From Gemmatimonadota bacterium (GTDB lineage Bacteria; Gemmatimonadota; Gemmatimonadetes; Gemmatimonadales; GWC2-71-9): a stretch of 64,000 nucleotides of DNA. The position numbers and the translations under genes were made by a program. Below are positions 1 to 64,000 of this stretch, in pieces. The DNA lies in the NCBI GenBank assembly GCA_036679605.1, contig JAZDCZ010000247.1:32001-96000 (forward strand), read 5' to 3'. Below the pieces are notes generated by a model. It was not told where the DNA came from and ran no database searches. It saw nothing but the letters and a program-made list of their open reading frames with translations. Each line of letters begins with the position of its first letter. Within the stretch, counting starts at the first letter, position 1.

Positions 1-3000
1 CAGGGAGAGAGAATCCTGACGGTTCGAATACGAACCGGCGTCGAGGACGATTCGTCGAATACCGGCGGAAACGTTTTCAGCGCGGTCGTGCCGGTTGTTG
101 ACGAGGAAGAGCTGTTCGAGCATCCGACCGAACCCACACAGGTGCTGCGTGCGATCATTGATCCGCAGCGACTGAGTCCACGCGTGGAACTGGAAATGGA
201 TCGCACGGTGCGAGCCGGCAGAGGTCGGTTTCGCATGAAGCCGCAATTCGAGTTTCGATATGACACCGTGACTGTCCGGGCCGGTGAGCTAGAGGGGGTG
301 TTTCAGGATCTCACCATTAGGCGTGTGGCGCCGGGCGGTCCCGATCTCAAGGCTTTGACCGCAGCGTTTGATGACGTATACGGCATCCAGCCCGGACTCG
401 GCGGCAGGTTGGATCGGGCCCGTTCTGTGCTCGACAGGCTTGAAGTGGAGTCGCTCGAGCATGCAGTGCAGGCGGCACGGGAAGTTGCCGTCATCCCGTT
501 CGACTTCGGTAGGGTGGGGATGCATCTGGACAACGGCGTTCTCAAGGTACTGACTGGGTCTGGGGGTGGAGAGGAAGCCGCCCGGGCAGTGCTCAAGACC
601 TGGTTCTTGAGTTCGCAAGCACAACTTAGGCTCTTGGGGACGTCACCGGGGACAGGCAATCGTCCGGCGATGGAGGTGTGGATAGCCCGCCGAATACCGA
701 CGGGTCGAGACGGCCAGCCGGAACTCGAGTGGTTGTTCTTGGACGACATGATCTCTCTGGTGGGATCGCCTTCTGTGAGAGACAGCAGAACGTTGGCCGC
801 ATTGCATGTTGCGGCGCGCTCAGAACTCGTGCGGGAACGACCCGTCTGGGCGCAACGTGGCAAGATCCCCGAGGGGATCTCGATGGATCTATCAGACGAG
901 ATGCCAACGCAGGGACGCACGTCAGGCGCGCTGAGGGATCCGCAACTTGCAGCGAGTGCCCTGGATGTGTCGAGGCCCGACCCCGAGCAGTTCATCAACC
1001 GGGATTTGAGTCAACTCGCCTTCAACCTGCGGGTGCTCGAACTTGCTGAGGACAGACGTGTGCCCACGCTTGAACGGTTGAAGTATCTGTCGATCTTCAA
1101 CGCGACGATGGACGAGGTGTTCATGGTCAGGGTCGGAGTGCTGAAGCGCGCGACAGCCGGCGGTGGGTCGCGGAGGAGTATCGATGGATTGACGGCGGGT
1201 GAGCGGTTGGAGGCGGTGGCCATTCGTTCGAGACGGTTGATTGAGCGTGCCTATGGTTGTCTTTCCGACCAACTCTTACCCGAGCTTGCCGAGCATGGCA
1301 TCAAGATTCTCCGTTATTCGGACATGACCGATGAGCAGATCAAGTTTCTGAGAGGCCATTTCGAGGAGCAAGTCTTTCCGGTGTTGACTCCTCTGGCTGC
1401 TAGTCCCAGCCACCCGTTTCCGCACATCCCCAACTTCACAATTGCAATTGCATCGATGGTGCGAGATCCTGGAACCGGTACGGAACACTTTGCGGCTGTG
1501 CCGGTGCCGCCGTCAATTCCCAGATTCATTCGCCTACCAGAGACACATCACTTTGTGCCGATAGAGGCTGTGATGTGTGCGAACATCGAGATGATGTTCC
1601 ATGGCCTGGAGGTGATATCTTCGCATTGGTTGCGGGTGACTCGAAGCGGTGAAGTGCGGGTGGACGAATGGAGTTCACAGGATCTCATGCAAGCCATCGA
1701 GGAGGAAATTGAGAAGCGCCCATTCGGTCCTGTGGTACGTCTCGAGGTAGATGCGGCGATGCCGAAGGCGATGGTAGAGCTCTTAGTACAGGAGTTTTGC
1801 TACGAGGAGCCGTGTGATGTGAGCATGTTCGGGGAGTCGGATGTGTATCAGTATGATTGGCTTCCCGATCTAGGTGGCCTAGGAGAGATCGCCAAAGTAG
1901 ACAAGCCGGAGCTGCACTTTGGGAAGTTCGCTCCTGCCGAGCCCGACGATCCTGATCGCCTTCTGGTCGATCTGATTAGTGAAGGCGATATCATAAAGAA
2001 CTTCCCGTTCGATTCATTCGAAATGTCCGCAGAGCGATTCTTCGTGGAAGCTGCCGAAGATCCGGACGTGCTCGCCATCAAAGTGACACTCTATCGAACA
2101 AATCAGAACTCACAGATAGTCAGAGCCCTCGAACGCGCAGTTGCTACGGGTAAACAGGTCGTTGCACTGGTAGAATTGAAGGCCCGATTTGAAGAGGAGC
2201 GCAACATCGAATGGGCGAAATCGCTGGAGCGCGCTGGAATCCACGTGGTCTACGGCCTCCTGGGTCTCAAGACCCACGGCAAGATAGGGTTGGTCGTTCG
2301 GCGAGAGGGAGATGCCATGCGGCGATACGTTTATGTCGGCACGGGTAATCTTAACTCTGAAACGGCCAAGCACTACACAGACTTCGGGTTCTTCACTGCC
2401 GATCCCGAGATTGGTGCTGACATTAACGATCTCTTCAACGCAGTATCGGGTTACGCTCCCAGAGAAAAATATCGGCGGCTACTGGTTGCACCCCACACAA
2501 TGCTTCCACGATTTCTGGAACTCATCGAACGTGAGAGCGAGCACTCTAAAGCCGGGCGCGGTGGGAGAATCAGGGCCAAGATGAACGGATTGGGAGATCC
2601 GGAACTGATCGCCGCCCTCTATAGAGCATCGCAGGCCGGGGTGCATATCGATCTCATCGTGCGGGGAATATGCTCGCTCAGACCCGGAGTGCGTGGCCTT
2701 TCAGACCGTATTCGCGTGATCTGTGTGCTTGGCCGCTTTCTGGAGCATCCCCGCATATTTCATTTCGGCAACGACGATGACGATGAGTACTACATCGGAT
2801 CGGCCGACTGGCGCACTCGAAACCTCAGACGTCGCGTAGAGGTTGTAGTACCAATCACGGATAAACGCTGTCAGAGCGTACTGGACAAGGTTCTCGATAT
2901 GCAGTTGTACGATCCACTGGCGTGGGAGCTGACCGCTGATGGTTCGTACGTAAGGCGCAATATGCAGGGCGTCGGCTCGCAAGAGCAATTGATCGCCCGT

Positions 3001-3018
3001 GCCCTTGGAGACACGTAA
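1..3018 (+). CDS. ppk1: Polyphosphate kinase 1 with long N-terminal extension (CYTH-like and possibly Nudix-like); 5' end lies outside the window
   Basis: PPK1 motifs FINRDLSQLAFN, HPFPHI, IKVTLYRT, ELKARFEEERN, LKTHGK, GRFLEHPR, GSADWRTRNL. The frame is open from base 1. Confidence 0.95.
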   Translation, partial: QGERILTVRIRTGVEDDSSNTGGNVFSAVVPVVDEEELFEHPTEPTQVLRAIIDPQRLSPRVELEMDRTVRAGRGRFRMKPQFEFRYDTVTVRAGELEGVFQDLTIRRVAPGGPDLKALTAAFDDVYGIQPGLGGRLDRARSVLDRLEVESLEHAVQAAREVAVIPFDFGRVGMHLDNGVLKVLTGSGGGEEAARAVLKTWFLSSQAQLRLLGTSPGTGNRPAMEVWIARRIPTGRDGQPELEWLFLDDMISLVGSPSVRDSRTLAALHVAARSELVRERPVWAQRGKIPEGISMDLSDEMPTQGRTSGALRDPQLAASALDVSRPDPEQFINRDLSQLAFNLRVLELAEDRRVPTLERLKYLSIFNATMDEVFMVRVGVLKRATAGGGSRRSIDGLTAGERLEAVAIRSRRLIERAYGCLSDQLLPELAEHGIKILRYSDMTDEQIKFLRGHFEEQVFPVLTPLAASPSHPFPHIPNFTIAIASMVRDPGTGTEHFAAVPVPPSIPRFIRLPETHHFVPIEAVMCANIEMMFHGLEVISSHWLRVTRSGEVRVDEWSSQDLMQAIEEEIEKRPFGPVVRLEVDAAMPKAMVELLVQEFCYEEPCDVSMFGESDVYQYDWLPDLGGLGEIAKVDKPELHFGKFAPAEPDDPDRLLVDLISEGDIIKNFPFDSFEMSAERFFVEAAEDPDVLAIKVTLYRTNQNSQIVRALERAVATGKQVVALVELKARFEEERNIEWAKSLERAGIHVVYGLLGLKTHGKIGLVVRREGDAMRRYVYVGTGNLNSETAKHYTDFGFFTADPEIGADINDLFNAVSGYAPREKYRRLLVAPHTMLPRFLELIERESEHSKAGRGGRIRAKMNGLGDPELIAALYRASQAGVHIDLIVRGICSLRPGVRGLSDRIRVICVLGRFLEHPRIFHFGNDDDDEYYIGSADWRTRNLRRRVEVVVPITDKRCQSVLDKVLDMQLYDPLAWELTADGSYVRRNMQGVGSQEQLIARALGDT

Positions 3019-5216
3019 TGAGACAGCATTGCTTGCTGGTCATGATCGCCCAACTCTTGGCAGTGCCGGCTCTAGCGCAGGTATCTCAGCTCAGAGAGCT
3101 ACCTAGGCTCAGCAACGAGACCATTTGGAACTCGCCGGAGTTCACCAATGATATGGTGTCTGCCGACTGGGACCGGAACCCGCAGTACTTCACCATTACG
3201 CGAAGTGGCAGCAGTGGGGCATCGGATATTTATCGGATCGACGCGCGCTCGGGTACGGAGGAGTTGCTGGTCAGTGGCAGTGACCTAGTGCCACGCGGAC
3301 AACACAATCCGATCAAGGTTGAGTCGTACCGATTTTCCGACGACGGGACGAAAGTGCTCATCTTCACGAACTCAGTTCGCGTCTGGAGACAGAATACCAA
3401 GGGTGAGTACTTCATCTGGGACAGGAATAGACGGCAGCTCAATCCGATCAGTGACCGTCCCGGGTTACAGCAGTTCGCCAAGCTATCACCCAACGCGAAG
3501 TCGGTAGCGTTCGTACGAGATAACAACATCTTTGTCGCGGAATTGCGATCCGGGAGGGAAAAGCAACTCACGTTCGACGGCGATGAGAACGTAATCAACG
3601 GTACGTCCGATTGGGTTTATGAAGAGGAACTGGGAGTGCGAGACGCGTTTAGCTTCAGTCCCGATGGCAAACGGATTGTGTTTTGGCGGTTTGATCAGTC
3701 AGCGATCAAACCGTTCTTTTTGATCGACCAAACGTCACCGCATCCTAGTCTACTTTCCGTCCGATATCCACTTGCAGGTGAACAAAACTCGGAAGTGAAG
3801 ATCGGTGTGGCTGAAATCGCCTCAGGCAAAACCACCTGGGTTGATCTCGGTACTGAAGAAGATATCTACGTCGCCGCGTTGGGTTTTGCGGAACAGTCCG
3901 ACGACATTTGGCTCACTCGTCTCAATCGGCATCAGAATAAGCAGGACCTGATGATGGCCGATGCCCAGACAGGCGTGTCTAGAGTCATCATGACCGACAC
4001 TGATGATGCCTGGATCGACGCTCGAGCGCCGAGGTGGATCGACGACGGTGAACGATTTCTGATCGAGAGCGAGCGCGACGGCTACAATCAGGTGTTTCTG
4101 TACAGCCGTGACGGCAGTTTAGTACGCAAGGTGACTACGGCGGAGTGGGATGTTATGCGTGTATTGGGGGTCGATGAGGAGCACAGGGTCCTCTATTTCA
4201 CCGGAGCAGGCGAGGGGCCCTTGGTCAGGCCGCTCTACAGTGTGCAACTCGATGGCACAGGTCTCAAGAGGATATCGTCTGCGAACGGTACTCACAGCAT
4301 CGAGTTCAATAGCGACTACTCAATGTATGTGGATACCTACTCTAGTGCCGGCGTGCCTCCCGTGAAGACGTTACACGATTCGGACGGCAGCGTTGTCCGC
4401 ACCATTGCCGACAACGAACGGGTGATTGAGAATGTGCGGGCGTTGAGTCTAACGCCACCCGAGTTCATCAAGGTTCCTGCGGCCGACGGGACCAGACTGA
4501 ACGCCTACATCATACGGCCGCCGGACTTCGATCCGGGAAGAAAGTATCCGGTTCTCATGTACGTTTATGGTGGTCCGGGATCGCAGACAGTGCAGGACTC
4601 TTGGGGTGGTGGGCGCTATCTCTGGCACCAACTCTTGGCTTCGGATGGCTACGTCGTGATGAGCGTGGATAACCGCGGCACGGGTGCTCGCGGACGCGAC
4701 TTCAAGAAGCAGACCTACTTGAACCTCGGGAAGCTTGAGGCGGCCGACCAGATTGCCGTCGCCGAGTACTTGGGTTCGCTGGCGTTCGTCGACGCCAACC
4801 GCATAGGCGTATGGGGATGGAGCTACGGTGGCTACATGTCGCTCTTGGCTATGTTGCGGGGCAACGGTGTGTTCAAGGCGGCGTTGTCGGTGGCACCTGT
4901 CACCGATTGGCGCTTCTATGACACAATCTATACCGAGCGATACATGCGAACGCCTCAGGAAAACGAACAGGGGTACAACTCCGGCGCTCCGCTAGGTTAT
5001 GCCGATAGGTTGCAGGGGAATTTGTTGCTGGTACACGGTACCGGCGACGACAACGTGCATCCACAAAATACCATACGGATGATCCAGGCGCTGGAAGATG
5101 CAAACAGACAGTTCGACATGCGTCTGTATCCCAACAAGACCCACTCGATCAGTGGTGGTCGCACTAGAGTGAACCTGTATGACCTGTTCACTGAGTGGCT
5201 GAAAGAAAACTTGTAG
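3018..5216 (+). CDS. Dipeptidyl peptidase IV (S9B family), secreted
   Basis: Signal peptide, NGTSDWVYEEE, GWSYGGY nucleophile motif, HGTGDDNVH, C-terminal His. Confidence 0.93.
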   Translation: MRQHCLLVMIAQLLAVPALAQVSQLRELPRLSNETIWNSPEFTNDMVSADWDRNPQYFTITRSGSSGASDIYRIDARSGTEELLVSGSDLVPRGQHNPIKVESYRFSDDGTKVLIFTNSVRVWRQNTKGEYFIWDRNRRQLNPISDRPGLQQFAKLSPNAKSVAFVRDNNIFVAELRSGREKQLTFDGDENVINGTSDWVYEEELGVRDAFSFSPDGKRIVFWRFDQSAIKPFFLIDQTSPHPSLLSVRYPLAGEQNSEVKIGVAEIASGKTTWVDLGTEEDIYVAALGFAEQSDDIWLTRLNRHQNKQDLMMADAQTGVSRVIMTDTDDAWIDARAPRWIDDGERFLIESERDGYNQVFLYSRDGSLVRKVTTAEWDVMRVLGVDEEHRVLYFTGAGEGPLVRPLYSVQLDGTGLKRISSANGTHSIEFNSDYSMYVDTYSSAGVPPVKTLHDSDGSVVRTIADNERVIENVRALSLTPPEFIKVPAADGTRLNAYIIRPPDFDPGRKYPVLMYVYGGPGSQTVQDSWGGGRYLWHQLLASDGYVVMSVDNRGTGARGRDFKKQTYLNLGKLEAADQIAVAEYLGSLAFVDANRIGVWGWSYGGYMSLLAMLRGNGVFKAALSVAPVTDWRFYDTIYTERYMRTPQENEQGYNSGAPLGYADRLQGNLLLVHGTGDDNVHPQNTIRMIQALEDANRQFDMRLYPNKTHSISGGRTRVNLYDLFTEWLKENL

Positions 5217-5223
5217 GGCTGGC

Positions 5224-6342
5224 TTAGTCCGACAAGAGATTCTGAAGCGCGGGTTGGAGCATTCCCAGCGCCTGCTCGAGTTCCCATAGCTCATTGCCGT
5301 AGCCGAGCCGCAAGGATCGCGGATACCCGAAGTGATCGCCCGGCTCTAGGAGAATACTTTTCTCGATGCGGATTCTATTCGCAAGGTCGAGTGCGGAAAT
5401 AGCTTGGCTGTAGCCTACGAAGCAGATCGCCCCACAGTCCGGCTTCTTCCACTGCACTAGGTCACCGAATCCGCGCAGCCACTCCTCCAGCACCGGATAG
5501 TTCTTGTTCAAGATGCCGCGGGTTCGGGCAAACAAACGGTCGCGTACACTGAGCGCCTGCCGGGCGAGGTAGTCGCTTGCAGCCGGCGGACATATCACCG
5601 TGTAGTCGTGGCGTGCATGGAACGATTCCTTGAGTTTGCTTGGTCCCACGATCCAGCCGATGCGGAGGCCAGGTAGTCCGTACGCTTTGGAGAGTCCACT
5701 CACCACTATGGTTCGTTCATAGCTACCCCAGAACGATCTCGTAGTCTGGCCGTCCAACTCGGCGCCCATATAGATCTCGTCCGCCAGCAGCCATGCACCG
5801 GCTTCCCGGGTACAAGCCAGGATGACCTCGCGTGACCGCTCCGTCAGTACGTGACCTGTCGGGTTGTTGGGATTGGTGACGACCACGAGCTTGGTCCCGG
5901 GAGAGATAGCTCGCCTAACGTCGTCCGGATCGAGCTCCCAGTCTAGCTCCCGTCTGAGATGAAACTCGGCAATGTCGGCGCCGAGGTTCTGTGCCAAACC
6001 CCAGGCCTGACGGTACATGGGAACCAGGGTTGCGATACGGTCGCCCGGCTCGATGAGTGACCAGCAGGTTAGAAAATTTGCCTCCGAGCTGCCCACGGTC
6101 ACTAAGACGTTTTGGTCGGTTGCCCCTGTGTAGAGCGCCGCGATAGCCGTGCGCAACTGGTCGGTGCCGTCAGCTTGTGAATAGCCGAGTGCTAAGGAGT
6201 CCAACTCCTCTCGATCGGCTCCAGCCAGTTCCAGCAGTTCCTTGATGGTAAGGGGGTGTACGCCGCTCTCTGACAGGTTGAAGTGCACGCGGTGTTCCCA
6301 CTTGCTTTGCCAGCGCTCTAATTCGAATGGTATGAAGGGCAA
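5224..6342 (-). CDS. PLP-dependent aminotransferase class I/II
   Basis: NPNNPTG, ADEIY and SGLSKAYGLPGLRIGW motifs. Confidence 0.92.
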   Translation of the reverse strand: MPFIPFELERWQSKWEHRVHFNLSESGVHPLTIKELLELAGADREELDSLALGYSQADGTDQLRTAIAALYTGATDQNVLVTVGSSEANFLTCWSLIEPGDRIATLVPMYRQAWGLAQNLGADIAEFHLRRELDWELDPDDVRRAISPGTKLVVVTNPNNPTGHVLTERSREVILACTREAGAWLLADEIYMGAELDGQTTRSFWGSYERTIVVSGLSKAYGLPGLRIGWIVGPSKLKESFHARHDYTVICPPAASDYLARQALSVRDRLFARTRGILNKNYPVLEEWLRGFGDLVQWKKPDCGAICFVGYSQAISALDLANRIRIEKSILLEPGDHFGYPRSLRLGYGNELWELEQALGMLQPALQNLLSD

Positions 6343-6396
6343 CGGGTCTCCCGGGTTACTTGCCGAAGCAAGGTAGCCCGGGAGTCCAGTAAGTGG

Positions 6397-7479
6397 CTAG
6401 TTAGATCGGCGGATATGCACGCTTCCCGATCCGGTGTCGATGGAGAGCCGAGTGCCGCCGTCACCGATTGTGCCGCTAAGATGGTCACGCGACCAGCGGC
6501 GGGTGGTCACGGGCATTCCCAGTTCGATGTCTCCGCTCCCCGTCTCGATATCGATGCTGGCGCCGAACGATTCAGGCACGGTAATCGTGACGCTCCCCGA
6601 GCCGGTGTCTATCTCGATGTTCCGGGCATCTGACAGCAGCTCCAGCGTTATGGATCCGCTTCCCGTATCGAGCCGGATGTCGGTTGCCTTTACTCGCTCG
6701 ACCCGGATTCTGCCCGATCCAGTATCGACGTCGAGATCCGAGATGTCGACGTCGGAAGCGGTAACAGAGCCTGAACCGGTATCGATCAACAAGGACCGGC
6801 CCTGTACTCCGGTCACCTCTACGCCACCCGAACCGGTGTCCAGGTTGACCTCTCCCTGAGCGTCGGTGACAGCAATTTGGCCTGAGCCTACGTCCACCAT
6901 CAGAGACCCCGTCGTCCCGCTCGCCGTTACATCGGCGCTGTGAGTGTCAATCAAGATTTCACCGTCGACGTTGGTGATCGAGGCTTGACCCACAGCCAAA
7001 TATATCTCGATGTGCTGTCCCTTCGGGACTCGGATCGTTAGGTCGGCGTAGGCCTCCAATCCACTTCCGGACCCTGCTACCGTCACACGGTCACCGCGGC
7101 CGCGCCGTCCGCCACGCGAATTGCCGCCGAACGTACCGTCGGCCCGTACCCTCAGTTCGGTGCGCGAGCGCCGTCCCAAGGAGGGATAGATGACGCGATC
7201 GTCCGGATAGATCACGCGCAGTGTCTGGGCATCGCCCAGGCTCCCCACTTCCACCGTTAGCTTGTCTGCATCATCCCCGCTCCGAACTACCTCCACTGTC
7301 ACGTTCGATCCTGATCCGGCCTCGACCTTCACCTCGCCCGCGATATTGTATATCGCGACGGTACGACCCGAGAGATCGTAGCTCTGACCGTGCGCCGCAG
7401 TGCTACCGACTCCTAGCAATCCCAGCCCTGCTGCCAACGGGATCAGTGAAAAAACGGCACTTCTACTCACAACCGACAT
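6397..7479 (-). CDS. Secreted beta-strand repeat protein (DUF4097/adhesin-like)
   Basis: Signal peptide and repeated xDTGSGx units. Confidence 0.8.
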   Translation of the reverse strand: MSVVSRSAVFSLIPLAAGLGLLGVGSTAAHGQSYDLSGRTVAIYNIAGEVKVEAGSGSNVTVEVVRSGDDADKLTVEVGSLGDAQTLRVIYPDDRVIYPSLGRRSRTELRVRADGTFGGNSRGGRRGRGDRVTVAGSGSGLEAYADLTIRVPKGQHIEIYLAVGQASITNVDGEILIDTHSADVTASGTTGSLMVDVGSGQIAVTDAQGEVNLDTGSGGVEVTGVQGRSLLIDTGSGSVTASDVDISDLDVDTGSGRIRVERVKATDIRLDTGSGSITLELLSDARNIEIDTGSGSVTITVPESFGASIDIETGSGDIELGMPVTTRRWSRDHLSGTIGDGGTRLSIDTGSGSVHIRRSN

Positions 7480-7537
7480 GGTTTTCTCCTGGATTATGAA
7501 TGACTTCTACTGTCCTCAGGTTTGATACCTCAATCGG

Positions 7538-8476
7538 TCATAAGGTTGCGGGCGGTGGCCCGCCGGCACGTGCTCCCTCTTTGCCCTCCGTGGCATTGTC
7601 GAAAATCCGTCGCGTCGGGTAGGCGAAATCTATGTCGTCGCACACGCTGAATTCTCTCAGAATGTTCTCCCAGATTGCTGCGGTGCTCGTACGCCGTTTT
7701 CGTGGGTCGCAGAGGTAGCGCATCGTCAGAAGGACTCCGCAGTCGGGAACGGATGTGTAGACGATGGGAGTAAGACTCGAGTAGAATATCAGGTAACGAT
7801 TGGCAGCCTCTCTTATTCGTTCTTCCGCCTTCTTGGTAAGATGTTCCGAGTGGTCCCGTACAATTCTCCCTAGTATCTCCTTGGCCTTCTCCCAATCGCT
7901 CTCAAAAGTCACCAAGACACCAATTTCATTCCATATGTACCGGAAGCCTTTGCTGTAATTGGCAAGCACATCGGTCAATATCTTGCCGTTGGGGATGTGA
8001 ATTACCCGACCTGTGCTCTGATCGGCCTCAACCCAGTTGCCGATTTCCAGCAGAGTAAACTGGAAGATTCTCTGGTCGATTACGTCGCCCGCGTTTTCAC
8101 CAATCTGGATACGGTCTCCCACCTCAAACGGACGTCTCCAAAGGATGATGATCCAAGCGGCGAAGTTGACTACAATATCCTTGAGGGCGATGGCCAGACC
8201 GGCGCTCAGCAGTCCGAAGAAAGTTCCTAGAGATTGGAGTATCTCCGACCAAAGGGCTCCGACGATCACGAGTCCGGCGCCGACGGCGGCATACCGCGAT
8301 GTCTTTTGCCACCGGTACACTGTACGGACGTCTTCGATCCTCTTCCGCACTATGGTCAGAACAATGCGGCGCAGGATCGCCAGGCCCAGTACGATGATTA
8401 GCGACCAGATCAGCTTTCCCTGGGCGCCTGGGACGAAGTTCAACGTTTCTTGGAACCAGTTCGTAACATTAGGCAT
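7538..8476 (-). CDS. mscS: Small-conductance mechanosensitive channel (MscS family); start may extend to 8515
   Basis: TM helices, RRPFEVGDRIQIG, IPN motif, FAYPT. Confidence 0.88.
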   Translation of the reverse strand: MPNVTNWFQETLNFVPGAQGKLIWSLIIVLGLAILRRIVLTIVRKRIEDVRTVYRWQKTSRYAAVGAGLVIVGALWSEILQSLGTFFGLLSAGLAIALKDIVVNFAAWIIILWRRPFEVGDRIQIGENAGDVIDQRIFQFTLLEIGNWVEADQSTGRVIHIPNGKILTDVLANYSKGFRYIWNEIGVLVTFESDWEKAKEILGRIVRDHSEHLTKKAEERIREAANRYLIFYSSLTPIVYTSVPDCGVLLTMRYLCDPRKRRTSTAAIWENILREFSVCDDIDFAYPTRRIFDNATEGKEGARAGGPPPATL

Positions 8477-8531
8477 AGCGGCCTGAGAGTTGTTGCCGGG
8501 ATTTGCCCCCCCCACCCCGATGTGGTGGAGG

Positions 8532-9194
8532 CTAGCCCCTGCAGTCGGTTCTGGTTGCGAAGGTGGCGATCTCAGAGGGCTGGGTCAACCAGCGGTCCGG
8601 CGGCGGACTGTCGAGGTCGCTACGCTCGAAGGGTCCCCAAAGGGCAGCTGCGGTGATCACTCCGGCGGCCCGTCCGGCGGCCATGTCGTGTGGTGAGTCT
8701 CCCACAAATACAGTCCGGCTGGCGTTGGCTTCGAGGAGTTCGAGCGCCCTAAGGACGGGAGCCGGATCCGGCTTGTGTTTTGTGACATCGTCGGCAGCCA
8801 CGAGAGTATTGAACAGGCCTGAGAGTTCGCAGACCTCGAGTCCGCGGTGCGCACCGGCCCGGGCTTTGCTAGTGACGATGCCCAGGCGATCCGTCGTGCT
8901 CCGGAGTGATTCGAGCGCATGCTTGATGCCGGGATAGGGGCGGACCGATTCGTCATGGTGAGCCAGCGTGTAGTTTCTGTACGTTGTTATCATCGAGTCG
9001 AGTTCGGCGGAGTCTCGGGCAAAGGCCTTGAGCTGAGTTCGCAACGGCGTTCCGACTCCGGCGAGCCACGCACGGTCGGGTGGAACCGATTGACCGTGTT
9101 CTCGAATAGTGTGTCGAAACGAACTGAGGATTAGTTCTATTGAATCGATCAGTGTGCCGTCGAGATCGAAAAGGAATGTGTCGATTATTGACAT
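8532..9194 (-). CDS. HAD-IA hydrolase (PpaX/phosphoglycolate phosphatase-like)
   Basis: FDLDGTLIDS, IVTSK, KPDP, VGDSPHD. ATG at 9194 lies just before motif I. Confidence 0.88.
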   Translation of the reverse strand: MSIIDTFLFDLDGTLIDSIELILSSFRHTIREHGQSVPPDRAWLAGVGTPLRTQLKAFARDSAELDSMITTYRNYTLAHHDESVRPYPGIKHALESLRSTTDRLGIVTSKARAGAHRGLEVCELSGLFNTLVAADDVTKHKPDPAPVLRALELLEANASRTVFVGDSPHDMAAGRAAGVITAAALWGPFERSDLDSPPPDRWLTQPSEIATFATRTDCRG

Positions 9195-9284
9195 TTGCAG
9201 AAGATCTCCGGTCTCTTCTATTTTCGCTAGCTCGAGAGGATTCGCGATGGTGCCGCGTGGGTCCTCTTTGCCTGTCCTAGAGAT

Positions 9285-12005
9285 GTGTTGATGAACATTA
9301 AAGTACTGAAAGCCAGTGTTGTCCTTTCGCTTGTCGCCGCTGGTTCGGCGGGGGCTCAGGGATCCCCTGTCCAGGAATCCCTGAGCAGTCAAGGTAATCG
9401 TGACGCTAACCCGGGTAGTGACGTTCCTACGGAGATTAGGGCGGTGCGGGCGCAGGGTGCGGCGCCTGTAATCGACGGAAAACTCGATGATGAGGCATGG
9501 ACGCGGGCTCCTGCGATAACACGGTTTTTGCAGCGGAACCCCATTGAAGGTGCAGAGCCGAGTGAATCGACCGCAGTCAAGTTCGTATACACCGACCGGT
9601 CGTTGTACGTGGCATTCCGTGGTTACGACAGCGATCCGGGCAAGGTTTACGGCCGTCTCACCCGAAGAGACCAGCGGACCTCGGCCGATGGTTTCTCGCT
9701 ATTCATCGACTCGTTCTTCGATCGTCGTACCGCCTTCGAGTTCTCCTTCAATCCCTCGGGTTCGCGGCGCGACGTTTTCATATACGACGACGGGCGAGGT
9801 CGAGACGATACTTGGGATCCGGTATACGATTGGGCTACCAAGATCGACTCGCTGGGATGGACGGTTGAGCTACGGATTCCGTTCTCGCAACTGCGGTTTC
9901 CGGCCGGTGATTCGGTGGTGTTCGGTATCCGGCTCAGGCGTCAGATCAATCGGCGCAATGAGGACGAATCATGGCCGTTCTTCCCCAGGGATCAGGCCGG
10001 AGAGGTGTCGAATTATGCGACGCTGGTGGGCCTGGAAGGTCTGCCACGACCGCGCCGCGTTGAACTCTTACCTTACACGGCGGGGAGTGCGCAGTTCGAT
10101 CCCGCCGAGGCAGGGAATCCGTTTGAAACGGGGCAACAATCCACCGTGAGGGCCGGTGCAGATCTTAAGGTCGGCCTCACGAGCGCGATAACGCTCGAAT
10201 TGACAGCCAACCCCGACTTCGGACAAGTTGAGGCAGATGCCGCCGAGGTCAATCTGTCGGCCTTCGAGACTTTTTTCCCGGAGAAACGTCCGTTCTTCGT
10301 CGAGGGCACGAACCTCTTCAGATTTGGTCTTACGCCGGCCGCGAGGGGTCGCTTTGGGTTCTCCCGTGGGGGTAGTGAGGGGCTGGTGTTTACCCGGCGG
10401 ATCGGTAGGCCCCCGCAGATCTCGCCCGACGCCGCCGGCGGTTTTGTGGATCAAATGAGACAGACGACCATCCTTTCGGCCGGCAAGTTGACCGGCCAAC
10501 TCTCAGGGGGGTGGGCGTTCGGGCTGCTGCAGGCTGTGACGGCCAAGGAGAGGGCATCGCTGGTCGATTCAGTTGGCCTTCGCGGTTCCTCTGCTGTAGA
10601 ACCATTAACGAGCTACTCGGCGTTGAGGATCCAGCGTAACGCGGCGCGTGGGCGTGTGGCTTATGGCGCGATGGCGACGTCTACGGTGCGGCGCCTCGAC
10701 GATGCGAGCTTCAATGAGATGCACGAGCGGGCGTTCTCGGGTGGCACCGATTTGAACCTGCGCTTCGCCAGCGATCGGTACGAGATCGGGGCGGCCGTAA
10801 TGGGTTCCCGAGTCGAAGGTTCGCCCGACGCCATACTCCGTACGCAGCGCGCTTCCGCGCGCTACTACCAGAGACCGGACAAAGACTATGCAACATTGGA
10901 CTCCTCACGCACCGCACTGGAGGGATTCGCCGGTAATGCGAGGGTGGCCAAGGTCGTCGGGTTCTTCACGTGGGAGGCCAGATACGCTACGCGGAGTCCC
11001 GGTTTTGAAGTCAACGACCTAGGGTTTCTGCGTCAGGCGGATCTTCACGAACAGCGAACGCAAGCCAATCTGCGATGGCTCAAGCCAGGCAAGGTCTTTC
11101 GGCGGTTCGAATGGAGAGTCCAGGAAGATGCACGGTTTACGTACGGGGGCGAGCGCACGCAGACCCAATTCCAGACGAGGATCGACGCGGATTTTCTCAA
11201 CTACTGGAATATGAATATCAATGTCCAGCGCAGCCTCTCGAGCCTTTCGACTCGACTGTTGAGAGGCGGCCCGGCCTTGACTCAGCCGGGACGCTGGCAA
11301 GGGAGCTGGCGGGGACGTACGGACTTCAGGCGGCGCATATCGGGCGACTTAGGAGTAACGTACTCGCGAGAGGATGAATCCCAAGCTACTACGTTGAGGC
11401 TAGACACCGGCTTCCGACTCAGACCGCCGGGCGGTTTTTCACTGACGCTTGATGCCGATGCGACGTTCAACACGTCCGACCGGCAATTTCTCACCAGCGA
11501 GACAGCGCTCGATTCGACCTTCTATGTATTCGGACGTCTCGATCGCAAGGAATTCTCTATCACTTTGCGAGGAGATCTGGCACTGACACCTCGACTGTCG
11601 CTCGAACTGTATGCGCAGCCGTTCGTATCGACCGGCGAATACGAATCGATCAAGCTAGTCGACGATCCGCGCGCTAGCGCCTACGGTGACCGCTTCGACG
11701 TGCTCGGGCCTGACCGGCTAGACCGGCCTGGTGGGGGTGTCGATGTGGCCGTGGACGTGGATCGTGATGGCACAGCAAACTTCACGTTTGGAGACCCCGA
11801 CTTCCGTGTTGTATCGCTTCGTACCAACCTGGTGTTGCGGTGGGAGTTTGGCCCCGGTTCGACGCTCTTCCTAGTTTGGCAACAGGACCGGCGCGACCGC
11901 ATTGACGATGCCTCCTTCAGGATCGGAAGCGGTTTGGCCGATGCGTTCTCGGCCGAGGGGACCCAGGTGTTGGCGATGAAGATCGCGTATTGGTTGGGCA
12001 GCTAG
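9285..12005 (+). CDS. CBM9-like/DUF5916 outer-membrane protein
   Basis: Signal peptide, PVIDGKLDD, NPDFGQVEAD, FFPEKRPFF, C-terminal beta strands ending YWLGS. Confidence 0.82.
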   Translation: MLMNIKVLKASVVLSLVAAGSAGAQGSPVQESLSSQGNRDANPGSDVPTEIRAVRAQGAAPVIDGKLDDEAWTRAPAITRFLQRNPIEGAEPSESTAVKFVYTDRSLYVAFRGYDSDPGKVYGRLTRRDQRTSADGFSLFIDSFFDRRTAFEFSFNPSGSRRDVFIYDDGRGRDDTWDPVYDWATKIDSLGWTVELRIPFSQLRFPAGDSVVFGIRLRRQINRRNEDESWPFFPRDQAGEVSNYATLVGLEGLPRPRRVELLPYTAGSAQFDPAEAGNPFETGQQSTVRAGADLKVGLTSAITLELTANPDFGQVEADAAEVNLSAFETFFPEKRPFFVEGTNLFRFGLTPAARGRFGFSRGGSEGLVFTRRIGRPPQISPDAAGGFVDQMRQTTILSAGKLTGQLSGGWAFGLLQAVTAKERASLVDSVGLRGSSAVEPLTSYSALRIQRNAARGRVAYGAMATSTVRRLDDASFNEMHERAFSGGTDLNLRFASDRYEIGAAVMGSRVEGSPDAILRTQRASARYYQRPDKDYATLDSSRTALEGFAGNARVAKVVGFFTWEARYATRSPGFEVNDLGFLRQADLHEQRTQANLRWLKPGKVFRRFEWRVQEDARFTYGGERTQTQFQTRIDADFLNYWNMNINVQRSLSSLSTRLLRGGPALTQPGRWQGSWRGRTDFRRRISGDLGVTYSREDESQATTLRLDTGFRLRPPGGFSLTLDADATFNTSDRQFLTSETALDSTFYVFGRLDRKEFSITLRGDLALTPRLSLELYAQPFVSTGEYESIKLVDDPRASAYGDRFDVLGPDRLDRPGGGVDVAVDVDRDGTANFTFGDPDFRVVSLRTNLVLRWEFGPGSTLFLVWQQDRRDRIDDASFRIGSGLADAFSAEGTQVLAMKIAYWLGS

Positions 12006-12074
12006 GGACCGTAACGGTGCTCTTGCGAACGCACCGACAATAGACTTGACCATACTCACTGCTCTGGAGAACGA

Positions 12075-13796
12075 ATGAAGCGATCCGTCCTGGTCACTCT
12101 GATCCTGTCCGCACTGTGTGTTGTCCCGATCCAAAGCGCAATTGCCCAGACTCCGCAGTTCGATCTAATCATCGTCGGTGGAAAGATCATAGATGGGGCG
12201 GGTAACCCATGGCGCTACGGAGACGTCGGAATTCGTGCTAACCGAATAGCCGCGATCGGCCGCTTGGAGCACGCGAGTGCGGCAAGAACGATCGATGCCA
12301 AGGGCAAGATCGTGGTACCTGGTTTCATCGATCTACACTCGCACGCAGGTGGGCCGATCTACGGGCCGCGCGGGCTCAGGAACCCGGACCCGCATCGTCG
12401 TGCGGCGCCAAATCTCGTTGCGCAAGGCATCACCACCGTGGTAGTGAACCAAGACGGCCGATCGGTTTGGCCCATTGCCGAGCAGCGCAGCGCGCTGGAA
12501 AGGCTCAGGTTCGGGCCCAATACCATACTCATGGTCGGGCACGGGACGGTGCGCCGCGAAGTAATGGGAGGTGATTTTCGCCGGGCAGCAACGGACGACG
12601 AAGTAGAACAAATGCGGGCCTTGGTTCGGCAGGGAATGGAAGAGGGAGCATCTGGGATGTCGGCTGGACTGGAATACGCACCAGGTCGCTGGAGCACCAC
12701 CGACGAAGTAGTGGCGTTGACCGAAGAAATAGTACCCTATGGTGGCGTGTACATATCGCACGAGCGGAGTGAAGGCGCCGACCCGATGTGGTATTGGCCG
12801 AGTCAGTACGACCAACGTCCTCCCAGTCTACTGGATGCTGTGCGCGAGACCATTGAGATAGGGCGCCGAACGGGTGCTACGGTCGTCGCAAGCCATATCA
12901 AGGCAAAGGGTGCCGACTATTGGGGTGCGTCCAGCGCAGCAATTCGACTCATCAACGAGGCGCGCGCGGATGGTGTGTCGGTTTACGCCGACCAATACCC
13001 CTACAATACTACCGGTAGCGACGGCAACACGGTGCTCATTCCAAGTTGGGTCTGGCAATCATCTCGTGGGGAGCGTAGGAGGCAGCAAGATTTTGCCGGC
13101 CGAGTAAAAGCGATAATGAACGACGAGGTTGCCGCCCTTGCATTGCGTGGCGACATAGCGCACGAGATTCAGCGGCGAGGTGGTGCATCACAGGTTGTAG
13201 TGATGGCCTTCGTAGATTCGAGCTATGTTGGAAAGTCCATTGAAGAACTGGCCGTTGCTCGCGGCATTACGCCTGTCGATATGGCAATAGCGTTACAGTT
13301 GGAGGGCGAGTCCGGTCGGCGAGGTGGCGCCAGATTACGTGGTTTTTCACTGTCGGAATATGACATCGAACCGTACGCTTCACAGCCTTGGACGGCTACG
13401 GCTACCGATGGTTGGATAACGTTGCCCGAGGATGGTCCAACTCACACGCGCGTGTACGGTACCTACCCAAGAAAGATTCAACGATACGCCATTGAGCGCG
13501 GAATTATCTCAGTGGAGGATGCGGTTCGGTCGGCAAGTTCGTTGCCCGCTCAGATACTGGGACTAAAGGACAGAGGCCTGATACAGGAGGGATTCATCGC
13601 CGATCTGGTAGTGATGGATCTCGCGAAGCTCAAAGACAACTCCACTTTCTTCAGGCCCCACCAGTACCCGAGCGGCATTGACTATGTGATGGTGAACGGT
13701 ACCATGGTAGTGGACGCCGGCGAAATAACCTGGGCATTGCCGGGCTTGATCATTCCGTCTGCCAAGAGCAAGAACGTGGACACCACGGGAGGTTGA
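12075..13796 (+). CDS. N-acyl-D-amino-acid deacylase (amidohydrolase family), secreted
   Basis: PGFIDLHSH, ADQYPY, RGLIQEGFIADLVV. Confidence 0.85.
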   Translation: MKRSVLVTLILSALCVVPIQSAIAQTPQFDLIIVGGKIIDGAGNPWRYGDVGIRANRIAAIGRLEHASAARTIDAKGKIVVPGFIDLHSHAGGPIYGPRGLRNPDPHRRAAPNLVAQGITTVVVNQDGRSVWPIAEQRSALERLRFGPNTILMVGHGTVRREVMGGDFRRAATDDEVEQMRALVRQGMEEGASGMSAGLEYAPGRWSTTDEVVALTEEIVPYGGVYISHERSEGADPMWYWPSQYDQRPPSLLDAVRETIEIGRRTGATVVASHIKAKGADYWGASSAAIRLINEARADGVSVYADQYPYNTTGSDGNTVLIPSWVWQSSRGERRRQQDFAGRVKAIMNDEVAALALRGDIAHEIQRRGGASQVVVMAFVDSSYVGKSIEELAVARGITPVDMAIALQLEGESGRRGGARLRGFSLSEYDIEPYASQPWTATATDGWITLPEDGPTHTRVYGTYPRKIQRYAIERGIISVEDAVRSASSLPAQILGLKDRGLIQEGFIADLVVMDLAKLKDNSTFFRPHQYPSGIDYVMVNGTMVVDAGEITWALPGLIIPSAKSKNVDTTGG

Positions 13797-13797
13797 T

Positions 13798-14919
13798 ATG
13801 AACATTCGCCGATTGCTAACTGCTACAGCACTTGCAATCTTTGTTAGCGTAACGCCGGCAACGACGGTAGCGCAGGTCAGTCGGGTTGCAACCGCCCCGG
13901 CTCCGGGTTCTTACACCGAGGTCGTGAATCAGAGCCGTACGCTTATCGACTCTGTCATGCGAGCGCGCAACATCCCGGGTCTTTCGATAGCGGTCAGCAT
14001 GGACGGCAATGTGGTCTGGTCCGAAGGATTTGGATATGCCAATTTGGAACAGCAAACCTCGGTAACGTCGACCACCAAATTCCGTATCGGCAGCGTATCA
14101 AAATCACTGACGTCAGTCGCGCTGGGTCAGCTGTATGAGCAGGGCAAATTGGACTTTGATTCGCCGGTTCAGAGTTATGTTCCGTCGTTTCCCGAGAAGG
14201 AAAAGGGAGAAGTGACGGTTCGATTGCTGGCCGGACACCTTGCAGGCATACGACATTATGACGGCAGGGAAATGCTTAACAGCAGACGGTACGGCACTGT
14301 GTCGGACGGCTTGGATATCTTCAAGAACGACACATTGCTGACTTCTCCCGGCACAAAGTACTCGTATTCGAGCTACGGATGGAACCTGCTGAGCGCCGTT
14401 GTGGAAGGCGCTTCAGGCGAACGATTCCTTGCCTACATGAGCGACCATGTTTTCGGTCCACTAGGGATGCGTCATACAGTAGCCGGTCACACCGATAGCA
14501 TCATCGTCGGCCGCACGGGTTTCTATGTTCGCAGCGGGGAAGGCAGCCTCATCAACGCGCCGTATGTGGACAACAGTTACAAGTGGGCAGGTGGTGGGTT
14601 CCTTTCGACACCCGAGGACCTGCTTACTTTCGCCAATGCGCTCTTGCTACGGGATTTTCTGAAGCCTGAGACGGTTCAAATGATGTGGACGTCGCAAAAG
14701 AATTCGGCTGGTGAAGATATAGGCTACGGCATCGGCTGGTTTATGGGTGAGCGTGGTGATGTTCCCGCCGTGTGGCATGGTGGTGGATCGGTGGGAGGAA
14801 ACAGCCTGCTTCTCATCATCCCGAGCGCGAAGCTGGTACTTGCGCTTACGACGAACATTTCAAACGCGGGGTTCAGAGACGCGCCACTGCGGATTGCAAA
14901 GGCTTTTGCCGGGATGTAG
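13798..14919 (+). CDS. Serine hydrolase, beta-lactamase class C-like
   Basis: SVSK (SxxK), YSYSSYG, HGGG motifs and a signal peptide. Confidence 0.88.
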   Translation: MNIRRLLTATALAIFVSVTPATTVAQVSRVATAPAPGSYTEVVNQSRTLIDSVMRARNIPGLSIAVSMDGNVVWSEGFGYANLEQQTSVTSTTKFRIGSVSKSLTSVALGQLYEQGKLDFDSPVQSYVPSFPEKEKGEVTVRLLAGHLAGIRHYDGREMLNSRRYGTVSDGLDIFKNDTLLTSPGTKYSYSSYGWNLLSAVVEGASGERFLAYMSDHVFGPLGMRHTVAGHTDSIIVGRTGFYVRSGEGSLINAPYVDNSYKWAGGGFLSTPEDLLTFANALLLRDFLKPETVQMMWTSQKNSAGEDIGYGIGWFMGERGDVPAVWHGGGSVGGNSLLLIIPSAKLVLALTTNISNAGFRDAPLRIAKAFAGM

Positions 14920-14931
14920 GGGAGAGCAGGC

Positions 14932-16008
14932 CTACGCCGGCAGAAAAAAGAACGCCATTGCAAGAATAGCGTAAACGGCGAGTAGTAATACTCCTTCCAT
15001 CCAGTGGGTTTCTCCGTCTTGCGCGATCGCGAGAATCACTCCGACCGACATTGCGATAGCCAGCACTTCCATCGCGGTAAATCTCAAGTCCATCGGGGAA
15101 GGCCCAACCATGTAGCTCAGAAACACGAGAAGTGGTGCCACGAAGAGAGCAATCTGTAAAGACGATCCAAGAGCTATGTTGATACTGAGGTCCATCTTGT
15201 TCTTCATCGCGACCAGAACCGCGGTCGAATGCTCCGCAGCATTGCCTATGATCGCCAGCAGAACTACCCCAACAAAGACGTGATTCATCCCGAAGGTTTC
15301 AGCAGCGCTCTCGGCGGATCCCACCAACAACTCACTCATCACACCGATCGCACCAGCCGCTAGCAGCAGTACGGTGATTGCTTTGCGGAGCGACCAGCTG
15401 GGTGTTTGGGGCTGCGGTTCGAATTCGGGGGACATCCCGGCATAGAGGTGCTGGTGTGTCCGAAGAGAGAAGACTAGTGAGAGTATGTAGGTCACCATGA
15501 GAACAATCGAGATAAGCAGACTCAATGTTTGTTCGTTCGCGGCCGCTCCACCTCCGGAAACCATGTGAAAGATCGCGGGCACTACTAACCCGATCGCACT
15601 CAGGAGCAGCAACGAGGCGCTTTGACTTGCAGCCGTAGGGTTGAACTTGAGCGTCTTGGAACCGAGGCCTCCCAGTAGAGCCGAGAGACCGAAGACGAAT
15701 AACACGTTGCCGATGATCGAACCGGTGAGCGAGGCTTTGACAAGGTCGTATAGTCCCGCACGTAGCGCAATGATCGCGATTATCAGTTCGGCGGCATTGC
15801 CGAAAGTCGCGTTGAGGAGTCCTCCCAAACCAGGACCAACATGTTCCTCGAGGTGCTCGGTGGCCTGGCCCATCAGGCCGGCCAACGGAATCACCGCAAG
15901 GGCAGAGGCAACAAAGACCCACGTGGCCGGCGCATGGACGCCAAGATCGAGTACCAATGCCACTGGCACGAAGACCAGTAGCAATAACCCAATCATGTTC
16001 TTACCCAT
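14932..16008 (-). CDS. cax: Calcium/proton exchanger (CAX family)
   Basis: Alpha repeats NATFGNAAE and IIGNAAEH; multiple TM helices. Confidence 0.92.
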
Positions 16009-16023
16009 GACGGATGCGGTCCC

Positions 16024-18480
16024 CTAACGTCCCCCGATCGGGGTCCCGGGCGGGGCCTTCAGCGGCTTGGTTCGTTCGGTGGCGCCGGCACTTCTATTGA
16101 GGAAGCGCTGAATATCTGCCGCTGCCAGTGCTTGATGAGCCTCTTCTTCCGGGAGCCTGGCAATGCGACTCTGGATCATCTCTGAGATTCTACGGAGACC
16201 CCATTCAGCAGCGGCACGAGATTCGACGGTGGCGTCGGCGTTGCCCGCCAGGTCGATCAATTGGTCCACGGCCACTCTCTGTACTACGCGCCGGAGTGGT
16301 GCTTGGGGCCCGCCTATTAGAGCGCCCCAGGTGCGCTCGATAACGCGGGCGATCACTTCCTCCAGCCCTGGCGATTCGCTGTTCCGGGCGCTAAAGGCCG
16401 CTAGGCGTGCCGTGCGCTCCGGAGCGAGCAGGTTGTCGATGACCATGGTGGCCAGAGTGCGCGCCGTGCCCAACTGGTCGAATGCGGGAGCTGCTTTGGC
16501 CCCGAAGTACCACTCATCCCTGGATTCGCCGAATGCCCGAGGAGCCATGATTTCGATGATCCGTTCGGGTATGTCCAATTCGCTCGGCTCGAGCGCATCG
16601 AGCACTTGCTCGAGGGCCCTACGCTGGCGCTCCGGTGCTATGATCTGCGTTACGCTCAGCGGGTCCCCTCTCACGGCGTAGCGATACTCCATACCGCCCA
16701 CCGCCTTGATCGCAGCTTCAAGTGCGTAGCGGTGGTGGAGGTACACTGGTACAAACCTTCTGTTGAGGAGCGCCATGGGCTGTCCATCTCCGATAGCCCG
16801 CGCGTCGAATTTTCTGATCAGTTCCCGGCGCACATCCATCACTCGAGACAGCTCCTCGACAGCATCGCTACCGTTGGTCCACGGGGTAACCTCAGGGAAG
16901 GATCCCCAGCTCGCGTTGTCGCCGTCGGCGATGAATCGGATGCCACGCTCCATTCCTTCATCGACTATCGCCTGGAGTCCCTGTTCTTCTTGGCTTGGGG
17001 GGAATTCGGAGTAGGCGTACCGAATCGCGAGCGAATCATATGCGCCCGGTCCCGGACGGTATGCATCTGACAGATCTACCTGACCGCCGACCAGTTTGAT
17101 AAGTGGTCCGGGGTAGTCCATGACTGACGCTCGTCCATCGGCGGCCGCCACGAAATTGTGGGAGAGTCCCAGGGTGTGGCCAACTTCATGGGCCGCGTGC
17201 TGTCGTCGACGAGCCATGGTGAACTCTTCGGCGGTGACCGTGGGGTCGAGCGAAGCCAGCCAGTCCGGATTGGGAGTAGTGGGTTCACTCACGTCGGGGT
17301 TCGTGCCGGCGTAAACATTGAAGTCTGTGAGCGACCGGTAACTATCCATCCGCACTGCGGCCTTGATAATTTCCCCGGTTCGGGGATCCACGAATGACGG
17401 CCCTATCGAGGAACCAGGATCGCTCCGATGGACCCACTGGATCACGTTGTATCTGGCGTCCATCGGATCCATGTCGTCCGGCATGTCTTCAATGCGGAAC
17501 GCATTTGTGAACCCGGCGGACTCGAGCACCTTATTCCACCACATGGCGCCATCTCGTATGGCCGATCGATATGGCTCGGGCATTCCGCGATCCAAGTAGT
17601 AGACGATTGGTTCGGCGGGGTCGCTCAGGTCGGCCATCGGGTTCGTCTTCTTGAGGCGATGTCGCTGGATGTAGCGCGATCGGTATTCATCGTCGAATGT
17701 CTGCGAAAAATCATAGAAGGAAATCCCAAATAGGCCGATGCGCGGGTCACCCCTGCGCGGGACATAGCCGTCATCCGGCAGGCGCACCAGAGAGTGATGT
17801 TGCCGCAGCGTGATGGCTCGGGGGTCGGGTACGTGAGATCTCACTACTCTGCCCGGGTCGGTGGCTGTGAAAGTCAGCACGACCTCTACCTCGGTATTGT
17901 CGGGGAAACCCTTTGTCCGCTGCAGATAGATCCTGCTCCTGTCCTTATTCAAGCCGAACGAACCTTGGTTCTCCACGCGCAGCCGACGAACCACACCTGC
18001 GTGGTCCTGCAGGAAGTAATCGCTAACGTTCACCAAGACTGCGTTTTCATGTTCATCATTCTTGCCCACAGCGACGATGTCGAACGCCGCTACAGTGGAT
18101 GTCGGAAACGATTCCTCCACGGAACGGACCAGAGCAGGGTTCGACTCGTCCAGGGTTCGGAATCGGGGGTTGGTGAGAACAAGAAATACCTTGGTTCCCA
18201 CGCGCTCGAATCGGGCGATGGAGGAGCTGTTGATGGCGCCGCGGTCCAGGCCCAATCGTGTGCTGCCAAAGCCCGTAGCCAGGGATGTGAGATATAGGAA
18301 CTCTTCGTCCATGCTCCGGATCTCGAGTAGCAGCTGGGCCTGCGCGGAATCCCAATAGAGGGGGAAGAATCCGTCGCGCCGCTCGAAGTCCTTCGTGTAA
18401 TCTTTGACTGACTCTTGGGCGAAGCTCGCGGACGGCAGTATCAACAGCGAGCAGACCAAGCTTACAACAATACGCTTCAT
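16024..18480 (-). CDS. Zinc-dependent metalloprotease (DUF5117/DUF4953, EcxA-like)
   Basis: Signal peptide, [20 protein letters not shown] metzincin motif, SVMDY Met-turn. Confidence 0.88.
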
Positions 18481-18573
18481 AGAGACTCCCGACTCCGGCA
18501 GTGTTTGCTAGGATGGAGGGATACGGAGGCGGGTCGGGAATGTCTAGGGGTGCACCACCTGCACCCTTGAATT

Positions 18574-18596
18574 AATGACATCAATATGATATCATT
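18574..18596. promoter_or_regulatory. Palindromic operator upstream of the SPFH operon
   Basis: AATGACATCA-ata-TGATATCATT (9/10 dyad) in an AT-rich promoter region. Confidence 0.6.
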
Positions 18597-18619
18597 ACAA
18601 TATCAGCAAATGGGAGGGA

Positions 18620-19489
18620 ATGATGATACGCGAAAAACAAGCGCACTCGGTATCGGGATTCACGATGCTTTTTGTCCTGCTGGCAGCGCATGCTGGCACC
18701 ATCCTTTGGTTTGTCAAAGCAACCATGGCTACGAACGTGCCGAGTATCATTGCGGCGGTGTTCGTTTGGGCATTCGTCTTCGTTATCTCGATCGGGTTCT
18801 TTATGGTGAACCCGAACGAAGCCAGGGTGCTCCAACTGTTTGGCAGCTACAGCGGAACAGTCAAAACACCCGGACTCAGGTGGTCGAATCCGTTCTTGCT
18901 GAAGCGCAAGATCTCTCTGAGGGTGCGGAACTTCGAAACCGGAAAGCTCAAGGTGAACGACTCCACCAGCAACCCGATCGAGATCGGGACGGTGGTGGTC
19001 TGGAAAGTGGTAGACACTGCCGAGGCGCTGTTCGAGGTGGACGATTACGTAAACTACGTCCACGTCCAGAGTGAGGCTGCGCTACGCAATTTGGCAACAG
19101 ACTATCCCTACGATGCGCACGAACACGGTGACGTGGCCCTCAGTAGTCACACCAGCCAGATCTCCGAGCAGTTAAGAGGAGAGGTGCAGGCGCGGTTGGA
19201 GAAGGCCGGTGTAGAGGTGATCGAGGCTCGAATCAGCCATCTGGCATATGCGCCGGAAATCGCTCACGCCATGCTACAACGGCAGCAGGCCAGCGCTGTC
19301 ATTGCCGCGCGCACAAAGATCGTCGAGGGTGCCGTCGGAATGGTTGACATGGCACTCGACTTTCTTTCGCAGAGGGGCATCGTAGAATTGGACGAGGAGC
19401 GAAAGGCGGCAATGGTCAGCAACTTGCTGGTCGTGCTTTGCTCCGACCGGGCTACGCAGCCGGTCGTTAATGCAGGATCGCTATACTAG
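18620..19489 (+). CDS. SPFH/band 7 domain membrane protein
   Basis: Two TM helices, [30 protein letters not shown]. Confidence 0.9.
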
Positions 19490-19498
19490 CAGACTACC

Positions 19499-19657
19499 GT
19501 GGCTCAGCGAAAACCTTTTCTCTTGAGAATCGACCGCAAGGTTCTGGACGCGATCCAACGGTGGTCGGCCGACGATTTGCGGAGTCTCAACGGTCAAATA
19601 GAGTTTCTGTTGCGTCGTGCGTTGCAGCAGGAGGGACGGCTAAAGGAGAAGACCTAG
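19499..19657 (+). CDS. Small Arc/ribbon-helix-helix DNA-binding protein (52 aa, below the ORF-track cutoff)
   Basis: Manual translation from GTG: MAQRKPFLLRIDRKVLDAIQRWSADDLRSLNGQIEFLLRRAL...; typical partner of this SPFH family. Confidence 0.82.
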   Translation: MAQRKPFLLRIDRKVLDAIQRWSADDLRSLNGQIEFLLRRALQQEGRLKEKT

Positions 19658-19678
19658 GCCGTCCCTCACTGCTTGACG

Positions 19679-21796
19679 CTAAACTACCTTGCCGATCGGT
19701 AGAGTGCGGATTCGCTTGCCCGTGAGCGCGAAGATGGCGTTGCACATTGCAGGCGCAATCGGCGGCAGCCCCGGCTCGCCGATGCCACCAAGCGCGTCTC
19801 CGCTCGTCACGATATGCGTCTCCACACGGGGCATCTCGTCGATCCGTAATACAGGATATTTGTCGAAGTTTCCTTCAGCAGCGCGGCCACTTTCGATCGT
19901 GATCTTGCCGTAAAGCGCCGCGGAAAGGCCGTAGACGATGCCACTTTCCATCTGTGCCACGATCGTGTCTGGATTGATCACGTGTCCGCAGTCAACCGCA
20001 CAGACCACCCGGTGTACGCGAACCGAACCGTCGTCGCGTATCGACACTTCCGCCACCTGCGCCACAAAACTCCCGAACGACTCGTGCACCGCTATTCCGC
20101 GTGCCTGACCCTCCGGCAGGGGCGTGCCCCAACCGGCCTCTCTCGCTGCCGTCTCTAGGACTCGCCTATGACGTGGCTTATCTGCGAGCAGCAGCCGTCG
20201 GAGTTCGAACGGGTCCCTTCCACCTAGTGCAGCGAGTTCGTCGAAGAAACTCTCGGTGACGAACGCGTTCTGCGAACTGCCCACCGAGCGCCACCAGTGG
20301 ACCGTGATCGGAAGGTCTGGTTTGGCCCACGTGACGTGCACGTTGTCGATGCTGTAAGGTATGTTTTGGGCACCCTCTACCGCGGCTCCGTCAATCGGAC
20401 CCCGGAGGAATCCCTTGGCTTCGAAGATCGATGGGCTCGCGATCTTGTGCACCCAGGCGACCGGCAAACCGGTGTCGTCTACCGCTCCACTAAACGTGTT
20501 GTACGCGGTCGGTCTGTACCAGCCGCCCCGCATGTCATCCTCACGTGTCCAAATCACTTTGACCGGTTTGCCTACGGCCTTTGAGGTGTGCACCGCATCT
20601 TGCACGAAGTCGGTTTCCGAACGGCGGCCAAATCCGCCACCCATGAAGGTGGTATGAACCGTAATCTTTTCGGCTGAGAGCCCGGTGATCTCTGCGCCCA
20701 CCCGTTGCGAGCCACTAGGGGATTGGGTTGGGGCCCATATCTCGCAACTGTCGGCTCGGACATCGGCCGTGCAGTTCATCGGCTCCATCGTGGCGTGAGC
20801 GAGGTAGGGAACCATATAGACCGCATCAATTTTCTTGGCGGCGGTGGCAACGGCACGCTTCGCATCGCCGTCGTTACGGGCTTCCGCCCCGTTGTCCACC
20901 AGCCTGCGGCACTCTTCTGTGATCTGGTCGCTCGTTAGATCGCCATGTCCGCCGTCGTCCCAAATGACGTCGAGAACATCGCGACCTTTCTTCGCCGTCC
21001 AATAGCTGTCGGCAACGACGGCTATGCCCGTGGGGATCTCGACCACGTGCCTGACTCCGGATACACCGAGGGCCTTACTGGCATCGAAGCTGCGCGCCTT
21101 TCCGCCAAACACGGGCGGACGTACGACTTGTGCGATGAGCATCCCGGGCACCTTGACGTCGATGCCGTAAACAGCGCTGCCGTTCACTTTGAGCGGCGTG
21201 TCCAGCCGTTTTGTCGGCTTCCCAATGATGCGGAAATCCTTGGGATCTTTGAGCGGCGGATCGTCGGGCGGAGTGAGCGTCGAAGCTTTGTCGGCGAGCT
21301 TGCCGTAAGACAAACTCCTGCCCGATGCTTGATGTACCACTGCTCCATTCTCTGCCCGGCAGGTGCCTCGGTCTACGCCCCAAGTCTCACTCGCCGCCGA
21401 AATCAGCATCTCACGAGCCGCTGCTCCGGCCTTTCTGAGTTTGTCGTAGTTGGTACGTATGCTCGTGCTACCGCCGGTTCCTTGGTTGCCGTATTTCGAT
21501 CGGTCGGCTAGAGCGTGTTCCGCACTCACCTTGGTCCAATCTGCTTCCAGTTCCTCGGCGAGAATCATCGGCAGGGATGTCATAATGCCCTGGCCCATCT
21601 CGGATTCGCTTACAAAGAAAGTGATCAGGTCGTCTGTTCCGATCCTGATCCAGCCGTTTGGCTCAAATGCTCCAACCGTCTCTGTCATGAAAGCCCGGGC
21701 TTTGGCCGGCAGGTAGAACGACAGGACCAAACCGGCACCCGCACCACCAGAAACCTTGATGAAGTCTCTTCTGGAAACACCTGGGCTAGCGGTCAT
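19679..21796 (-). CDS. iorB: Molybdopterin-binding subunit, isoquinoline 1-oxidoreductase beta / xanthine dehydrogenase family
   Basis: Tat motif SRRDFIK, SEMGQG, GGGFGRR, WWRSVG, GGIGEPG. Confidence 0.88.
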
Positions 21797-22259
21797 TGTC
21801 CACCCCCTGTCCCGCTGCGCGCTTGACCGCGCGCCGAATGCGATTGTATGTGCCGCAGCGACAGATATTCACCTTCATCCACTGATCGATTTCCTGGTCC
21901 GTGGGGTCGGGATTCTGGTCCAACAATGCCGCGGCCGTCATTATCTGACCCGATTGGCAATAGCCACATTGTGGTACGTCTTCCTCGATCCACGCCTGCT
22001 GCAATGGGTGGCTCTTGGAGGAAGACAGCCCTTCGATGGTGGTAATGTTCCGGTCCGCCACAGCGGCTATCGGCAGTTGGCAAGAAAAGGTTGCGGTTCC
22101 GTCAACGTGAACGGTGCAGGCCCGGCACTGGCCGATTCCGCAGCCGAACTTCGTACCGGTTAGTTCCAGTTCGTCGCGAATCACCCAAAGAAGAGGTGTA
22201 TCTTCGGCGACGTTGACTGTGCGGCGACGGCCGTTGACGGTGAGAGAATACTCGGGCAT
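21786..22259 (-). CDS. iorA: [2Fe-2S]-binding subunit (IorA-like)
   Basis: [33 protein letters not shown]. Confidence 0.9.
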
Positions 22260-22365
22260 AGGCGTCTCTCGTGAGAGGGGTCATTGAAGTTTGGGATAAG
22301 GACTGTGGGTAGTCAAGTGCGATCGGGAATGGGATACGGGCCGTTCAGGGGATATAATTGGTGCC

Positions 22366-22875
22366 ATGCCAGACAGTGACCAGTCCGTTGTGTTTGAGCC
22401 GCTGCACGATGACGTGGCTCCCCCTGCGCGCCAAACCGAGGGCTCGGCAGGGTACGATCTTAAGGCATACCTCAAGGATCGTGTCGTTGTGGTGCGAAGC
22501 GGTGCCACTGGCGAGTTGTCGGAGGTCAATATCGAGGATGGTAGAATCGTCCTGGAGGCTTCAGATACGGCGCTCGTGCCGACCGGATTGAAGGCTCGTG
22601 TCCCTGCCGGCTACGAAGCTCAGGTGCGCATTCGATCGTCGATCGCGTTCACGCGCGGGCTCATTCTCCCCAACGCTCCTGGCACCATCGATGCCGATTA
22701 TCCCGACGAATGGCTGGTCATGGTGAAGAACATCTCGAACCGGGCTGCGGTCATCGAGCACGGCGAGCGGATCGCGCAGGTGGTATTGAGCCGGTTCGCC
22801 GTACTTCCTTGGAAAGAGGGGACCGTCGGAGTATCCACGGATAGAGGGGGCGGACTGGGGAGTACAGGTGCTTGA
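22366..22875 (+). CDS. dut: dUTP diphosphatase
   Basis: SAGYDL, RSS, GTIDADY, RIAQ, RGGGLGSTG motifs. Confidence 0.93.
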   Translation: MPDSDQSVVFEPLHDDVAPPARQTEGSAGYDLKAYLKDRVVVVRSGATGELSEVNIEDGRIVLEASDTALVPTGLKARVPAGYEAQVRIRSSIAFTRGLILPNAPGTIDADYPDEWLVMVKNISNRAAVIEHGERIAQVVLSRFAVLPWKEGTVGVSTDRGGGLGSTGA

Positions 22876-22894
22876 CGACCTAGGATGTCTTGGC

Positions 22895-22970
22895 GAGCAG
22901 GGAGGGGGAGTGAGGCCGCCGAGAGAAATTTGCGTCTGCTGACGGCGGAGGCCACTCCCCGCTCCCGCTC
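22895..22970. terminator. GC-rich hairpin between convergent dut and aceA
   Basis: GAGCAGGGAGGGGGAGTG pairs imperfectly with CACTCCCCGCTCCCGCTC. Confidence 0.45.
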
Positions 22971-24282
22971 ATGAAACCCGTTTCACCATGCGTGATGTTC
23001 GACCGGGTGTAAACTGATCCTGTTCAGTGGAGCCTTCGAGGGCTAGCGTAGATGATTTTCCAATGCTTACGGCCCGTGCTATGGCGTCGTAGTAGCCGGC
23101 ACCGACGAACTCTTGGTGTCTGGTAGCCTCATAGCCCTCATCCTCCAAGGCAAACTCACTCTCTTGCAGCTCGGCGTACGCCGCCATACCGCGTCTGCTG
23201 TAATCCTTGGCAAGCGCATAGGTGGCGTGATTGATGGCATGGAAGCCCGATAGGGTCACGAATTGGAATTTGTATCCAATCGCGCCCAGATCTTTCTGGA
23301 AATCTTCTATTGCTTGGTCTCCCAAGTGCAGCTTCCAATTGAAGGACGGGGAGCAGTTGTATGCTAGAAGCTTGTCGGGGAACTTGTCGTGTATCGCAGC
23401 AGCGAACCGTTTGGCCTCGACGACATCTGGTCGCGAGGTCTCGAACCACAACATGTCGGCGTATGGCGCGTAGGCTAGCGCGCGCGCTATGGCCGAGTCG
23501 ATTCCGGTTCGGACCATGCAGAATCCATCGGGTGTGCGTTCGCCGGTCGTGAATTCCCTGTCGTAGGGATCGCTATCAGACGACAGCAACCCTGCACTGA
23601 GAGCGTCAGTACGAGCGATGATCACGGTTGGGACTCCACATACGTCAGCGGCCAGCCGAGCCGCGATCAATTTCTGCACGAACTCTTGGGTTGGAACCAG
23701 CACTTTGCCGCCCAGATGTCCACACTTCTTTGCGGACGCGAGTTGGTCCTCGAAGTGCACGGCAGCCGCGCCCTTCTCGATCATCTGCTTCATTAGCTCG
23801 TAGGCGTTCAACACACCGCCGAACCCTGCTTCCGCGTCGGCGACAATCGGCACCATCCAGTCGACATCGTCATCACCTCGGACATGGTGGGTCTGATCGG
23901 CACGGAGGAGGGCCTTGTTGATGCGCGCAACTAGGTTGGGCACACTGTCGACGGGGTAGAGACTCAAGTCGGGATATATTTCTCCCGCATCATTCATGTC
24001 TCCAGCGACCTGCCAACCGCTGACGTAAATGGCTTTGAGCCCGGCCTTCACTTCCTGCACGGCTTGGCAACCGGTGATCGCACTCAACACCGGTAGGTAC
24101 GGCTCGTCTTCGAGAAGCGCCCACAGCCGCTCTGCGCCCAGTCGGGCCAACGTGTGATCCAGTCGCACGGTGCCGGCCAGCTTCCAAACATCTTCAGGGG
24201 TGTAGGGTCGTGTGACGCCTTCCCAGCGCGGATCATGGTTCCAGGAATGTTGGTATTGTCCAGCAAATATCTTCTTATTCAT
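22969..24282 (-). CDS. aceA: Isocitrate lyase
   Basis: [33 protein letters not shown]. Confidence 0.96.
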
Positions 24283-24304
24283 GAGAGCTTCACCATGTAA
24301 GGGA

Positions 24305-25933
24305 CTAGTCGAGATACTCGTAGGCCGTCGTTGTGAGCCAGTCACCGAAGTGACTTGCCGTCATTAGACGTTCCAATATTCTCGCTGCTAACGGGAGTCC
24401 GCCCGGAGACATGCCGCCATGTCGCGCGGCCTTGATGTTCTCCAGTTCGTCTCGAACTACTTGGCGGACCAGCTCGGCTGTAACGGTATGACCGTCATCG
24501 AGTTTCGCCCCGTGTTTGACCCACTGCCACAGCTGAGAACGACATATTTCGGCAGTTGCTGCATCCTCCATCAGGTTGTAGATGGGTACGCAGCCCGCCC
24601 CGTCTAGCCATGACTCGAGGTATTGCACTCCGACGTTCACATTGTGTCGTAGCCCGGCACCGGTGATCGTGCCGTCTGGAACGGTCAAGAGATCGCTGGC
24701 GGTTACGCAGACGTCCTCGCGTCTCCGGTGGATCTGGTGTTGACCGGTCATGTGTTGGTCGAACACGTCTCTGGCAATGCTCACCAACCCCGGGTGAGCC
24801 ACCCATGTACCGTCGTGACCCGCTTTGACCTCTCTTACTTTGTCTTGCCTGACCTTCTGCAGGGCTGCCTCGTTGGCTTCCGGGTCGTTCTTGATCGGTA
24901 CTTGCGCCGCCATGCCACCAATCGCATGTATACCTCTCCTGTGGCAAGTACTGATTAGAAGATTGACGTATGACTTCAGAAAGTGACGATCCATGGTGAC
25001 CTGCCCGCGATCGGGCAGTATGTATTCCGGCTTGTTATGGAATTTCTTGATGAAGCTGAAGATGTAGTCCCATCTACCGCAGTTGAGTCCGGCTGAGTGT
25101 TCCTTCAATTCCCAGAGTATCTCGTCCATCTCGAACGCAGCCAGAACGTTTTCGATCAGTACGGTGGCTCGGATCGTTCCATGGGGTATGCCCAGGTATT
25201 CCTGTGCAAAACTGAATACGTCGTTCCACAGGCGTGCTTCTAAGTGGCTCTCCAGCTTTGGGAGATAGAAATATGGTGCACTGCCACGCTGGATCAGTGT
25301 GTTGGCATTATGGTAGAAGAAGATCCCGAAGTCGAAGAGGGACGCCGACACTGGGTGTCCACTAACCTGAATGTGCCGTTCGTCGAGGTGCCACCCTCGT
25401 GGCCTCATCATCAACGTGGCTATTTTGTCGTTGAGTTGGTAATGCTTGCCGTCGGTTCTCGTAAAATCGATTGTGCCGCTTATGGCATCACGAAGATTGA
25501 TCTGTCCCTCGATGATGTTGCTCCACTGGGGGGATGTGGAGTCCTCGAAGTCGGCCATGTACACATTCGCACCCGAGTTAAGTGCGTTGATGATCATCTT
25601 TCGGTCGACGGGTCCGGTAATTTCTACGCGCCGGTCCATTAGATCGTCGGGTATGGAAGCGACCGCCCAGTCAGACTCTCTGACCTCCCGTGTTCCCTCC
25701 AGAAAGTCTGGCAAGTGTCCTCGATCAATATGCTGTTGGCAGGTTATGCGTTGTCCCAGTAGACCACTACGCCTGTCCTCGAACTCTCGATGCAACTCAG
25801 CGACGAACTGCAGTGCAGAGAGGTTGAGGATATCCGCGTAGTCCTCGCGCATCTGTCCCAGCACCTTGACCTCTGAGTCGGGCGAGCATGTATGGTTCAA
25901 GCTTAAGACCGCTGCCTCAGACGGCATGTGCAT
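24305..25933 (-). CDS. aceB: Malate synthase A
   Basis: [37 protein letters not shown]. Confidence 0.96.
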
Positions 25934-25997
25934 CTCCGATGATTAGCGTGCTGTGCTACGAGCCCGGCGTTTGGTCATGTGCTCCGAGCGATCGAAA

Positions 25998-26015
25998 AGG
26001 CAACTCGCGTGCCAA
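25998..26015 (-). promoter_or_regulatory. Sigma54 (-24/-12) promoter of aceBA
   Basis: Minus strand reads TTGGCACGCGAGTTGCCT, matching TGGCAC-N5-TTGC, about 65 bp upstream of aceB. Confidence 0.75.
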
Positions 26016-26180
26016 AGTCGAGTACCATCAAACGATTGTGTTTGAATGACTTGTAGCGAGATGCAGCAGCCAGTAGTGCTCGTTTCGTGGAGATGATGCA
26101 ACATGTGGCTTGACGGCTCCCACCGGTGTCGAGTTGGTGCAACCGAGGGTTTGTGACGGGCGCAGAAGCTACTCTGTGTC

Positions 26181-26281
26181 CGTTAAGACATCGTCAAGAA
26201 AGGGATTTGATGTGATTGTGCGAGCGGTGTGGTGCGAGGTTATGGTTCAGTACTGACGGTCAGGGGAATTTGGTGGAGGTG
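26181..26281. repeat. att-like scar, copy 1 (left border of the accessory island)
   Basis: 38-bp repeat at 26214-26251, 37/38 identical to 26772-26809; preceded by CGTYAAGA twice at 11-bp spacing and followed by TGGTGGAGGTG. Confidence 0.7.
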
Positions 26282-26298
26282 TGAGGAAGCCCGGGTGT

Positions 26299-26694
26299 CT
26301 ACTGCACAATGACTATCGCCGAGTCCCGTGCAGCTGTGTCCCCGAGAATGGCTACGACGTACGTCGTACCGACTGTCTTGGCTTCAAAGTTTACAGTGTA
26401 AGGACGTACGACCGGTCCGATCTGGTCGACCAACGTACCCACGGACTGGTCACGGATGAACCAGTTCAGGGACGGGCGCATAGAAACCGGGGCAAACACA
26501 CTAGCCTCAAACAGGACACTGTCTCCGACCGCCATCATCACACTATCAGGCCCTAGGCTGACGCTGAGTACAAGAGCGTCCTCACCCTCATCGAGAACAT
26601 TACCGGAAGCAGAACCACATCCAACAACGAGGCACAGTGAGGAGACTGTGGCAACGAGCAAGGTAGGACGACGTATGAAAACGGCGCAACGCAT
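26299..26694 (-). CDS. Small lipoprotein with Ig-like domain
   Basis: GGAGG RBS, lipobox VVGC, Big_2-like strands. Confidence 0.65.
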   Translation of the reverse strand: MRCAVFIRRPTLLVATVSSLCLVVGCGSASGNVLDEGEDALVLSVSLGPDSVMMAVGDSVLFEASVFAPVSMRPSLNWFIRDQSVGTLVDQIGPVVRPYTVNFEAKTVGTTYVVAILGDTAARDSAIVIVQ

Positions 26695-26738
26695 GGTAGC
26701 CTCCGAGCGACTGGGCTTCTCAGCGGAGAATCTCACTC

Positions 26739-26821
26739 TGTCAAGACTTTGTCAAGAGAGGCGCCCGCTGCGATTGTGCGAGCGGTGTGGTGCGAGGTTA
26801 CGGTTCAGTCTCATGGAGGCG
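26739..26821. repeat. att-like scar, copy 2
   Basis: TGTCAAGA twice at 11-bp spacing, the 38-bp repeat, then TGGAGGCG. Confidence 0.7.
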
Positions 26822-27530
26822 AGCCACCCCCCTTGATGTTCTTTGGTATCTGGACGTTGCCGTCATCATCAAAAGGGATGTCGGCGGGAAAGAAGTGATC
26901 AAACCCTTCGGGGCCTTTGAAGTGCATGAGGCGCACTACGAACAGCGACCGTAGAACTTGTATCAGGTGAGTGAACTCCTTGGCTTGTTCCCCAGTTTCG
27001 CGAAACTCATCAATTGTTCGGTACCGCGCATCCGCAGCTAGCCCCTGTTTATTGCGCCGATACCCCGGTGCCACCACGCCATTCTTCTCACCGCTCCACC
27101 CTATGAACCAAGCGCTATGCACTGCCTCGTTTCGCCGTTCACACAAGGCCAGCCATCGATCCGAAATGTTCTTGACGACCCGGAGATCATTCTCGGACAA
27201 TGTTACCGTTTCCTCTTCTTTGTTGATCGGCGGAAATCTAAACCCAGCAAGTAGGGCTCTGAGAACCTCACCAATTTCTCTTGCGGTCATCCGATGCATG
27301 AAGGTACGAGCCGTAAACTGGAGGGGTACGTAGTTGAACAAGTGGGCAGCGTCCATTATCCAAATTCGCATGCTTTCGGTGGCATGCTCAAACTGCACGA
27401 CGAGTCTGCCAATCGCTTGGTAGTAATCCTCTGCAGTCGGGCCTTCAGTGATGGTCCATTCTCCTCGTCTGTTCACTTTCGAGTGAGCTGTCCAAGCTAG
27501 TATTACGCGACTCCCGTACCAGGTTCGCAT
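26811..27530 (-). CDS. Hypothetical helical protein with HEPN-like Rx4H motif; start uncertain
   Basis: AIGRLVVQFEH...RRNEAVHSAW. Confidence 0.55.
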   Translation of the reverse strand: MRTWYGSRVILAWTAHSKVNRRGEWTITEGPTAEDYYQAIGRLVVQFEHATESMRIWIMDAAHLFNYVPLQFTARTFMHRMTAREIGEVLRALLAGFRFPPINKEEETVTLSENDLRVVKNISDRWLALCERRNEAVHSAWFIGWSGEKNGVVAPGYRRNKQGLAADARYRTIDEFRETGEQAKEFTHLIQVLRSLFVVRLMHFKGPEGFDHFFPADIPFDDDGNVQIPKNIKGGGSPP

Positions 27531-27572
27531 CGTTCTACCGGAAGAACCAAGCGACCGAATCGTGGTCCGCGA

Positions 27573-27899
27573 TCAATCGGCCTTGGGACCTCCAGAGGCA
27601 CCCAGGCCCCCAACGTGCAGTACGAAGTCGGAAAACCACACAGGGAAGCGTCCGGTAGCCGCGCGGTAGAGCTGGTGCAGTCCGACGCTCAGGAGGCCGA
27701 TTGCTACGGCCAGTGACACGACTCGGCCGAGTGGTACGAGGGGCCCACGGCCGAGGCTCCAACTCCCGAGTGCTACGAGGGGCCCGCTGCCAAGGCTCCA
27801 ACCCAAAACCCCGGCTCCGAACAGGGTCAGCACGATGCCCAGCAGTGCAAGAATCCCTCGATTCAACCAATGGCCAATGTGCGATGTCGGTCGTGTCAC
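27573..27899 (-). CDS. Small membrane protein containing a 39-bp tandem duplication
   Basis: Two hydrophobic segments; WSLGxGPLVxLG occurs twice. Confidence 0.45.
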   Translation of the reverse strand: MTRPTSHIGHWLNRGILALLGIVLTLFGAGVLGWSLGSGPLVALGSWSLGRGPLVPLGRVVSLAVAIGLLSVGLHQLYRAATGRFPVWFSDFVLHVGGLGASGGPKAD

Positions 27900-28117
27900 G
27901 ATTCGTCCCCTTCCTTCTGGGAAAGTATAGTTCCTACATCACTGTCGGACTAGTTGGAAAGGCGAAGATCGGGCCGGCTCGCCGCAGTCCCTTCGTTTTT
28001 CGCAACCTCGTCACGTTCGGGATTGCGATCGGCTCACACACACGATCCTCGGGCCTCGTTCCGGAGTGCGAGCTGCTCGAGCAGCTCCTGGGTCCTCTTT
28101 TCGCTTCGGACGGATGT

Positions 28118-28732
28118 TCAAATCAATCGTGCTCCTCCCCAGTCCGAGCAACTCAATCGGCGCAGATAAACCCAGAGGGGAGGAAGATCGCGCGCCAGCT
28201 GGCGGGGATAGAGCTGCCCAATTCCGGCATACCCATCGGGAACCGCCGCCAGAAACGCCACAACACTACCCACCGGGCTGTTCCAACTTACTGCAATGGA
28301 GTCGCCAGCCAGATCGTGTGGCTGATCGAGCCGGTCGAAAACAAGCCTATCCGCTGGCGTCCGCCACCATCGCCTCAGTCTATTGTCCCAGTTAGCCCAA
28401 AGCTGCCCTTGAAATTTCCAGTCCTTCGGCAGTCTCACTACCCGGACGTTTGAAAGATTCGATACTGAGTCGAGACGGATCGCCGGTGGCAGCTTGGGCA
28501 AGCCTGTCACCTGCGCCGTCCTGTCAGTCCAATGCAGAACTTGAATTGTGTAGCAGTCAAATGCCGCCGGTCGCGGCGCCGGCCCAGGATAGGAACATGC
28601 CTGAGCGGAGATCACAATGCAGAGCATCACAGTTGCGACTGGCGACTTCTCGTTAGAGTTGGACCGCCCGTCCAAAATGAACTTACGGCGGTTTGACACC
28701 GGAGATTTCATAGGCATTACACTGCGCCCCAC
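28118..28732 (-). CDS. Putative lipoprotein; true start may be 28627
   Basis: Hydrophobic leader ending AQAC; immediately follows the neighbouring lipoprotein gene. Confidence 0.45.
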   Translation of the reverse strand: MGRSVMPMKSPVSNRRKFILDGRSNSNEKSPVATVMLCIVISAQACSYPGPAPRPAAFDCYTIQVLHWTDRTAQVTGLPKLPPAIRLDSVSNLSNVRVVRLPKDWKFQGQLWANWDNRLRRWWRTPADRLVFDRLDQPHDLAGDSIAVSWNSPVGSVVAFLAAVPDGYAGIGQLYPRQLARDLPPLWVYLRRLSCSDWGGARLI

Positions 28733-28734
28733 GA

Positions 28735-29190
28735 TCAGTTGGGCAGCGGGATGTCCAGGTCAGCGTTCCGACATACCGGACCGCATCTCGGTCCATTTGG
28801 CCGGAACTCGCGGTATTCGAGCTGTACTATTTCCACAAATACGGTGTCGCTGGCGGTGGTAACACGGACACTCACTGCTTCTGGGATAAAGCTGGGAAAG
28901 AAAATCTTCGCACAGTCTGCGGGATCTTCGCAATCGCGAACAAACGATACAGGATGCCCTAGGGGTGAGACCTCAACTCGAAAGGGGCCTGTAGGCAACG
29001 GCGTAACCTGCACCGTTACACCGCTGTTGCACCCGGCCAAAGTGCAGAGCATTCCGGTCGAGTCGCCGCAGCCGACCTCCCCGAATACGGAGCCGGCCAA
29101 CACTGCAAATGCGGCCATTGCTGGCGCAGATCGACACCTGCGGAACATTGGAGCGAATGGGGAAACGGGACGCAAAAAAACCCGTAACAT
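28735..29190 (-). CDS. Cys-rich lipoprotein
   Basis: Lipobox-like VGC, CTLAGC, PNGPRCGPVC. Confidence 0.65.
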   Translation of the reverse strand: MLRVFLRPVSPFAPMFRRCRSAPAMAAFAVLAGSVFGEVGCGDSTGMLCTLAGCNSGVTVQVTPLPTGPFRVEVSPLGHPVSFVRDCEDPADCAKIFFPSFIPEAVSVRVTTASDTVFVEIVQLEYREFRPNGPRCGPVCRNADLDIPLPN

Positions 29191-29195
29191 CGGTA

Positions 29196-29630
29196 TTACT
29201 GAACTTCCAACGTACGCTGTAACACCACCGTGCGACTCTGGGTAGCACTCTCGAACGCGTGAACGACGCGCATCTCATACGTGCCAGCAAGCAGACCTCG
29301 CAAAGTGACTTGATAACGGTAGGGGATCGGAATTGTGATACCCCCCGAAACTTCGGTCGCCACGACCGTCACTTCATAAGTCCGCCCTGATTGACCAAAC
29401 TCGGCACGCAGCTCGTAGCCGCCTTGCGGTGTGGTGAGTGTTCCAGTCACCTCCACTAATCCCACTCCCGCTGACATCGTCACATCAGACACCGGCGACC
29501 CGAAAGCGATCTCCGTGACGAACTCAACGTCTACGGACTCAGGATCTACAGAAGTGACTCGATCGACACAGGCCGCCATTAGAATCACGGCAGCGCAACC
29601 AGACATGTACCGAATTGCTCGATAGCTCAT
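29196..29630 (-). CDS. Lipoprotein with PrcB-C-terminal-like beta sandwich
   Basis: Lipobox MAAC; TPQGGYEL...IPYRYQVTL...GTYEMRVVH pattern. Confidence 0.65.
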   Translation of the reverse strand: MSYRAIRYMSGCAAVILMAACVDRVTSVDPESVDVEFVTEIAFGSPVSDVTMSAGVGLVEVTGTLTTPQGGYELRAEFGQSGRTYEVTVVATEVSGGITIPIPYRYQVTLRGLLAGTYEMRVVHAFESATQSRTVVLQRTLEVQ

Positions 29631-29683
29631 GATGTGTCCTATAGGGGGTACAATATGCTACCCGGTTCGGCATCCGAGGTGCC

Positions 29684-29764
29684 GCTGCCTACCTAGTGCT
29701 ACGCGACTTCCCGCAACGGGTTCGCATCCTACGAGAAACCGCGTAGCGAACTGTGCTGTTATGG
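29684..29764. repeat. attC-like hairpin repeat, copy 1 of 3
   Basis: Invariant AACGGGTTCGCATCCTAC; arms GCTACGCG and CGCGTAGC. Confidence 0.65.
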
Positions 29765-30105
29765 GTGCCCCTTGGCGGTTTGATCTGTCTAGTACTTTAG
29801 TCCCTATTGCACGGTCGGACTAGTAGCATAGTAGCCGCACAATGCCTCATTTCTCTAAGGTGCCACAAAGCCCGCGGATGTTACGCAGGACGCCATTCCC
29901 GCTGCCGTCGATTTCATAGCCGTAACGTTTTCCACGCTCATGGCACCTACAGAGATAAAGGGGGAACTTGAATCGCTGGGCCGATGCCTGTTCTTGGGCT
30001 CCTGTGCATTGGCAGCAACGGTGCCGACAACTTCGCTGCAGTGACCGCGTCAGTCCCCACAAGACCTCCGGGGCACGCGGCACAGCATAGGGGGTAGTAT
30101 TAGAC

Positions 30106-30555
30106 ATGCGTCGTCTAATACCAGCGGTTGCTGTCTTTTCGTTCATCGCCACGTCGTGCGGTGGTCCAGACCTCGTCGAGCGACGAGGCTCCATCATGGA
30201 TCGGGATGGCGTGGTCGTGCTGGAGTTACCAGCGGAATTCCAGGTCAATCAACCAGGCACCGTGGCGGTAACCACATTCGGGAACAGCTGTATCAGCTTT
30301 GCGCGCACCCAAGTCACCGTACAGGGCCTGATCGCCACCGTCGAACCGTATGACTTTGACGATCGCTTGAGACAAGACCTAACCGGTCTGGTGGTTTGCA
30401 ATGACAATCGAATGCTGGTCCGACATCCTGCGGAGCTGGTCTTCGCCACAACCGGGGAAGCCGCGATCCAGTTCACAGGGTTGCACGAATGGGTGGACAG
30501 CGTTGGCCAACACGATTCAGTCATTACGGTCGAGCGGCGAGTCCCGGTGCGCTAA
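30106..30555 (+). CDS. Lipoprotein, paralog A
   Basis: Lipobox ATSC; about 92% nt identity to 33278-33688 by manual alignment. Confidence 0.75.
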   Translation: MRRLIPAVAVFSFIATSCGGPDLVERRGSIMDRDGVVVLELPAEFQVNQPGTVAVTTFGNSCISFARTQVTVQGLIATVEPYDFDDRLRQDLTGLVVCNDNRMLVRHPAELVFATTGEAAIQFTGLHEWVDSVGQHDSVITVERRVPVR

Positions 30556-30655
30556 CCGCTACGTCGTCTTCGCCTCGGCGATCTAGCAATGGCCCGCTTT
30601 CAGCTTCAGAGCCTCGGGCCTACGCGATTTCGGTAACCTTTTGACCCAAACGCGC

Positions 30656-30808
30656 GGTGTCCGGAGCGGGATGGGTTACTGCGGCGCAGCCACGCTGGAC
30701 GAACTACGGTGCAATACCGAGTTCGTGCAGGTGACGCCGGCCGGACAGCGCGAGTCTCACCCGCACGACGTCGTGATCACGCGCGAGTCTCCCAACTACA
30801 GTTTGTAG
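30656..30808 (+). pseudogene. guaB: 3' fragment of IMP dehydrogenase
   Basis: Manual translation GVRSGMGYCGAATLDELR...ESHPHDVVITRESPNYSL* matches the GuaB C-terminus; no upstream gene body. Confidence 0.85.
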
Positions 30809-30823
30809 GTTTCCCGATCAGGC

Positions 30824-31013
30824 TTAGTGTAGCCTGTGCTCTTCTTTTAGACGCCGGTGCAGTTCGGCGTTCTCGATCCACGGTTTGCGCTCGAAGTAGC
30901 TCTTGCTCATCTCGGCCACCTTCGGCGACAGAATTATGAGCGCCAAGAGATTCGGCAGGATCACTATACCCAAGAACACGTCGCCCATGTCCCAAATGAC
31001 CGACAGTGCGAGT
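30824..31013 (-). pseudogene. 3' fragment of an alanine/glycine:cation symporter (AGCS family)
   Basis: VIWDMGDVFLGIVILPNLLALIILSPKV...YF resembles the last TM helices of AlsT/AgcS. Confidence 0.75.
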
Positions 31014-31479
31014 AGAATATTACAGCAGTGCAACGTTCTGACCGCTGCGGTCAATTCATTGCAGAACTGCAATATTATTGTAGCCTGCCGCAGGGGACCT
31101 TAATGCGAATTTCACCGGGCGTTCATGCACCGTGTTCGATATTAGGCACAGTCCTCAGCCGCCAGCTCACGCGAATTCGCGTATAACCTTTTGACTCGAA
31201 TCGAGCAGCTAGTACGTGAGGGAATCGCTGAGCCGCCGTCTCAAGGTAAACCCCAAGCCTGATGCCGCGTTCTTGCTATCGCGTGTCGGGTTTTGGGTCT
31301 TGTGTAGGGTGACGATCCTTAGCAGATGTGCCTAGGTCAGTTGCAGTGCAGGAGATCTTGGCGTTGCCCATGGCGGAGCGCCAAAGGGTGGGAAGCTTGA
31401 TGACGTAGGATGTCCGGTCTAGGTAGCGTGGCTTCCTTGCGAAGTCGCTTCGATATCTTCTGAATGAAGGGTTGTCATC

Positions 31480-33057
31480 ATGCGTCAGAAATGCCCAATA
31501 AAGCCTCGTTTTATGCAAGCACTCGGCGTCGTCGTTGCTGTCGGTTTCATGGTCGCGTGCGGTGAGTTCACCGGTAGTTCTCCGGAGGGACCGTCGTTGG
31601 CCCAGCAGGCTGCGGACGTCGAAGTTGCCCTCAGCCAAGAGGGGGACTACGATGCCTGGTTGTTGCAGGTGGCGAAACGGGTCCCGGGGTTCGCCGGTGT
31701 TTACCTCGATGGTGATGGAAACCTAGAAATCGCCTTGACTGACTTGTCACGGGAATCGTTAGCGAGACAAGCGATAGCTCCCCTTCGCGCCGATCGTCCA
31801 GGAATCGGAGACGGGAGAGCTGTATTGGTGGAGTTCAACTTCGAGGAGCTGGCCACGTGGCGTGACCGCGTCGTGGGTGGCATTGACAACCTCGACGGTC
31901 TAGTATTTTTAGATGTCAACGAGGGATTGAATCGACTCGTACTGGGAGTCACAACGCCGGAGAAGGGTCTGAGTATCACGCGAGAGCTAGCTTCCCTTGG
32001 TATTCCCGAGTCCGCGACAATAGTAACGGCGGTTGGTGTGCTGCAGTCGCAGAGCCACACGCTGAATTCGCATCTAGACACGGCCCAGGGTGGACTTCAG
32101 GTTTTTCGCACACTCATTGACGACTGTACCCTAGGGTTCAACGGGATTTACCAGGGACAACGCATATTCACGACAGCATCCCACTGCAGCTCGACGTTGG
32201 CGGGGTTCGATCCCGTTGATCGTTGGGGGCAGCCCACATTGGCTTATCCAATTGGCTATGAGTATGCGGACCCGTTTTGGCGATACTACCCGGCATGCCC
32301 AGGTTGGTTCAGGTGCCGAGAGTCTGACGTGACCCTCGGTCGGTACGATCCCGGCGTCGACGCAGAGGTTGGTGTCATCGCGAGACCAATAGGTGAGGGT
32401 TCAAGGGTTATCGACCATTCGCAGCCCAAGTACTTCGTCACTGGCGGATGGTGGTGGCCTCAGCAAGGCCAAGGGGTGCGAATGATCGGGCAGACGAGCG
32501 GTCAGCAGACTGGCGACATTACAAACACATGCGTCCTCGTACCCGAATCATCCAACTGGTTTACGTGTCAATACTTAGCCGACTACGAGAGCAGAGGGGG
32601 TGATAGCGGCGCTCCGATTCTCATTCTGGCTGCTGACTCATCGCACGTCGAGATTGCGGGCACTCATAAAGGGGAGACAACGACATCATTAGCCGTATTC
32701 AGCCCGTGGCAAGGCATACAAGGAGATTTCGGGTTTATTGAGACGGAGTATGATCCCGTGGTAGACCCACCCCCTCCGTTCACCCTCACAGTGACGATCG
32801 AGGGCCCGAGTCAGGTGAAGCCAAACGAGCTTTGCACATGGTACAGCACTGTCTCTGGCGGAACTCCACCGTACCAGTATCAGTGGTACCGCCCACCCGC
32901 GAGTCCCATCCCCGGCGCCACGGGCCCTGAGGTCACGCTCAACACGGGGACATCCAACTTCCAGCTCAGGCTTGTGGTGTTGGACCCGCCTTCCGGTTCA
33001 GGCGCCGACACGGTATCGGTAACCGTTACGGCAGGGGCAATGCAATGCTTCATCTAG
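31480..33057 (+). CDS. Lipoprotein S1 (chymotrypsin/alpha-lytic-like) serine protease with pro-region and C-terminal Ig/PKD-like domain
   Basis: Lipobox MVAC, CTLGF, TASHC (His), GDSGAP (Ser), Pro linker, SGGTPPYQYQW. Confidence 0.82.
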   Translation: MRQKCPIKPRFMQALGVVVAVGFMVACGEFTGSSPEGPSLAQQAADVEVALSQEGDYDAWLLQVAKRVPGFAGVYLDGDGNLEIALTDLSRESLARQAIAPLRADRPGIGDGRAVLVEFNFEELATWRDRVVGGIDNLDGLVFLDVNEGLNRLVLGVTTPEKGLSITRELASLGIPESATIVTAVGVLQSQSHTLNSHLDTAQGGLQVFRTLIDDCTLGFNGIYQGQRIFTTASHCSSTLAGFDPVDRWGQPTLAYPIGYEYADPFWRYYPACPGWFRCRESDVTLGRYDPGVDAEVGVIARPIGEGSRVIDHSQPKYFVTGGWWWPQQGQGVRMIGQTSGQQTGDITNTCVLVPESSNWFTCQYLADYESRGGDSGAPILILAADSSHVEIAGTHKGETTTSLAVFSPWQGIQGDFGFIETEYDPVVDPPPPFTLTVTIEGPSQVKPNELCTWYSTVSGGTPPYQYQWYRPPASPIPGATGPEVTLNTGTSNFQLRLVVLDPPSGSGADTVSVTVTAGAMQCFI

Positions 33058-33181
33058 GGCGTTTGGGCATTTCGATCTTCGACCAAGTGCCGGACCCAGA
33101 GAGGATGACTGTCGGAACCACCTTCCAGACAGCCTTGCTGCACCGCGAGCGCACTGCCTTGCATGAAGAGCAGGCACTTAT

Positions 33182-33688
33182 TTGAAGAACCCTACGAACT
33201 CGCCCAAGCTAACACCCGGTGGTACTATCGCCGCCGTACGGTGGCTGGTGGTAGTCAGCGTTCTCGCGGTTCCCGCAATCGCCACGTCGTGCGATGGTCC
33301 AGAACTCGTCGAGCGACGAGGCTCCATCATGGATCGGGATGGCGCGGTCGTGCTGGAGCTACCAGCGGAATTCCAGGTCAATCAACCAGGCACAGTGGCG
33401 GTAACCACATTCGGGAACGGCTGTGTCAGCTTTGCGCGCACCGAAGTCACCGTACAGGGCCTGATCGCCACCGTCGAACCGTATGACTATGACGACGCCT
33501 TGAGACAAGACCTAACCGCTCTGGCGGTTTGCAATGACGTTGGACGGAGCTTCCGGCATCCTGCGGATCTGGTCTTCGCCACAACCGGGGAAGCCACGAT
33601 CCAGTTCACGGGGTTGCACGAATGGTTGGACAGCGTTGGCTGGCACGATTCGATCATTACGGTCGAGCGGCGGGTCCCGGTGCGCTAA
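33182..33688 (+). CDS. Lipoprotein, paralog B; start uncertain
   Basis: Lipobox ATSC; mature part colinear with 30145-30555. Confidence 0.72.
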   Translation: MKNPTNSPKLTPGGTIAAVRWLVVVSVLAVPAIATSCDGPELVERRGSIMDRDGAVVLELPAEFQVNQPGTVAVTTFGNGCVSFARTEVTVQGLIATVEPYDYDDALRQDLTALAVCNDVGRSFRHPADLVFATTGEATIQFTGLHEWLDSVGWHDSIITVERRVPVR

Positions 33689-33797
33689 TCGCCACGTGCC
33701 GCATTCTTGCATACAACGTGTTGCCAGACAGCTATTATGCGATGATCAACGACGTTCACCATTTGTGGTGAACATTCAGCCAGCCCATTCGCGAGTT

Positions 33798-34134
33798 ATG
33801 AAGCGTGCACTAAGGAGGGTTGCGGTGCTCAAGAAGTCATTCAGAACAGTTCGAGGGCTGCTGTGTTGGGCAATCATATCCGGCACTCAGGCCGTAAGCT
33901 ACGATCTTCGAGCACAAGAGGCGCGTTCTCTCAATGAGCTGCCGCCGACATTCTCCGGATTAGACTATCTGCGCACTCCACAAGAAATAGAGACGGCTGC
34001 AGCGGGTAACTAGGAGCATTGAAATCGCATTCTGCTTCAATGGGTCGCGTCGGGCCGTTTTCACCTGGTGCCATTGGTGATAGGGCTGTGCGCGTGAGGA
34101 TCGAATTCCCATTGAAGCTTGAGTTCGTCAACTA
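33798..34134 (+). pseudogene. Possible decayed TonB-C-terminal-domain protein
   Basis: Signal-peptide-like start, then after a stop and frame change FSPGAIGDRAVRVRIEFPLKLE, resembling a TonB C-terminus. Confidence 0.3.
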
Positions 34135-34358
34135 ACTCTTTGTCCTTCTGCATAGGCATCCTAGGGGCATGGCGTCCCAGCGCTGCCAAGATCGCCGCCA
34201 GAGAATCCACCGCAACGCCGCTCTTTCGCAGGTGCATTCAGTGTTCCTATTGGATTATCTTGAAAAGAACGTGTCTCAAGAGAGGACGTATGGCGAAGAA
34301 ACGTTTGCCAGTGGAGCAGGGGAACCCTGTCCCCCACCCCGAGCCATGCACCAACGCC

Positions 34359-34835
34359 ATGCTCTCCCGGTTCAGAGTGGCTACGTCGTCTCTTGCGCTG
34401 AGCACCGCTGTGCTCGTCGTCGCCTGCGCAGGGCCGAGCGGCCCCTCGCTCGACGAGCTGGAGCGAGCCCCTCAGACGCAATTCATAGATGGCCATGCAT
34501 ACGCGTTGCGCGTGGATCTCTGGCGGGACTTCCAGCCGGGCGGGCCACCGAGCGGCCTTATTGCTCTCGTCGAACTCGTTGAGCGGGATTCCCTCGCAAT
34601 CCCGAGCGGCGTGGATGTGGACCATTTGTGGGTCTGGGGTGGAGCAGAGCTCTGGGAGGCGTCTCTAGTCGACGAGGGACACATCTCCTCGCCGTGGATT
34701 CTTGTGCGACTGGGCCGTGATGGACCGTCGTGGGAGACGGGACGCGCGGTGGACGTTGCGGTCCGCATTGTTACTGATGCGGGAATCAGTCACTTGTTGC
34801 GACTGGCGAACCAAACCACGAAGGCCGTGGGTTGA
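34359..34835 (+). CDS. Lipoprotein, hypothetical
   Basis: Lipobox VVAC; LWRDFQPG and GPSWETG motifs. Confidence 0.68.
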   Translation: MLSRFRVATSSLALSTAVLVVACAGPSGPSLDELERAPQTQFIDGHAYALRVDLWRDFQPGGPPSGLIALVELVERDSLAIPSGVDVDHLWVWGGAELWEASLVDEGHISSPWILVRLGRDGPSWETGRAVDVAVRIVTDAGISHLLRLANQTTKAVG

Positions 34836-34937
34836 GGGGCAGCTACCTAATAAGCAACTGGACTTGGCGAGGGCAGTACGTTTGGAAAGGACTGTCGTTG
34901 ATGACCACTGAGCCTGATTCCACTTCCTCAGCCGCCT

Positions 34938-35109
34938 CTACCTTCTGCGTGGTGTCCTCGGCGTGACCACCTCCTTTGAACCGTCGGAAGAACTGACCTA
35001 GGCTCACATCCAGCGCCGGCTAGATCGCCGCCAGGGTCTCCACCGTAACGCCGCTCTCACCGCGTTCGAGCCTATCCACATAGGTACGGTGCACCCCTGC
35101 CTGGCGCAC
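34938..35109 (-). pseudogene. XRE-family HTH gene 3' half, copy 1 of 3
   Basis: AGVHRTYVDRLERGESGVTVETLAAI*...SLGQFF; internal stop and frameshift. Confidence 0.75.
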
Positions 35110-35187
35110 GTCTTTTCTTTAGTATGTTGCCATGTCGCGGGGGCGGTGTAGCATATGGAGATATGTTGGACAGTCCGTTCATGAGTC

Positions 35188-35964
35188 ATGTTTGAGAAAC
35201 AAATGAAAAGCCTGTACGATTTCCCGGAAGTGTACGATCAGATCCTATGCCATGACGCAGAGACGGTAGCACGGGAAGTCAAAACCATCATGGATCTCCT
35301 GGGCACTCGCGGAATCATTCAAGGACGTATTCTTGAACTGGCCTGCGGAAGTTGTTCCCACTCGATCTCGTTGGCCAAAGCCGGCTTTGAGACCGCGGGA
35401 CTTGATCTCTCGGAGCAAATGCTCAACGGTGCGAGGAAAAAGGCCTCCGATGCCGGCGTCAACATCGATCTGCAGCAAGGGAACATTATCGATTTCGATC
35501 TTGGGCAGAAATATGACTGCATCATCTTCATGTCCGAGACATTTCCGCTAATCGCCGAGCATCAAGATCTGAAGTCCCACTTTGCAGCAGTGCGTCGTCA
35601 TCTCCGAACCGGCGGAGTGTATGTCATTGACGTAGATTCTCACAAACATGGCGTCGGTACCGAGTACGAGGTGTGGGGGAAGAGGACAAACCAGATTGAA
35701 GGCGGAACGGTCGATATCTGGCATGAGAGCTTTCCCGGAGACTGGGTCAAAGGGACCTCTCGAATGACCATGCACTGCCGGATTCATATGGATGGACATA
35801 CATATGAAACGTCAGACGAGTGGGCCCTCAGAGTTGACAGCCCTTGGAATCTCAAGGTTCTCATCGAGTCGCTGCCAGATTGGTCGTTGGAAGGATTCTT
35901 CTCGTGGCGTAATTCGAGCCAGGATATATCGGAAGAGAAGCACTACTTCATGGTTGTGAGATAG
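35188..35964 (+). CDS. Class I SAM-dependent methyltransferase
   Basis: ILELACGS, GLDLSEQML, HLRTGGVYVID. Confidence 0.85.
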   Translation: MFEKQMKSLYDFPEVYDQILCHDAETVAREVKTIMDLLGTRGIIQGRILELACGSCSHSISLAKAGFETAGLDLSEQMLNGARKKASDAGVNIDLQQGNIIDFDLGQKYDCIIFMSETFPLIAEHQDLKSHFAAVRRHLRTGGVYVIDVDSHKHGVGTEYEVWGKRTNQIEGGTVDIWHESFPGDWVKGTSRMTMHCRIHMDGHTYETSDEWALRVDSPWNLKVLIESLPDWSLEGFFSWRNSSQDISEEKHYFMVVR

Positions 35965-36066
35965 AAATACATAACGCCCATAAGGCCTCTGGTGTCAGCG
36001 CGGCCTAACCTCATTAAGCAGGTTCCTGTCAAGCGCCTGTAGTTCTTCTTCGCCCGAGCCGCGAGC

Positions 36067-36222
36067 CTAGCCCCGCCGCCTAGGTGTCCTCGGTGTCACG
36101 AACTCCTTGAACAGTCTAGAAAACTGACCTAGTTTCACATCCAGGACAGCCAAGATGCACGCCAGAGCTTCCACCGTAACGCCGCTCTCACAGCGTTCTA
36201 ACCTACCCACATAGGTACGGTG
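36067..36222 (-). pseudogene. XRE-family HTH gene 3' half, copy 2 of 3
   Basis: HRTYVGRLERCESGVTVEALACILAVLDVKLGQF...PRTPRRRG*. Confidence 0.75.
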
Positions 36223-36357
36223 CGTACGCCGCTAAGGAAGTCGTTAGTTTGTGCGGCTGACGTTGATGCGCGTAAATTCACTAGTAACCGTGGCTGGCGG
36301 GCGAGGTCGCTCGCGAGTCATTGGCTGTTCGATTATGTCCCGCGCCAGAAAGACAGA

Positions 36358-37359
36358 ATGGCCACAGTATCTAGGTATCTTCGCGAGACTTCCCTGATCA
36401 AGGCTGAGGCGGTTCTCAGCCTGCCCGACGGCAGCCGTGTGCGGGCAATCTCGGAACGCGAAGCCACGCAAATGGCGGCTGAGATCCGGAAGCGCAACCT
36501 CTTCTCCCGACATTCATGGGAAAACGACTTCTACTACAACCGTGCCCTGAGCTTCGGCGGCAAGACGGTCATCGAGGTCTTTCGAACCGGGCAGCCAAAC
36601 GACATCGCGGCCGAGGTCGCTTCCGTTGCGGAGTGGGGTGAAACCGTGGCTCTCTTGTCAGTGACTCTCGCAACAGAGCGCAAGACCTTCCTCCGCCGCG
36701 TGGGTGGTGGACCGGTTGAACGGACCGAGATCGACCTGATACTCGGCCCGGATCTCCGCCACCTACGTTCCAAGTCGCGCGTGGCTCCCAAGCGCACTGG
36801 ATTTCCGTTGACTCGGCAAGCCGTGACGAGATTCGAGCGTCTTGGCTTCTCGAAACTGTACACCTTACTGACTACCCAAAGCCCGTTTAGCGCCCGGTTA
36901 AGACGGGCGGCCGGTTGGCTTTCTGAGTCTCGACGGGAGCCAAACCTCGAAGCAGCGGTGGTCAAGAGCGTCATATCGCTCGAATCGCTCCTGATCCTCG
37001 GAGAATCAGAACCTCTTAGCCGTTCGCTGTCGGAACGATCGGCGTTTCTTCTGTCCCCACTGCCTGAGACCCGCCGGCGTGTGGGCACCCTTGTTGGCAG
37101 GCTCTATGAGGTCCGGAGCGGGATCGTCCACGGAGGACGCCGGAAGCGAAAGAACCTCACGCCACGTCTGCTTGAGGCGTGCGATCGGTTGGCCGTACTC
37201 CTCCTTATGGTAACGGCGCACAATAGCGACAGCTGGGTTGACGAAGACGGGTTCCGGCGGTGGGTAGGTGATGAGCGGTGGGGCCCGCCGTCACGCCTGG
37301 TTCTGCCGTTCCCACCGGTGTATCTGTCGCGAGCGCTGGGGCTCGGGGAGCGGTCATAG
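36358..37359 (+). CDS. ApeA-like HEPN domain protein (putative RNase/defence effector)
   Basis: C-terminal ISLESLL...LSERSAFLL...LYEVRSGIVHGG (Rx4H). Confidence 0.75.
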   Translation: MATVSRYLRETSLIKAEAVLSLPDGSRVRAISEREATQMAAEIRKRNLFSRHSWENDFYYNRALSFGGKTVIEVFRTGQPNDIAAEVASVAEWGETVALLSVTLATERKTFLRRVGGGPVERTEIDLILGPDLRHLRSKSRVAPKRTGFPLTRQAVTRFERLGFSKLYTLLTTQSPFSARLRRAAGWLSESRREPNLEAAVVKSVISLESLLILGESEPLSRSLSERSAFLLSPLPETRRRVGTLVGRLYEVRSGIVHGGRRKRKNLTPRLLEACDRLAVLLLMVTAHNSDSWVDEDGFRRWVGDERWGPPSRLVLPFPPVYLSRALGLGERS

Positions 37360-37624
37360 CTCATCGCGTTTCTCTCTCGTGCCCCGACCGCGCGTGTCCA
37401 CCTCCGTACCCGCGGCTGGCGCTGACGTCCAACATGGAGTTCCATGGCCGTATCCTAGAGGGAGCCTCTGCCTTGCTGCAAGTATATAACCCCGGAAGTT
37501 TTTGTGCTTCCTAGGTGCGTGCGAACCTATGTACGGCCACTATTTTACTGGGGAGCGGGTGTTCTACAGAAACGATTATTTGTGTTGAACAAGCTTTCGT
37601 AAACGCTCTATTGGCGAATGATTT

Positions 37625-38251
37625 CTAAGGACGCGTTACGTCCGCCGCAGAGTAGCGCGGCAGCATTGCACCATCCTTATAAGCTCGGAGTGCGTCGATA
37701 AGGCAGCTTCGAAAACGGTTCACGACTCCGCTTCTAACTGGGTCATCAACATCGCGAAACGATTTTTCTGCATCGCAATGCTCGTCCAGTCTGGCCCTGA
37801 CTGCAGCCGCGCGCCTTTCCAGTATCAGTTGCGGGCGATTGAGATACAGCTTTTCGATCATGTAGATGCCAGCTGAGACAATACTCTTCGCCATGTGCGA
37901 CTCCCGGTCAACAGAAAGGAAGTCTCCATAACATCGTCTAGATGGGTTTACGTAGCCAGCCAGCGAGATGTCATTGTCCTTGGAACCGTTTGGCCAATCG
38001 TTACCCTTGAACGTGTTACAAATCGCACACGCAAAGAAGAGATTCGCATAGTCGTCCGTGAGGTCAACAAACTTCGATCTAGGCCGAAAATGCTCGACAT
38101 GAAAATTTCTAATCCCACCGAAAGAAGCGTCATGGATGGCGCAATAAACGCATTGATGCTTCGCCTCCTCGGCCAGATGCGGCTTCCAGTCTCGGTACGA
38201 CCCAGTAGTCGGCCTATTCGACGCTTCCTTCGGTATCCTCCTCCACTCCAT
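37625..38251 (-). CDS. HNH endonuclease
   Basis: CVYC...HVEHFRP...YANLFFACAICNTFK. Confidence 0.88.
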   Translation of the reverse strand: MEWRRIPKEASNRPTTGSYRDWKPHLAEEAKHQCVYCAIHDASFGGIRNFHVEHFRPRSKFVDLTDDYANLFFACAICNTFKGNDWPNGSKDNDISLAGYVNPSRRCYGDFLSVDRESHMAKSIVSAGIYMIEKLYLNRPQLILERRAAAVRARLDEHCDAEKSFRDVDDPVRSGVVNRFRSCLIDALRAYKDGAMLPRYSAADVTRP

Positions 38252-38912
38252 CGCCTTGCCCTTTCACCCTGTTCTCAGATAGTCTCTGTCGTATTGTTTC
38301 AAGCTCCGCTAAGCTCGCCTCCATCTGGTCGAGCCAACTCGCGCGATCGTAGAGCTCATCCACCACGAAAGCCAGTTCCATTTTCTGTTGAAGCGACCTG
38401 GCCTCCTTTAGATCTTCCTCGGACGCATCGCCAAGTGCTACCTTCCGGGCGATTCGCCCCAATTCTTCCAGTTCCTTCTGATTCTCCTCCCAGAATCTCG
38501 TACCAGCCCGGACGAAACGATCCGTGTAACCCTTGGCACCACGTGCAAATCCCTCGCGGTTGACGACGTCTTCCACAGCACCAAATCGCTCGCTCAAGGC
38601 CTCGTCGTCATCCCATCCGGTAACAACGAAGATCGGAAATGTCGGCAATCTAGCACGGATGAAATCGACGACATCATGTCCGTCGTAGGTCACAGGTTGC
38701 GCCCCTTCCTCAACTTGTTCCCTCAACCTTTCGTCTAGCACAAGGACTACGATCTCATGCTCCGTGAGCCAGCTAGGGTAGTAATCAAGCCTCTCCAGCG
38801 GCGCGCTGTCTTCACACGTCCATGTTGCATGCTGCCGTAAGTAACGACTAATACGACGGGATATGGTCTGCCGGACATCCGATCGATCGTCTATGACGCC
38901 TATTGCGGGCAT
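38214..38912 (-). CDS. Receiver (REC) domain protein with helical C-terminus
   Basis: IGVIDD, VLVLDERL (phosphoacceptor Asp), DGHDVV, IFVVTG; no recognisable DNA-binding output. Confidence 0.78.
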   Translation of the reverse strand: MPAIGVIDDRSDVRQTISRRISRYLRQHATWTCEDSAPLERLDYYPSWLTEHEIVVLVLDERLREQVEEGAQPVTYDGHDVVDFIRARLPTFPIFVVTGWDDDEALSERFGAVEDVVNREGFARGAKGYTDRFVRAGTRFWEENQKELEELGRIARKVALGDASEEDLKEARSLQQKMELAFVVDELYDRASWLDQMEASLAELETIRQRLSENRVKGQGDGVEEDTEGSVE

Positions 38913-38917
38913 GTCCC

Positions 38918-41131
38918 CTATCTCTTTGGAATCCACACCGTAAACCGGGCACCCTCTAAACCAGGATCACGGTCTACCGTCCTTGCACCTGCCATGTCCT
39001 TCACGATCCAGTCAACGATCGTGAGCCCGAGCCCCGTCCCGATATCCTTCCCTGCCGCATCTCGCTTCGTTGTGAATAGTGGCTGCCAAATCGATTCTCG
39101 CAGCCCTCTCGCAACACCTGACCCGCTGTCAGACACTGCGATCTCAAACCCGGCCTTGCCGTCTCTTTTTCGCGATTTCAAGGTGACCGCGACGACTCGA
39201 GGCCTACGTCGCAGCTGGCAAGCCACATATGCGTTCGTCAGCAGGTTAAGCACGATAGCCTCAATGTCCATCGCAAAGGTGCGTGAAGTGATCGCTGACA
39301 AACGGTGCCTTAGCTGGATACTTGCTCCATCAAACACCGGCTTAAGCGATTCGATTAATTCGCGTAACAACTCGTTCACCGGCACCTTCCGTCGCTTTCT
39401 CTTGTCGCGCTTCATTCTAACCAAAGCGAACGCACCCCAGGCGCTTACCCGATCGCTGTACTTCAACACCTTGGCGATTTCTTCCACCGCGGCGTCAACG
39501 TTCGGTGGCGACTCCTGAAGCTGCTCCGACGCTGCATATGAAGCATTCGTCATGCCACCTATCGACACCTGAGTTTCGTGCGCAAATGCCGAGCTGGCTA
39601 TTCCCAGGGTCGCCAAACCTCTCAAGACCCCCGCCTGGGACATCAGCTCCCCAACCGACGCACGCGTCATCTTCACGTCCGTCGCAAGAACAGCCACCTG
39701 ATCCAACGCGCGCTTCATTGGCACCACAACTGACTCGGGCACCGTCTTCTCAATGCGCTTCAAGCTGCGTTGTAGTTCAGTGAGATCTCGCTCGACCGAA
39801 GCGATCTTTTGTGTCGCTTTCACAGGCACTTCCGCAGGCAGCGTCTTCTGATGCTCCTCATGCCTGTAGGCCTCTAGCAAAGTGACCGCTCCCAAGACAA
39901 TGCCCCGCAGCTCTGCATAGGCTTCTCCATGAATTAGCCCTTCACGCGACGCGCTGTCGGCAAGAGCCGCGTTCTTGTCCCTCCCGATAAACACCGCACC
40001 TACCGTCTGATTCGCTCCAATCTTGTATCGCCGCCGCGCGGGTCCAGTCGGTTCGCGCTGGCGTCTCTCGGCGAGGCCCAGCCAATCTCCATCGGGATGC
40101 TGCGCGTCACCGTAGGGACGTACGCGTATGTTATCTCGATATATTTTCACACCGGCATTGCGGTCGAGAAAATGACGCAAGTCGGTCAAGGTGACAGTCA
40201 TATCGCGTACAGCATCGGCCTCTCGCAAGTAGAACAATAGCTTCAAATCAAACGACCCCACAATTGGTCTTGCTTTCACAGCACTCTGCCTTCCTCCGCC
40301 TACTTGCTGATAAATCTGGTGCCACGGAATTCGTTTAATCGGCGCGCTCCTCGACTTGCCGCCAGTGTTGTCCGCGATCGAGTATGCAAGACGGCCATCG
40401 GCTGTTAGCTTCGCACTCAATATGATGCGTGCTATTTCATAGAAAGGCGACGTCACCTCGCCGTTCCATTGTTCATCGACATCATTGCTGAACAAAATGC
40501 GGAAGTCTTTTATTCTATTAAAAGGCGGCGTCAAGTACGACAATTCGTCGTAAAGATTCCTGACGTCATCAGGACTCCAGCCCTGACGCAGCTTGCGAAT
40601 CAGCAACTGTGTTCCACTCTTACTCACCTGCTCATTCATGTCCAACGGTGGGGTAAGGTCTGGGTCCTCCAATATCGAGAGCGGCACAGAGCCAATTTCG
40701 GATCCGTCAACGTCGAAACTATCCCAGTTTACACTCAGTCCGAAAAAGGGCGACCCTGTCTTTTTTGTTCTGAGTTCCAGCAAAGCACCCAGACGATCCG
40801 TGGAGATCCGCCCGATCCCTTTTTCGCCGGTCTTTCGGCGGCGTCGACCAGACATGCGAGTACGGCGCTTTTCGGAATATCCAATTCTTAGCCAGTTGTG
40901 ATCGATATCCTCCTCACTCATGCCGCATCCGTTATCAGAGACCATCACATGCGGATCACTACCCTTCGAGACGATCTGGACTTCCACGATAGTGGCGTCT
41001 GCATCGTAGCTGTTCTTCACGAGTTCGAGCACAGCGGTCGTGTGATCCTTGATGCTCTCCCGCCCGAGCGTGAGAATCGTGCGAGCGTCAACGCTGAATC
41101 TCTTATCGACCATCTTGTATTCTGTTGACAA
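38918..41131 (-). CDS. MORC/MutL-type GHKL ATPase fused to a C-terminal histidine kinase
   Basis: N-terminus: ELVKNSYDADA, DNGCGM, GEKGIGR. Middle: RVRPYG, DWLGL, SREGL and a coiled coil. C-terminus: FAHE, NLLTNA, DSGSG, PLFTTK, GTGLGL. Confidence 0.88.
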   Translation of the reverse strand: MSTEYKMVDKRFSVDARTILTLGRESIKDHTTAVLELVKNSYDADATIVEVQIVSKGSDPHVMVSDNGCGMSEEDIDHNWLRIGYSEKRRTRMSGRRRRKTGEKGIGRISTDRLGALLELRTKKTGSPFFGLSVNWDSFDVDGSEIGSVPLSILEDPDLTPPLDMNEQVSKSGTQLLIRKLRQGWSPDDVRNLYDELSYLTPPFNRIKDFRILFSNDVDEQWNGEVTSPFYEIARIILSAKLTADGRLAYSIADNTGGKSRSAPIKRIPWHQIYQQVGGGRQSAVKARPIVGSFDLKLLFYLREADAVRDMTVTLTDLRHFLDRNAGVKIYRDNIRVRPYGDAQHPDGDWLGLAERRQREPTGPARRRYKIGANQTVGAVFIGRDKNAALADSASREGLIHGEAYAELRGIVLGAVTLLEAYRHEEHQKTLPAEVPVKATQKIASVERDLTELQRSLKRIEKTVPESVVVPMKRALDQVAVLATDVKMTRASVGELMSQAGVLRGLATLGIASSAFAHETQVSIGGMTNASYAASEQLQESPPNVDAAVEEIAKVLKYSDRVSAWGAFALVRMKRDKRKRRKVPVNELLRELIESLKPVFDGASIQLRHRLSAITSRTFAMDIEAIVLNLLTNAYVACQLRRRPRVVAVTLKSRKRDGKAGFEIAVSDSGSGVARGLRESIWQPLFTTKRDAAGKDIGTGLGLTIVDWIVKDMAGARTVDRDPGLEGARFTVWIPKR

Positions 41132-41176
41132 ACACTATCATGATGCAGCTCATTTCATGACGCCAGTCGTCGGTCT

Positions 41177-42475
41177 TCAACTTGTAAATGGCAGAGCCTG
41201 AATGATGTTTGCAGTCAAGTGTCGACAACGGGCGCGTTTGTTGAGCCAGGTTGTCGTTGACTGCTTGCGTAGGTACCGAAGCAATGCGCGACACCGCTCA
41301 AGACTGCCATTGTTAGGCTTCACGATGATCAGGTGGTTTTCGACTGCTACCGGCCTCTTCCCCGTGACGATCGCTGCTGCGGCCCGTGGGTCGTCGGTGG
41401 GACGAGAGGTGCGCTTGATAACCACAAAAGGCGGAGTGGTCACGGACCCCTTGAAGCGTCGTTTACACGCAATTCGGCGTATCTCGGCCCAAGGTCGCAC
41501 GTCACGACTCGTGAGATACGCGCGCTTGGGCCCTACGCGCGGTGAATGGCGATGAGGTACCACCGCGCCAACAGCAACTGTACACCTATCGGAAAGACGA
41601 GCTCCTGACTTGGGAGGTCCGGGTAGAAGCAGACGCTTCTTTGTACCCTGAGCACACCGCTTGCAGTCCAACAGGAAAACATCTACATCCGCCCAGGTCG
41701 CAAACTGGCCCAGCAGCGCAACGTGATTCACGGTGGCGATTCTGCGGATGTACTCCCGCCATGCACGATATCTAGGCCCCGACCTAAGAACTTCGGGAAG
41801 AATTGCCACCAATCGTGTTCGGTCTGGCGTATTTTCCAAACACTCAGTAATGAACAACGCCGCCTTATTGATAGAGCCCGTAGCCCAGCCACAATGCTCT
41901 GGCGCCGCGTCTATCGTGAACGGAGGATTGAGCACTAAGGTGACGGGACGTTCAAAATCCGTCCAATCGTCGTAGAAATCACCCGTGCGGATGTTGGGAA
42001 ACGCTGGTTCATCAAGGAGCGCATTGACTTCACGGAACGATTTATGGCGGCTTGCAGCCAGCAGCACCAGTCGGGTCTTTGCCGCATCAACAAACTCCCG
42101 ATGCTGATCTATCCCATAAACAATCTTCTCCCACTGGCGAATGGTTTTGAAGAGCGTGCTCTTGAGAGGGAGCCTTCTTGCGCAAGCAATCAAGAGGTCT
42201 CCGGCACCACAAGCTGGATCTACAATTGGTGCTCGTGCGGGAACCCGTCCCTGTACAACTGCCCGTGCAGCAAGCTCGCAAGCAAGTCGTTGTGGCGTAA
42301 AGAAGGCACCGATTGCCCTCAAGCAGAGGACGGAAACAACCTCCCGAAGAGCACGCGACGGCCCTCCGTCAAGGGCCGCCGAAAGCAAGGAGACGTCTTG
42401 GGAATCAGGTTTGTCGACCGCAAGGCTGCGACCCAACTGGTCGAGTGTCGCTACATAAGAGTCAAATGCCTTCAC
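41177..42475 (-). CDS. N6-adenine DNA methyltransferase (gamma class) with C-terminal target-recognition region
   Basis: GAFFTP, DPACGAGDLL (motif I), LNPPF (motif IV). Confidence 0.85.
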   Translation of the reverse strand: MKAFDSYVATLDQLGRSLAVDKPDSQDVSLLSAALDGGPSRALREVVSVLCLRAIGAFFTPQRLACELAARAVVQGRVPARAPIVDPACGAGDLLIACARRLPLKSTLFKTIRQWEKIVYGIDQHREFVDAAKTRLVLLAASRHKSFREVNALLDEPAFPNIRTGDFYDDWTDFERPVTLVLNPPFTIDAAPEHCGWATGSINKAALFITECLENTPDRTRLVAILPEVLRSGPRYRAWREYIRRIATVNHVALLGQFATWADVDVFLLDCKRCAQGTKKRLLLPGPPKSGARLSDRCTVAVGAVVPHRHSPRVGPKRAYLTSRDVRPWAEIRRIACKRRFKGSVTTPPFVVIKRTSRPTDDPRAAAAIVTGKRPVAVENHLIIVKPNNGSLERCRALLRYLRKQSTTTWLNKRARCRHLTANIIQALPFTS

Positions 42476-42817
42476 AACAGCCCTGACCGCTCGGTGTCAC
42501 CGGCACCCACGTGCAAGAGCTTGCGCTGATTGAGATCCATGTGAGACTCTCTTGGGGCGAGGCTGCCTTCTACCGAATCTGCCAAACACCTGCCGGCGAC
42601 TCGCCCGCTGGCAGTATGACATAGAACGTATCGAGAGCATGCGAGCTCCGCGGAGAAACGTTCCGTCGCCCGGCACCTGGCGCTCCGTGAATTACATCTG
42701 CTCATCGCATTTGATACAGAGGAATTTCCACGCACGGTCTTACAGGGGCACAGCCGACCACGGGCTATTGCTCAGCCAGAAATGTAGCGGTCCCGGTTTA
42801 TTGGACAAGTGGGCAGC

Positions 42818-43544
42818 TTAATCAGGCCGCCTTTCTCGTGAGCGATTGACGGATGTCGACCGAGGTCCGATGGCCGTTCCTTTCGATGGGCCACTCACGA
42901 TTGTACTTCTCGATAAACTTGCCAATCCACTCATTCGCTCCTCGATTTCCTTGACCTCTTGTAGCGCTCGTGCCACAAGTTCGTTGATTGTGGTCATATC
43001 TGAATGACGTGAGGACTCTTTAAAGGATTTCAACTGATTTGTATATATAGGAAATAATCGTCGTTGAAGCAGCTCCAGCGTTCCTCTCAACTCACGAACG
43101 TCTTCCATGGTGTCCTGCCACGCGGATTGCATCACTTGCAGTTCCTGCTCTTGCTTCCGAATCCGTTCTCCGGCGAGCCGGTCCCAACACCCGAAGTGAT
43201 TCGATGACGTCTGCTGGGCTCTCTTCGGGTAACTCTCTTCTGGGTTCCTTAATGCAGCTACTCGGCGTCGACGAAACAGTCGGTGGTGTCACAGATTCGG
43301 CGTTTCGCTCGGTCCGAGTGGGTTGTGCCTTTGTGCCTGAACCAACCCTTGCCGACTGAATGGCGTTAGTGCCGTCAACAACACCCTGAGGCGTCGATGT
43401 AACGCTTGTCTAGATAGTGTCTGCGGATTCAGCTACGGGGTCCAACCCAAGATACTTTCGGATCTCAGGAACAACTAACAGCGCAGCGGCCGCAGTAATT
43501 GCTAGGAGAACGAGCTTGAAGGTTCGGACACTACTCGGCGCCAT
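42818..43544 (-). pseudogene. Decayed membrane-anchored coiled-coil protein
   Basis: TM leader (LVLLAITAAAALLVVPEIR), in-frame TAG near 43410, low-complexity linker, frame change into the helical 42818-43135 ORF. Confidence 0.4.
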
Positions 43545-43645
43545 TTAGTTGTCTATGCTCCATCGAGAGGGCTGTTCGTCATTCTCAAGAGACTCAGCAT
43601 ACTACTAACCCATTGTAGGAAATCTACGCTGAGTTGTCGATAACT

Positions 43646-43805
43646 CTATCCCCGCCTCCTCGGATTCTCGGCCTCACGACCTCTTTGAACGGTCGGAAGA
43701 ACTGACTTAGGCTCACGCCCAGCGCCACCAAGATTGCGCCGCCAGTGTCTCCACCGTAACGCCGCTCTCACCGCGTTCCAGCCTACCTACGGAGGTACGG
43801 TGCAC
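43646..43805 (-). pseudogene. XRE-family HTH gene 3' half, copy 3 of 3
   Basis: VHRTSVGRLERGESGVTVETLA [frameshift] LVALGVSLSQFFRPFKEVVRPR. Confidence 0.75.
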
Positions 43806-44024
43806 ACTGATTGCGCACGCGTTTTCGGCAAGTTTTGGAGTGTCAACGGGCGTCAATTTTCTGCCCCTTTCACGCGATTTGCGTCCGTGAGCGTCAGTGG
43901 GCGTTGTGACAATGTTGTTACAAGAGCGGCCTGAGAGTGCAGTCTATTTCCACTCTCGCTCTATCGCATTTCCAGCCCCATCTTATTCCCTACTTATGTC
44001 CCGAGAAGGTGCCGTGGGCGAGAG

Positions 44025-44648
44025 ATGATTGACAGAGACCACTCGGAGTCCCCTGTGTCGCAGGCCATGCGGGTGGATTCCGCCGAGTTCGAAGCGTTGC
44101 GCCTGCGCACGCACGAATTCTTGTCCGATGTTCCGCTCCACGATATTTGGCGCCTGCGACTGCTTGGTGGTGGTCCGGGCCACACGGTGCGCGATATGGT
44201 CACGATGTTCGTCGATGCCGAGAGCACTGGGGTCAACCCCGTGTCCCGCGCCCTTTTCGCGCTCCGCAGGATGATGGGACGGGCGTTCGGCTGGGATCGT
44301 GAAACTCCAAACGCACGCACGCTTTCTTACGTCAATCGAGTGACCACGGAGGACCGCGCCCGCTCGCTCGAAGCACCCGGCTCAAAGCGCGGATTCTGGA
44401 CCGTCGTCTATACCTTCGAGCGCGAGGCGCTGGGAGAAGTCATCAACCGCACCGTGCATGCGTTCCTACTGTTCGCCCTCGAGCCGGCGGCGGATGGATA
44501 CATCCTTTACTGGGCGGTTTACGTAAAACCGGTGAGCCGATTCACGCCGTTCTACATGGCGCTGATCGATCCCTTTCGGCGGCTTATAATCTACCCCACC
44601 CTCATTCGCCGGTTAGAGGAAGTCTGGCGGCGAGAATGGGAGGGCTAG
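44025..44648 (+). CDS. DUF2867-family protein
   Basis: LFALRRMMGRAFGWD, YMALIDPFRRLIIYP. Confidence 0.72.
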   Translation: MIDRDHSESPVSQAMRVDSAEFEALRLRTHEFLSDVPLHDIWRLRLLGGGPGHTVRDMVTMFVDAESTGVNPVSRALFALRRMMGRAFGWDRETPNARTLSYVNRVTTEDRARSLEAPGSKRGFWTVVYTFEREALGEVINRTVHAFLLFALEPAADGYILYWAVYVKPVSRFTPFYMALIDPFRRLIIYPTLIRRLEEVWRREWEG

Positions 44649-45247
44649 GAATAGCGAGGAGGCGCAGGTAGTCATTGCGAGCCGCATGCCTGATCCAGAC
44701 CGCACCACTCAACCCCGGTGGCTCCGACACCGACTGATTGAAACCGAGTGGACCGTGGCGCCACATGGGTGCAAAAAACGGATAGTCCCCACGAAGACAT
44801 TCGCTGTCCCTTGAGGACCGGCGGGTTCCCGTTAAGGTGCCCGTTTCTCCCGGCAAAGTACGGCATGAAGTACGGCAGAATGTCGTTGCCAACGCTCGAA
44901 AGTCCCGAAAAACCGGCAGAATGTCGTGATTCCTATGTCCCCTGGCCTGAATGGGGTTGACGCCCCCATTACATCCCCTCCCCACTCGCGTCCGCTAAAC
45001 GCGTCAGGGGGTTCTGGGTTGACTTGCGGTGGCTGAAGCCATCCTCGGTCCGCTTCGCGTCAAATCCCGGCGTCCCGATTTTGTAACACTAAGCCAGGTA
45101 ACCAGTTAGGTTGCCCGGCTTCTGCCGTTGTACCCCGCCCAAGCAGTACACCAATACTTGTTACTAATACTCTTGCGGGGCAAGCCCGACACGCAAACGG
45201 GCGAATGACTGACTTAGTAAGTATGGAAGCCAACCATACTCGGTGCA

Positions 45248-45742
45248 TTGCGTGCGGAGCTTGATGATGATGAGGCGCGGGTGTGTGAGGCTGCCACCGC
45301 TTACAAGGAAGCAGTCGACCGCTTGAACGCGCGGTTTGGAGCGCTCGCAAAGCTCAGAGCCGAAGCGAACGCGCTAGCAGATCGCTTTCCTGACGTGGTC
45401 GCTCCGACGCTTGCGCCGGTCATCGAACCCGCGAGGCGTAAGGCGTGTATTGCGGCGGCACTGGTTGTGGATGGCATCGCGTTCGACCACAGCCGCTTGA
45501 GGTCGCCCAACATCGAGCACGACGAACACCGCCTACGTACACGGCGTACCTATGAGGAAGTCACCGGCACACCGGCTGGCGAGATCATCAGTGCTACGGG
45601 GTTGCAGCAGTGGCCGGAGCTGAGTGCAAAGCAACGTGAGATTGTGGCGTTGCGCGAGCGTGAGAAGCGGGACGAAGCGGATACCGCGCAGCAATTCGGA
45701 GTGGAGGCCGGGCGCAGCGTCCAACGCGTCCGCGTGGGTTGA
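45248..45742 (+). CDS. Hypothetical helical protein, probably a 5'-truncated mobile-element remnant
   Basis: Open frame with a weak TTG start and no recognisable motif. Confidence 0.35.
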   Translation: MRAELDDDEARVCEAATAYKEAVDRLNARFGALAKLRAEANALADRFPDVVAPTLAPVIEPARRKACIAAALVVDGIAFDHSRLRSPNIEHDEHRLRTRRTYEEVTGTPAGEIISATGLQQWPELSAKQREIVALREREKRDEADTAQQFGVEAGRSVQRVRVG

Positions 45743-45911
45743 CTAGGGGAGCGAGCCCGGCGTCGCCCGCTCGCCCGGCTCCCACGGACGCACGGAACCC
45801 TAGGGCCGTTCGCCATTGCCCTTGACAACGGGCATGAACGTATCGCAACATCTATATCCTTTGCGCAGATCGCTTCTTACTAGCCCCCGACTTTCACGCG
45901 GAGCCTGACGG

Positions 45912-46826
45912 GTGACGATCGCAGTTTGTTGTACCTTGGCTGATGGGGTGGTGCTTGGCACAGATAGTGCTATCACCGTAATGGGCACAACGCAGACGCC
46001 GAAGGGACCCCAGTCGGGAGTGTTGAAGGTTTATAACGAGGCCGAGAAGGTATTCGGCTTTCACATCGACGAGGCTAAGGACCTGAGGTTGCCGGTGGGC
46101 TTCGTAACCTTCGGCCTTGCCGTCTTGGGGAACAGAACAATCGAGAGCTTCGTTCGGGAGTTCGAGATCAAGAACCCGCCAGCCGTGCTCATGAAGCTCA
46201 CGATGGAGGAGCTGTGTCGCAAACTCCACGAGTTCTTCCAGGAACCGTACATCACGCTTCTCGGCGAGGTGCTAAAGCTGCAGGGCAAGAAGCTGGACGA
46301 CATCCCCCCGCAACAACGAGCGCTGGGCATGTTCGTGGGTGGGTTCTCACCGGAAGAACCCCTACCGGAGGCGTGGGAGGTCAACATCCACCTAGAGAAC
46401 GCGGATGGCGTGAAGCAAGTACGCGCCCCGGGCGACTTCGGCTCGAACTGGGGCGGCCAGTTTACGGGGGTATATCGGTTTCACAAGGGGTATGACGACA
46501 AGGCGATTGACGCGCTCCTCGAAGCGCTCGTCACGGAGTACAAGATGCTAGATCCGAAGAACGAAAAGGACCGTGCGAAGGTCGTCGCCCTTGTGCATAG
46601 CGCCTTAGCTCCATTTGAGTACATGGTTCCGTTTGCTGCTATGCCGCTGCAAGAGGGCATTGATTACACGGCGTTCCTGCTGGATATGATGATACTGCAG
46701 CACCGATTCGTAATCGGGGCTCCAACTTGTGGAGGCAGCGTTCGTATCGCTGTGATTAGGAAGCACGAGGGATTCCAATGGGTGGCAGGTCAGCGTCTCG
46801 AGGTAAAGGGGAAACGTTATGCCTAG
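45912..46826 (+). CDS. Proteasome beta-subunit-like Ntn hydrolase
   Basis: N-terminal (M)TIAV...GVVLGTDS with Thr1, MFVGGF, C-terminal MPLQEGID...TCGGSVRIAVI. Confidence 0.68.
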   Translation: MTIAVCCTLADGVVLGTDSAITVMGTTQTPKGPQSGVLKVYNEAEKVFGFHIDEAKDLRLPVGFVTFGLAVLGNRTIESFVREFEIKNPPAVLMKLTMEELCRKLHEFFQEPYITLLGEVLKLQGKKLDDIPPQQRALGMFVGGFSPEEPLPEAWEVNIHLENADGVKQVRAPGDFGSNWGGQFTGVYRFHKGYDDKAIDALLEALVTEYKMLDPKNEKDRAKVVALVHSALAPFEYMVPFAAMPLQEGIDYTAFLLDMMILQHRFVIGAPTCGGSVRIAVIRKHEGFQWVAGQRLEVKGKRYA

Positions 46827-47061
46827 GATACTTGAGGAGATTGTCAGCTCCGGGACCACGAACACTAACATCTTGCTTGGTTCCCTGTTCCAGGAACCGG
46901 ACGTGCTGGTCGGCGTCTGGAACACCGCCGAGATCGGTTTTGACCCATCGGCGCCGACAGATTTGATCGAGCGGTCGCCGCGACCATTGTCCGCCCTCGC
47001 GGACCTCGCGGTGGATCTCGGTCCGGCCGACCTGTCCACCACCTTCCAGGGGCGGAGGTAG
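46819..47061 (+). CDS. Putative antitoxin
   Basis: 80-aa acidic ORF directly upstream of a PIN gene; ends LADLAVDLGPADLS. Confidence 0.45.
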   Translation: MPRILEEIVSSGTTNTNILLGSLFQEPDVLVGVWNTAEIGFDPSAPTDLIERSPRPLSALADLAVDLGPADLSTTFQGRR

Positions 47062-47067
47062 GAGGGC

Positions 47068-47487
47068 CTGCCAGGTTCGGTATTCCTTGATTCCGCCTAC
47101 CTCATCGCCCTTCTCCACAAGCGCGATCAGAACCGCGAGAGTGCTCTTGAATGGAAAGCGATAATCGAGGACGCTCAGACCCCCCTTCTCACCACCGAGT
47201 TTTGTCTCTTGGAGGTGGTTGACTTCCTGTCCCACCGTGGATACCGCGAAGTCGCTCGCAGGTTAGTAGCTGAGCTTCAGGGGGGCGCGCTCGTAACAAT
47301 CACACCGTGCTCCAGCTCGCTCTTTCGCCGCGGTGTGGAGCTTCATGCCCAGCGGGACGACAAGACCTGGAGTCTCACGGACTGCATAAGCATCGTCGTC
47401 ATGCAAGACAACTCGATCACGAGTGTCCTGACCTTCGACCACGATTTCGTGGAGGCCGGAATGCGAGCGCTGCCTCTCGCCGAATAG
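47068..47487 (+). CDS. vapC: PIN-domain (VapC-like) toxin, apparent CTG start
   Basis: Manual translation VFLDSAYLIAL...TTEFCLLE...WSLTDCIS...LTFDHDF; no ATG/GTG/TTG before the first PIN Asp. Confidence 0.8.
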   Translation: MPGSVFLDSAYLIALLHKRDQNRESALEWKAIIEDAQTPLLTTEFCLLEVVDFLSHRGYREVARRLVAELQGGALVTITPCSSSLFRRGVELHAQRDDKTWSLTDCISIVVMQDNSITSVLTFDHDFVEAGMRALPLAE

Positions 47488-47520
47488 GCTGGCACTCTGC
47501 TGCTCCGAGCACCGGCTTGC

Positions 47521-47988
47521 CTAGTCATGGAACCACTCGATGCAGTTTGCCTCGGCTTGCTGGTGGCGACGCGTCTCAAGTTGGACCAACACACCGTATT
47601 GATATCCAAGTTGTACCCTCATGGCTTGTACTCGCTGGCGGTCACAACCACCGTCATCCGGATTCGTGGTCTTCTTTAGCTCCATTACTAGCACGTTCGG
47701 CCCGTCGCGACCGCGACGATGCACGATAATATCTGGGACAACCAGCGCCTCGTCATTTTCGTCACGGGCGTTGGCGCACTCGTCGGACAAACCTAGACGT
47801 TTGGGCGCCAGACCGGCACGATTGTACTCGACATCTACGAAGTGAGAAGGGAACACGCTCTGGAGGTAAAGGGCCAGGCGACCGGCGATGCACTGCTCAT
47901 GCAGATCATATTCGAACAGATATCGGTCGTTGAGGAGCAGAGCCTCAAGAGCGGTGTCAACCCGGGCTTGAACTACGTCGAACTCCAT
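47521..47988 (-). CDS. PD-(D/E)XK-like nuclease-fold protein
   Basis: HEQCIA...VDVEYNR...PDIIVHRRG...VMELKK. Confidence 0.65.
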   Translation of the reverse strand: MEFDVVQARVDTALEALLLNDRYLFEYDLHEQCIAGRLALYLQSVFPSHFVDVEYNRAGLAPKRLGLSDECANARDENDEALVVPDIIVHRRGRDGPNVLVMELKKTTNPDDGGCDRQRVQAMRVQLGYQYGVLVQLETRRHQQAEANCIEWFHD

Positions 47989-48013
47989 GTCATCCCTCCG
48001 AGCAAGCTGCCCT

Positions 48014-48839
48014 ATTAGGCTGCACCGCTCATGGGCTTAACAAAGCAGCGTCGGCAGCCACATGTTCGATCGAGAATGCGTACCCGATACCAACGTTCGC
48101 GGACCGTTGAATCTCCCGTGCGAGCTGCTTCATCTGGTTTTGGCCCACAATTAGTGCCTGGACGGGGTCAACGCCGCCAATACTCATGGTAGCGCGTGGC
48201 TTCTGAAGTTCAGCGATGTTCTGGTCGAATACTTGATTCAGATGATCAAACTGGTTGGTCAACCCAGTGGCCTTTCTAGTGATGATCCCGACTACTGAAC
48301 CCGATGACCTTTCGAGAAGAGGGCCACCTGAGTTGCTCTGATTGATGCTAGCATCTAGCTGAATGATATCAACGCCGCCGCTTTGGTAGCGCGATGATAC
48401 GATCCCTGCGTGACAGACCAAGTTTAAATGTTCGAAGGGATAGCCTAGAAACACGATCTCCTGGCCAACCACAACGTCGTCTGGGTTTCCAAACGTTAAG
48501 TCAAATCCGCCGCGTTCGATTATCTCTGGAATGTCGAGGATCGCATAGTCGTGATGATCTTCGTCCGACCCGGACACTAGGCGGCCGCGAAAGTCATCAC
48601 CGGTCAGCGTGACTCCGTCGTAGACATCGTCAGGATCACTGTCGTGAGCACGAATGACGACCTGGGCATCGTTGGGACCCGCAAAGACGTGATTGTTCGT
48701 GATCACTCGCCCAAGGGCAGTGAATGCTGTGCCCGAGGCGAGACAGCGCCCTGCTTGCACAAAGACGATATGCAGTACGGCGGAGCGGCACTGATCGTAT
48801 AGTTCAGTAACGGTCATTACTGTCCTCGTGCAGCCTAAC
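48014..48839 (-). mobile_element. Integron gene-cassette-like unit around the trypsin gene
   Basis: Minus strand GTTAGGCTGCAC before the RBS and GTGCAGCCTAAT just after the stop, resembling complementary core and inverse-core sites. Confidence 0.6.
48029..48817 (-). CDS. Trypsin-like serine protease, cytoplasmic
   Basis: SGTAF, ITNNHV, DYAIL, NSGGPL; GAGGA RBS before the ATG at 48817. Confidence 0.82.
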   Translation of the reverse strand: MTVTELYDQCRSAVLHIVFVQAGRCLASGTAFTALGRVITNNHVFAGPNDAQVVIRAHDSDPDDVYDGVTLTGDDFRGRLVSGSDEDHHDYAILDIPEIIERGGFDLTFGNPDDVVVGQEIVFLGYPFEHLNLVCHAGIVSSRYQSGGVDIIQLDASINQSNSGGPLLERSSGSVVGIITRKATGLTNQFDHLNQVFDQNIAELQKPRATMSIGGVDPVQALIVGQNQMKQLAREIQRSANVGIGYAFSIEHVAADAALLSP

Positions 48840-48919
48840 AAGTGTTCGGCGACTCCCGTAACGGGTTCGCATCCTACCCCCAGTCGCGCAGCGAATATGC
48901 AGTCAACAGTGCCTCCTGG
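48830..48919. repeat. attC-like hairpin repeat, copy 2 of 3
   Basis: GCCTAAC...GCGACT...AACGGGTTCGCATCCTAC...AGTCGC. Confidence 0.65.
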
Positions 48920-49284
48920 TAAGATGCTGTGTGGGCAGGGTCCACAGCGAACACACTTGATCTCCAGCGAACTCCGTTGCAGCACAAAGACACCGGGTTG
49001 CAGTCACTCATCGACAGAATTTCTTGAGCATCACCATGGGGCACAACGGCCTAGCATGCACTAACCGTTTGACTCACAATACAGTAGCAACTACGCGGCA
49101 AGAAACCCCTATTGGGGTGTAATTCTTGCGGTTTCAAAACCCGTTCGATCTGTTGTGTCCTCTCCAGTACCCGGCCGTCAGGTTGTAGTTCAGCATTGGA
49201 AGCGGTCCTTCTGCTTGGGAGTTGTCCCAAGCAGGGTACGCGACTGCACATGAAGAATTATGTAAGTGGAAAGAGGAACTAGTG

Positions 49285-50019
49285 ATGAAACGACTAATCG
49301 CCATGGCACTTGCCCTCACGGTATTAGCATGTGCTGACCAACCTACTAGTCTCGACGATCCTGGAGAGATCAGCGTTTCCATCGTATCCGGTGACGGCCA
49401 AACCGGGCCAGCACACACGGAACTTCCGGAAGCCCTGGTAGTCAGAGCAAAGCAGAACGGCAATCCTTGGGACAGCAAGGTAGTGAACTTTGTGGTTACG
49501 AAGGGTGGCGGATCTGTGTTCGCGGGGGCAGCCTCAACTGACAACCAGGGTTTCGCAAGAGAGTTCTGGACTCTGGGTGATGCCGGTCCACAAGAATTGC
49601 AGGTCCGTGCGGTAGGTAGCCAGACAGGCGAAAAGCTCGTCTTTGCCACGTTCACCGCTACAGCGATTGTTCCACCGACGCCGAGCTTTGTCCAGTGTTT
49701 AAGCGGAGACGGTACGTGGCAGTTCAACGGCTCGTGCGGGTGGCCAGCACAAGTCGCTGGTTCAGTTTTTCAGGTAACTTTCAGAGTGTTGGATGCCGAC
49801 GGAGTTCGAGTTGTAGCCGGTGTACAGATGACCTTTGAAGTAGACCCAACCTGCTTGGGGTTATGTGATAATCCTGGCAGCGTTGTACCGACCTCTGCGG
49901 TTACGGACGCAGATGGTCAGGTCACAGTTGACTGGACACTCGGTCCAAACGCTGGGAGCAATCGTCTGCTTGCCGGAATTCTGAATGGGAACGTCGGGGT
50001 CTGGATGACGGGCAACTGA
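49285..50019 (+). CDS. Lipoprotein with two Big_1/Ig-like domains
   Basis: Lipobox VLAC, SIVSGDGQTG, two TDxxG...WTLG units. Confidence 0.78.
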   Translation: MKRLIAMALALTVLACADQPTSLDDPGEISVSIVSGDGQTGPAHTELPEALVVRAKQNGNPWDSKVVNFVVTKGGGSVFAGAASTDNQGFAREFWTLGDAGPQELQVRAVGSQTGEKLVFATFTATAIVPPTPSFVQCLSGDGTWQFNGSCGWPAQVAGSVFQVTFRVLDADGVRVVAGVQMTFEVDPTCLGLCDNPGSVVPTSAVTDADGQVTVDWTLGPNAGSNRLLAGILNGNVGVWMTGN

Positions 50020-50057
50020 GTTGGCCGGTCGGTTATCGACAATGGGTGTGAGGGGTT

Positions 50058-50124
50058 TTCCCGCAACGGGTTCGCATCCTACCCCAAGTCGCGTAGCGAA
50101 TATGTCGCCAAGAGCGCCTCTTGG
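50058..50124. repeat. attC-like hairpin repeat, copy 3 of 3
   Basis: About 65 bp alignable with 48855-48919. Confidence 0.65.
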
Positions 50125-50326
50125 ATAGCGGGTAGCAGCGCTGTGCATAAGATTCACGATGGGACTTGATGACTGATGTTGCGGCGGCTGTGATAGTACG
50201 AACAGGTAGGTATTTGATCTGAGCGAGTATGTTAATCATGATGGGTAGACTTGCGACGGGTTGTTGCTTGACCCAATGTACTTCCGCTCGATTGCGAAGA
50301 GGATGGAAAAGGGTGATGTTGCCTCG

Positions 50327-51178
50327 ATGGCTAAGCTAGGACGAATCTTACGTTGGAGGCTCTGCATCTGCACAGCCGCGCTCGCCTGCTCTGGAGGCGC
50401 GGCGGCGACTTCTGATCCGACCGATACGGGGCCAACCATGAATCCCGATGCGCCCGGCGTGTTGACGATGCTTGTCAAGCGCCTGCAAAACTCAGCTGTC
50501 CCAACGTCTGCGGACAGCGCGGCGATCAGGGTTTGGCACCCATCGTTCAACCTTAACGTAGTCCAATATATCGCCGTTCCGGACCCCGACTCCACTACGA
50601 GGGTTACGTTCAACCTGCCATCGGGGACCGGCTATGTGGTAGGCATCTTGGTCATCGGGCTACCCCGGGGCGCCGGTCGAAGGTTAATAGCGGGTGGGCG
50701 GCGAGACTCAGTGTCGGTCCTCGCCGACACCAACGTGTTTCTCGATGTTCAGGTCACTCCATGGCAAGCTGAATTGATAGCAGCGCCGAGCACGTTCAAA
50801 AGCGCCACCACTGACTCGGTTCGAATCCTGGTAACAGGCGGGTTTCCTATTAAGCCTGACTTCGGAGTGTTCTGCGGGAGGTTCGTATTCAATTTAGCAC
50901 CATGGACCGACGACTTCGACGGCGTGAACAACCTTCTTTCGTCCGAGCCTTTGAACTGGGTTCAGGCGGACACGTTCGCGACCGTTTTCACCCCTCCGTC
51001 CGTCTTGGCTGATACCACGCTGTGGTTGCAGATGTTTTGTACACTGCAATCCGCCGAGTGGGAGAGTTTTCGGGCGCACGGGTTATGGTTGTTTCTGCCC
51101 GATCAATCGTTGTCGGATACTCTCTGGCATAGACCGATTGTTCCAGGTGGTGGAAGCATTACGATCAGTTTTGAGTGA
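50327..51178 (+). CDS. Putative lipoprotein
   Basis: Basic leader, lipobox ALAC, beta-rich mature part. Confidence 0.6.
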   Translation: MAKLGRILRWRLCICTAALACSGGAAATSDPTDTGPTMNPDAPGVLTMLVKRLQNSAVPTSADSAAIRVWHPSFNLNVVQYIAVPDPDSTTRVTFNLPSGTGYVVGILVIGLPRGAGRRLIAGGRRDSVSVLADTNVFLDVQVTPWQAELIAAPSTFKSATTDSVRILVTGGFPIKPDFGVFCGRFVFNLAPWTDDFDGVNNLLSSEPLNWVQADTFATVFTPPSVLADTTLWLQMFCTLQSAEWESFRAHGLWLFLPDQSLSDTLWHRPIVPGGGSITISFE

Positions 51179-51554
51179 GTAAAGCCCGGCTTAGCTAAGC
51201 CAGGGCCGCGTGTCTGGTAGCCCTGCCATGAGCCCAAGCCGCAGCTCACCCGTAGCTTGCCCCACAGGGGCCTGCGCTCGCCTGTCCGCCTGCCTTTGCG
51301 AGTAAGTAGCAGCACGAGCAGCAGCGATTCGGCTTGGCGAGCCGGTCCGTCATGGATCGCTCGCCTTTTGTTGCGGTGTGCCAATAGTGTGCCAAAACCG
51401 GCTAGCCAACATCATTGCGATGGGTCGCACGTGAATAGGAAGCGTAAAGTGGCGGGATGTGGAGGCGGCGTTGGCCTCCGACGACGAAATCGCTTCGTGA
51501 TCCGACTGGTCCGCCAGGCATTCCAGAAACAGAGGGACAACAGAGAATGAACTC

Positions 51555-53033
51555 ATGATCACAGGCGAACTCAAATCCAAGGTCGACCGCATCTGGGACA
51601 CGATGTGGTCCGGCGGTATCTCCAACCCACTGTCCGTCATCGAGCAGCTCACCTACCTGCTCTTCATCAAGCGGCTGGACGAGCTGCACACGCTGAAGGA
51701 GCACAAGGCGGCCCGCACCGGGAAACCTATCGAAGATGCGGTGTTTACCGCCGACCAGGACAATCTCCGTTGGTCGCGGTTCAAGGAGACGGCACCGGAG
51801 ACCATGTTCGAGACCATGCGCGATGAGGTGTTTCCCTTCATTAAGTCGCTGGGCAGCAACGGGGACGGTGAGGATGACTCCACTTACACCCACCACATGA
51901 AGGACGCCCTCTTCATGATGCCCACGGCCCGGGTGCTGGCCAATGTGGTCGATCAGCTCGACGGCATCGACATGGCCGACAGCGATACCAAGGGCGACCT
52001 CTACGAGTACATGCTCGGCAAGATTGCATCAGCCGGGCAGAACGGGCAGTTCCGCACGCCGCGCCACATCATCAAGCTGATGGTGGACATGACAGCACCC
52101 AAGCCGAAGGACGTGATCTGCGATCCGGCGTGCGGCACCGCGGGTTTTCTCATCGCAGCCTCCGAGCACTTGGTCGAGCACCACAGCGACAGCATCTACA
52201 AGAACGCCGCCGCCCGACGGCGTTTCAACGAGGGCACTTTCCACGGCTACGACTTCGACAACACCATGCTCCGGATCGGCAGCATGAACATGCTGCTGCA
52301 CGGCGTGGAGAACCCGGACATCCGCTACCGGGATTCCCTGGCCCAGGCGGAAGACGACCACGCGGAGGAGTACTCCTTGGTCCTCGCCAATCCGCCCTTC
52401 GCCGGCAGCCTCGACTACGAGTCCACCGCCAGGGACCTGCAGCAGGTCGTTAGAACTAAGAAGACCGAGCTGCTCTTCTTAGCACTCTTCCTGCGTCTGC
52501 TCCAGACCGGCGGCCGCGCTGCCGTCATCGTGCCCGACGGCGTGCTGTTCGGATCGAGCAAGGCGCACAAGGCCCTGCGCAAGATTTTTGTCGAAGAGCA
52601 GAAGCTCGACGCCATCATCTCCATGCCCTCGGGCGTCTTCAAACCCTACGCCGGGGTCTCCACGGCTATCCTGCTCTTTACCAAGACCAACTCCGGCGGC
52701 ACCAATGACGTCTGGTTCTACGACATGCAGGCCGACGGATTTTCCCTCGACGACAAGCGCACCCCACAGTCTGAGAAGAGCGATCTCGCCGACATCCTTG
52801 CCCGTTGGCGGAACCGCGACGCCGAGGACGAGCGAGCGCGGACGGACCAGAGCTTTCTCGTGCCCAAGGCCGAGATCGCGGACAACGACTACGACCTCTC
52901 AATCAACCGCTACAAGGAAGTGGAATACGAAGCGGTGGAGTACGACCCGCCCAAGGTGATCCTTTCGCGGCTCGCGGAGCTGGAGGTGGAGATCGCCAGG
53001 GGGCGTGAGGAGTTGGACGGGTTGTTGGGATGA
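51555..53033 (+). CDS. hsdM: Type I R-M methyltransferase subunit
   Basis: GQFRTPRHII, DPACGTAGFL, LANPPF, IVPDGVLFG. Confidence 0.95.
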   Translation: MITGELKSKVDRIWDTMWSGGISNPLSVIEQLTYLLFIKRLDELHTLKEHKAARTGKPIEDAVFTADQDNLRWSRFKETAPETMFETMRDEVFPFIKSLGSNGDGEDDSTYTHHMKDALFMMPTARVLANVVDQLDGIDMADSDTKGDLYEYMLGKIASAGQNGQFRTPRHIIKLMVDMTAPKPKDVICDPACGTAGFLIAASEHLVEHHSDSIYKNAAARRRFNEGTFHGYDFDNTMLRIGSMNMLLHGVENPDIRYRDSLAQAEDDHAEEYSLVLANPPFAGSLDYESTARDLQQVVRTKKTELLFLALFLRLLQTGGRAAVIVPDGVLFGSSKAHKALRKIFVEEQKLDAIISMPSGVFKPYAGVSTAILLFTKTNSGGTNDVWFYDMQADGFSLDDKRTPQSEKSDLADILARWRNRDAEDERARTDQSFLVPKAEIADNDYDLSINRYKEVEYEAVEYDPPKVILSRLAELEVEIARGREELDGLLG

Positions 53034-53199
53034 TTCGCCTCAAGGTCTTCATCAGCTCCGTACAACCGCGAAACGAGTATTCTCAGAATTGGTTGCTGAG
53101 GGAGTATTGGTGAAACAAGGTGCCGGACGTTCCACCCATTATCGGCTCAACGAGCCGCTTATGAGCCGATTAGAAGCTGATTATGAGCCAATTGTCTAG
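53030..53199 (+). pseudogene. Internally deleted DUF4062...wHTH gene remnant
   Basis: MIRLKVFISSVQ (DUF4062-like start, ATGA-coupled to hsdM) joined out of frame to TAKRVFSELVAEGVLVKQGAGRSTHY (wHTH end). Confidence 0.55.
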
Positions 53200-53292
53200 G
53201 CCAGTAGGGGTGGCGGACCCGAAGCAAAGACCGACTCGACTGGCGGAGCTGGAGGTCGTTAAGGGGCGTGAGGAGTTGGAGGGGTTGTTGGG

Positions 53293-54459
53293 ATGATGGC
53301 GCACCCGAAGGTGAATCTCTCAGATGCTTGTGCTATCTCTATGGGGCAAGCCCCCAAGGGAACCAGCTACAACACTGATGGGAGAGGTTATCCGCTGATC
53401 GCGGGTGCTGGCGATTTCGGCGAGGAAACACCTACACCTGGGAAGTACACAGATGCCCCGACAAAGATATCCCGGCCGGGTGATGTGGTTCTTTGCATCC
53501 GAGCAACAATTGGTGACCGGAATTGGTCAGACAAGGAATATTGCCTTGGAAGGGGTGTAGCAGGACTACGGGCCAATGAATAGGAATTGAGCCAAGGCTA
53601 TCTTTGGCACTGGTTGGGCCATGCCGCTCCGGCCCTAAAATCAAAAGGTCGTGGGGCGACTTTTCTGCAGGTTTCTAAGGCTGACATTGCTTCGCTCCAA
53701 ATCCCTCTCCCGCCCCTCGCCGAGCAGAAACGGATTGCGGGGATTCTGGATGCGGCGGACGCTTTGCGGGCCAAGCGCCGCGAGGCCCTCGCCCAGCTCG
53801 ACACCCTGCTCCAATCCACCTTCCTCGAAATGTTCGGCGACCCCGTCACCAATCCGATGGGGTGGAGCGATGGGGTCACGATGGGAGAGGTTGCAGAAAT
53901 CGTCTCTGGTCTGGCGAAGGGACGAAAGCTCAAAGATCAACCGACCCGAGAGCTCCCCTATTTGGCGGTTGTGAACGTCCAGGATCGTCGTCTTGTACTT
54001 GATCCCCTCAAGCGAATACACGCAACCGAGAAGGAGATTGAGCGTTATCGCCTTCAGGAAAACGACCTGCTGATGACTGAAGGCGGAGACCCAGACAAGT
54101 TGGGCCGAGGCACGCTATGGCACGGAGAAGTTGATGAGTGCATTCACCAGAATCACATTTTTAGAGTTCGTCTACACGATGACAGACTGCAACCAGCCTT
54201 CCTCAATTGGCTCGTAGGCAGCGACCGAGGGAAGCGTTACTTCCTTCGACAGGCAAAGCAGACGACTGGAATCGCGACAATCAACTTGACTCAACTACGC
54301 AGGTTCCCGCTACTGATGCCTCCCCTCGATCTCCAACACCGCTTTGCCACCATCGTCGAGTCCATCGAGCAACAGAAGGCCAGCCAGCGCGCCCACCTGA
54401 CCGAACTCGACACCCTCTTCGCCGCCCTGCAGTCCCGCGCCTTCCGAGGCGACCTCTAG
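53293..54459 (+). pseudogene. hsdS: Type I R-M specificity subunit interrupted by an in-frame TAG at 53581-53583
   Basis: Two TRDs with IPLPPLAEQKRIA and PPLDLQHRFA conserved repeats; both ORF halves share one frame. Confidence 0.88.
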
Positions 54460-54464
54460 CCCCC

Positions 54465-57400
54465 ATGGAAGTCTCCGCAAACTTCGCGTTCCTGAAGCAG
54501 GAGTTCCCGTATGCTGCGGAGAGCGCGAGCCTTGCCGAGCGGCATGTCTACGGCGACCCGCGCGCTTCCTGCTTTCATGCTCGGCATGCGTTGGAGCGAC
54601 TGGTCATGCGGGTTTACAGGGTGGACAAGACCCTAAGTCCGCCAAAGGTCACGAACTTGGACGGCTACCTGAATGAGCCAGCCTTCCGCGAACTCGTGCC
54701 CGAGGCCGTCTGGCAGAAAGCCGAGTACGTCCGACTGGCCGGCAACACTGCGGTGCACGGAAAGAAGGCACCGGAGTCGGAGAAGGCGTTGGAGATCGTG
54801 CGAGAACTTTCACATCTCCTTTACTGGGCGGGCCGCACTTACCTGCGGAAAGGTGCAGAGGAACTTCAGGGGAAAACCTTCGACGAATCACTCATCCCCA
54901 GGATGGACGCCACGAGCACGCCTGCAAACCTCGAAGAGCTTGAGGCGCTCAAATCCCAACTCGATGCTGCGGAGGACGTTCGCAAGGAAGTTGAGGACGA
55001 GCTTGAAGCGTTGCGGGAACAGCTCGCGGCCATCAAGGCGGAGAATGAGGCCGTCCCCGATACCCACGATTGGAACGAGGACAAGACCCGCAAGCTCATC
55101 ATCGACCTCGCGCTGCAGCGTGCCGGCTGGCCGCTCGATCAAGAACAGGATCGCGAGTACGAAGTGACGGGCATGCCCAACAAGAAGGGCATCGGTTACG
55201 CCGACTATGTCCTGTGGGGAGACGACGGCAAACCGCTGGCGGTGGTGGAGGCGAAGAAGACCACGGTCGATCCGGAGGTGGGACAGCAGCAGGCAAAGCT
55301 CTACGCCGACTGCCTGGAGAAGATGCACGGCCAGCGTCCCGTCATCTTCTACACCAATGGATACAAGACGCGCCTGTGGGACGATCTCTTCTATCCGCCG
55401 CGCACGGTCGCCGGGTTCTACAAGAAGGACGAGCTGGCGTCTCTGATCCTTCGTCGAGCGCAGCGAGCGCCGCTGGACGTGGCCCAGGTGAAGGATCGAA
55501 TCGTCGAGCGGTACTATCAGAAACGAGCCATCGGCAGCATCGCCGAGCAGTTCGCGCAAGCGCGGCGCAAGACACTGCTGGTGATGGCCACTGGCTCCGG
55601 CAAGACCCGCACGGCGATTGCGCTGGTGGACCTGCTGCAGCGGGCGGGCTGGGTGAAGCGGGCGTTGTTTCTGGCCGACCGGGTCTCGCTGGTGAACCAA
55701 GCGGTGGGTGCGTTCAAGGCGCATCTGCCGGAGTCGAGCCCGGTGAACTTGGTGACCGAAAAGGACGAAGCCGGACGAGTCTACGTCTCCACCTATCCGA
55801 CGATGATGGGCCTGATCGATGAGACGAAGGGCAACGAGGCGCGCTTCAGCGTAGGGCATTTCGATCTCGTGATCATCGACGAGGCACATCGCTCGGTCTA
55901 CCAGAGGTACGGCGCGATCTTCCGCTACTTCGACTCGCTGCTCGTCGGCCTGACCGCGACCCCGAGCGACCAGGTCGATAGGAACACGTACGAACTCTTC
56001 GACCTGCAGCCGGGTGTGCCGACCGACGCCTACGAACTGGAGACCGCCGTAGCCGACGGCTTTCTCGTGCCGCCTCGCGTGCAGCAGGTGGATCTGAAGT
56101 TTCCGCGCGAGGGAATCGACTACGACTCGCTCAGTGATGAGGAGAAGGAACAGTGGGAGAGCCTCGACTGGGGTGATGACGTGGACGAGCACGGCCTTCC
56201 GGACCGGGTCAACGCCAGCGCCATCAACAGCTGGCTCTTCAACAAGGACACCGTTGATAAGGTGCTCCAGCACCTGATGGAACACGGTCACAAGGTCGAA
56301 GGCGGCGACCGGCTGGCCAAGACGATCCTCTTCGCCCGCAATCACGAGCACGCGAAATTCATCGAGGAGCGGTTCAATCATCACTACCCGCATCACGCGG
56401 GGCACTTTGCACGCATCATCGACCACTACGCCAAGTATCCGCAGAGCGTGCTCGACGACTTTTCGCAGAAGGACAAGGCGCCGCGCATCGCGATCTCGGT
56501 GGACATGCTCGACACCGGAATCGACATTCCCGAAGTGGCGAACCTGGTTTTCTTCAAGCCGGTTTACTCGAAGATCAAGTTCTGGCAGATGATCGGACGC
56601 GGCACGCGGCTCTGCCCGGAGCTCTTCGGTCCGGATGACGACAAGCAGGACTTCCGCGTCTTCGACTTCTGCTTCAACTTCGACTTCTTCCGGGAAAACC
56701 CCGATGGCATCGAGCGTGGTGGCGGCGTTCCACTCGGCACACGGCTCTTTCGCTCTCGCGTGCAGTTGCTCGGCCACGTTCAGGCAGCGCCAGAGTTGGA
56801 TCGGGACGCCGCGCTCAAGGGATCGCTCACCACTGGACTGCACGGGGAAGTGGCGGCGATGAACCGCGAGAACTTCATCGTGAGGATGCACCTGGAGGCA
56901 GTGGACCGTTTTCAGAATCGTGAGGTTTGGGAGCAGCTCGACGAAGGCGATCGTGAGACTCTGGAGCGTGAGGTCGCCGGGATACCCAGCGAGATCGAGA
57001 CGGATGACATCAAGTCCCGCCTGTTCGACTTGACGGCGCTGAAGATGCAACTGGCCCTCGCTGAGGGCGACATGGGAGTCTACGAGACTCATCGCCAGCG
57101 GCTCGTGGAGATCGCCATGATGTTGGAGGAGAAGAGCACGATCCCAGTAGTGAAGGCCCAACTCGAATACCTGGCCTCCATGCAGGAGAACGTTTTCTGG
57201 GAGGGGATCGACCTGAACGGTCTCGAGAAGCTGCGCCTACGGCTGCGTGGACTCGTGCCCTTCCTGGACAAGAATAAGCGCAAGATCGTCTACACGGACT
57301 TCAAGGACGAAGTGATGCGTGTCCGCGACGAAACGGTGGACTTCATCCCGAAGATGACCGGCGCGCAGTATGAGAGGAAGGTCAAAGTCTACTTACGCGG

Positions 57401-57851
57401 TCACCAGGACCACATCGTGATCCATCGACTGCGGACCAACCAGCCGCTCACCGAGACCGATCTGCAAGGGTTGGAAACGACCTTGACCGAGATCGGTGAA
57501 GAGGACGGAGAGACCCTGCTTTCCGGACTGCTGGCGCGCAGTGGCGCACCGTCGTTGGCGCACTTCATCCGCAGTCTCGTGGGCCTGGACCGTTCCGCCG
57601 CGCAGTCGGCGTTTTCTGAGTTCCTGAACGACCGGAGTCTCACGCCACCGCAGATCCGCTTCGTCGAGACGGTGATCGACCAGCTCACGGCCCGAGGCGT
57701 CATGGACGCATCAGCGCTCTACGAGCCCCCCTTCAGCAATCTGCACGCCGGTGGACCTGATGAGCTGTTTGGTGACAAGGAGAACGTGATCGAGGGGATC
57801 TTTGAGAGATTGAAAGCGGTCCATTCAGGGTTGGTCTCGGAGACAGGCTGA
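54465..57851 (+). CDS. hsdR: Type I restriction endonuclease subunit R (EcoKI/EcoAI-like)
   Basis: ADYVL...VVEAKK nuclease motif, MATGSGKT, DEAH, LTATP, MLDTGID, QMIGRGTR. Confidence 0.95.
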   Translation: MEVSANFAFLKQEFPYAAESASLAERHVYGDPRASCFHARHALERLVMRVYRVDKTLSPPKVTNLDGYLNEPAFRELVPEAVWQKAEYVRLAGNTAVHGKKAPESEKALEIVRELSHLLYWAGRTYLRKGAEELQGKTFDESLIPRMDATSTPANLEELEALKSQLDAAEDVRKEVEDELEALREQLAAIKAENEAVPDTHDWNEDKTRKLIIDLALQRAGWPLDQEQDREYEVTGMPNKKGIGYADYVLWGDDGKPLAVVEAKKTTVDPEVGQQQAKLYADCLEKMHGQRPVIFYTNGYKTRLWDDLFYPPRTVAGFYKKDELASLILRRAQRAPLDVAQVKDRIVERYYQKRAIGSIAEQFAQARRKTLLVMATGSGKTRTAIALVDLLQRAGWVKRALFLADRVSLVNQAVGAFKAHLPESSPVNLVTEKDEAGRVYVSTYPTMMGLIDETKGNEARFSVGHFDLVIIDEAHRSVYQRYGAIFRYFDSLLVGLTATPSDQVDRNTYELFDLQPGVPTDAYELETAVADGFLVPPRVQQVDLKFPREGIDYDSLSDEEKEQWESLDWGDDVDEHGLPDRVNASAINSWLFNKDTVDKVLQHLMEHGHKVEGGDRLAKTILFARNHEHAKFIEERFNHHYPHHAGHFARIIDHYAKYPQSVLDDFSQKDKAPRIAISVDMLDTGIDIPEVANLVFFKPVYSKIKFWQMIGRGTRLCPELFGPDDDKQDFRVFDFCFNFDFFRENPDGIERGGGVPLGTRLFRSRVQLLGHVQAAPELDRDAALKGSLTTGLHGEVAAMNRENFIVRMHLEAVDRFQNREVWEQLDEGDRETLEREVAGIPSEIETDDIKSRLFDLTALKMQLALAEGDMGVYETHRQRLVEIAMMLEEKSTIPVVKAQLEYLASMQENVFWEGIDLNGLEKLRLRLRGLVPFLDKNKRKIVYTDFKDEVMRVRDETVDFIPKMTGAQYERKVKVYLRGHQDHIVIHRLRTNQPLTETDLQGLETTLTEIGEEDGETLLSGLLARSGAPSLAHFIRSLVGLDRSAAQSAFSEFLNDRSLTPPQIRFVETVIDQLTARGVMDASALYEPPFSNLHAGGPDELFGDKENVIEGIFERLKAVHSGLVSETG

Positions 57852-57950
57852 TCACAAGTGCGACGGCGAAGCTGAAGACGATAACCCGACAGAGCGGACC
57901 ACCTCCACCACCTGGCTACCGGGATAATCTCCTAGTTGTGGTGGCGGTAC

Positions 57951-58088
57951 CTAACTGGTCAGTATGGCGTCCATGCGGTGGGCCGCTCCTTGTTGCATAT
58001 CCGGGAGCACATGACTGTACACATCGAGAGTCAGGGTGGCACTCGCATGACCGAGCCTCTCGGAAACAATCTGTTTTCGGCTTAACCC
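57951..58088 (-). pseudogene. Tyrosine integrase C-terminal remnant
   Basis: Manual translation IVSERLGHASATLTLDVYSHVLPDMQQGAAHRMDAIL*, with catalytic His and Tyr. Confidence 0.85.
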
Positions 58089-58096
58089 GGTGTCCA

Positions 58097-59258
58097 CTAG
58101 AACTCAATCGCGTACTTGGGCGAAAACGTCTGGTTCGTGGCGCGGGCACTCTGAATACGATCGACCCGGTAAGAGCGATGCTCGCCGCTGTCGGCGCGGA
58201 TCGCGTGCATAACAAGGTTGCCGGCACGCGTGCTCCTGAGGGAATAGGGTTCAATCGTGCGGACACTGCCGCCGTACCCTAACTCAACCAAAAGGTGATT
58301 GACCGCGGCGAACCGTATGGTCTCCAGAGGTGCCGTGAAGCCCCAGGTTTGAGCCGTGCCCGGTGGAACCCACAGAGCATCTTCCTGTGGCGCGTAGGGT
58401 GCAACTCGCGGACGGCTCGGCCGCACGGTAGTTCCTTCGAGCCAAGTCAATAGCTGTGCAAGAGCTTCAAGGAATGAGTCGAGCGGTGGCAATTCGGGGA
58501 GTTGGTGGGCCCAGCATGTTGGCCCACTCGGACTCGAGTTCGGCGCGTGTTTCGGCCGTCAGGACCGCATCTTGAGTCGGTACAGGAACTCCCTTGCTAT
58601 CGCACTTCTCGACCAGGATGGCACGGATCTCGGTGGGATCCGTAGCCAAGTCTTCCCGTCTGAAGAGATTGATGATGTCGTATAGGTCTCGTGGTCGACC
58701 GCGCTCGCCCATGGCGCGGATCTTCTCGGCGAATACTTCCTCAAAACAGTAGCATCGAACCGTTCCCGGTTCATGCGGCGCGTCAGGGTACGGGTGTGAA
58801 ACGGACCGGAAGACTGTGGGGCGAACCACGCGTTCGGACGCGCTCAGGTCAAGCTTTATGCTAGCAACACCTGGAGTAGCTCGGGGGCCGATGTAGTACA
58901 CTCGTCCCTCCGTATACGCTCCAGATGGGTGGCCCTTGAGAAGAGGTTCCCGCCGACTGAAATCAATCCCGCTGTTTTGCGCCACATCATTGAGTATGTC
59001 GAGCAGGTACGGCTGCACGTCGTCGGGATGAACCGGTCCATTCGGTAAGACCGTGAAATCGAGGTCCTCTGAGAATCGGTAGGCCTCTATGAAGCACTTC
59101 TTGAGACTCGTCCCACCCTTGAACGCCCAAAGGTCCCGCAACACGTTATTCCGTCCAATACCCCATAAGACCCAGCCAATGACATAGTCCTTCTCAACTA
59201 CATCCTTGCGCAGTCCCCACTCACGAACCCGTTGCTCAATATCGATGCGCGAGATCAT
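58097..59258 (-). pseudogene. abiEii: AbiEii nucleotidyltransferase fused to a WYL domain, +1 frameshift near 58510
   Basis: VEKDY, FKGGTSL, RFSEDLDF, EKIRA, RDLYD; second frame IEPYSL...RSYRVDRI (WYL). Confidence 0.82.
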
Positions 59259-60061
59259 GACGGCGCTGTGTCGTCCAGGTTGATGTTGACACGTAGGTTC
59301 CACCGCTTCACGATACGTCCCTTGCGCTTTACTGAGGGATCGAGAGCCGAAAGCCCAGAGCTCAGATTATCGAGGCAAACGCGGATAGCTCCGGCTGCCT
59401 CGATCTGGAGGCGCTCAAGCAAGAACCCCAGTCGCTTGAAGACCGTCCGGTTTCCCAGACGGAAAGCGTAGTCGACTAGTAGATTTTCGTCGCGAAGGTC
59501 GCCCGACCAGTACTCGTGCAGCACCCCAGCGACGTGGCGGATGCCACCCCCTAGCGGTGGGTCGTCGAGGACGTCCAGAATGGTCCTCGATGGATCCGAA
59601 ACGTTGATTGGGATTCTCTCTCTCCAAACAACTGTAGTGCCAAACTGCCTATTCTTGGGCACATGCTTGAGACGAAACGCCTGGCTCTGAATGTCGAGTG
59701 AGGATGCTCGAACAGGGCGGGCCGTCATTACCACGACCGAACGAAAGACTTGCTCAGTCAGCGACCAGTGCTCGGCAGCGCTCCATCCCCCGATATAGCA
59801 GGGAGCGAAAACTCGAACTGCAATGGCCCACGGGTCGTCACGCCAAGCGGACGGCTCGGTGGCTCCAAGGGGAACCGTCGTGTAAAGGCCCCGCCGGATC
59901 CGAGACAGCCACCCTCGTTCCGCAAGATATCGCAGCAGGCGTCCCGCGCGGCGGTGGTCAACCGCGAGTACCTTCGCCGCGTCCTGAACGGTGAATGGTC
60001 CAGTGGTGTCGCGGTGCAACTTCTCCAACAGCGCACGGTTGGCCTCTTCAATCCCCCGCAT
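59255..60061 (-). CDS. abiEi: AbiEi-family antitoxin / transcriptional regulator
   Basis: N-terminal wHTH RIRRGLY, YIGGWSAAEHWSLTEQ, SDPSRTILD, KRLGFLLE; ATGA overlap with the toxin gene. Confidence 0.88.
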   Translation of the reverse strand: MRGIEEANRALLEKLHRDTTGPFTVQDAAKVLAVDHRRAGRLLRYLAERGWLSRIRRGLYTTVPLGATEPSAWRDDPWAIAVRVFAPCYIGGWSAAEHWSLTEQVFRSVVVMTARPVRASSLDIQSQAFRLKHVPKNRQFGTTVVWRERIPINVSDPSRTILDVLDDPPLGGGIRHVAGVLHEYWSGDLRDENLLVDYAFRLGNRTVFKRLGFLLERLQIEAAGAIRVCLDNLSSGLSALDPSVKRKGRIVKRWNLRVNINLDDTAPS

Positions 60062-60122
60062 CGGTATATTATAACTACTGTACCGCCCACTGGAAAGGCG
60101 TTACGGCAGTCACAATATACCG
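60062..60122. promoter_or_regulatory. Inverted-repeat operator upstream of abiEi
   Basis: 21-bp arms at 60062-60082 and 60102-60122, 17/21 dyad match, abutting the start codon. Confidence 0.7.
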
Positions 60123-60651
60123 ACCGGGCTGGTCTTAACTTCCAAGATCCGGAAATCTCAACCTGTCTCAGTTGGAATGGTCCTGAAAACAGGGAGCAGT
60201 CCAACAAAACCAGCGAAATGTCCCAAAAACGTCACCTCATGCCCCAAAAACGACGCTTCAACGCCTTTCAGTTCGGCCATCCTCGGCGCGACGTGGTGCG
60301 GATGTTACAAGCCGCGATTCGGCGTCGACGAAGCACGAGTAAGCGTGTTCTGGTAGCGAATCGGGTAAAGGACTTTAGCCGAATTAGGATGCGAGATGCG
60401 ATCTATGCAACCGGATGGGACGGCACCGTTGTCGTACGGGCAACAAACGCAGGACAGTACCGTGTGACCGTTGCGGACCAGGCTGAGCCGAGCTGCTAGG
60501 GCGTGGATCAACGGCGGATCGGCCGATGTAAGCAGCTTACAGGCAACCTAGAGTCAGGGTAGCGTCGGGCAGAGGAGTTGCATTATTTACTAAATACTGT
60601 AGTTTTACGTATCCGTAAATTGATGTTTTGCAGTATAACTGTCTGTCAAAT

Positions 60652-61713
60652 ATGAATATGCAAGCGCTGGAATCAGCCATCTTAGGCGAACTGGAGCGCC
60701 TGGCCGAAGCTGGCTTCGGGTACCGGCTCCGTCATGCCCCGGATCCACGTATCGACCTGCTCGTGGAGATTCAGCCCCACGGCGACCAGTGGATTCCCAT
60801 CGCAATTGAAGTATGCCGTAACCCGCGGCGCGGGCCAGTTCACGAAATTGCCGAGAAAGCAAGAAGCGTCGCCAAATCGCTAGGGGCTGTTGCGGCCGTG
60901 GGCTTGCCAGGGATCGGGCCGGGCCTCAAGAGATTCCTTCGGGATCTGGGAGTGGGGTACGTAAGTGCCGACGGTCAAATATATATCAAAGGTCCGGGAA
61001 TCTTGATCGATCGTGAGCGACCCGCTTCGCAGCGCAAGTTCGCCTGGGATCAACGGAGTAACCCGTTCGCTGACAAGTCGTCGCTCCTGCTCCGTTACCT
61101 GTTCAGCCAACCGGCCGTCTCGCTCGGCGTTCTCGGGTTGTCCGCTGAACTCGGAATCAGCCCTGGTTTGGTGTCCCGGCTCGTGTCCCGTCTGAGAAGC
61201 GATGGCTACGTGGTGGAACAAGGCGGCGTAATGAAGCTCGCGGACCGAGATGTGTTGCTCGACGATTGGCAACACTTCTATCGTCACCGTGCTAAGCGCC
61301 AGCGGGAACAGCGCTTCTACCTCCACGCACGTGACTCGGCGGCGGTCATGCAACAACTCGCGGCCGTAGCGGCCGAACACGACCTGCCCCGATGGGGACT
61401 CTCGTTTCAGGCGGGAGCCTCGCTCGTCGCACCGTACGCATTTTTCTCAGAGGTGCACGTCCTTGTCGACCCCATCTCCTGGGACGAAGCTGTGGCGGCG
61501 TTCGGCCGCAGGTTCGGCCTTGAGGCGGTCCAGCGCGAGGCCAATGTGGTTGTGGTTCAACCATACTACAAGCACTCGTGGCATTACGGCCTGCGTGAGA
61601 TTGAGGGCCTCCCGGTGGTCAGCAATCTCCAGCTCTATCTCGACCTGAGTGTCTATCCCAGACGAGGTGCCGAGCAGGCCCTTCGCATTCGGGAAAATCT
61701 CTTGGCGGCATGA
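60652..61713 (+). CDS. AbiEi_2-like type IV antitoxin (REase-like N-terminus plus wHTH)
   Basis: NPFADKSS, HTH ISPGLVSRLVSRL, PVVSNLQLYLDL...RGAEQA. Confidence 0.78.
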   Translation: MNMQALESAILGELERLAEAGFGYRLRHAPDPRIDLLVEIQPHGDQWIPIAIEVCRNPRRGPVHEIAEKARSVAKSLGAVAAVGLPGIGPGLKRFLRDLGVGYVSADGQIYIKGPGILIDRERPASQRKFAWDQRSNPFADKSSLLLRYLFSQPAVSLGVLGLSAELGISPGLVSRLVSRLRSDGYVVEQGGVMKLADRDVLLDDWQHFYRHRAKRQREQRFYLHARDSAAVMQQLAAVAAEHDLPRWGLSFQAGASLVAPYAFFSEVHVLVDPISWDEAVAAFGRRFGLEAVQREANVVVVQPYYKHSWHYGLREIEGLPVVSNLQLYLDLSVYPRRGAEQALRIRENLLAA

Positions 61714-62555
61714 ACGCCACCGGTCTCGATCGTGCCCTGAAGGCGCTCGGTCCGTACCTGGGCGACATCATCATCTGCGGCGCATGGGCGTGGTACCTCT
61801 ACCGCCGCTGCCTGGCCCCGTCCTCCTGGGTTCCGGTGGAGTTCACGCGAGACTTGGATTGTATCAGTAGCGAGCGGCTCCCGGTTCGCGATGCGCACCT
61901 ATTCGAGCGACTGACTGCCAACGACTTTGAATGGGTGCCGCGTGGGTCAGAGACGCCACCGGTCGCTCATTTCGCATGGCCTGACGAGAAGCACGCTGAG
62001 GTCGAGATCGAGTTTCTTGTTCCCGCCCGCGGCGACGGATCCAGACGCATCGTCGAAATCCAGCGTGGCGTCACGGCGCAGGCCCTCCGCCATCTCGAGA
62101 TCCTGACGGAGGCGCCGCTGGATCTGCCGATCGACGACGAGTCTCCTGTCGCCGGTGAAATGGAGTTCAGAGGAACAATCAAGCTTCCGAGGATGGGACA
62201 CTTCGTAATTCAGAAGGCGTTGATCCATTCTCGGCGTCCTCGCAATGAGCAGGTGAAAGATCTGTTCTACGTTGTCGAGCTCCTCGATCGTGGAAACGGA
62301 CTCTCGGCGCGATGCCTCGAGGAGGTGGTCGCGGCAGATGCTCAATGGCAGAGTGGCGTCGATCAGTTGGTCAACGTGCTCGACCGGCGAGCCGGCGAGC
62401 CGCAGTTTCTCATGGCCGTTTCCCAACAGTATCCAGTCGAGAAGCGACCGCTGCGCATGTACTTTGAACGAGAAATCCGGAGATGGCTTGAGAAACTGCA
62501 GGAAACCCGGGCCGGCAGTACGAGAACGTCCGTAGGTCAGCTCCGTGGAAGCTAG
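61710..62555 (+). CDS. Nucleotidyltransferase toxin-like protein (GSU2403/AbiEii-like)
   Basis: IICGAWA...TRDLD, IEFLVP, QKAL...KDLFY; ATGA coupling. Confidence 0.75.
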   Translation: MNATGLDRALKALGPYLGDIIICGAWAWYLYRRCLAPSSWVPVEFTRDLDCISSERLPVRDAHLFERLTANDFEWVPRGSETPPVAHFAWPDEKHAEVEIEFLVPARGDGSRRIVEIQRGVTAQALRHLEILTEAPLDLPIDDESPVAGEMEFRGTIKLPRMGHFVIQKALIHSRRPRNEQVKDLFYVVELLDRGNGLSARCLEEVVAADAQWQSGVDQLVNVLDRRAGEPQFLMAVSQQYPVEKRPLRMYFEREIRRWLEKLQETRAGSTRTSVGQLRGS

Positions 62556-63472
62556 ACATTCTTGTCAATCCAATTAATCAGCCGTTCGAGGTCCGAACCG
62601 TCTAGTCTGCGCGATGGCACGCCGATACCGTTCACGGCAAGTTGCGCAAACGCCGCTTGGTGTTCTTTGAGCTTCTGACGGAGAAGAGTATCTGCCGCGT
62701 ACTCAGTCACTTTGCGTCCCTGGGTGGACCGCCACCAATCGTCCAGGTCGGCAAATAACGCGAATGTCTCGAACCATCCATGCCACTTGGGTGGTTGCGA
62801 GATTTCCAGAACCTTAGACCATGCCTTCGTGTCAGCGAAATACGTCGTCGGTTGATCGTCTACTGTGGCATGAATGAACCGGGCGGCTGCCAGGTCATCG
62901 AGCGCGCGCCTTGTCGCCGCGTCGGTGAAGCCTAGCGCCTTTGCAAGCGGCCGCACAGCGATCCATTTCCCGCGCTCCGCTAGGAGATAGCTCAGCGCAT
63001 CCGCCCGAAGCCCCACGCCGAACCCCAGACGGAGTCGCATCATCAATGCACTGGGTTCGACGAATTCGCCTGTGACCTCCCACTCTTTGCCGCGTCCCCG
63101 TGGTACCTCATGGTCGACGTCTCCGGCAAGAGACTTCCAGCGAGCATCTTTGCCCTCCACGACTGCAAGCGCGGCAAACTCATGCAACGCTTGGGTCGTC
63201 GACTCAGGAAAGGAACGCGCTAAGTTCCTGGTGCGTTGCACGCTCAGCAATCGCACACCCACAGGAACCCATGCGCGGAGCAAATCCCATAACCTGCGTT
63301 CGTGTTCTCGGAATGCCAACGACAGCAGAACCAAAGCTTCCGGGTCCACGATCGACGTCGCACGGTTTACTGTGGACGCCATACTTCCGAGTGCGGCCCA
63401 TTGCGCCCAGGCGACCGACACTGCGGTCTCCCGAATCCTTGCGGCGATGTTAGGTAAGATCTTGCTTGACAT
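62552..63472 (-). CDS. wHTH-containing partner protein (putative antitoxin)
   Basis: WAQWAALG, VDPEALVL, LRLGFGVGLRAD, HTH-like LAKALGFTDAATRRALDDL; overlaps the upstream NTase gene. Confidence 0.6.
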   Translation of the reverse strand: MSSKILPNIAARIRETAVSVAWAQWAALGSMASTVNRATSIVDPEALVLLSLAFREHERRLWDLLRAWVPVGVRLLSVQRTRNLARSFPESTTQALHEFAALAVVEGKDARWKSLAGDVDHEVPRGRGKEWEVTGEFVEPSALMMRLRLGFGVGLRADALSYLLAERGKWIAVRPLAKALGFTDAATRRALDDLAAARFIHATVDDQPTTYFADTKAWSKVLEISQPPKWHGWFETFALFADLDDWWRSTQGRKVTEYAADTLLRQKLKEHQAAFAQLAVNGIGVPSRRLDGSDLERLINWIDKNV

Positions 63473-64000
63473 GATCTGCCACCTGCCCGAGCACCGAATG
63501 GAACTCCGGCGAGACGTCTTGTGTCCGCACCCAATCCGTCGCCCAATCGATTTCATCGGCTGACGGTTGGAGGGCGAGGAGATCCTGGTAGTGTACGCTC
63601 GTTGGACCGGTCGAGTCTGCAGCGGCGTACAGTTTGAATGCGACGAGGTCCAGGCGGCTGGCGATGCCGACCGCGAGTGTATGGTATCGCTGCCATTGCA
63701 CGCGATCCTCGAACCCGGGCGGCAGTCCTTGTCGCCATTGCAGAGCTGGGCCGAGGTTGAGCCACGTGGGGTCGAGCCCGAGATCGTCCGCAACGATTTG
63801 CCGGGCGCGCTGCAGGGGCTCCGGAAGCTCTTCGCCCGGATCCGTCAGCCGAGGCCGATCGGCGTCGGGCGGATGTCCCAGGGCGAGGACATCGACATCT
63901 CGTGTAGCGCGGTCGACCACTCCCAAGATTTGGAGCGCTGCCCCACCAATCACGACGATCGCGATGCTAACCCCTTCTGCTTGAAGAATTTGGCCGACAG
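63450..64000 (-). CDS. DUF6036-like nucleotidyltransferase; 5' end outside the window
   Basis: IVVIGGAAL...RATRDVD...DLVAFKLYAA. Confidence 0.78.
   Translation of the reverse strand, partial: VGQILQAEGVSIAIVVIGGAALQILGVVDRATRDVDVLALGHPPDADRPRLTDPGEELPEPLQRARQIVADDLGLDPTWLNLGPALQWRQGLPPGFEDRVQWQRYHTLAVGIASRLDLVAFKLYAAADSTGPTSVHYQDLLALQPSADEIDWATDWVRTQDVSPEFHSVLGQVADHVKQDLT

Follow-up and report, generated by a model that had tools for sequence, protein, structure and literature searches.

A variant of the Ambrosia anti-phage operon in a Gemmatimonadota genome, with a predicted receiver-nuclease interface

Four intact, open minus-strand ORFs in the window, a 64,000-nucleotide stretch of a Gemmatimonadota contig, make up an operon for an N6-methyltransferase, a fusion of a MORC-type ATPase with a histidine kinase, a helical-tailed receiver and an HNH nuclease of the PtuB-like type. 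Our analyses indicate that this operon is a variant of Ambrosia, an anti-phage system of Pseudomonas aeruginosa described in a preprint that was available in part (bioRxiv 10.1101/2025.09.30.679545). The likeness is one of architecture and of agreement with the preprint's description. By analogy, the operon is taken to work as Ambrosia does, and any action of the window copy against phage is putative. Our working model, held with about even confidence, is that of an anti-phage module of the Ambrosia type whose nuclease is governed at the protein level by a cytoplasmic phosphorelay.

The AbrA-like gene (41177..42475, minus strand) encodes an N6-adenine DNA methyltransferase of 432 aa with the gamma-type motif order, carrying GAFFTP at residue 56, DPACGAG at 86 and NPPF at 183. 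It matches PF02384 above the cut-off (E 1e-5) and belongs to target-domain class 1 of the 9 described below. The AbrB-like MORC-kinase was listed as an ORF at 38918-41131 (737 aa); the likely start, the ATG at 41113, gives 731 aa (38918..41113, minus strand), which is the form in the protein database. Similarly, the AbrC-like receiver was listed at 38214-38936 and likely starts with the ATG at 38912 (38214..38912, minus strand, 232 aa). The AbrD-like HNH nuclease is encoded at 37625..38251 on the minus strand (208 aa). A first-pass annotation of this DNA had described four co-oriented, intact genes with gaps of 45 bp or less, or overlaps. The intactness and the common minus strand hold, as does a genuine 38-bp overlap of the receiver and HNH genes, but with the likely starts the gap between methylase and kinase is 63 bp; that between kinase and receiver is 5 bp. 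The module has a GC content of 54.6% versus 58.2% for the genome, and a scan for promoters and terminators stayed near chance (5 versus 3.5 and 10 versus 5.7).

Approximately 1.2 kb upstream, in the same orientation, lies a frameshifted remnant of an XRE helix-turn-helix gene (43624..43898, minus strand), matching PF01381 with an E-value of 0.0053 and 17.2 bits against a cut-off of 23. This is possibly a decayed AbrR or controller gene, although its tie to the operon is one that we infer. The 1.4 kb upstream of the operon hold this frameshifted gene together with a broken membrane/coiled-coil gene. The wider neighbourhood contains type I restriction-modification (R-M), AbiE, PIN and PD-Lambda-3A-like genes. 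A PADLOC scan of 150 of the 164 flanking proteins gave 20 matches at E 1e-8, a count that, having no background control, is at most suggestive. Neither PADLOC 2.0 nor NCBIfam 20.0 contained a model naming the kinase, the receiver or the nuclease as parts of such a system.

The large protein combines a paraMORC-type GHKL ATPase, an S5-like middle domain, a coiled coil, a DHp segment and an HATPase_c kinase domain. Both GHKL modules were matched in Pfam (HATPase_c_3, E 2e-21; HATPase_c, E 4e-22). In the numbering of the 731-residue form, the motifs are E30/N34 and GEKGIGR at 96, H512 within the H-box FAHE, the N-box at 622, G1 at 661, F at 677 and G2 at 692. The best 19-residue hydropathy stretch reaches 1.3, so the protein is considered soluble, without a transmembrane helix. 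An ordinary membrane sensor kinase was rejected. The annotation of two GHKL modules with all five kinase boxes and no membrane segment is thus borne out. The model of the kinase resembles HK853-type kinase cores (TMt about 0.6), MORC3 (TMt 0.53) and SMCHD1, and the MORC half resembles restriction enzymes of the BbrUII/HgiDII family, with an E-value of 2e-21 that is nevertheless far below the cut-off. His512 is conserved without exception (131 of 131 kinases).

The receiver domain has a typical fold (Z 15.7, rmsd 2.0, 117 aligned residues), with D8 and D9, the acceptor D60 and T98. The equivalent of Asp60 is invariant (127/127 receivers). The canonical β5 Lys is replaced by Arg119; Arg is found in 107 of the 127 distinct homologues and Lys in 17, so the switch may be atypical, a feature absent from the first-pass annotation. 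In the predicted structure the tail (residues 126-220) consists of three helices, with no β-wing and no strand past residue 118. Since the matches in the fold search cover residues 1-145, we make no claim from it for the fold of the tail. Among the Pfam matches listed for 103 receiver-family members, covering 25 of 48 families, no HTH family appeared. The first-pass picture of a receiver that keeps its acidic pocket and phospho-Asp, and whose helical tail overlaps the HNH gene, agrees with these data.

The nuclease matches PF01844 above the cut-off (E 9e-8), and its best matches are of the PtuB/TIGR02646 type (PADLOC E 2e-20, NCBIfam 2e-9, PDB 4e-5), at scores below the NCBIfam cut-offs. The Cys, His and Asn residues of the zinc-binding HNH fold (C34, C37, H51, H54, N70, C75, C78 and N79) are kept in 118 to 121 of 121 homologues. 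Modelling of the receiver with the nuclease, one of the checks suggested at first pass, predicted a complex with a score of 0.82 against 0.01 for the best control. The score passes the mark used to read such predictions, which 116 of 157 solved complexes and 2 of 215 mismatched pairs attain, a calibration that is only rough for the alignments used. Runs agreed in at least 86% of contacts, and the partner pLDDT was at least 86. On the receiver side, the predicted interface is formed by tail residues 148-211, with A159, Q175, W193, L194 and E198 among them, and by α2 (40-51), and Asp60 is not among the listed positions. On the nuclease side it comprises residues 45-51, 58-59, 76-87, 98-99 and 126-194, including H51, N79, Y130, R139 and Q141. 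The tail positions in the interface are more conserved than its remainder, with an entropy of 2.02 over 31 positions compared with 2.60 over 62 (p 0.0006). Mutual information from the paired receiver and HNH alignments, with an effective depth of 81, served as an independent check: of its 50 highest-ranking pairs, 4 fall in the interface, where 2.2 were expected. No solved structure of a receiver-HNH complex of this kind was found, and no receiver-HNH complex of such a system came up in a literature search that mostly covered papers outside subscription. Inspection of longer receiver proteins for fusions, a weak test, gave no receiver-HNH fusion. The modelling predicts direct binding between the HNH nuclease and the receiver, through the helical tail of the latter.

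The tail type tracks the type of nuclease. In four sister loci an MBL-fold gene replaces the HNH gene, and the receiver tails there are β-rich and mutually related; these four loci are kin and do not count as independent cases. Seven distant HNH loci have helical-type tails, with a good match to the tail profile in one only. Given the predicted binding of the tail to the HNH nuclease, and the change of tail type where the nuclease is an MBL (metallo-β-lactamase) protein, we favour post-translational control over the transcriptional model published for Ambrosia.

Relatives were collected with a 39-sequence kinase alignment. Of 256 genome matches the best 80 were used, giving 72 loci; of 367 metagenome matches, again the best 80, giving 79 loci. 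A further 3 loci are viral. Conservation was counted on loci L001-L152, with duplicates and close kin included. Among loci with enough downstream DNA, the receiver follows the kinase in 135 of 136, and the order kinase-receiver-HNH is kept in 128 of 129 loci with enough sequence. The complete set of four genes occurs in 87 of 89 loci; the two misses are L042, a threshold artefact in which the methylase is visible, and L066, a lone kinase. The 72 genome loci of this best-match set span 16 named phyla, with Bacteroidota contributing 42. Conservation of the order across so many phyla excludes chance adjacency, and the four genes, whose shared order was asked about at first pass, do occur together elsewhere. 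With the receiver profile, 239 clusters (50% identity) have an E-value below 1e-30. Distant four-gene forms are carried on plasmids of Deinococcus, Salipiger, Bacillus, Bacteroides, Ensifer and Rhizobium, and a broken one on a Klebsiella plasmid; where measured, their kinases are 24-31% identical. In 300 other genomes of the phylum no clear member of the operon was found, so its occurrence there is patchy and it was probably acquired. Two weak receiver-profile matches in these genomes (E 7e-5 and 7e-4) were not counted as members because they lie beside other kinases and have no HNH match.

The methylase behaves as an exchangeable part. Of 122 full-length family methylases, 120 are adenine types with NPPY or NPPF, and these 120 fall into nine target-domain clusters at 35% identity, the largest being M.Eco57I-like. 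The gene may lie upstream, downstream or on the opposite strand (10 of 105 loci), and a FastTree phylogeny of 105 kinases shows at least 14 changes of its class. Loci L136 and L020 illustrate this: their kinase, receiver and HNH proteins are 85, 78 and 75% identical and their methylases 14%. Pairwise identities correlate at 0.70-0.72 within the kinase-receiver-HNH triplet and at 0.43-0.63 with the methylase, values drawn from kin that are not independent. No region of any triplet protein varies with the class of methylase. All four inspected plasmid matches of the window methylase, out of five, adjoin a MORC-kinase, and one genomic homologue of its class (L176) has no kinase within a 14-kb region. 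Comparison of module DNA with synonymous-codon shuffles, a weak test, revealed no avoided motif common to the methylase classes. A methylase thus seems to be needed while its identity seems immaterial to the triplet. The triplet may lack a fixed site, or the methylase classes may all cover the same one.

Ambrosia, as far as the preprint describes it, consists of AbrR-AbrA-AbrB-AbrC-AbrD (an XRE protein, an N6 methylase, an HATPase kinase, a receiver and an HNH protein), and all five genes are needed for phage defence. The AbrC substitution D60A abolishes defence, and reporters replacing AbrA or AbrD are strongly induced on infection. Phage passaged on methylase-only cells stayed sensitive; methylase mutants lost defence with no toxicity reported, and in the available part of the preprint no host toxicity was seen during defence. 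The authors propose transcriptional control through the winged helix of AbrC. In our operon the N6 methylase, the HATPase/histidine kinase, the receiver and the HNH protein follow the order of the preprint's list, and these proteins carry the features expected for AbrA (NPPF and motif I), AbrB (two GHKL modules and His512), the acceptor of AbrC (D60) and AbrD (PF01844). The phospho-Asp at position 60 in both is a weak likeness, because the residue falls at exactly 60 in only 9 of the 103 family members. The differences are that an intact HipB-like XRE (AbrR), required in the preprint's account, is represented here by the frameshifted remnant; that a winged helix is stated for AbrC, whereas the receiver tail here has none; that Ambrosia is described from Gammaproteobacteria and the present family is spread much more widely; and that the methylase here is exchangeable in class, position and strand. 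A Pseudomonas copy was not retrieved by tblastn of plasmids and phages, blastn of E. coli, or searches of 401 gammaproteobacterial-class genomes and viral contigs. With the XRE gene frameshifted and the receiver lacking a winged helix, we file the operon as a variant. The first-pass annotation, which knew of no experimental characterisation and named a match to a characterised system as grounds against its proposal, is overtaken here: on the available description, Ambrosia is largely such a match, and its D60 is needed for defence.

Several other systems share parts of this design. HEF_HK (PF19191)/Response_reg_2 (PF19192) paraMORC loci, described by Bellieny-Rabelo et al. 2021 (PMC8011034, available in part), have a soluble HATPase_c_3, DHp/H-box and HATPase_c fusion beside a receiver in R-M neighbourhoods, but their receiver is approximately 600 aa and their methylases are mostly C5, compared with 232 aa and N6 here. 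Membership was rejected: the window proteins matched neither model at E 0.1, while the positive control L154 matched both, and PF19192 was absent among the matches listed (25 of 48 families) for 103 receivers. Detocs (DtcABC) is a defence system dependent on the His of its kinase and the Asp of its receiver, with swappable effectors that include nucleases, according to the available part of its report (bioRxiv 10.1101/2023.01.24.525353). It uses a TPR sensor, a receiver-fused effector and a spare buffer receiver, with no methylase in the text available, whereas the operon here has a MORC ATPase sensor and a nuclease on a separate chain. Detocs was rejected on the absence of a TPR match, the single receiver and the separate nuclease gene. 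Septu and the PtuB of retron type I-A, which gave the best nuclease matches, likewise place a small HNH protein under a partner protein, but the predicted partner here is the receiver and not the PtuA ATPase; Septu was rejected, with no PtuA model match in neighbouring genes and a PtuB score of 38 against a cut-off of 150. ParaMORCs were defined by Iyer et al. 2008 (PMC2292703, available in part), and their R-M systems share the GHKL and S5 ATPase with methylases and HNH nucleases and a sporadic, mobile occurrence. In the available text no kinase fusion or receiver is described for them, and there is no helicase here. Partly available accounts of Tiamat and VcSduA and a survey of BREX contained nothing particular to this design.

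In the protein-level model that we favour, the methylase would engage DNA as the exchangeable DNA-reading part and may or may not mark self; a need for it in defence comes from the Ambrosia description. Partner-dependent methylases that double as the specificity factor are known from MANTIS and BREX, in the accounts partly available. By GHKL precedent, the N-terminal MORC clamp may sense the resulting state of incoming phage DNA, methylase-engaged or differently methylated, and turn on the fused kinase. His512 would then autophosphorylate and pass its phosphate to Asp60, two residues that are invariant in the family. The nuclease, predicted to be held through the receiver tail, may be released or activated by phosphorylation, and, probably without sequence specificity of its own, would damage phage nucleic acid as its putative substrate. 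Such phospho-gating of a defence effector has a precedent, since Detocs uses His-to-Asp gating. A conserved methylase-kinase interface is hard to picture because the methylases are only 14-20% identical. Post-translational licensing of the HNH by His-to-Asp transfer, as suggested at first pass, gains support from the two invariant residues, the predicted receiver-HNH binding and the need for D60 in the preprint's account. Among the counterpoints are the induction of Ambrosia reporters on infection and the winged helix that AbrC is said to carry.

Those counterpoints are at the centre of the published Ambrosia model, in which the phospho-receiver is a transcription activator acting with an XRE repressor, and the induced methylase marks DNA that the HNH nuclease cuts in the manner of a type IV enzyme. 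Besides the AbrA and AbrD reporters, the AbrC winged helix and the D60A result, the unprotective methylase-only passage speaks for it, as far as the preprint reports, and free methylase exchange would suit a nuclease able to read m6A whatever the context. For this operon, however, we consider it rather improbable: its receiver lacks a winged helix and has a tail predicted to bind HNH, an XRE gene lies just upstream in only 19 of 99 loci (by a profile biased to one clade) and is broken here, the methylase can stand on the opposite strand, and an XRE protein alone can explain induction. The half of the model in which the system cuts its own mark keeps some probability. A classical type II-like R-M system with the relay as a safety catch, in which the triplet recognises one fixed site and any covering methylase independently protects the host, comes closest to the view of the first-pass annotation and is unlikely in our estimate. 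The methylase is almost never missing, varies in position and strand, and has an NPPY or NPPF adenine motif in all 120 scored cases, and the resemblance of the MORC half to BbrUII/HgiDII enzymes points the same way. The earlier claim that the methylase marks self nonetheless runs against the Ambrosia data described so far, in which methylase-only passage gave no protection and the mutants lost defence without reported toxicity. The negative passage result could be spurious, should the methylase depend on an ATPase partner, as the partly available account of MANTIS reports for its methylases. This reading requires every one of the nine target-domain classes to cover the same site, and the weak avoidance test gave no common motif.

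The nuclease could instead be aimed at the host, with the MORC-kinase guarding against a phage protein (for example, a methylase-blocking DNA mimic) or DNA damage and the receiver freeing HNH against host DNA or tRNA, in a toxin-antitoxin-like arrangement. The closest described relatives of the HNH protein are the Septu and retron PtuB proteins, and PtuAB of retron-Eco7 degrades host tRNA, by the partly available account. The predicted contacts extend to the catalytic helix, in the manner of an antitoxin, and Detocs is reported to act by abortive infection. With no host toxicity seen during Ambrosia defence, in what the preprint describes, and no known trigger, we regard this arrangement as quite improbable. 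The broken genes in the upstream 1.4 kb might also suggest that the window copy is a decaying, silent island remnant, but the four ORFs are full length and their catalytic and relay residues match the family, which makes decay very improbable.

The value of the operon, which is no new kind of system, is mechanistic, offering a testable alternative to the sole published model and a predicted receiver-nuclease interface with named residues. The range of this anti-phage architecture, described from Gammaproteobacteria, is widened to 16 phyla or more. Natural swap pairs, in which almost identical triplets have unrelated methylases or the output is HNH in one case and MBL in another, make sensing by bacterial MORC ATPases, a question dating from 2008, directly testable. 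A bolder generalisation, which is tentative and in our view somewhat doubtful, is that the Ambrosia superfamily is a plug-and-play phospho-switch whose MORC-kinase may read methylase-engaged or m6A-state DNA of any sequence, and whose nuclease-tailored receiver tail may release or activate the nuclease on phosphorylation. If true, any adenine methylase would be pluggable, with a helical tail for HNH and a β-rich one for MBL, and the published transcriptional model would be overturned. The family would then represent a two-component pathway whose input is the epigenetic state of DNA and whose output is a receiver-bound nuclease.

The MORC-type ATPase/histidine-kinase operon is preceded by a broken gene (42818-43544, minus strand), which sits between the methylase and the frameshifted XRE gene remnant and whose product would be a coiled-coil protein with a membrane anchor. 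At the other end of the operon, a 379-aa ORF (36220-37359, plus strand) is convergent with the HNH gene. This ORF had no match in a Pfam search and carries an RxxxxH motif (RSGIVH), which we take to resemble that of HEPN RNases.

Several other genes were noted in the window. A cluster at 45912-48985 encodes a 304-aa protein and a trypsin-like protease (48029-48985). It also includes an ORF with a PIN domain (47209-47487) and a gene whose product resembles PD-Lambda-3_A (47521-47988, E = 4e-31). The 304-aa protein had no match in a Pfam search; its N-terminus is presumably Ntn-hydrolase-like. Type I R-M genes, HsdM (N6_Mtase, HsdM_N) and HsdR (ResIII, EcoEI_R_C), lie at 51555-57851 on the plus strand, separated by a 290-aa ORF, and an AbiEi/AbiEii toxin-antitoxin pair is located at 58467-60061 on the minus strand. 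Taken together, the 45912-48985 cluster, the HEPN-like ORF, the type I R-M genes and the AbiE pair make the window look like a defence island. Elsewhere in the window, two near-duplicate lipoprotein-like ORFs (30106-30555 and 33182-33688, both on the plus strand) flank a 525-aa secreted protease-like ORF.

Related genes were found in other arrangements. In four sister systems (L157, L159, L164 and L177), for which no existing name was found, an MBL-fold gene replaces HNH and the receiver tail is beta-rich; a methylase of the window's target-domain class is present in three of these loci. A further methylase of this class (L176:8715-10037, minus strand) adjoins three large genes, two of 936 and 1395 aa and a third of 534 aa or more, and no MORC-kinase was present in the 14-kb region analysed. 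A distant MORC-kinase locus (L153:5191-12804) contains two methylases, one of C5 type and the other a divergent N6 enzyme, as well as a 379-aa receiver-like gene, a gene for a 231-aa unknown protein and a Vsr-like gene.

In Flavobacterium procerum (L014:1354-10460), two divergent kinase-receiver-HNH triplets are arrayed in tandem around a single methylase, with an XRE gene preceding the array. Their kinases share approximately 27% (first triplet) and 40% (second) identity with the window kinase. In this gene arrangement, two triplets would be served by one methylase.
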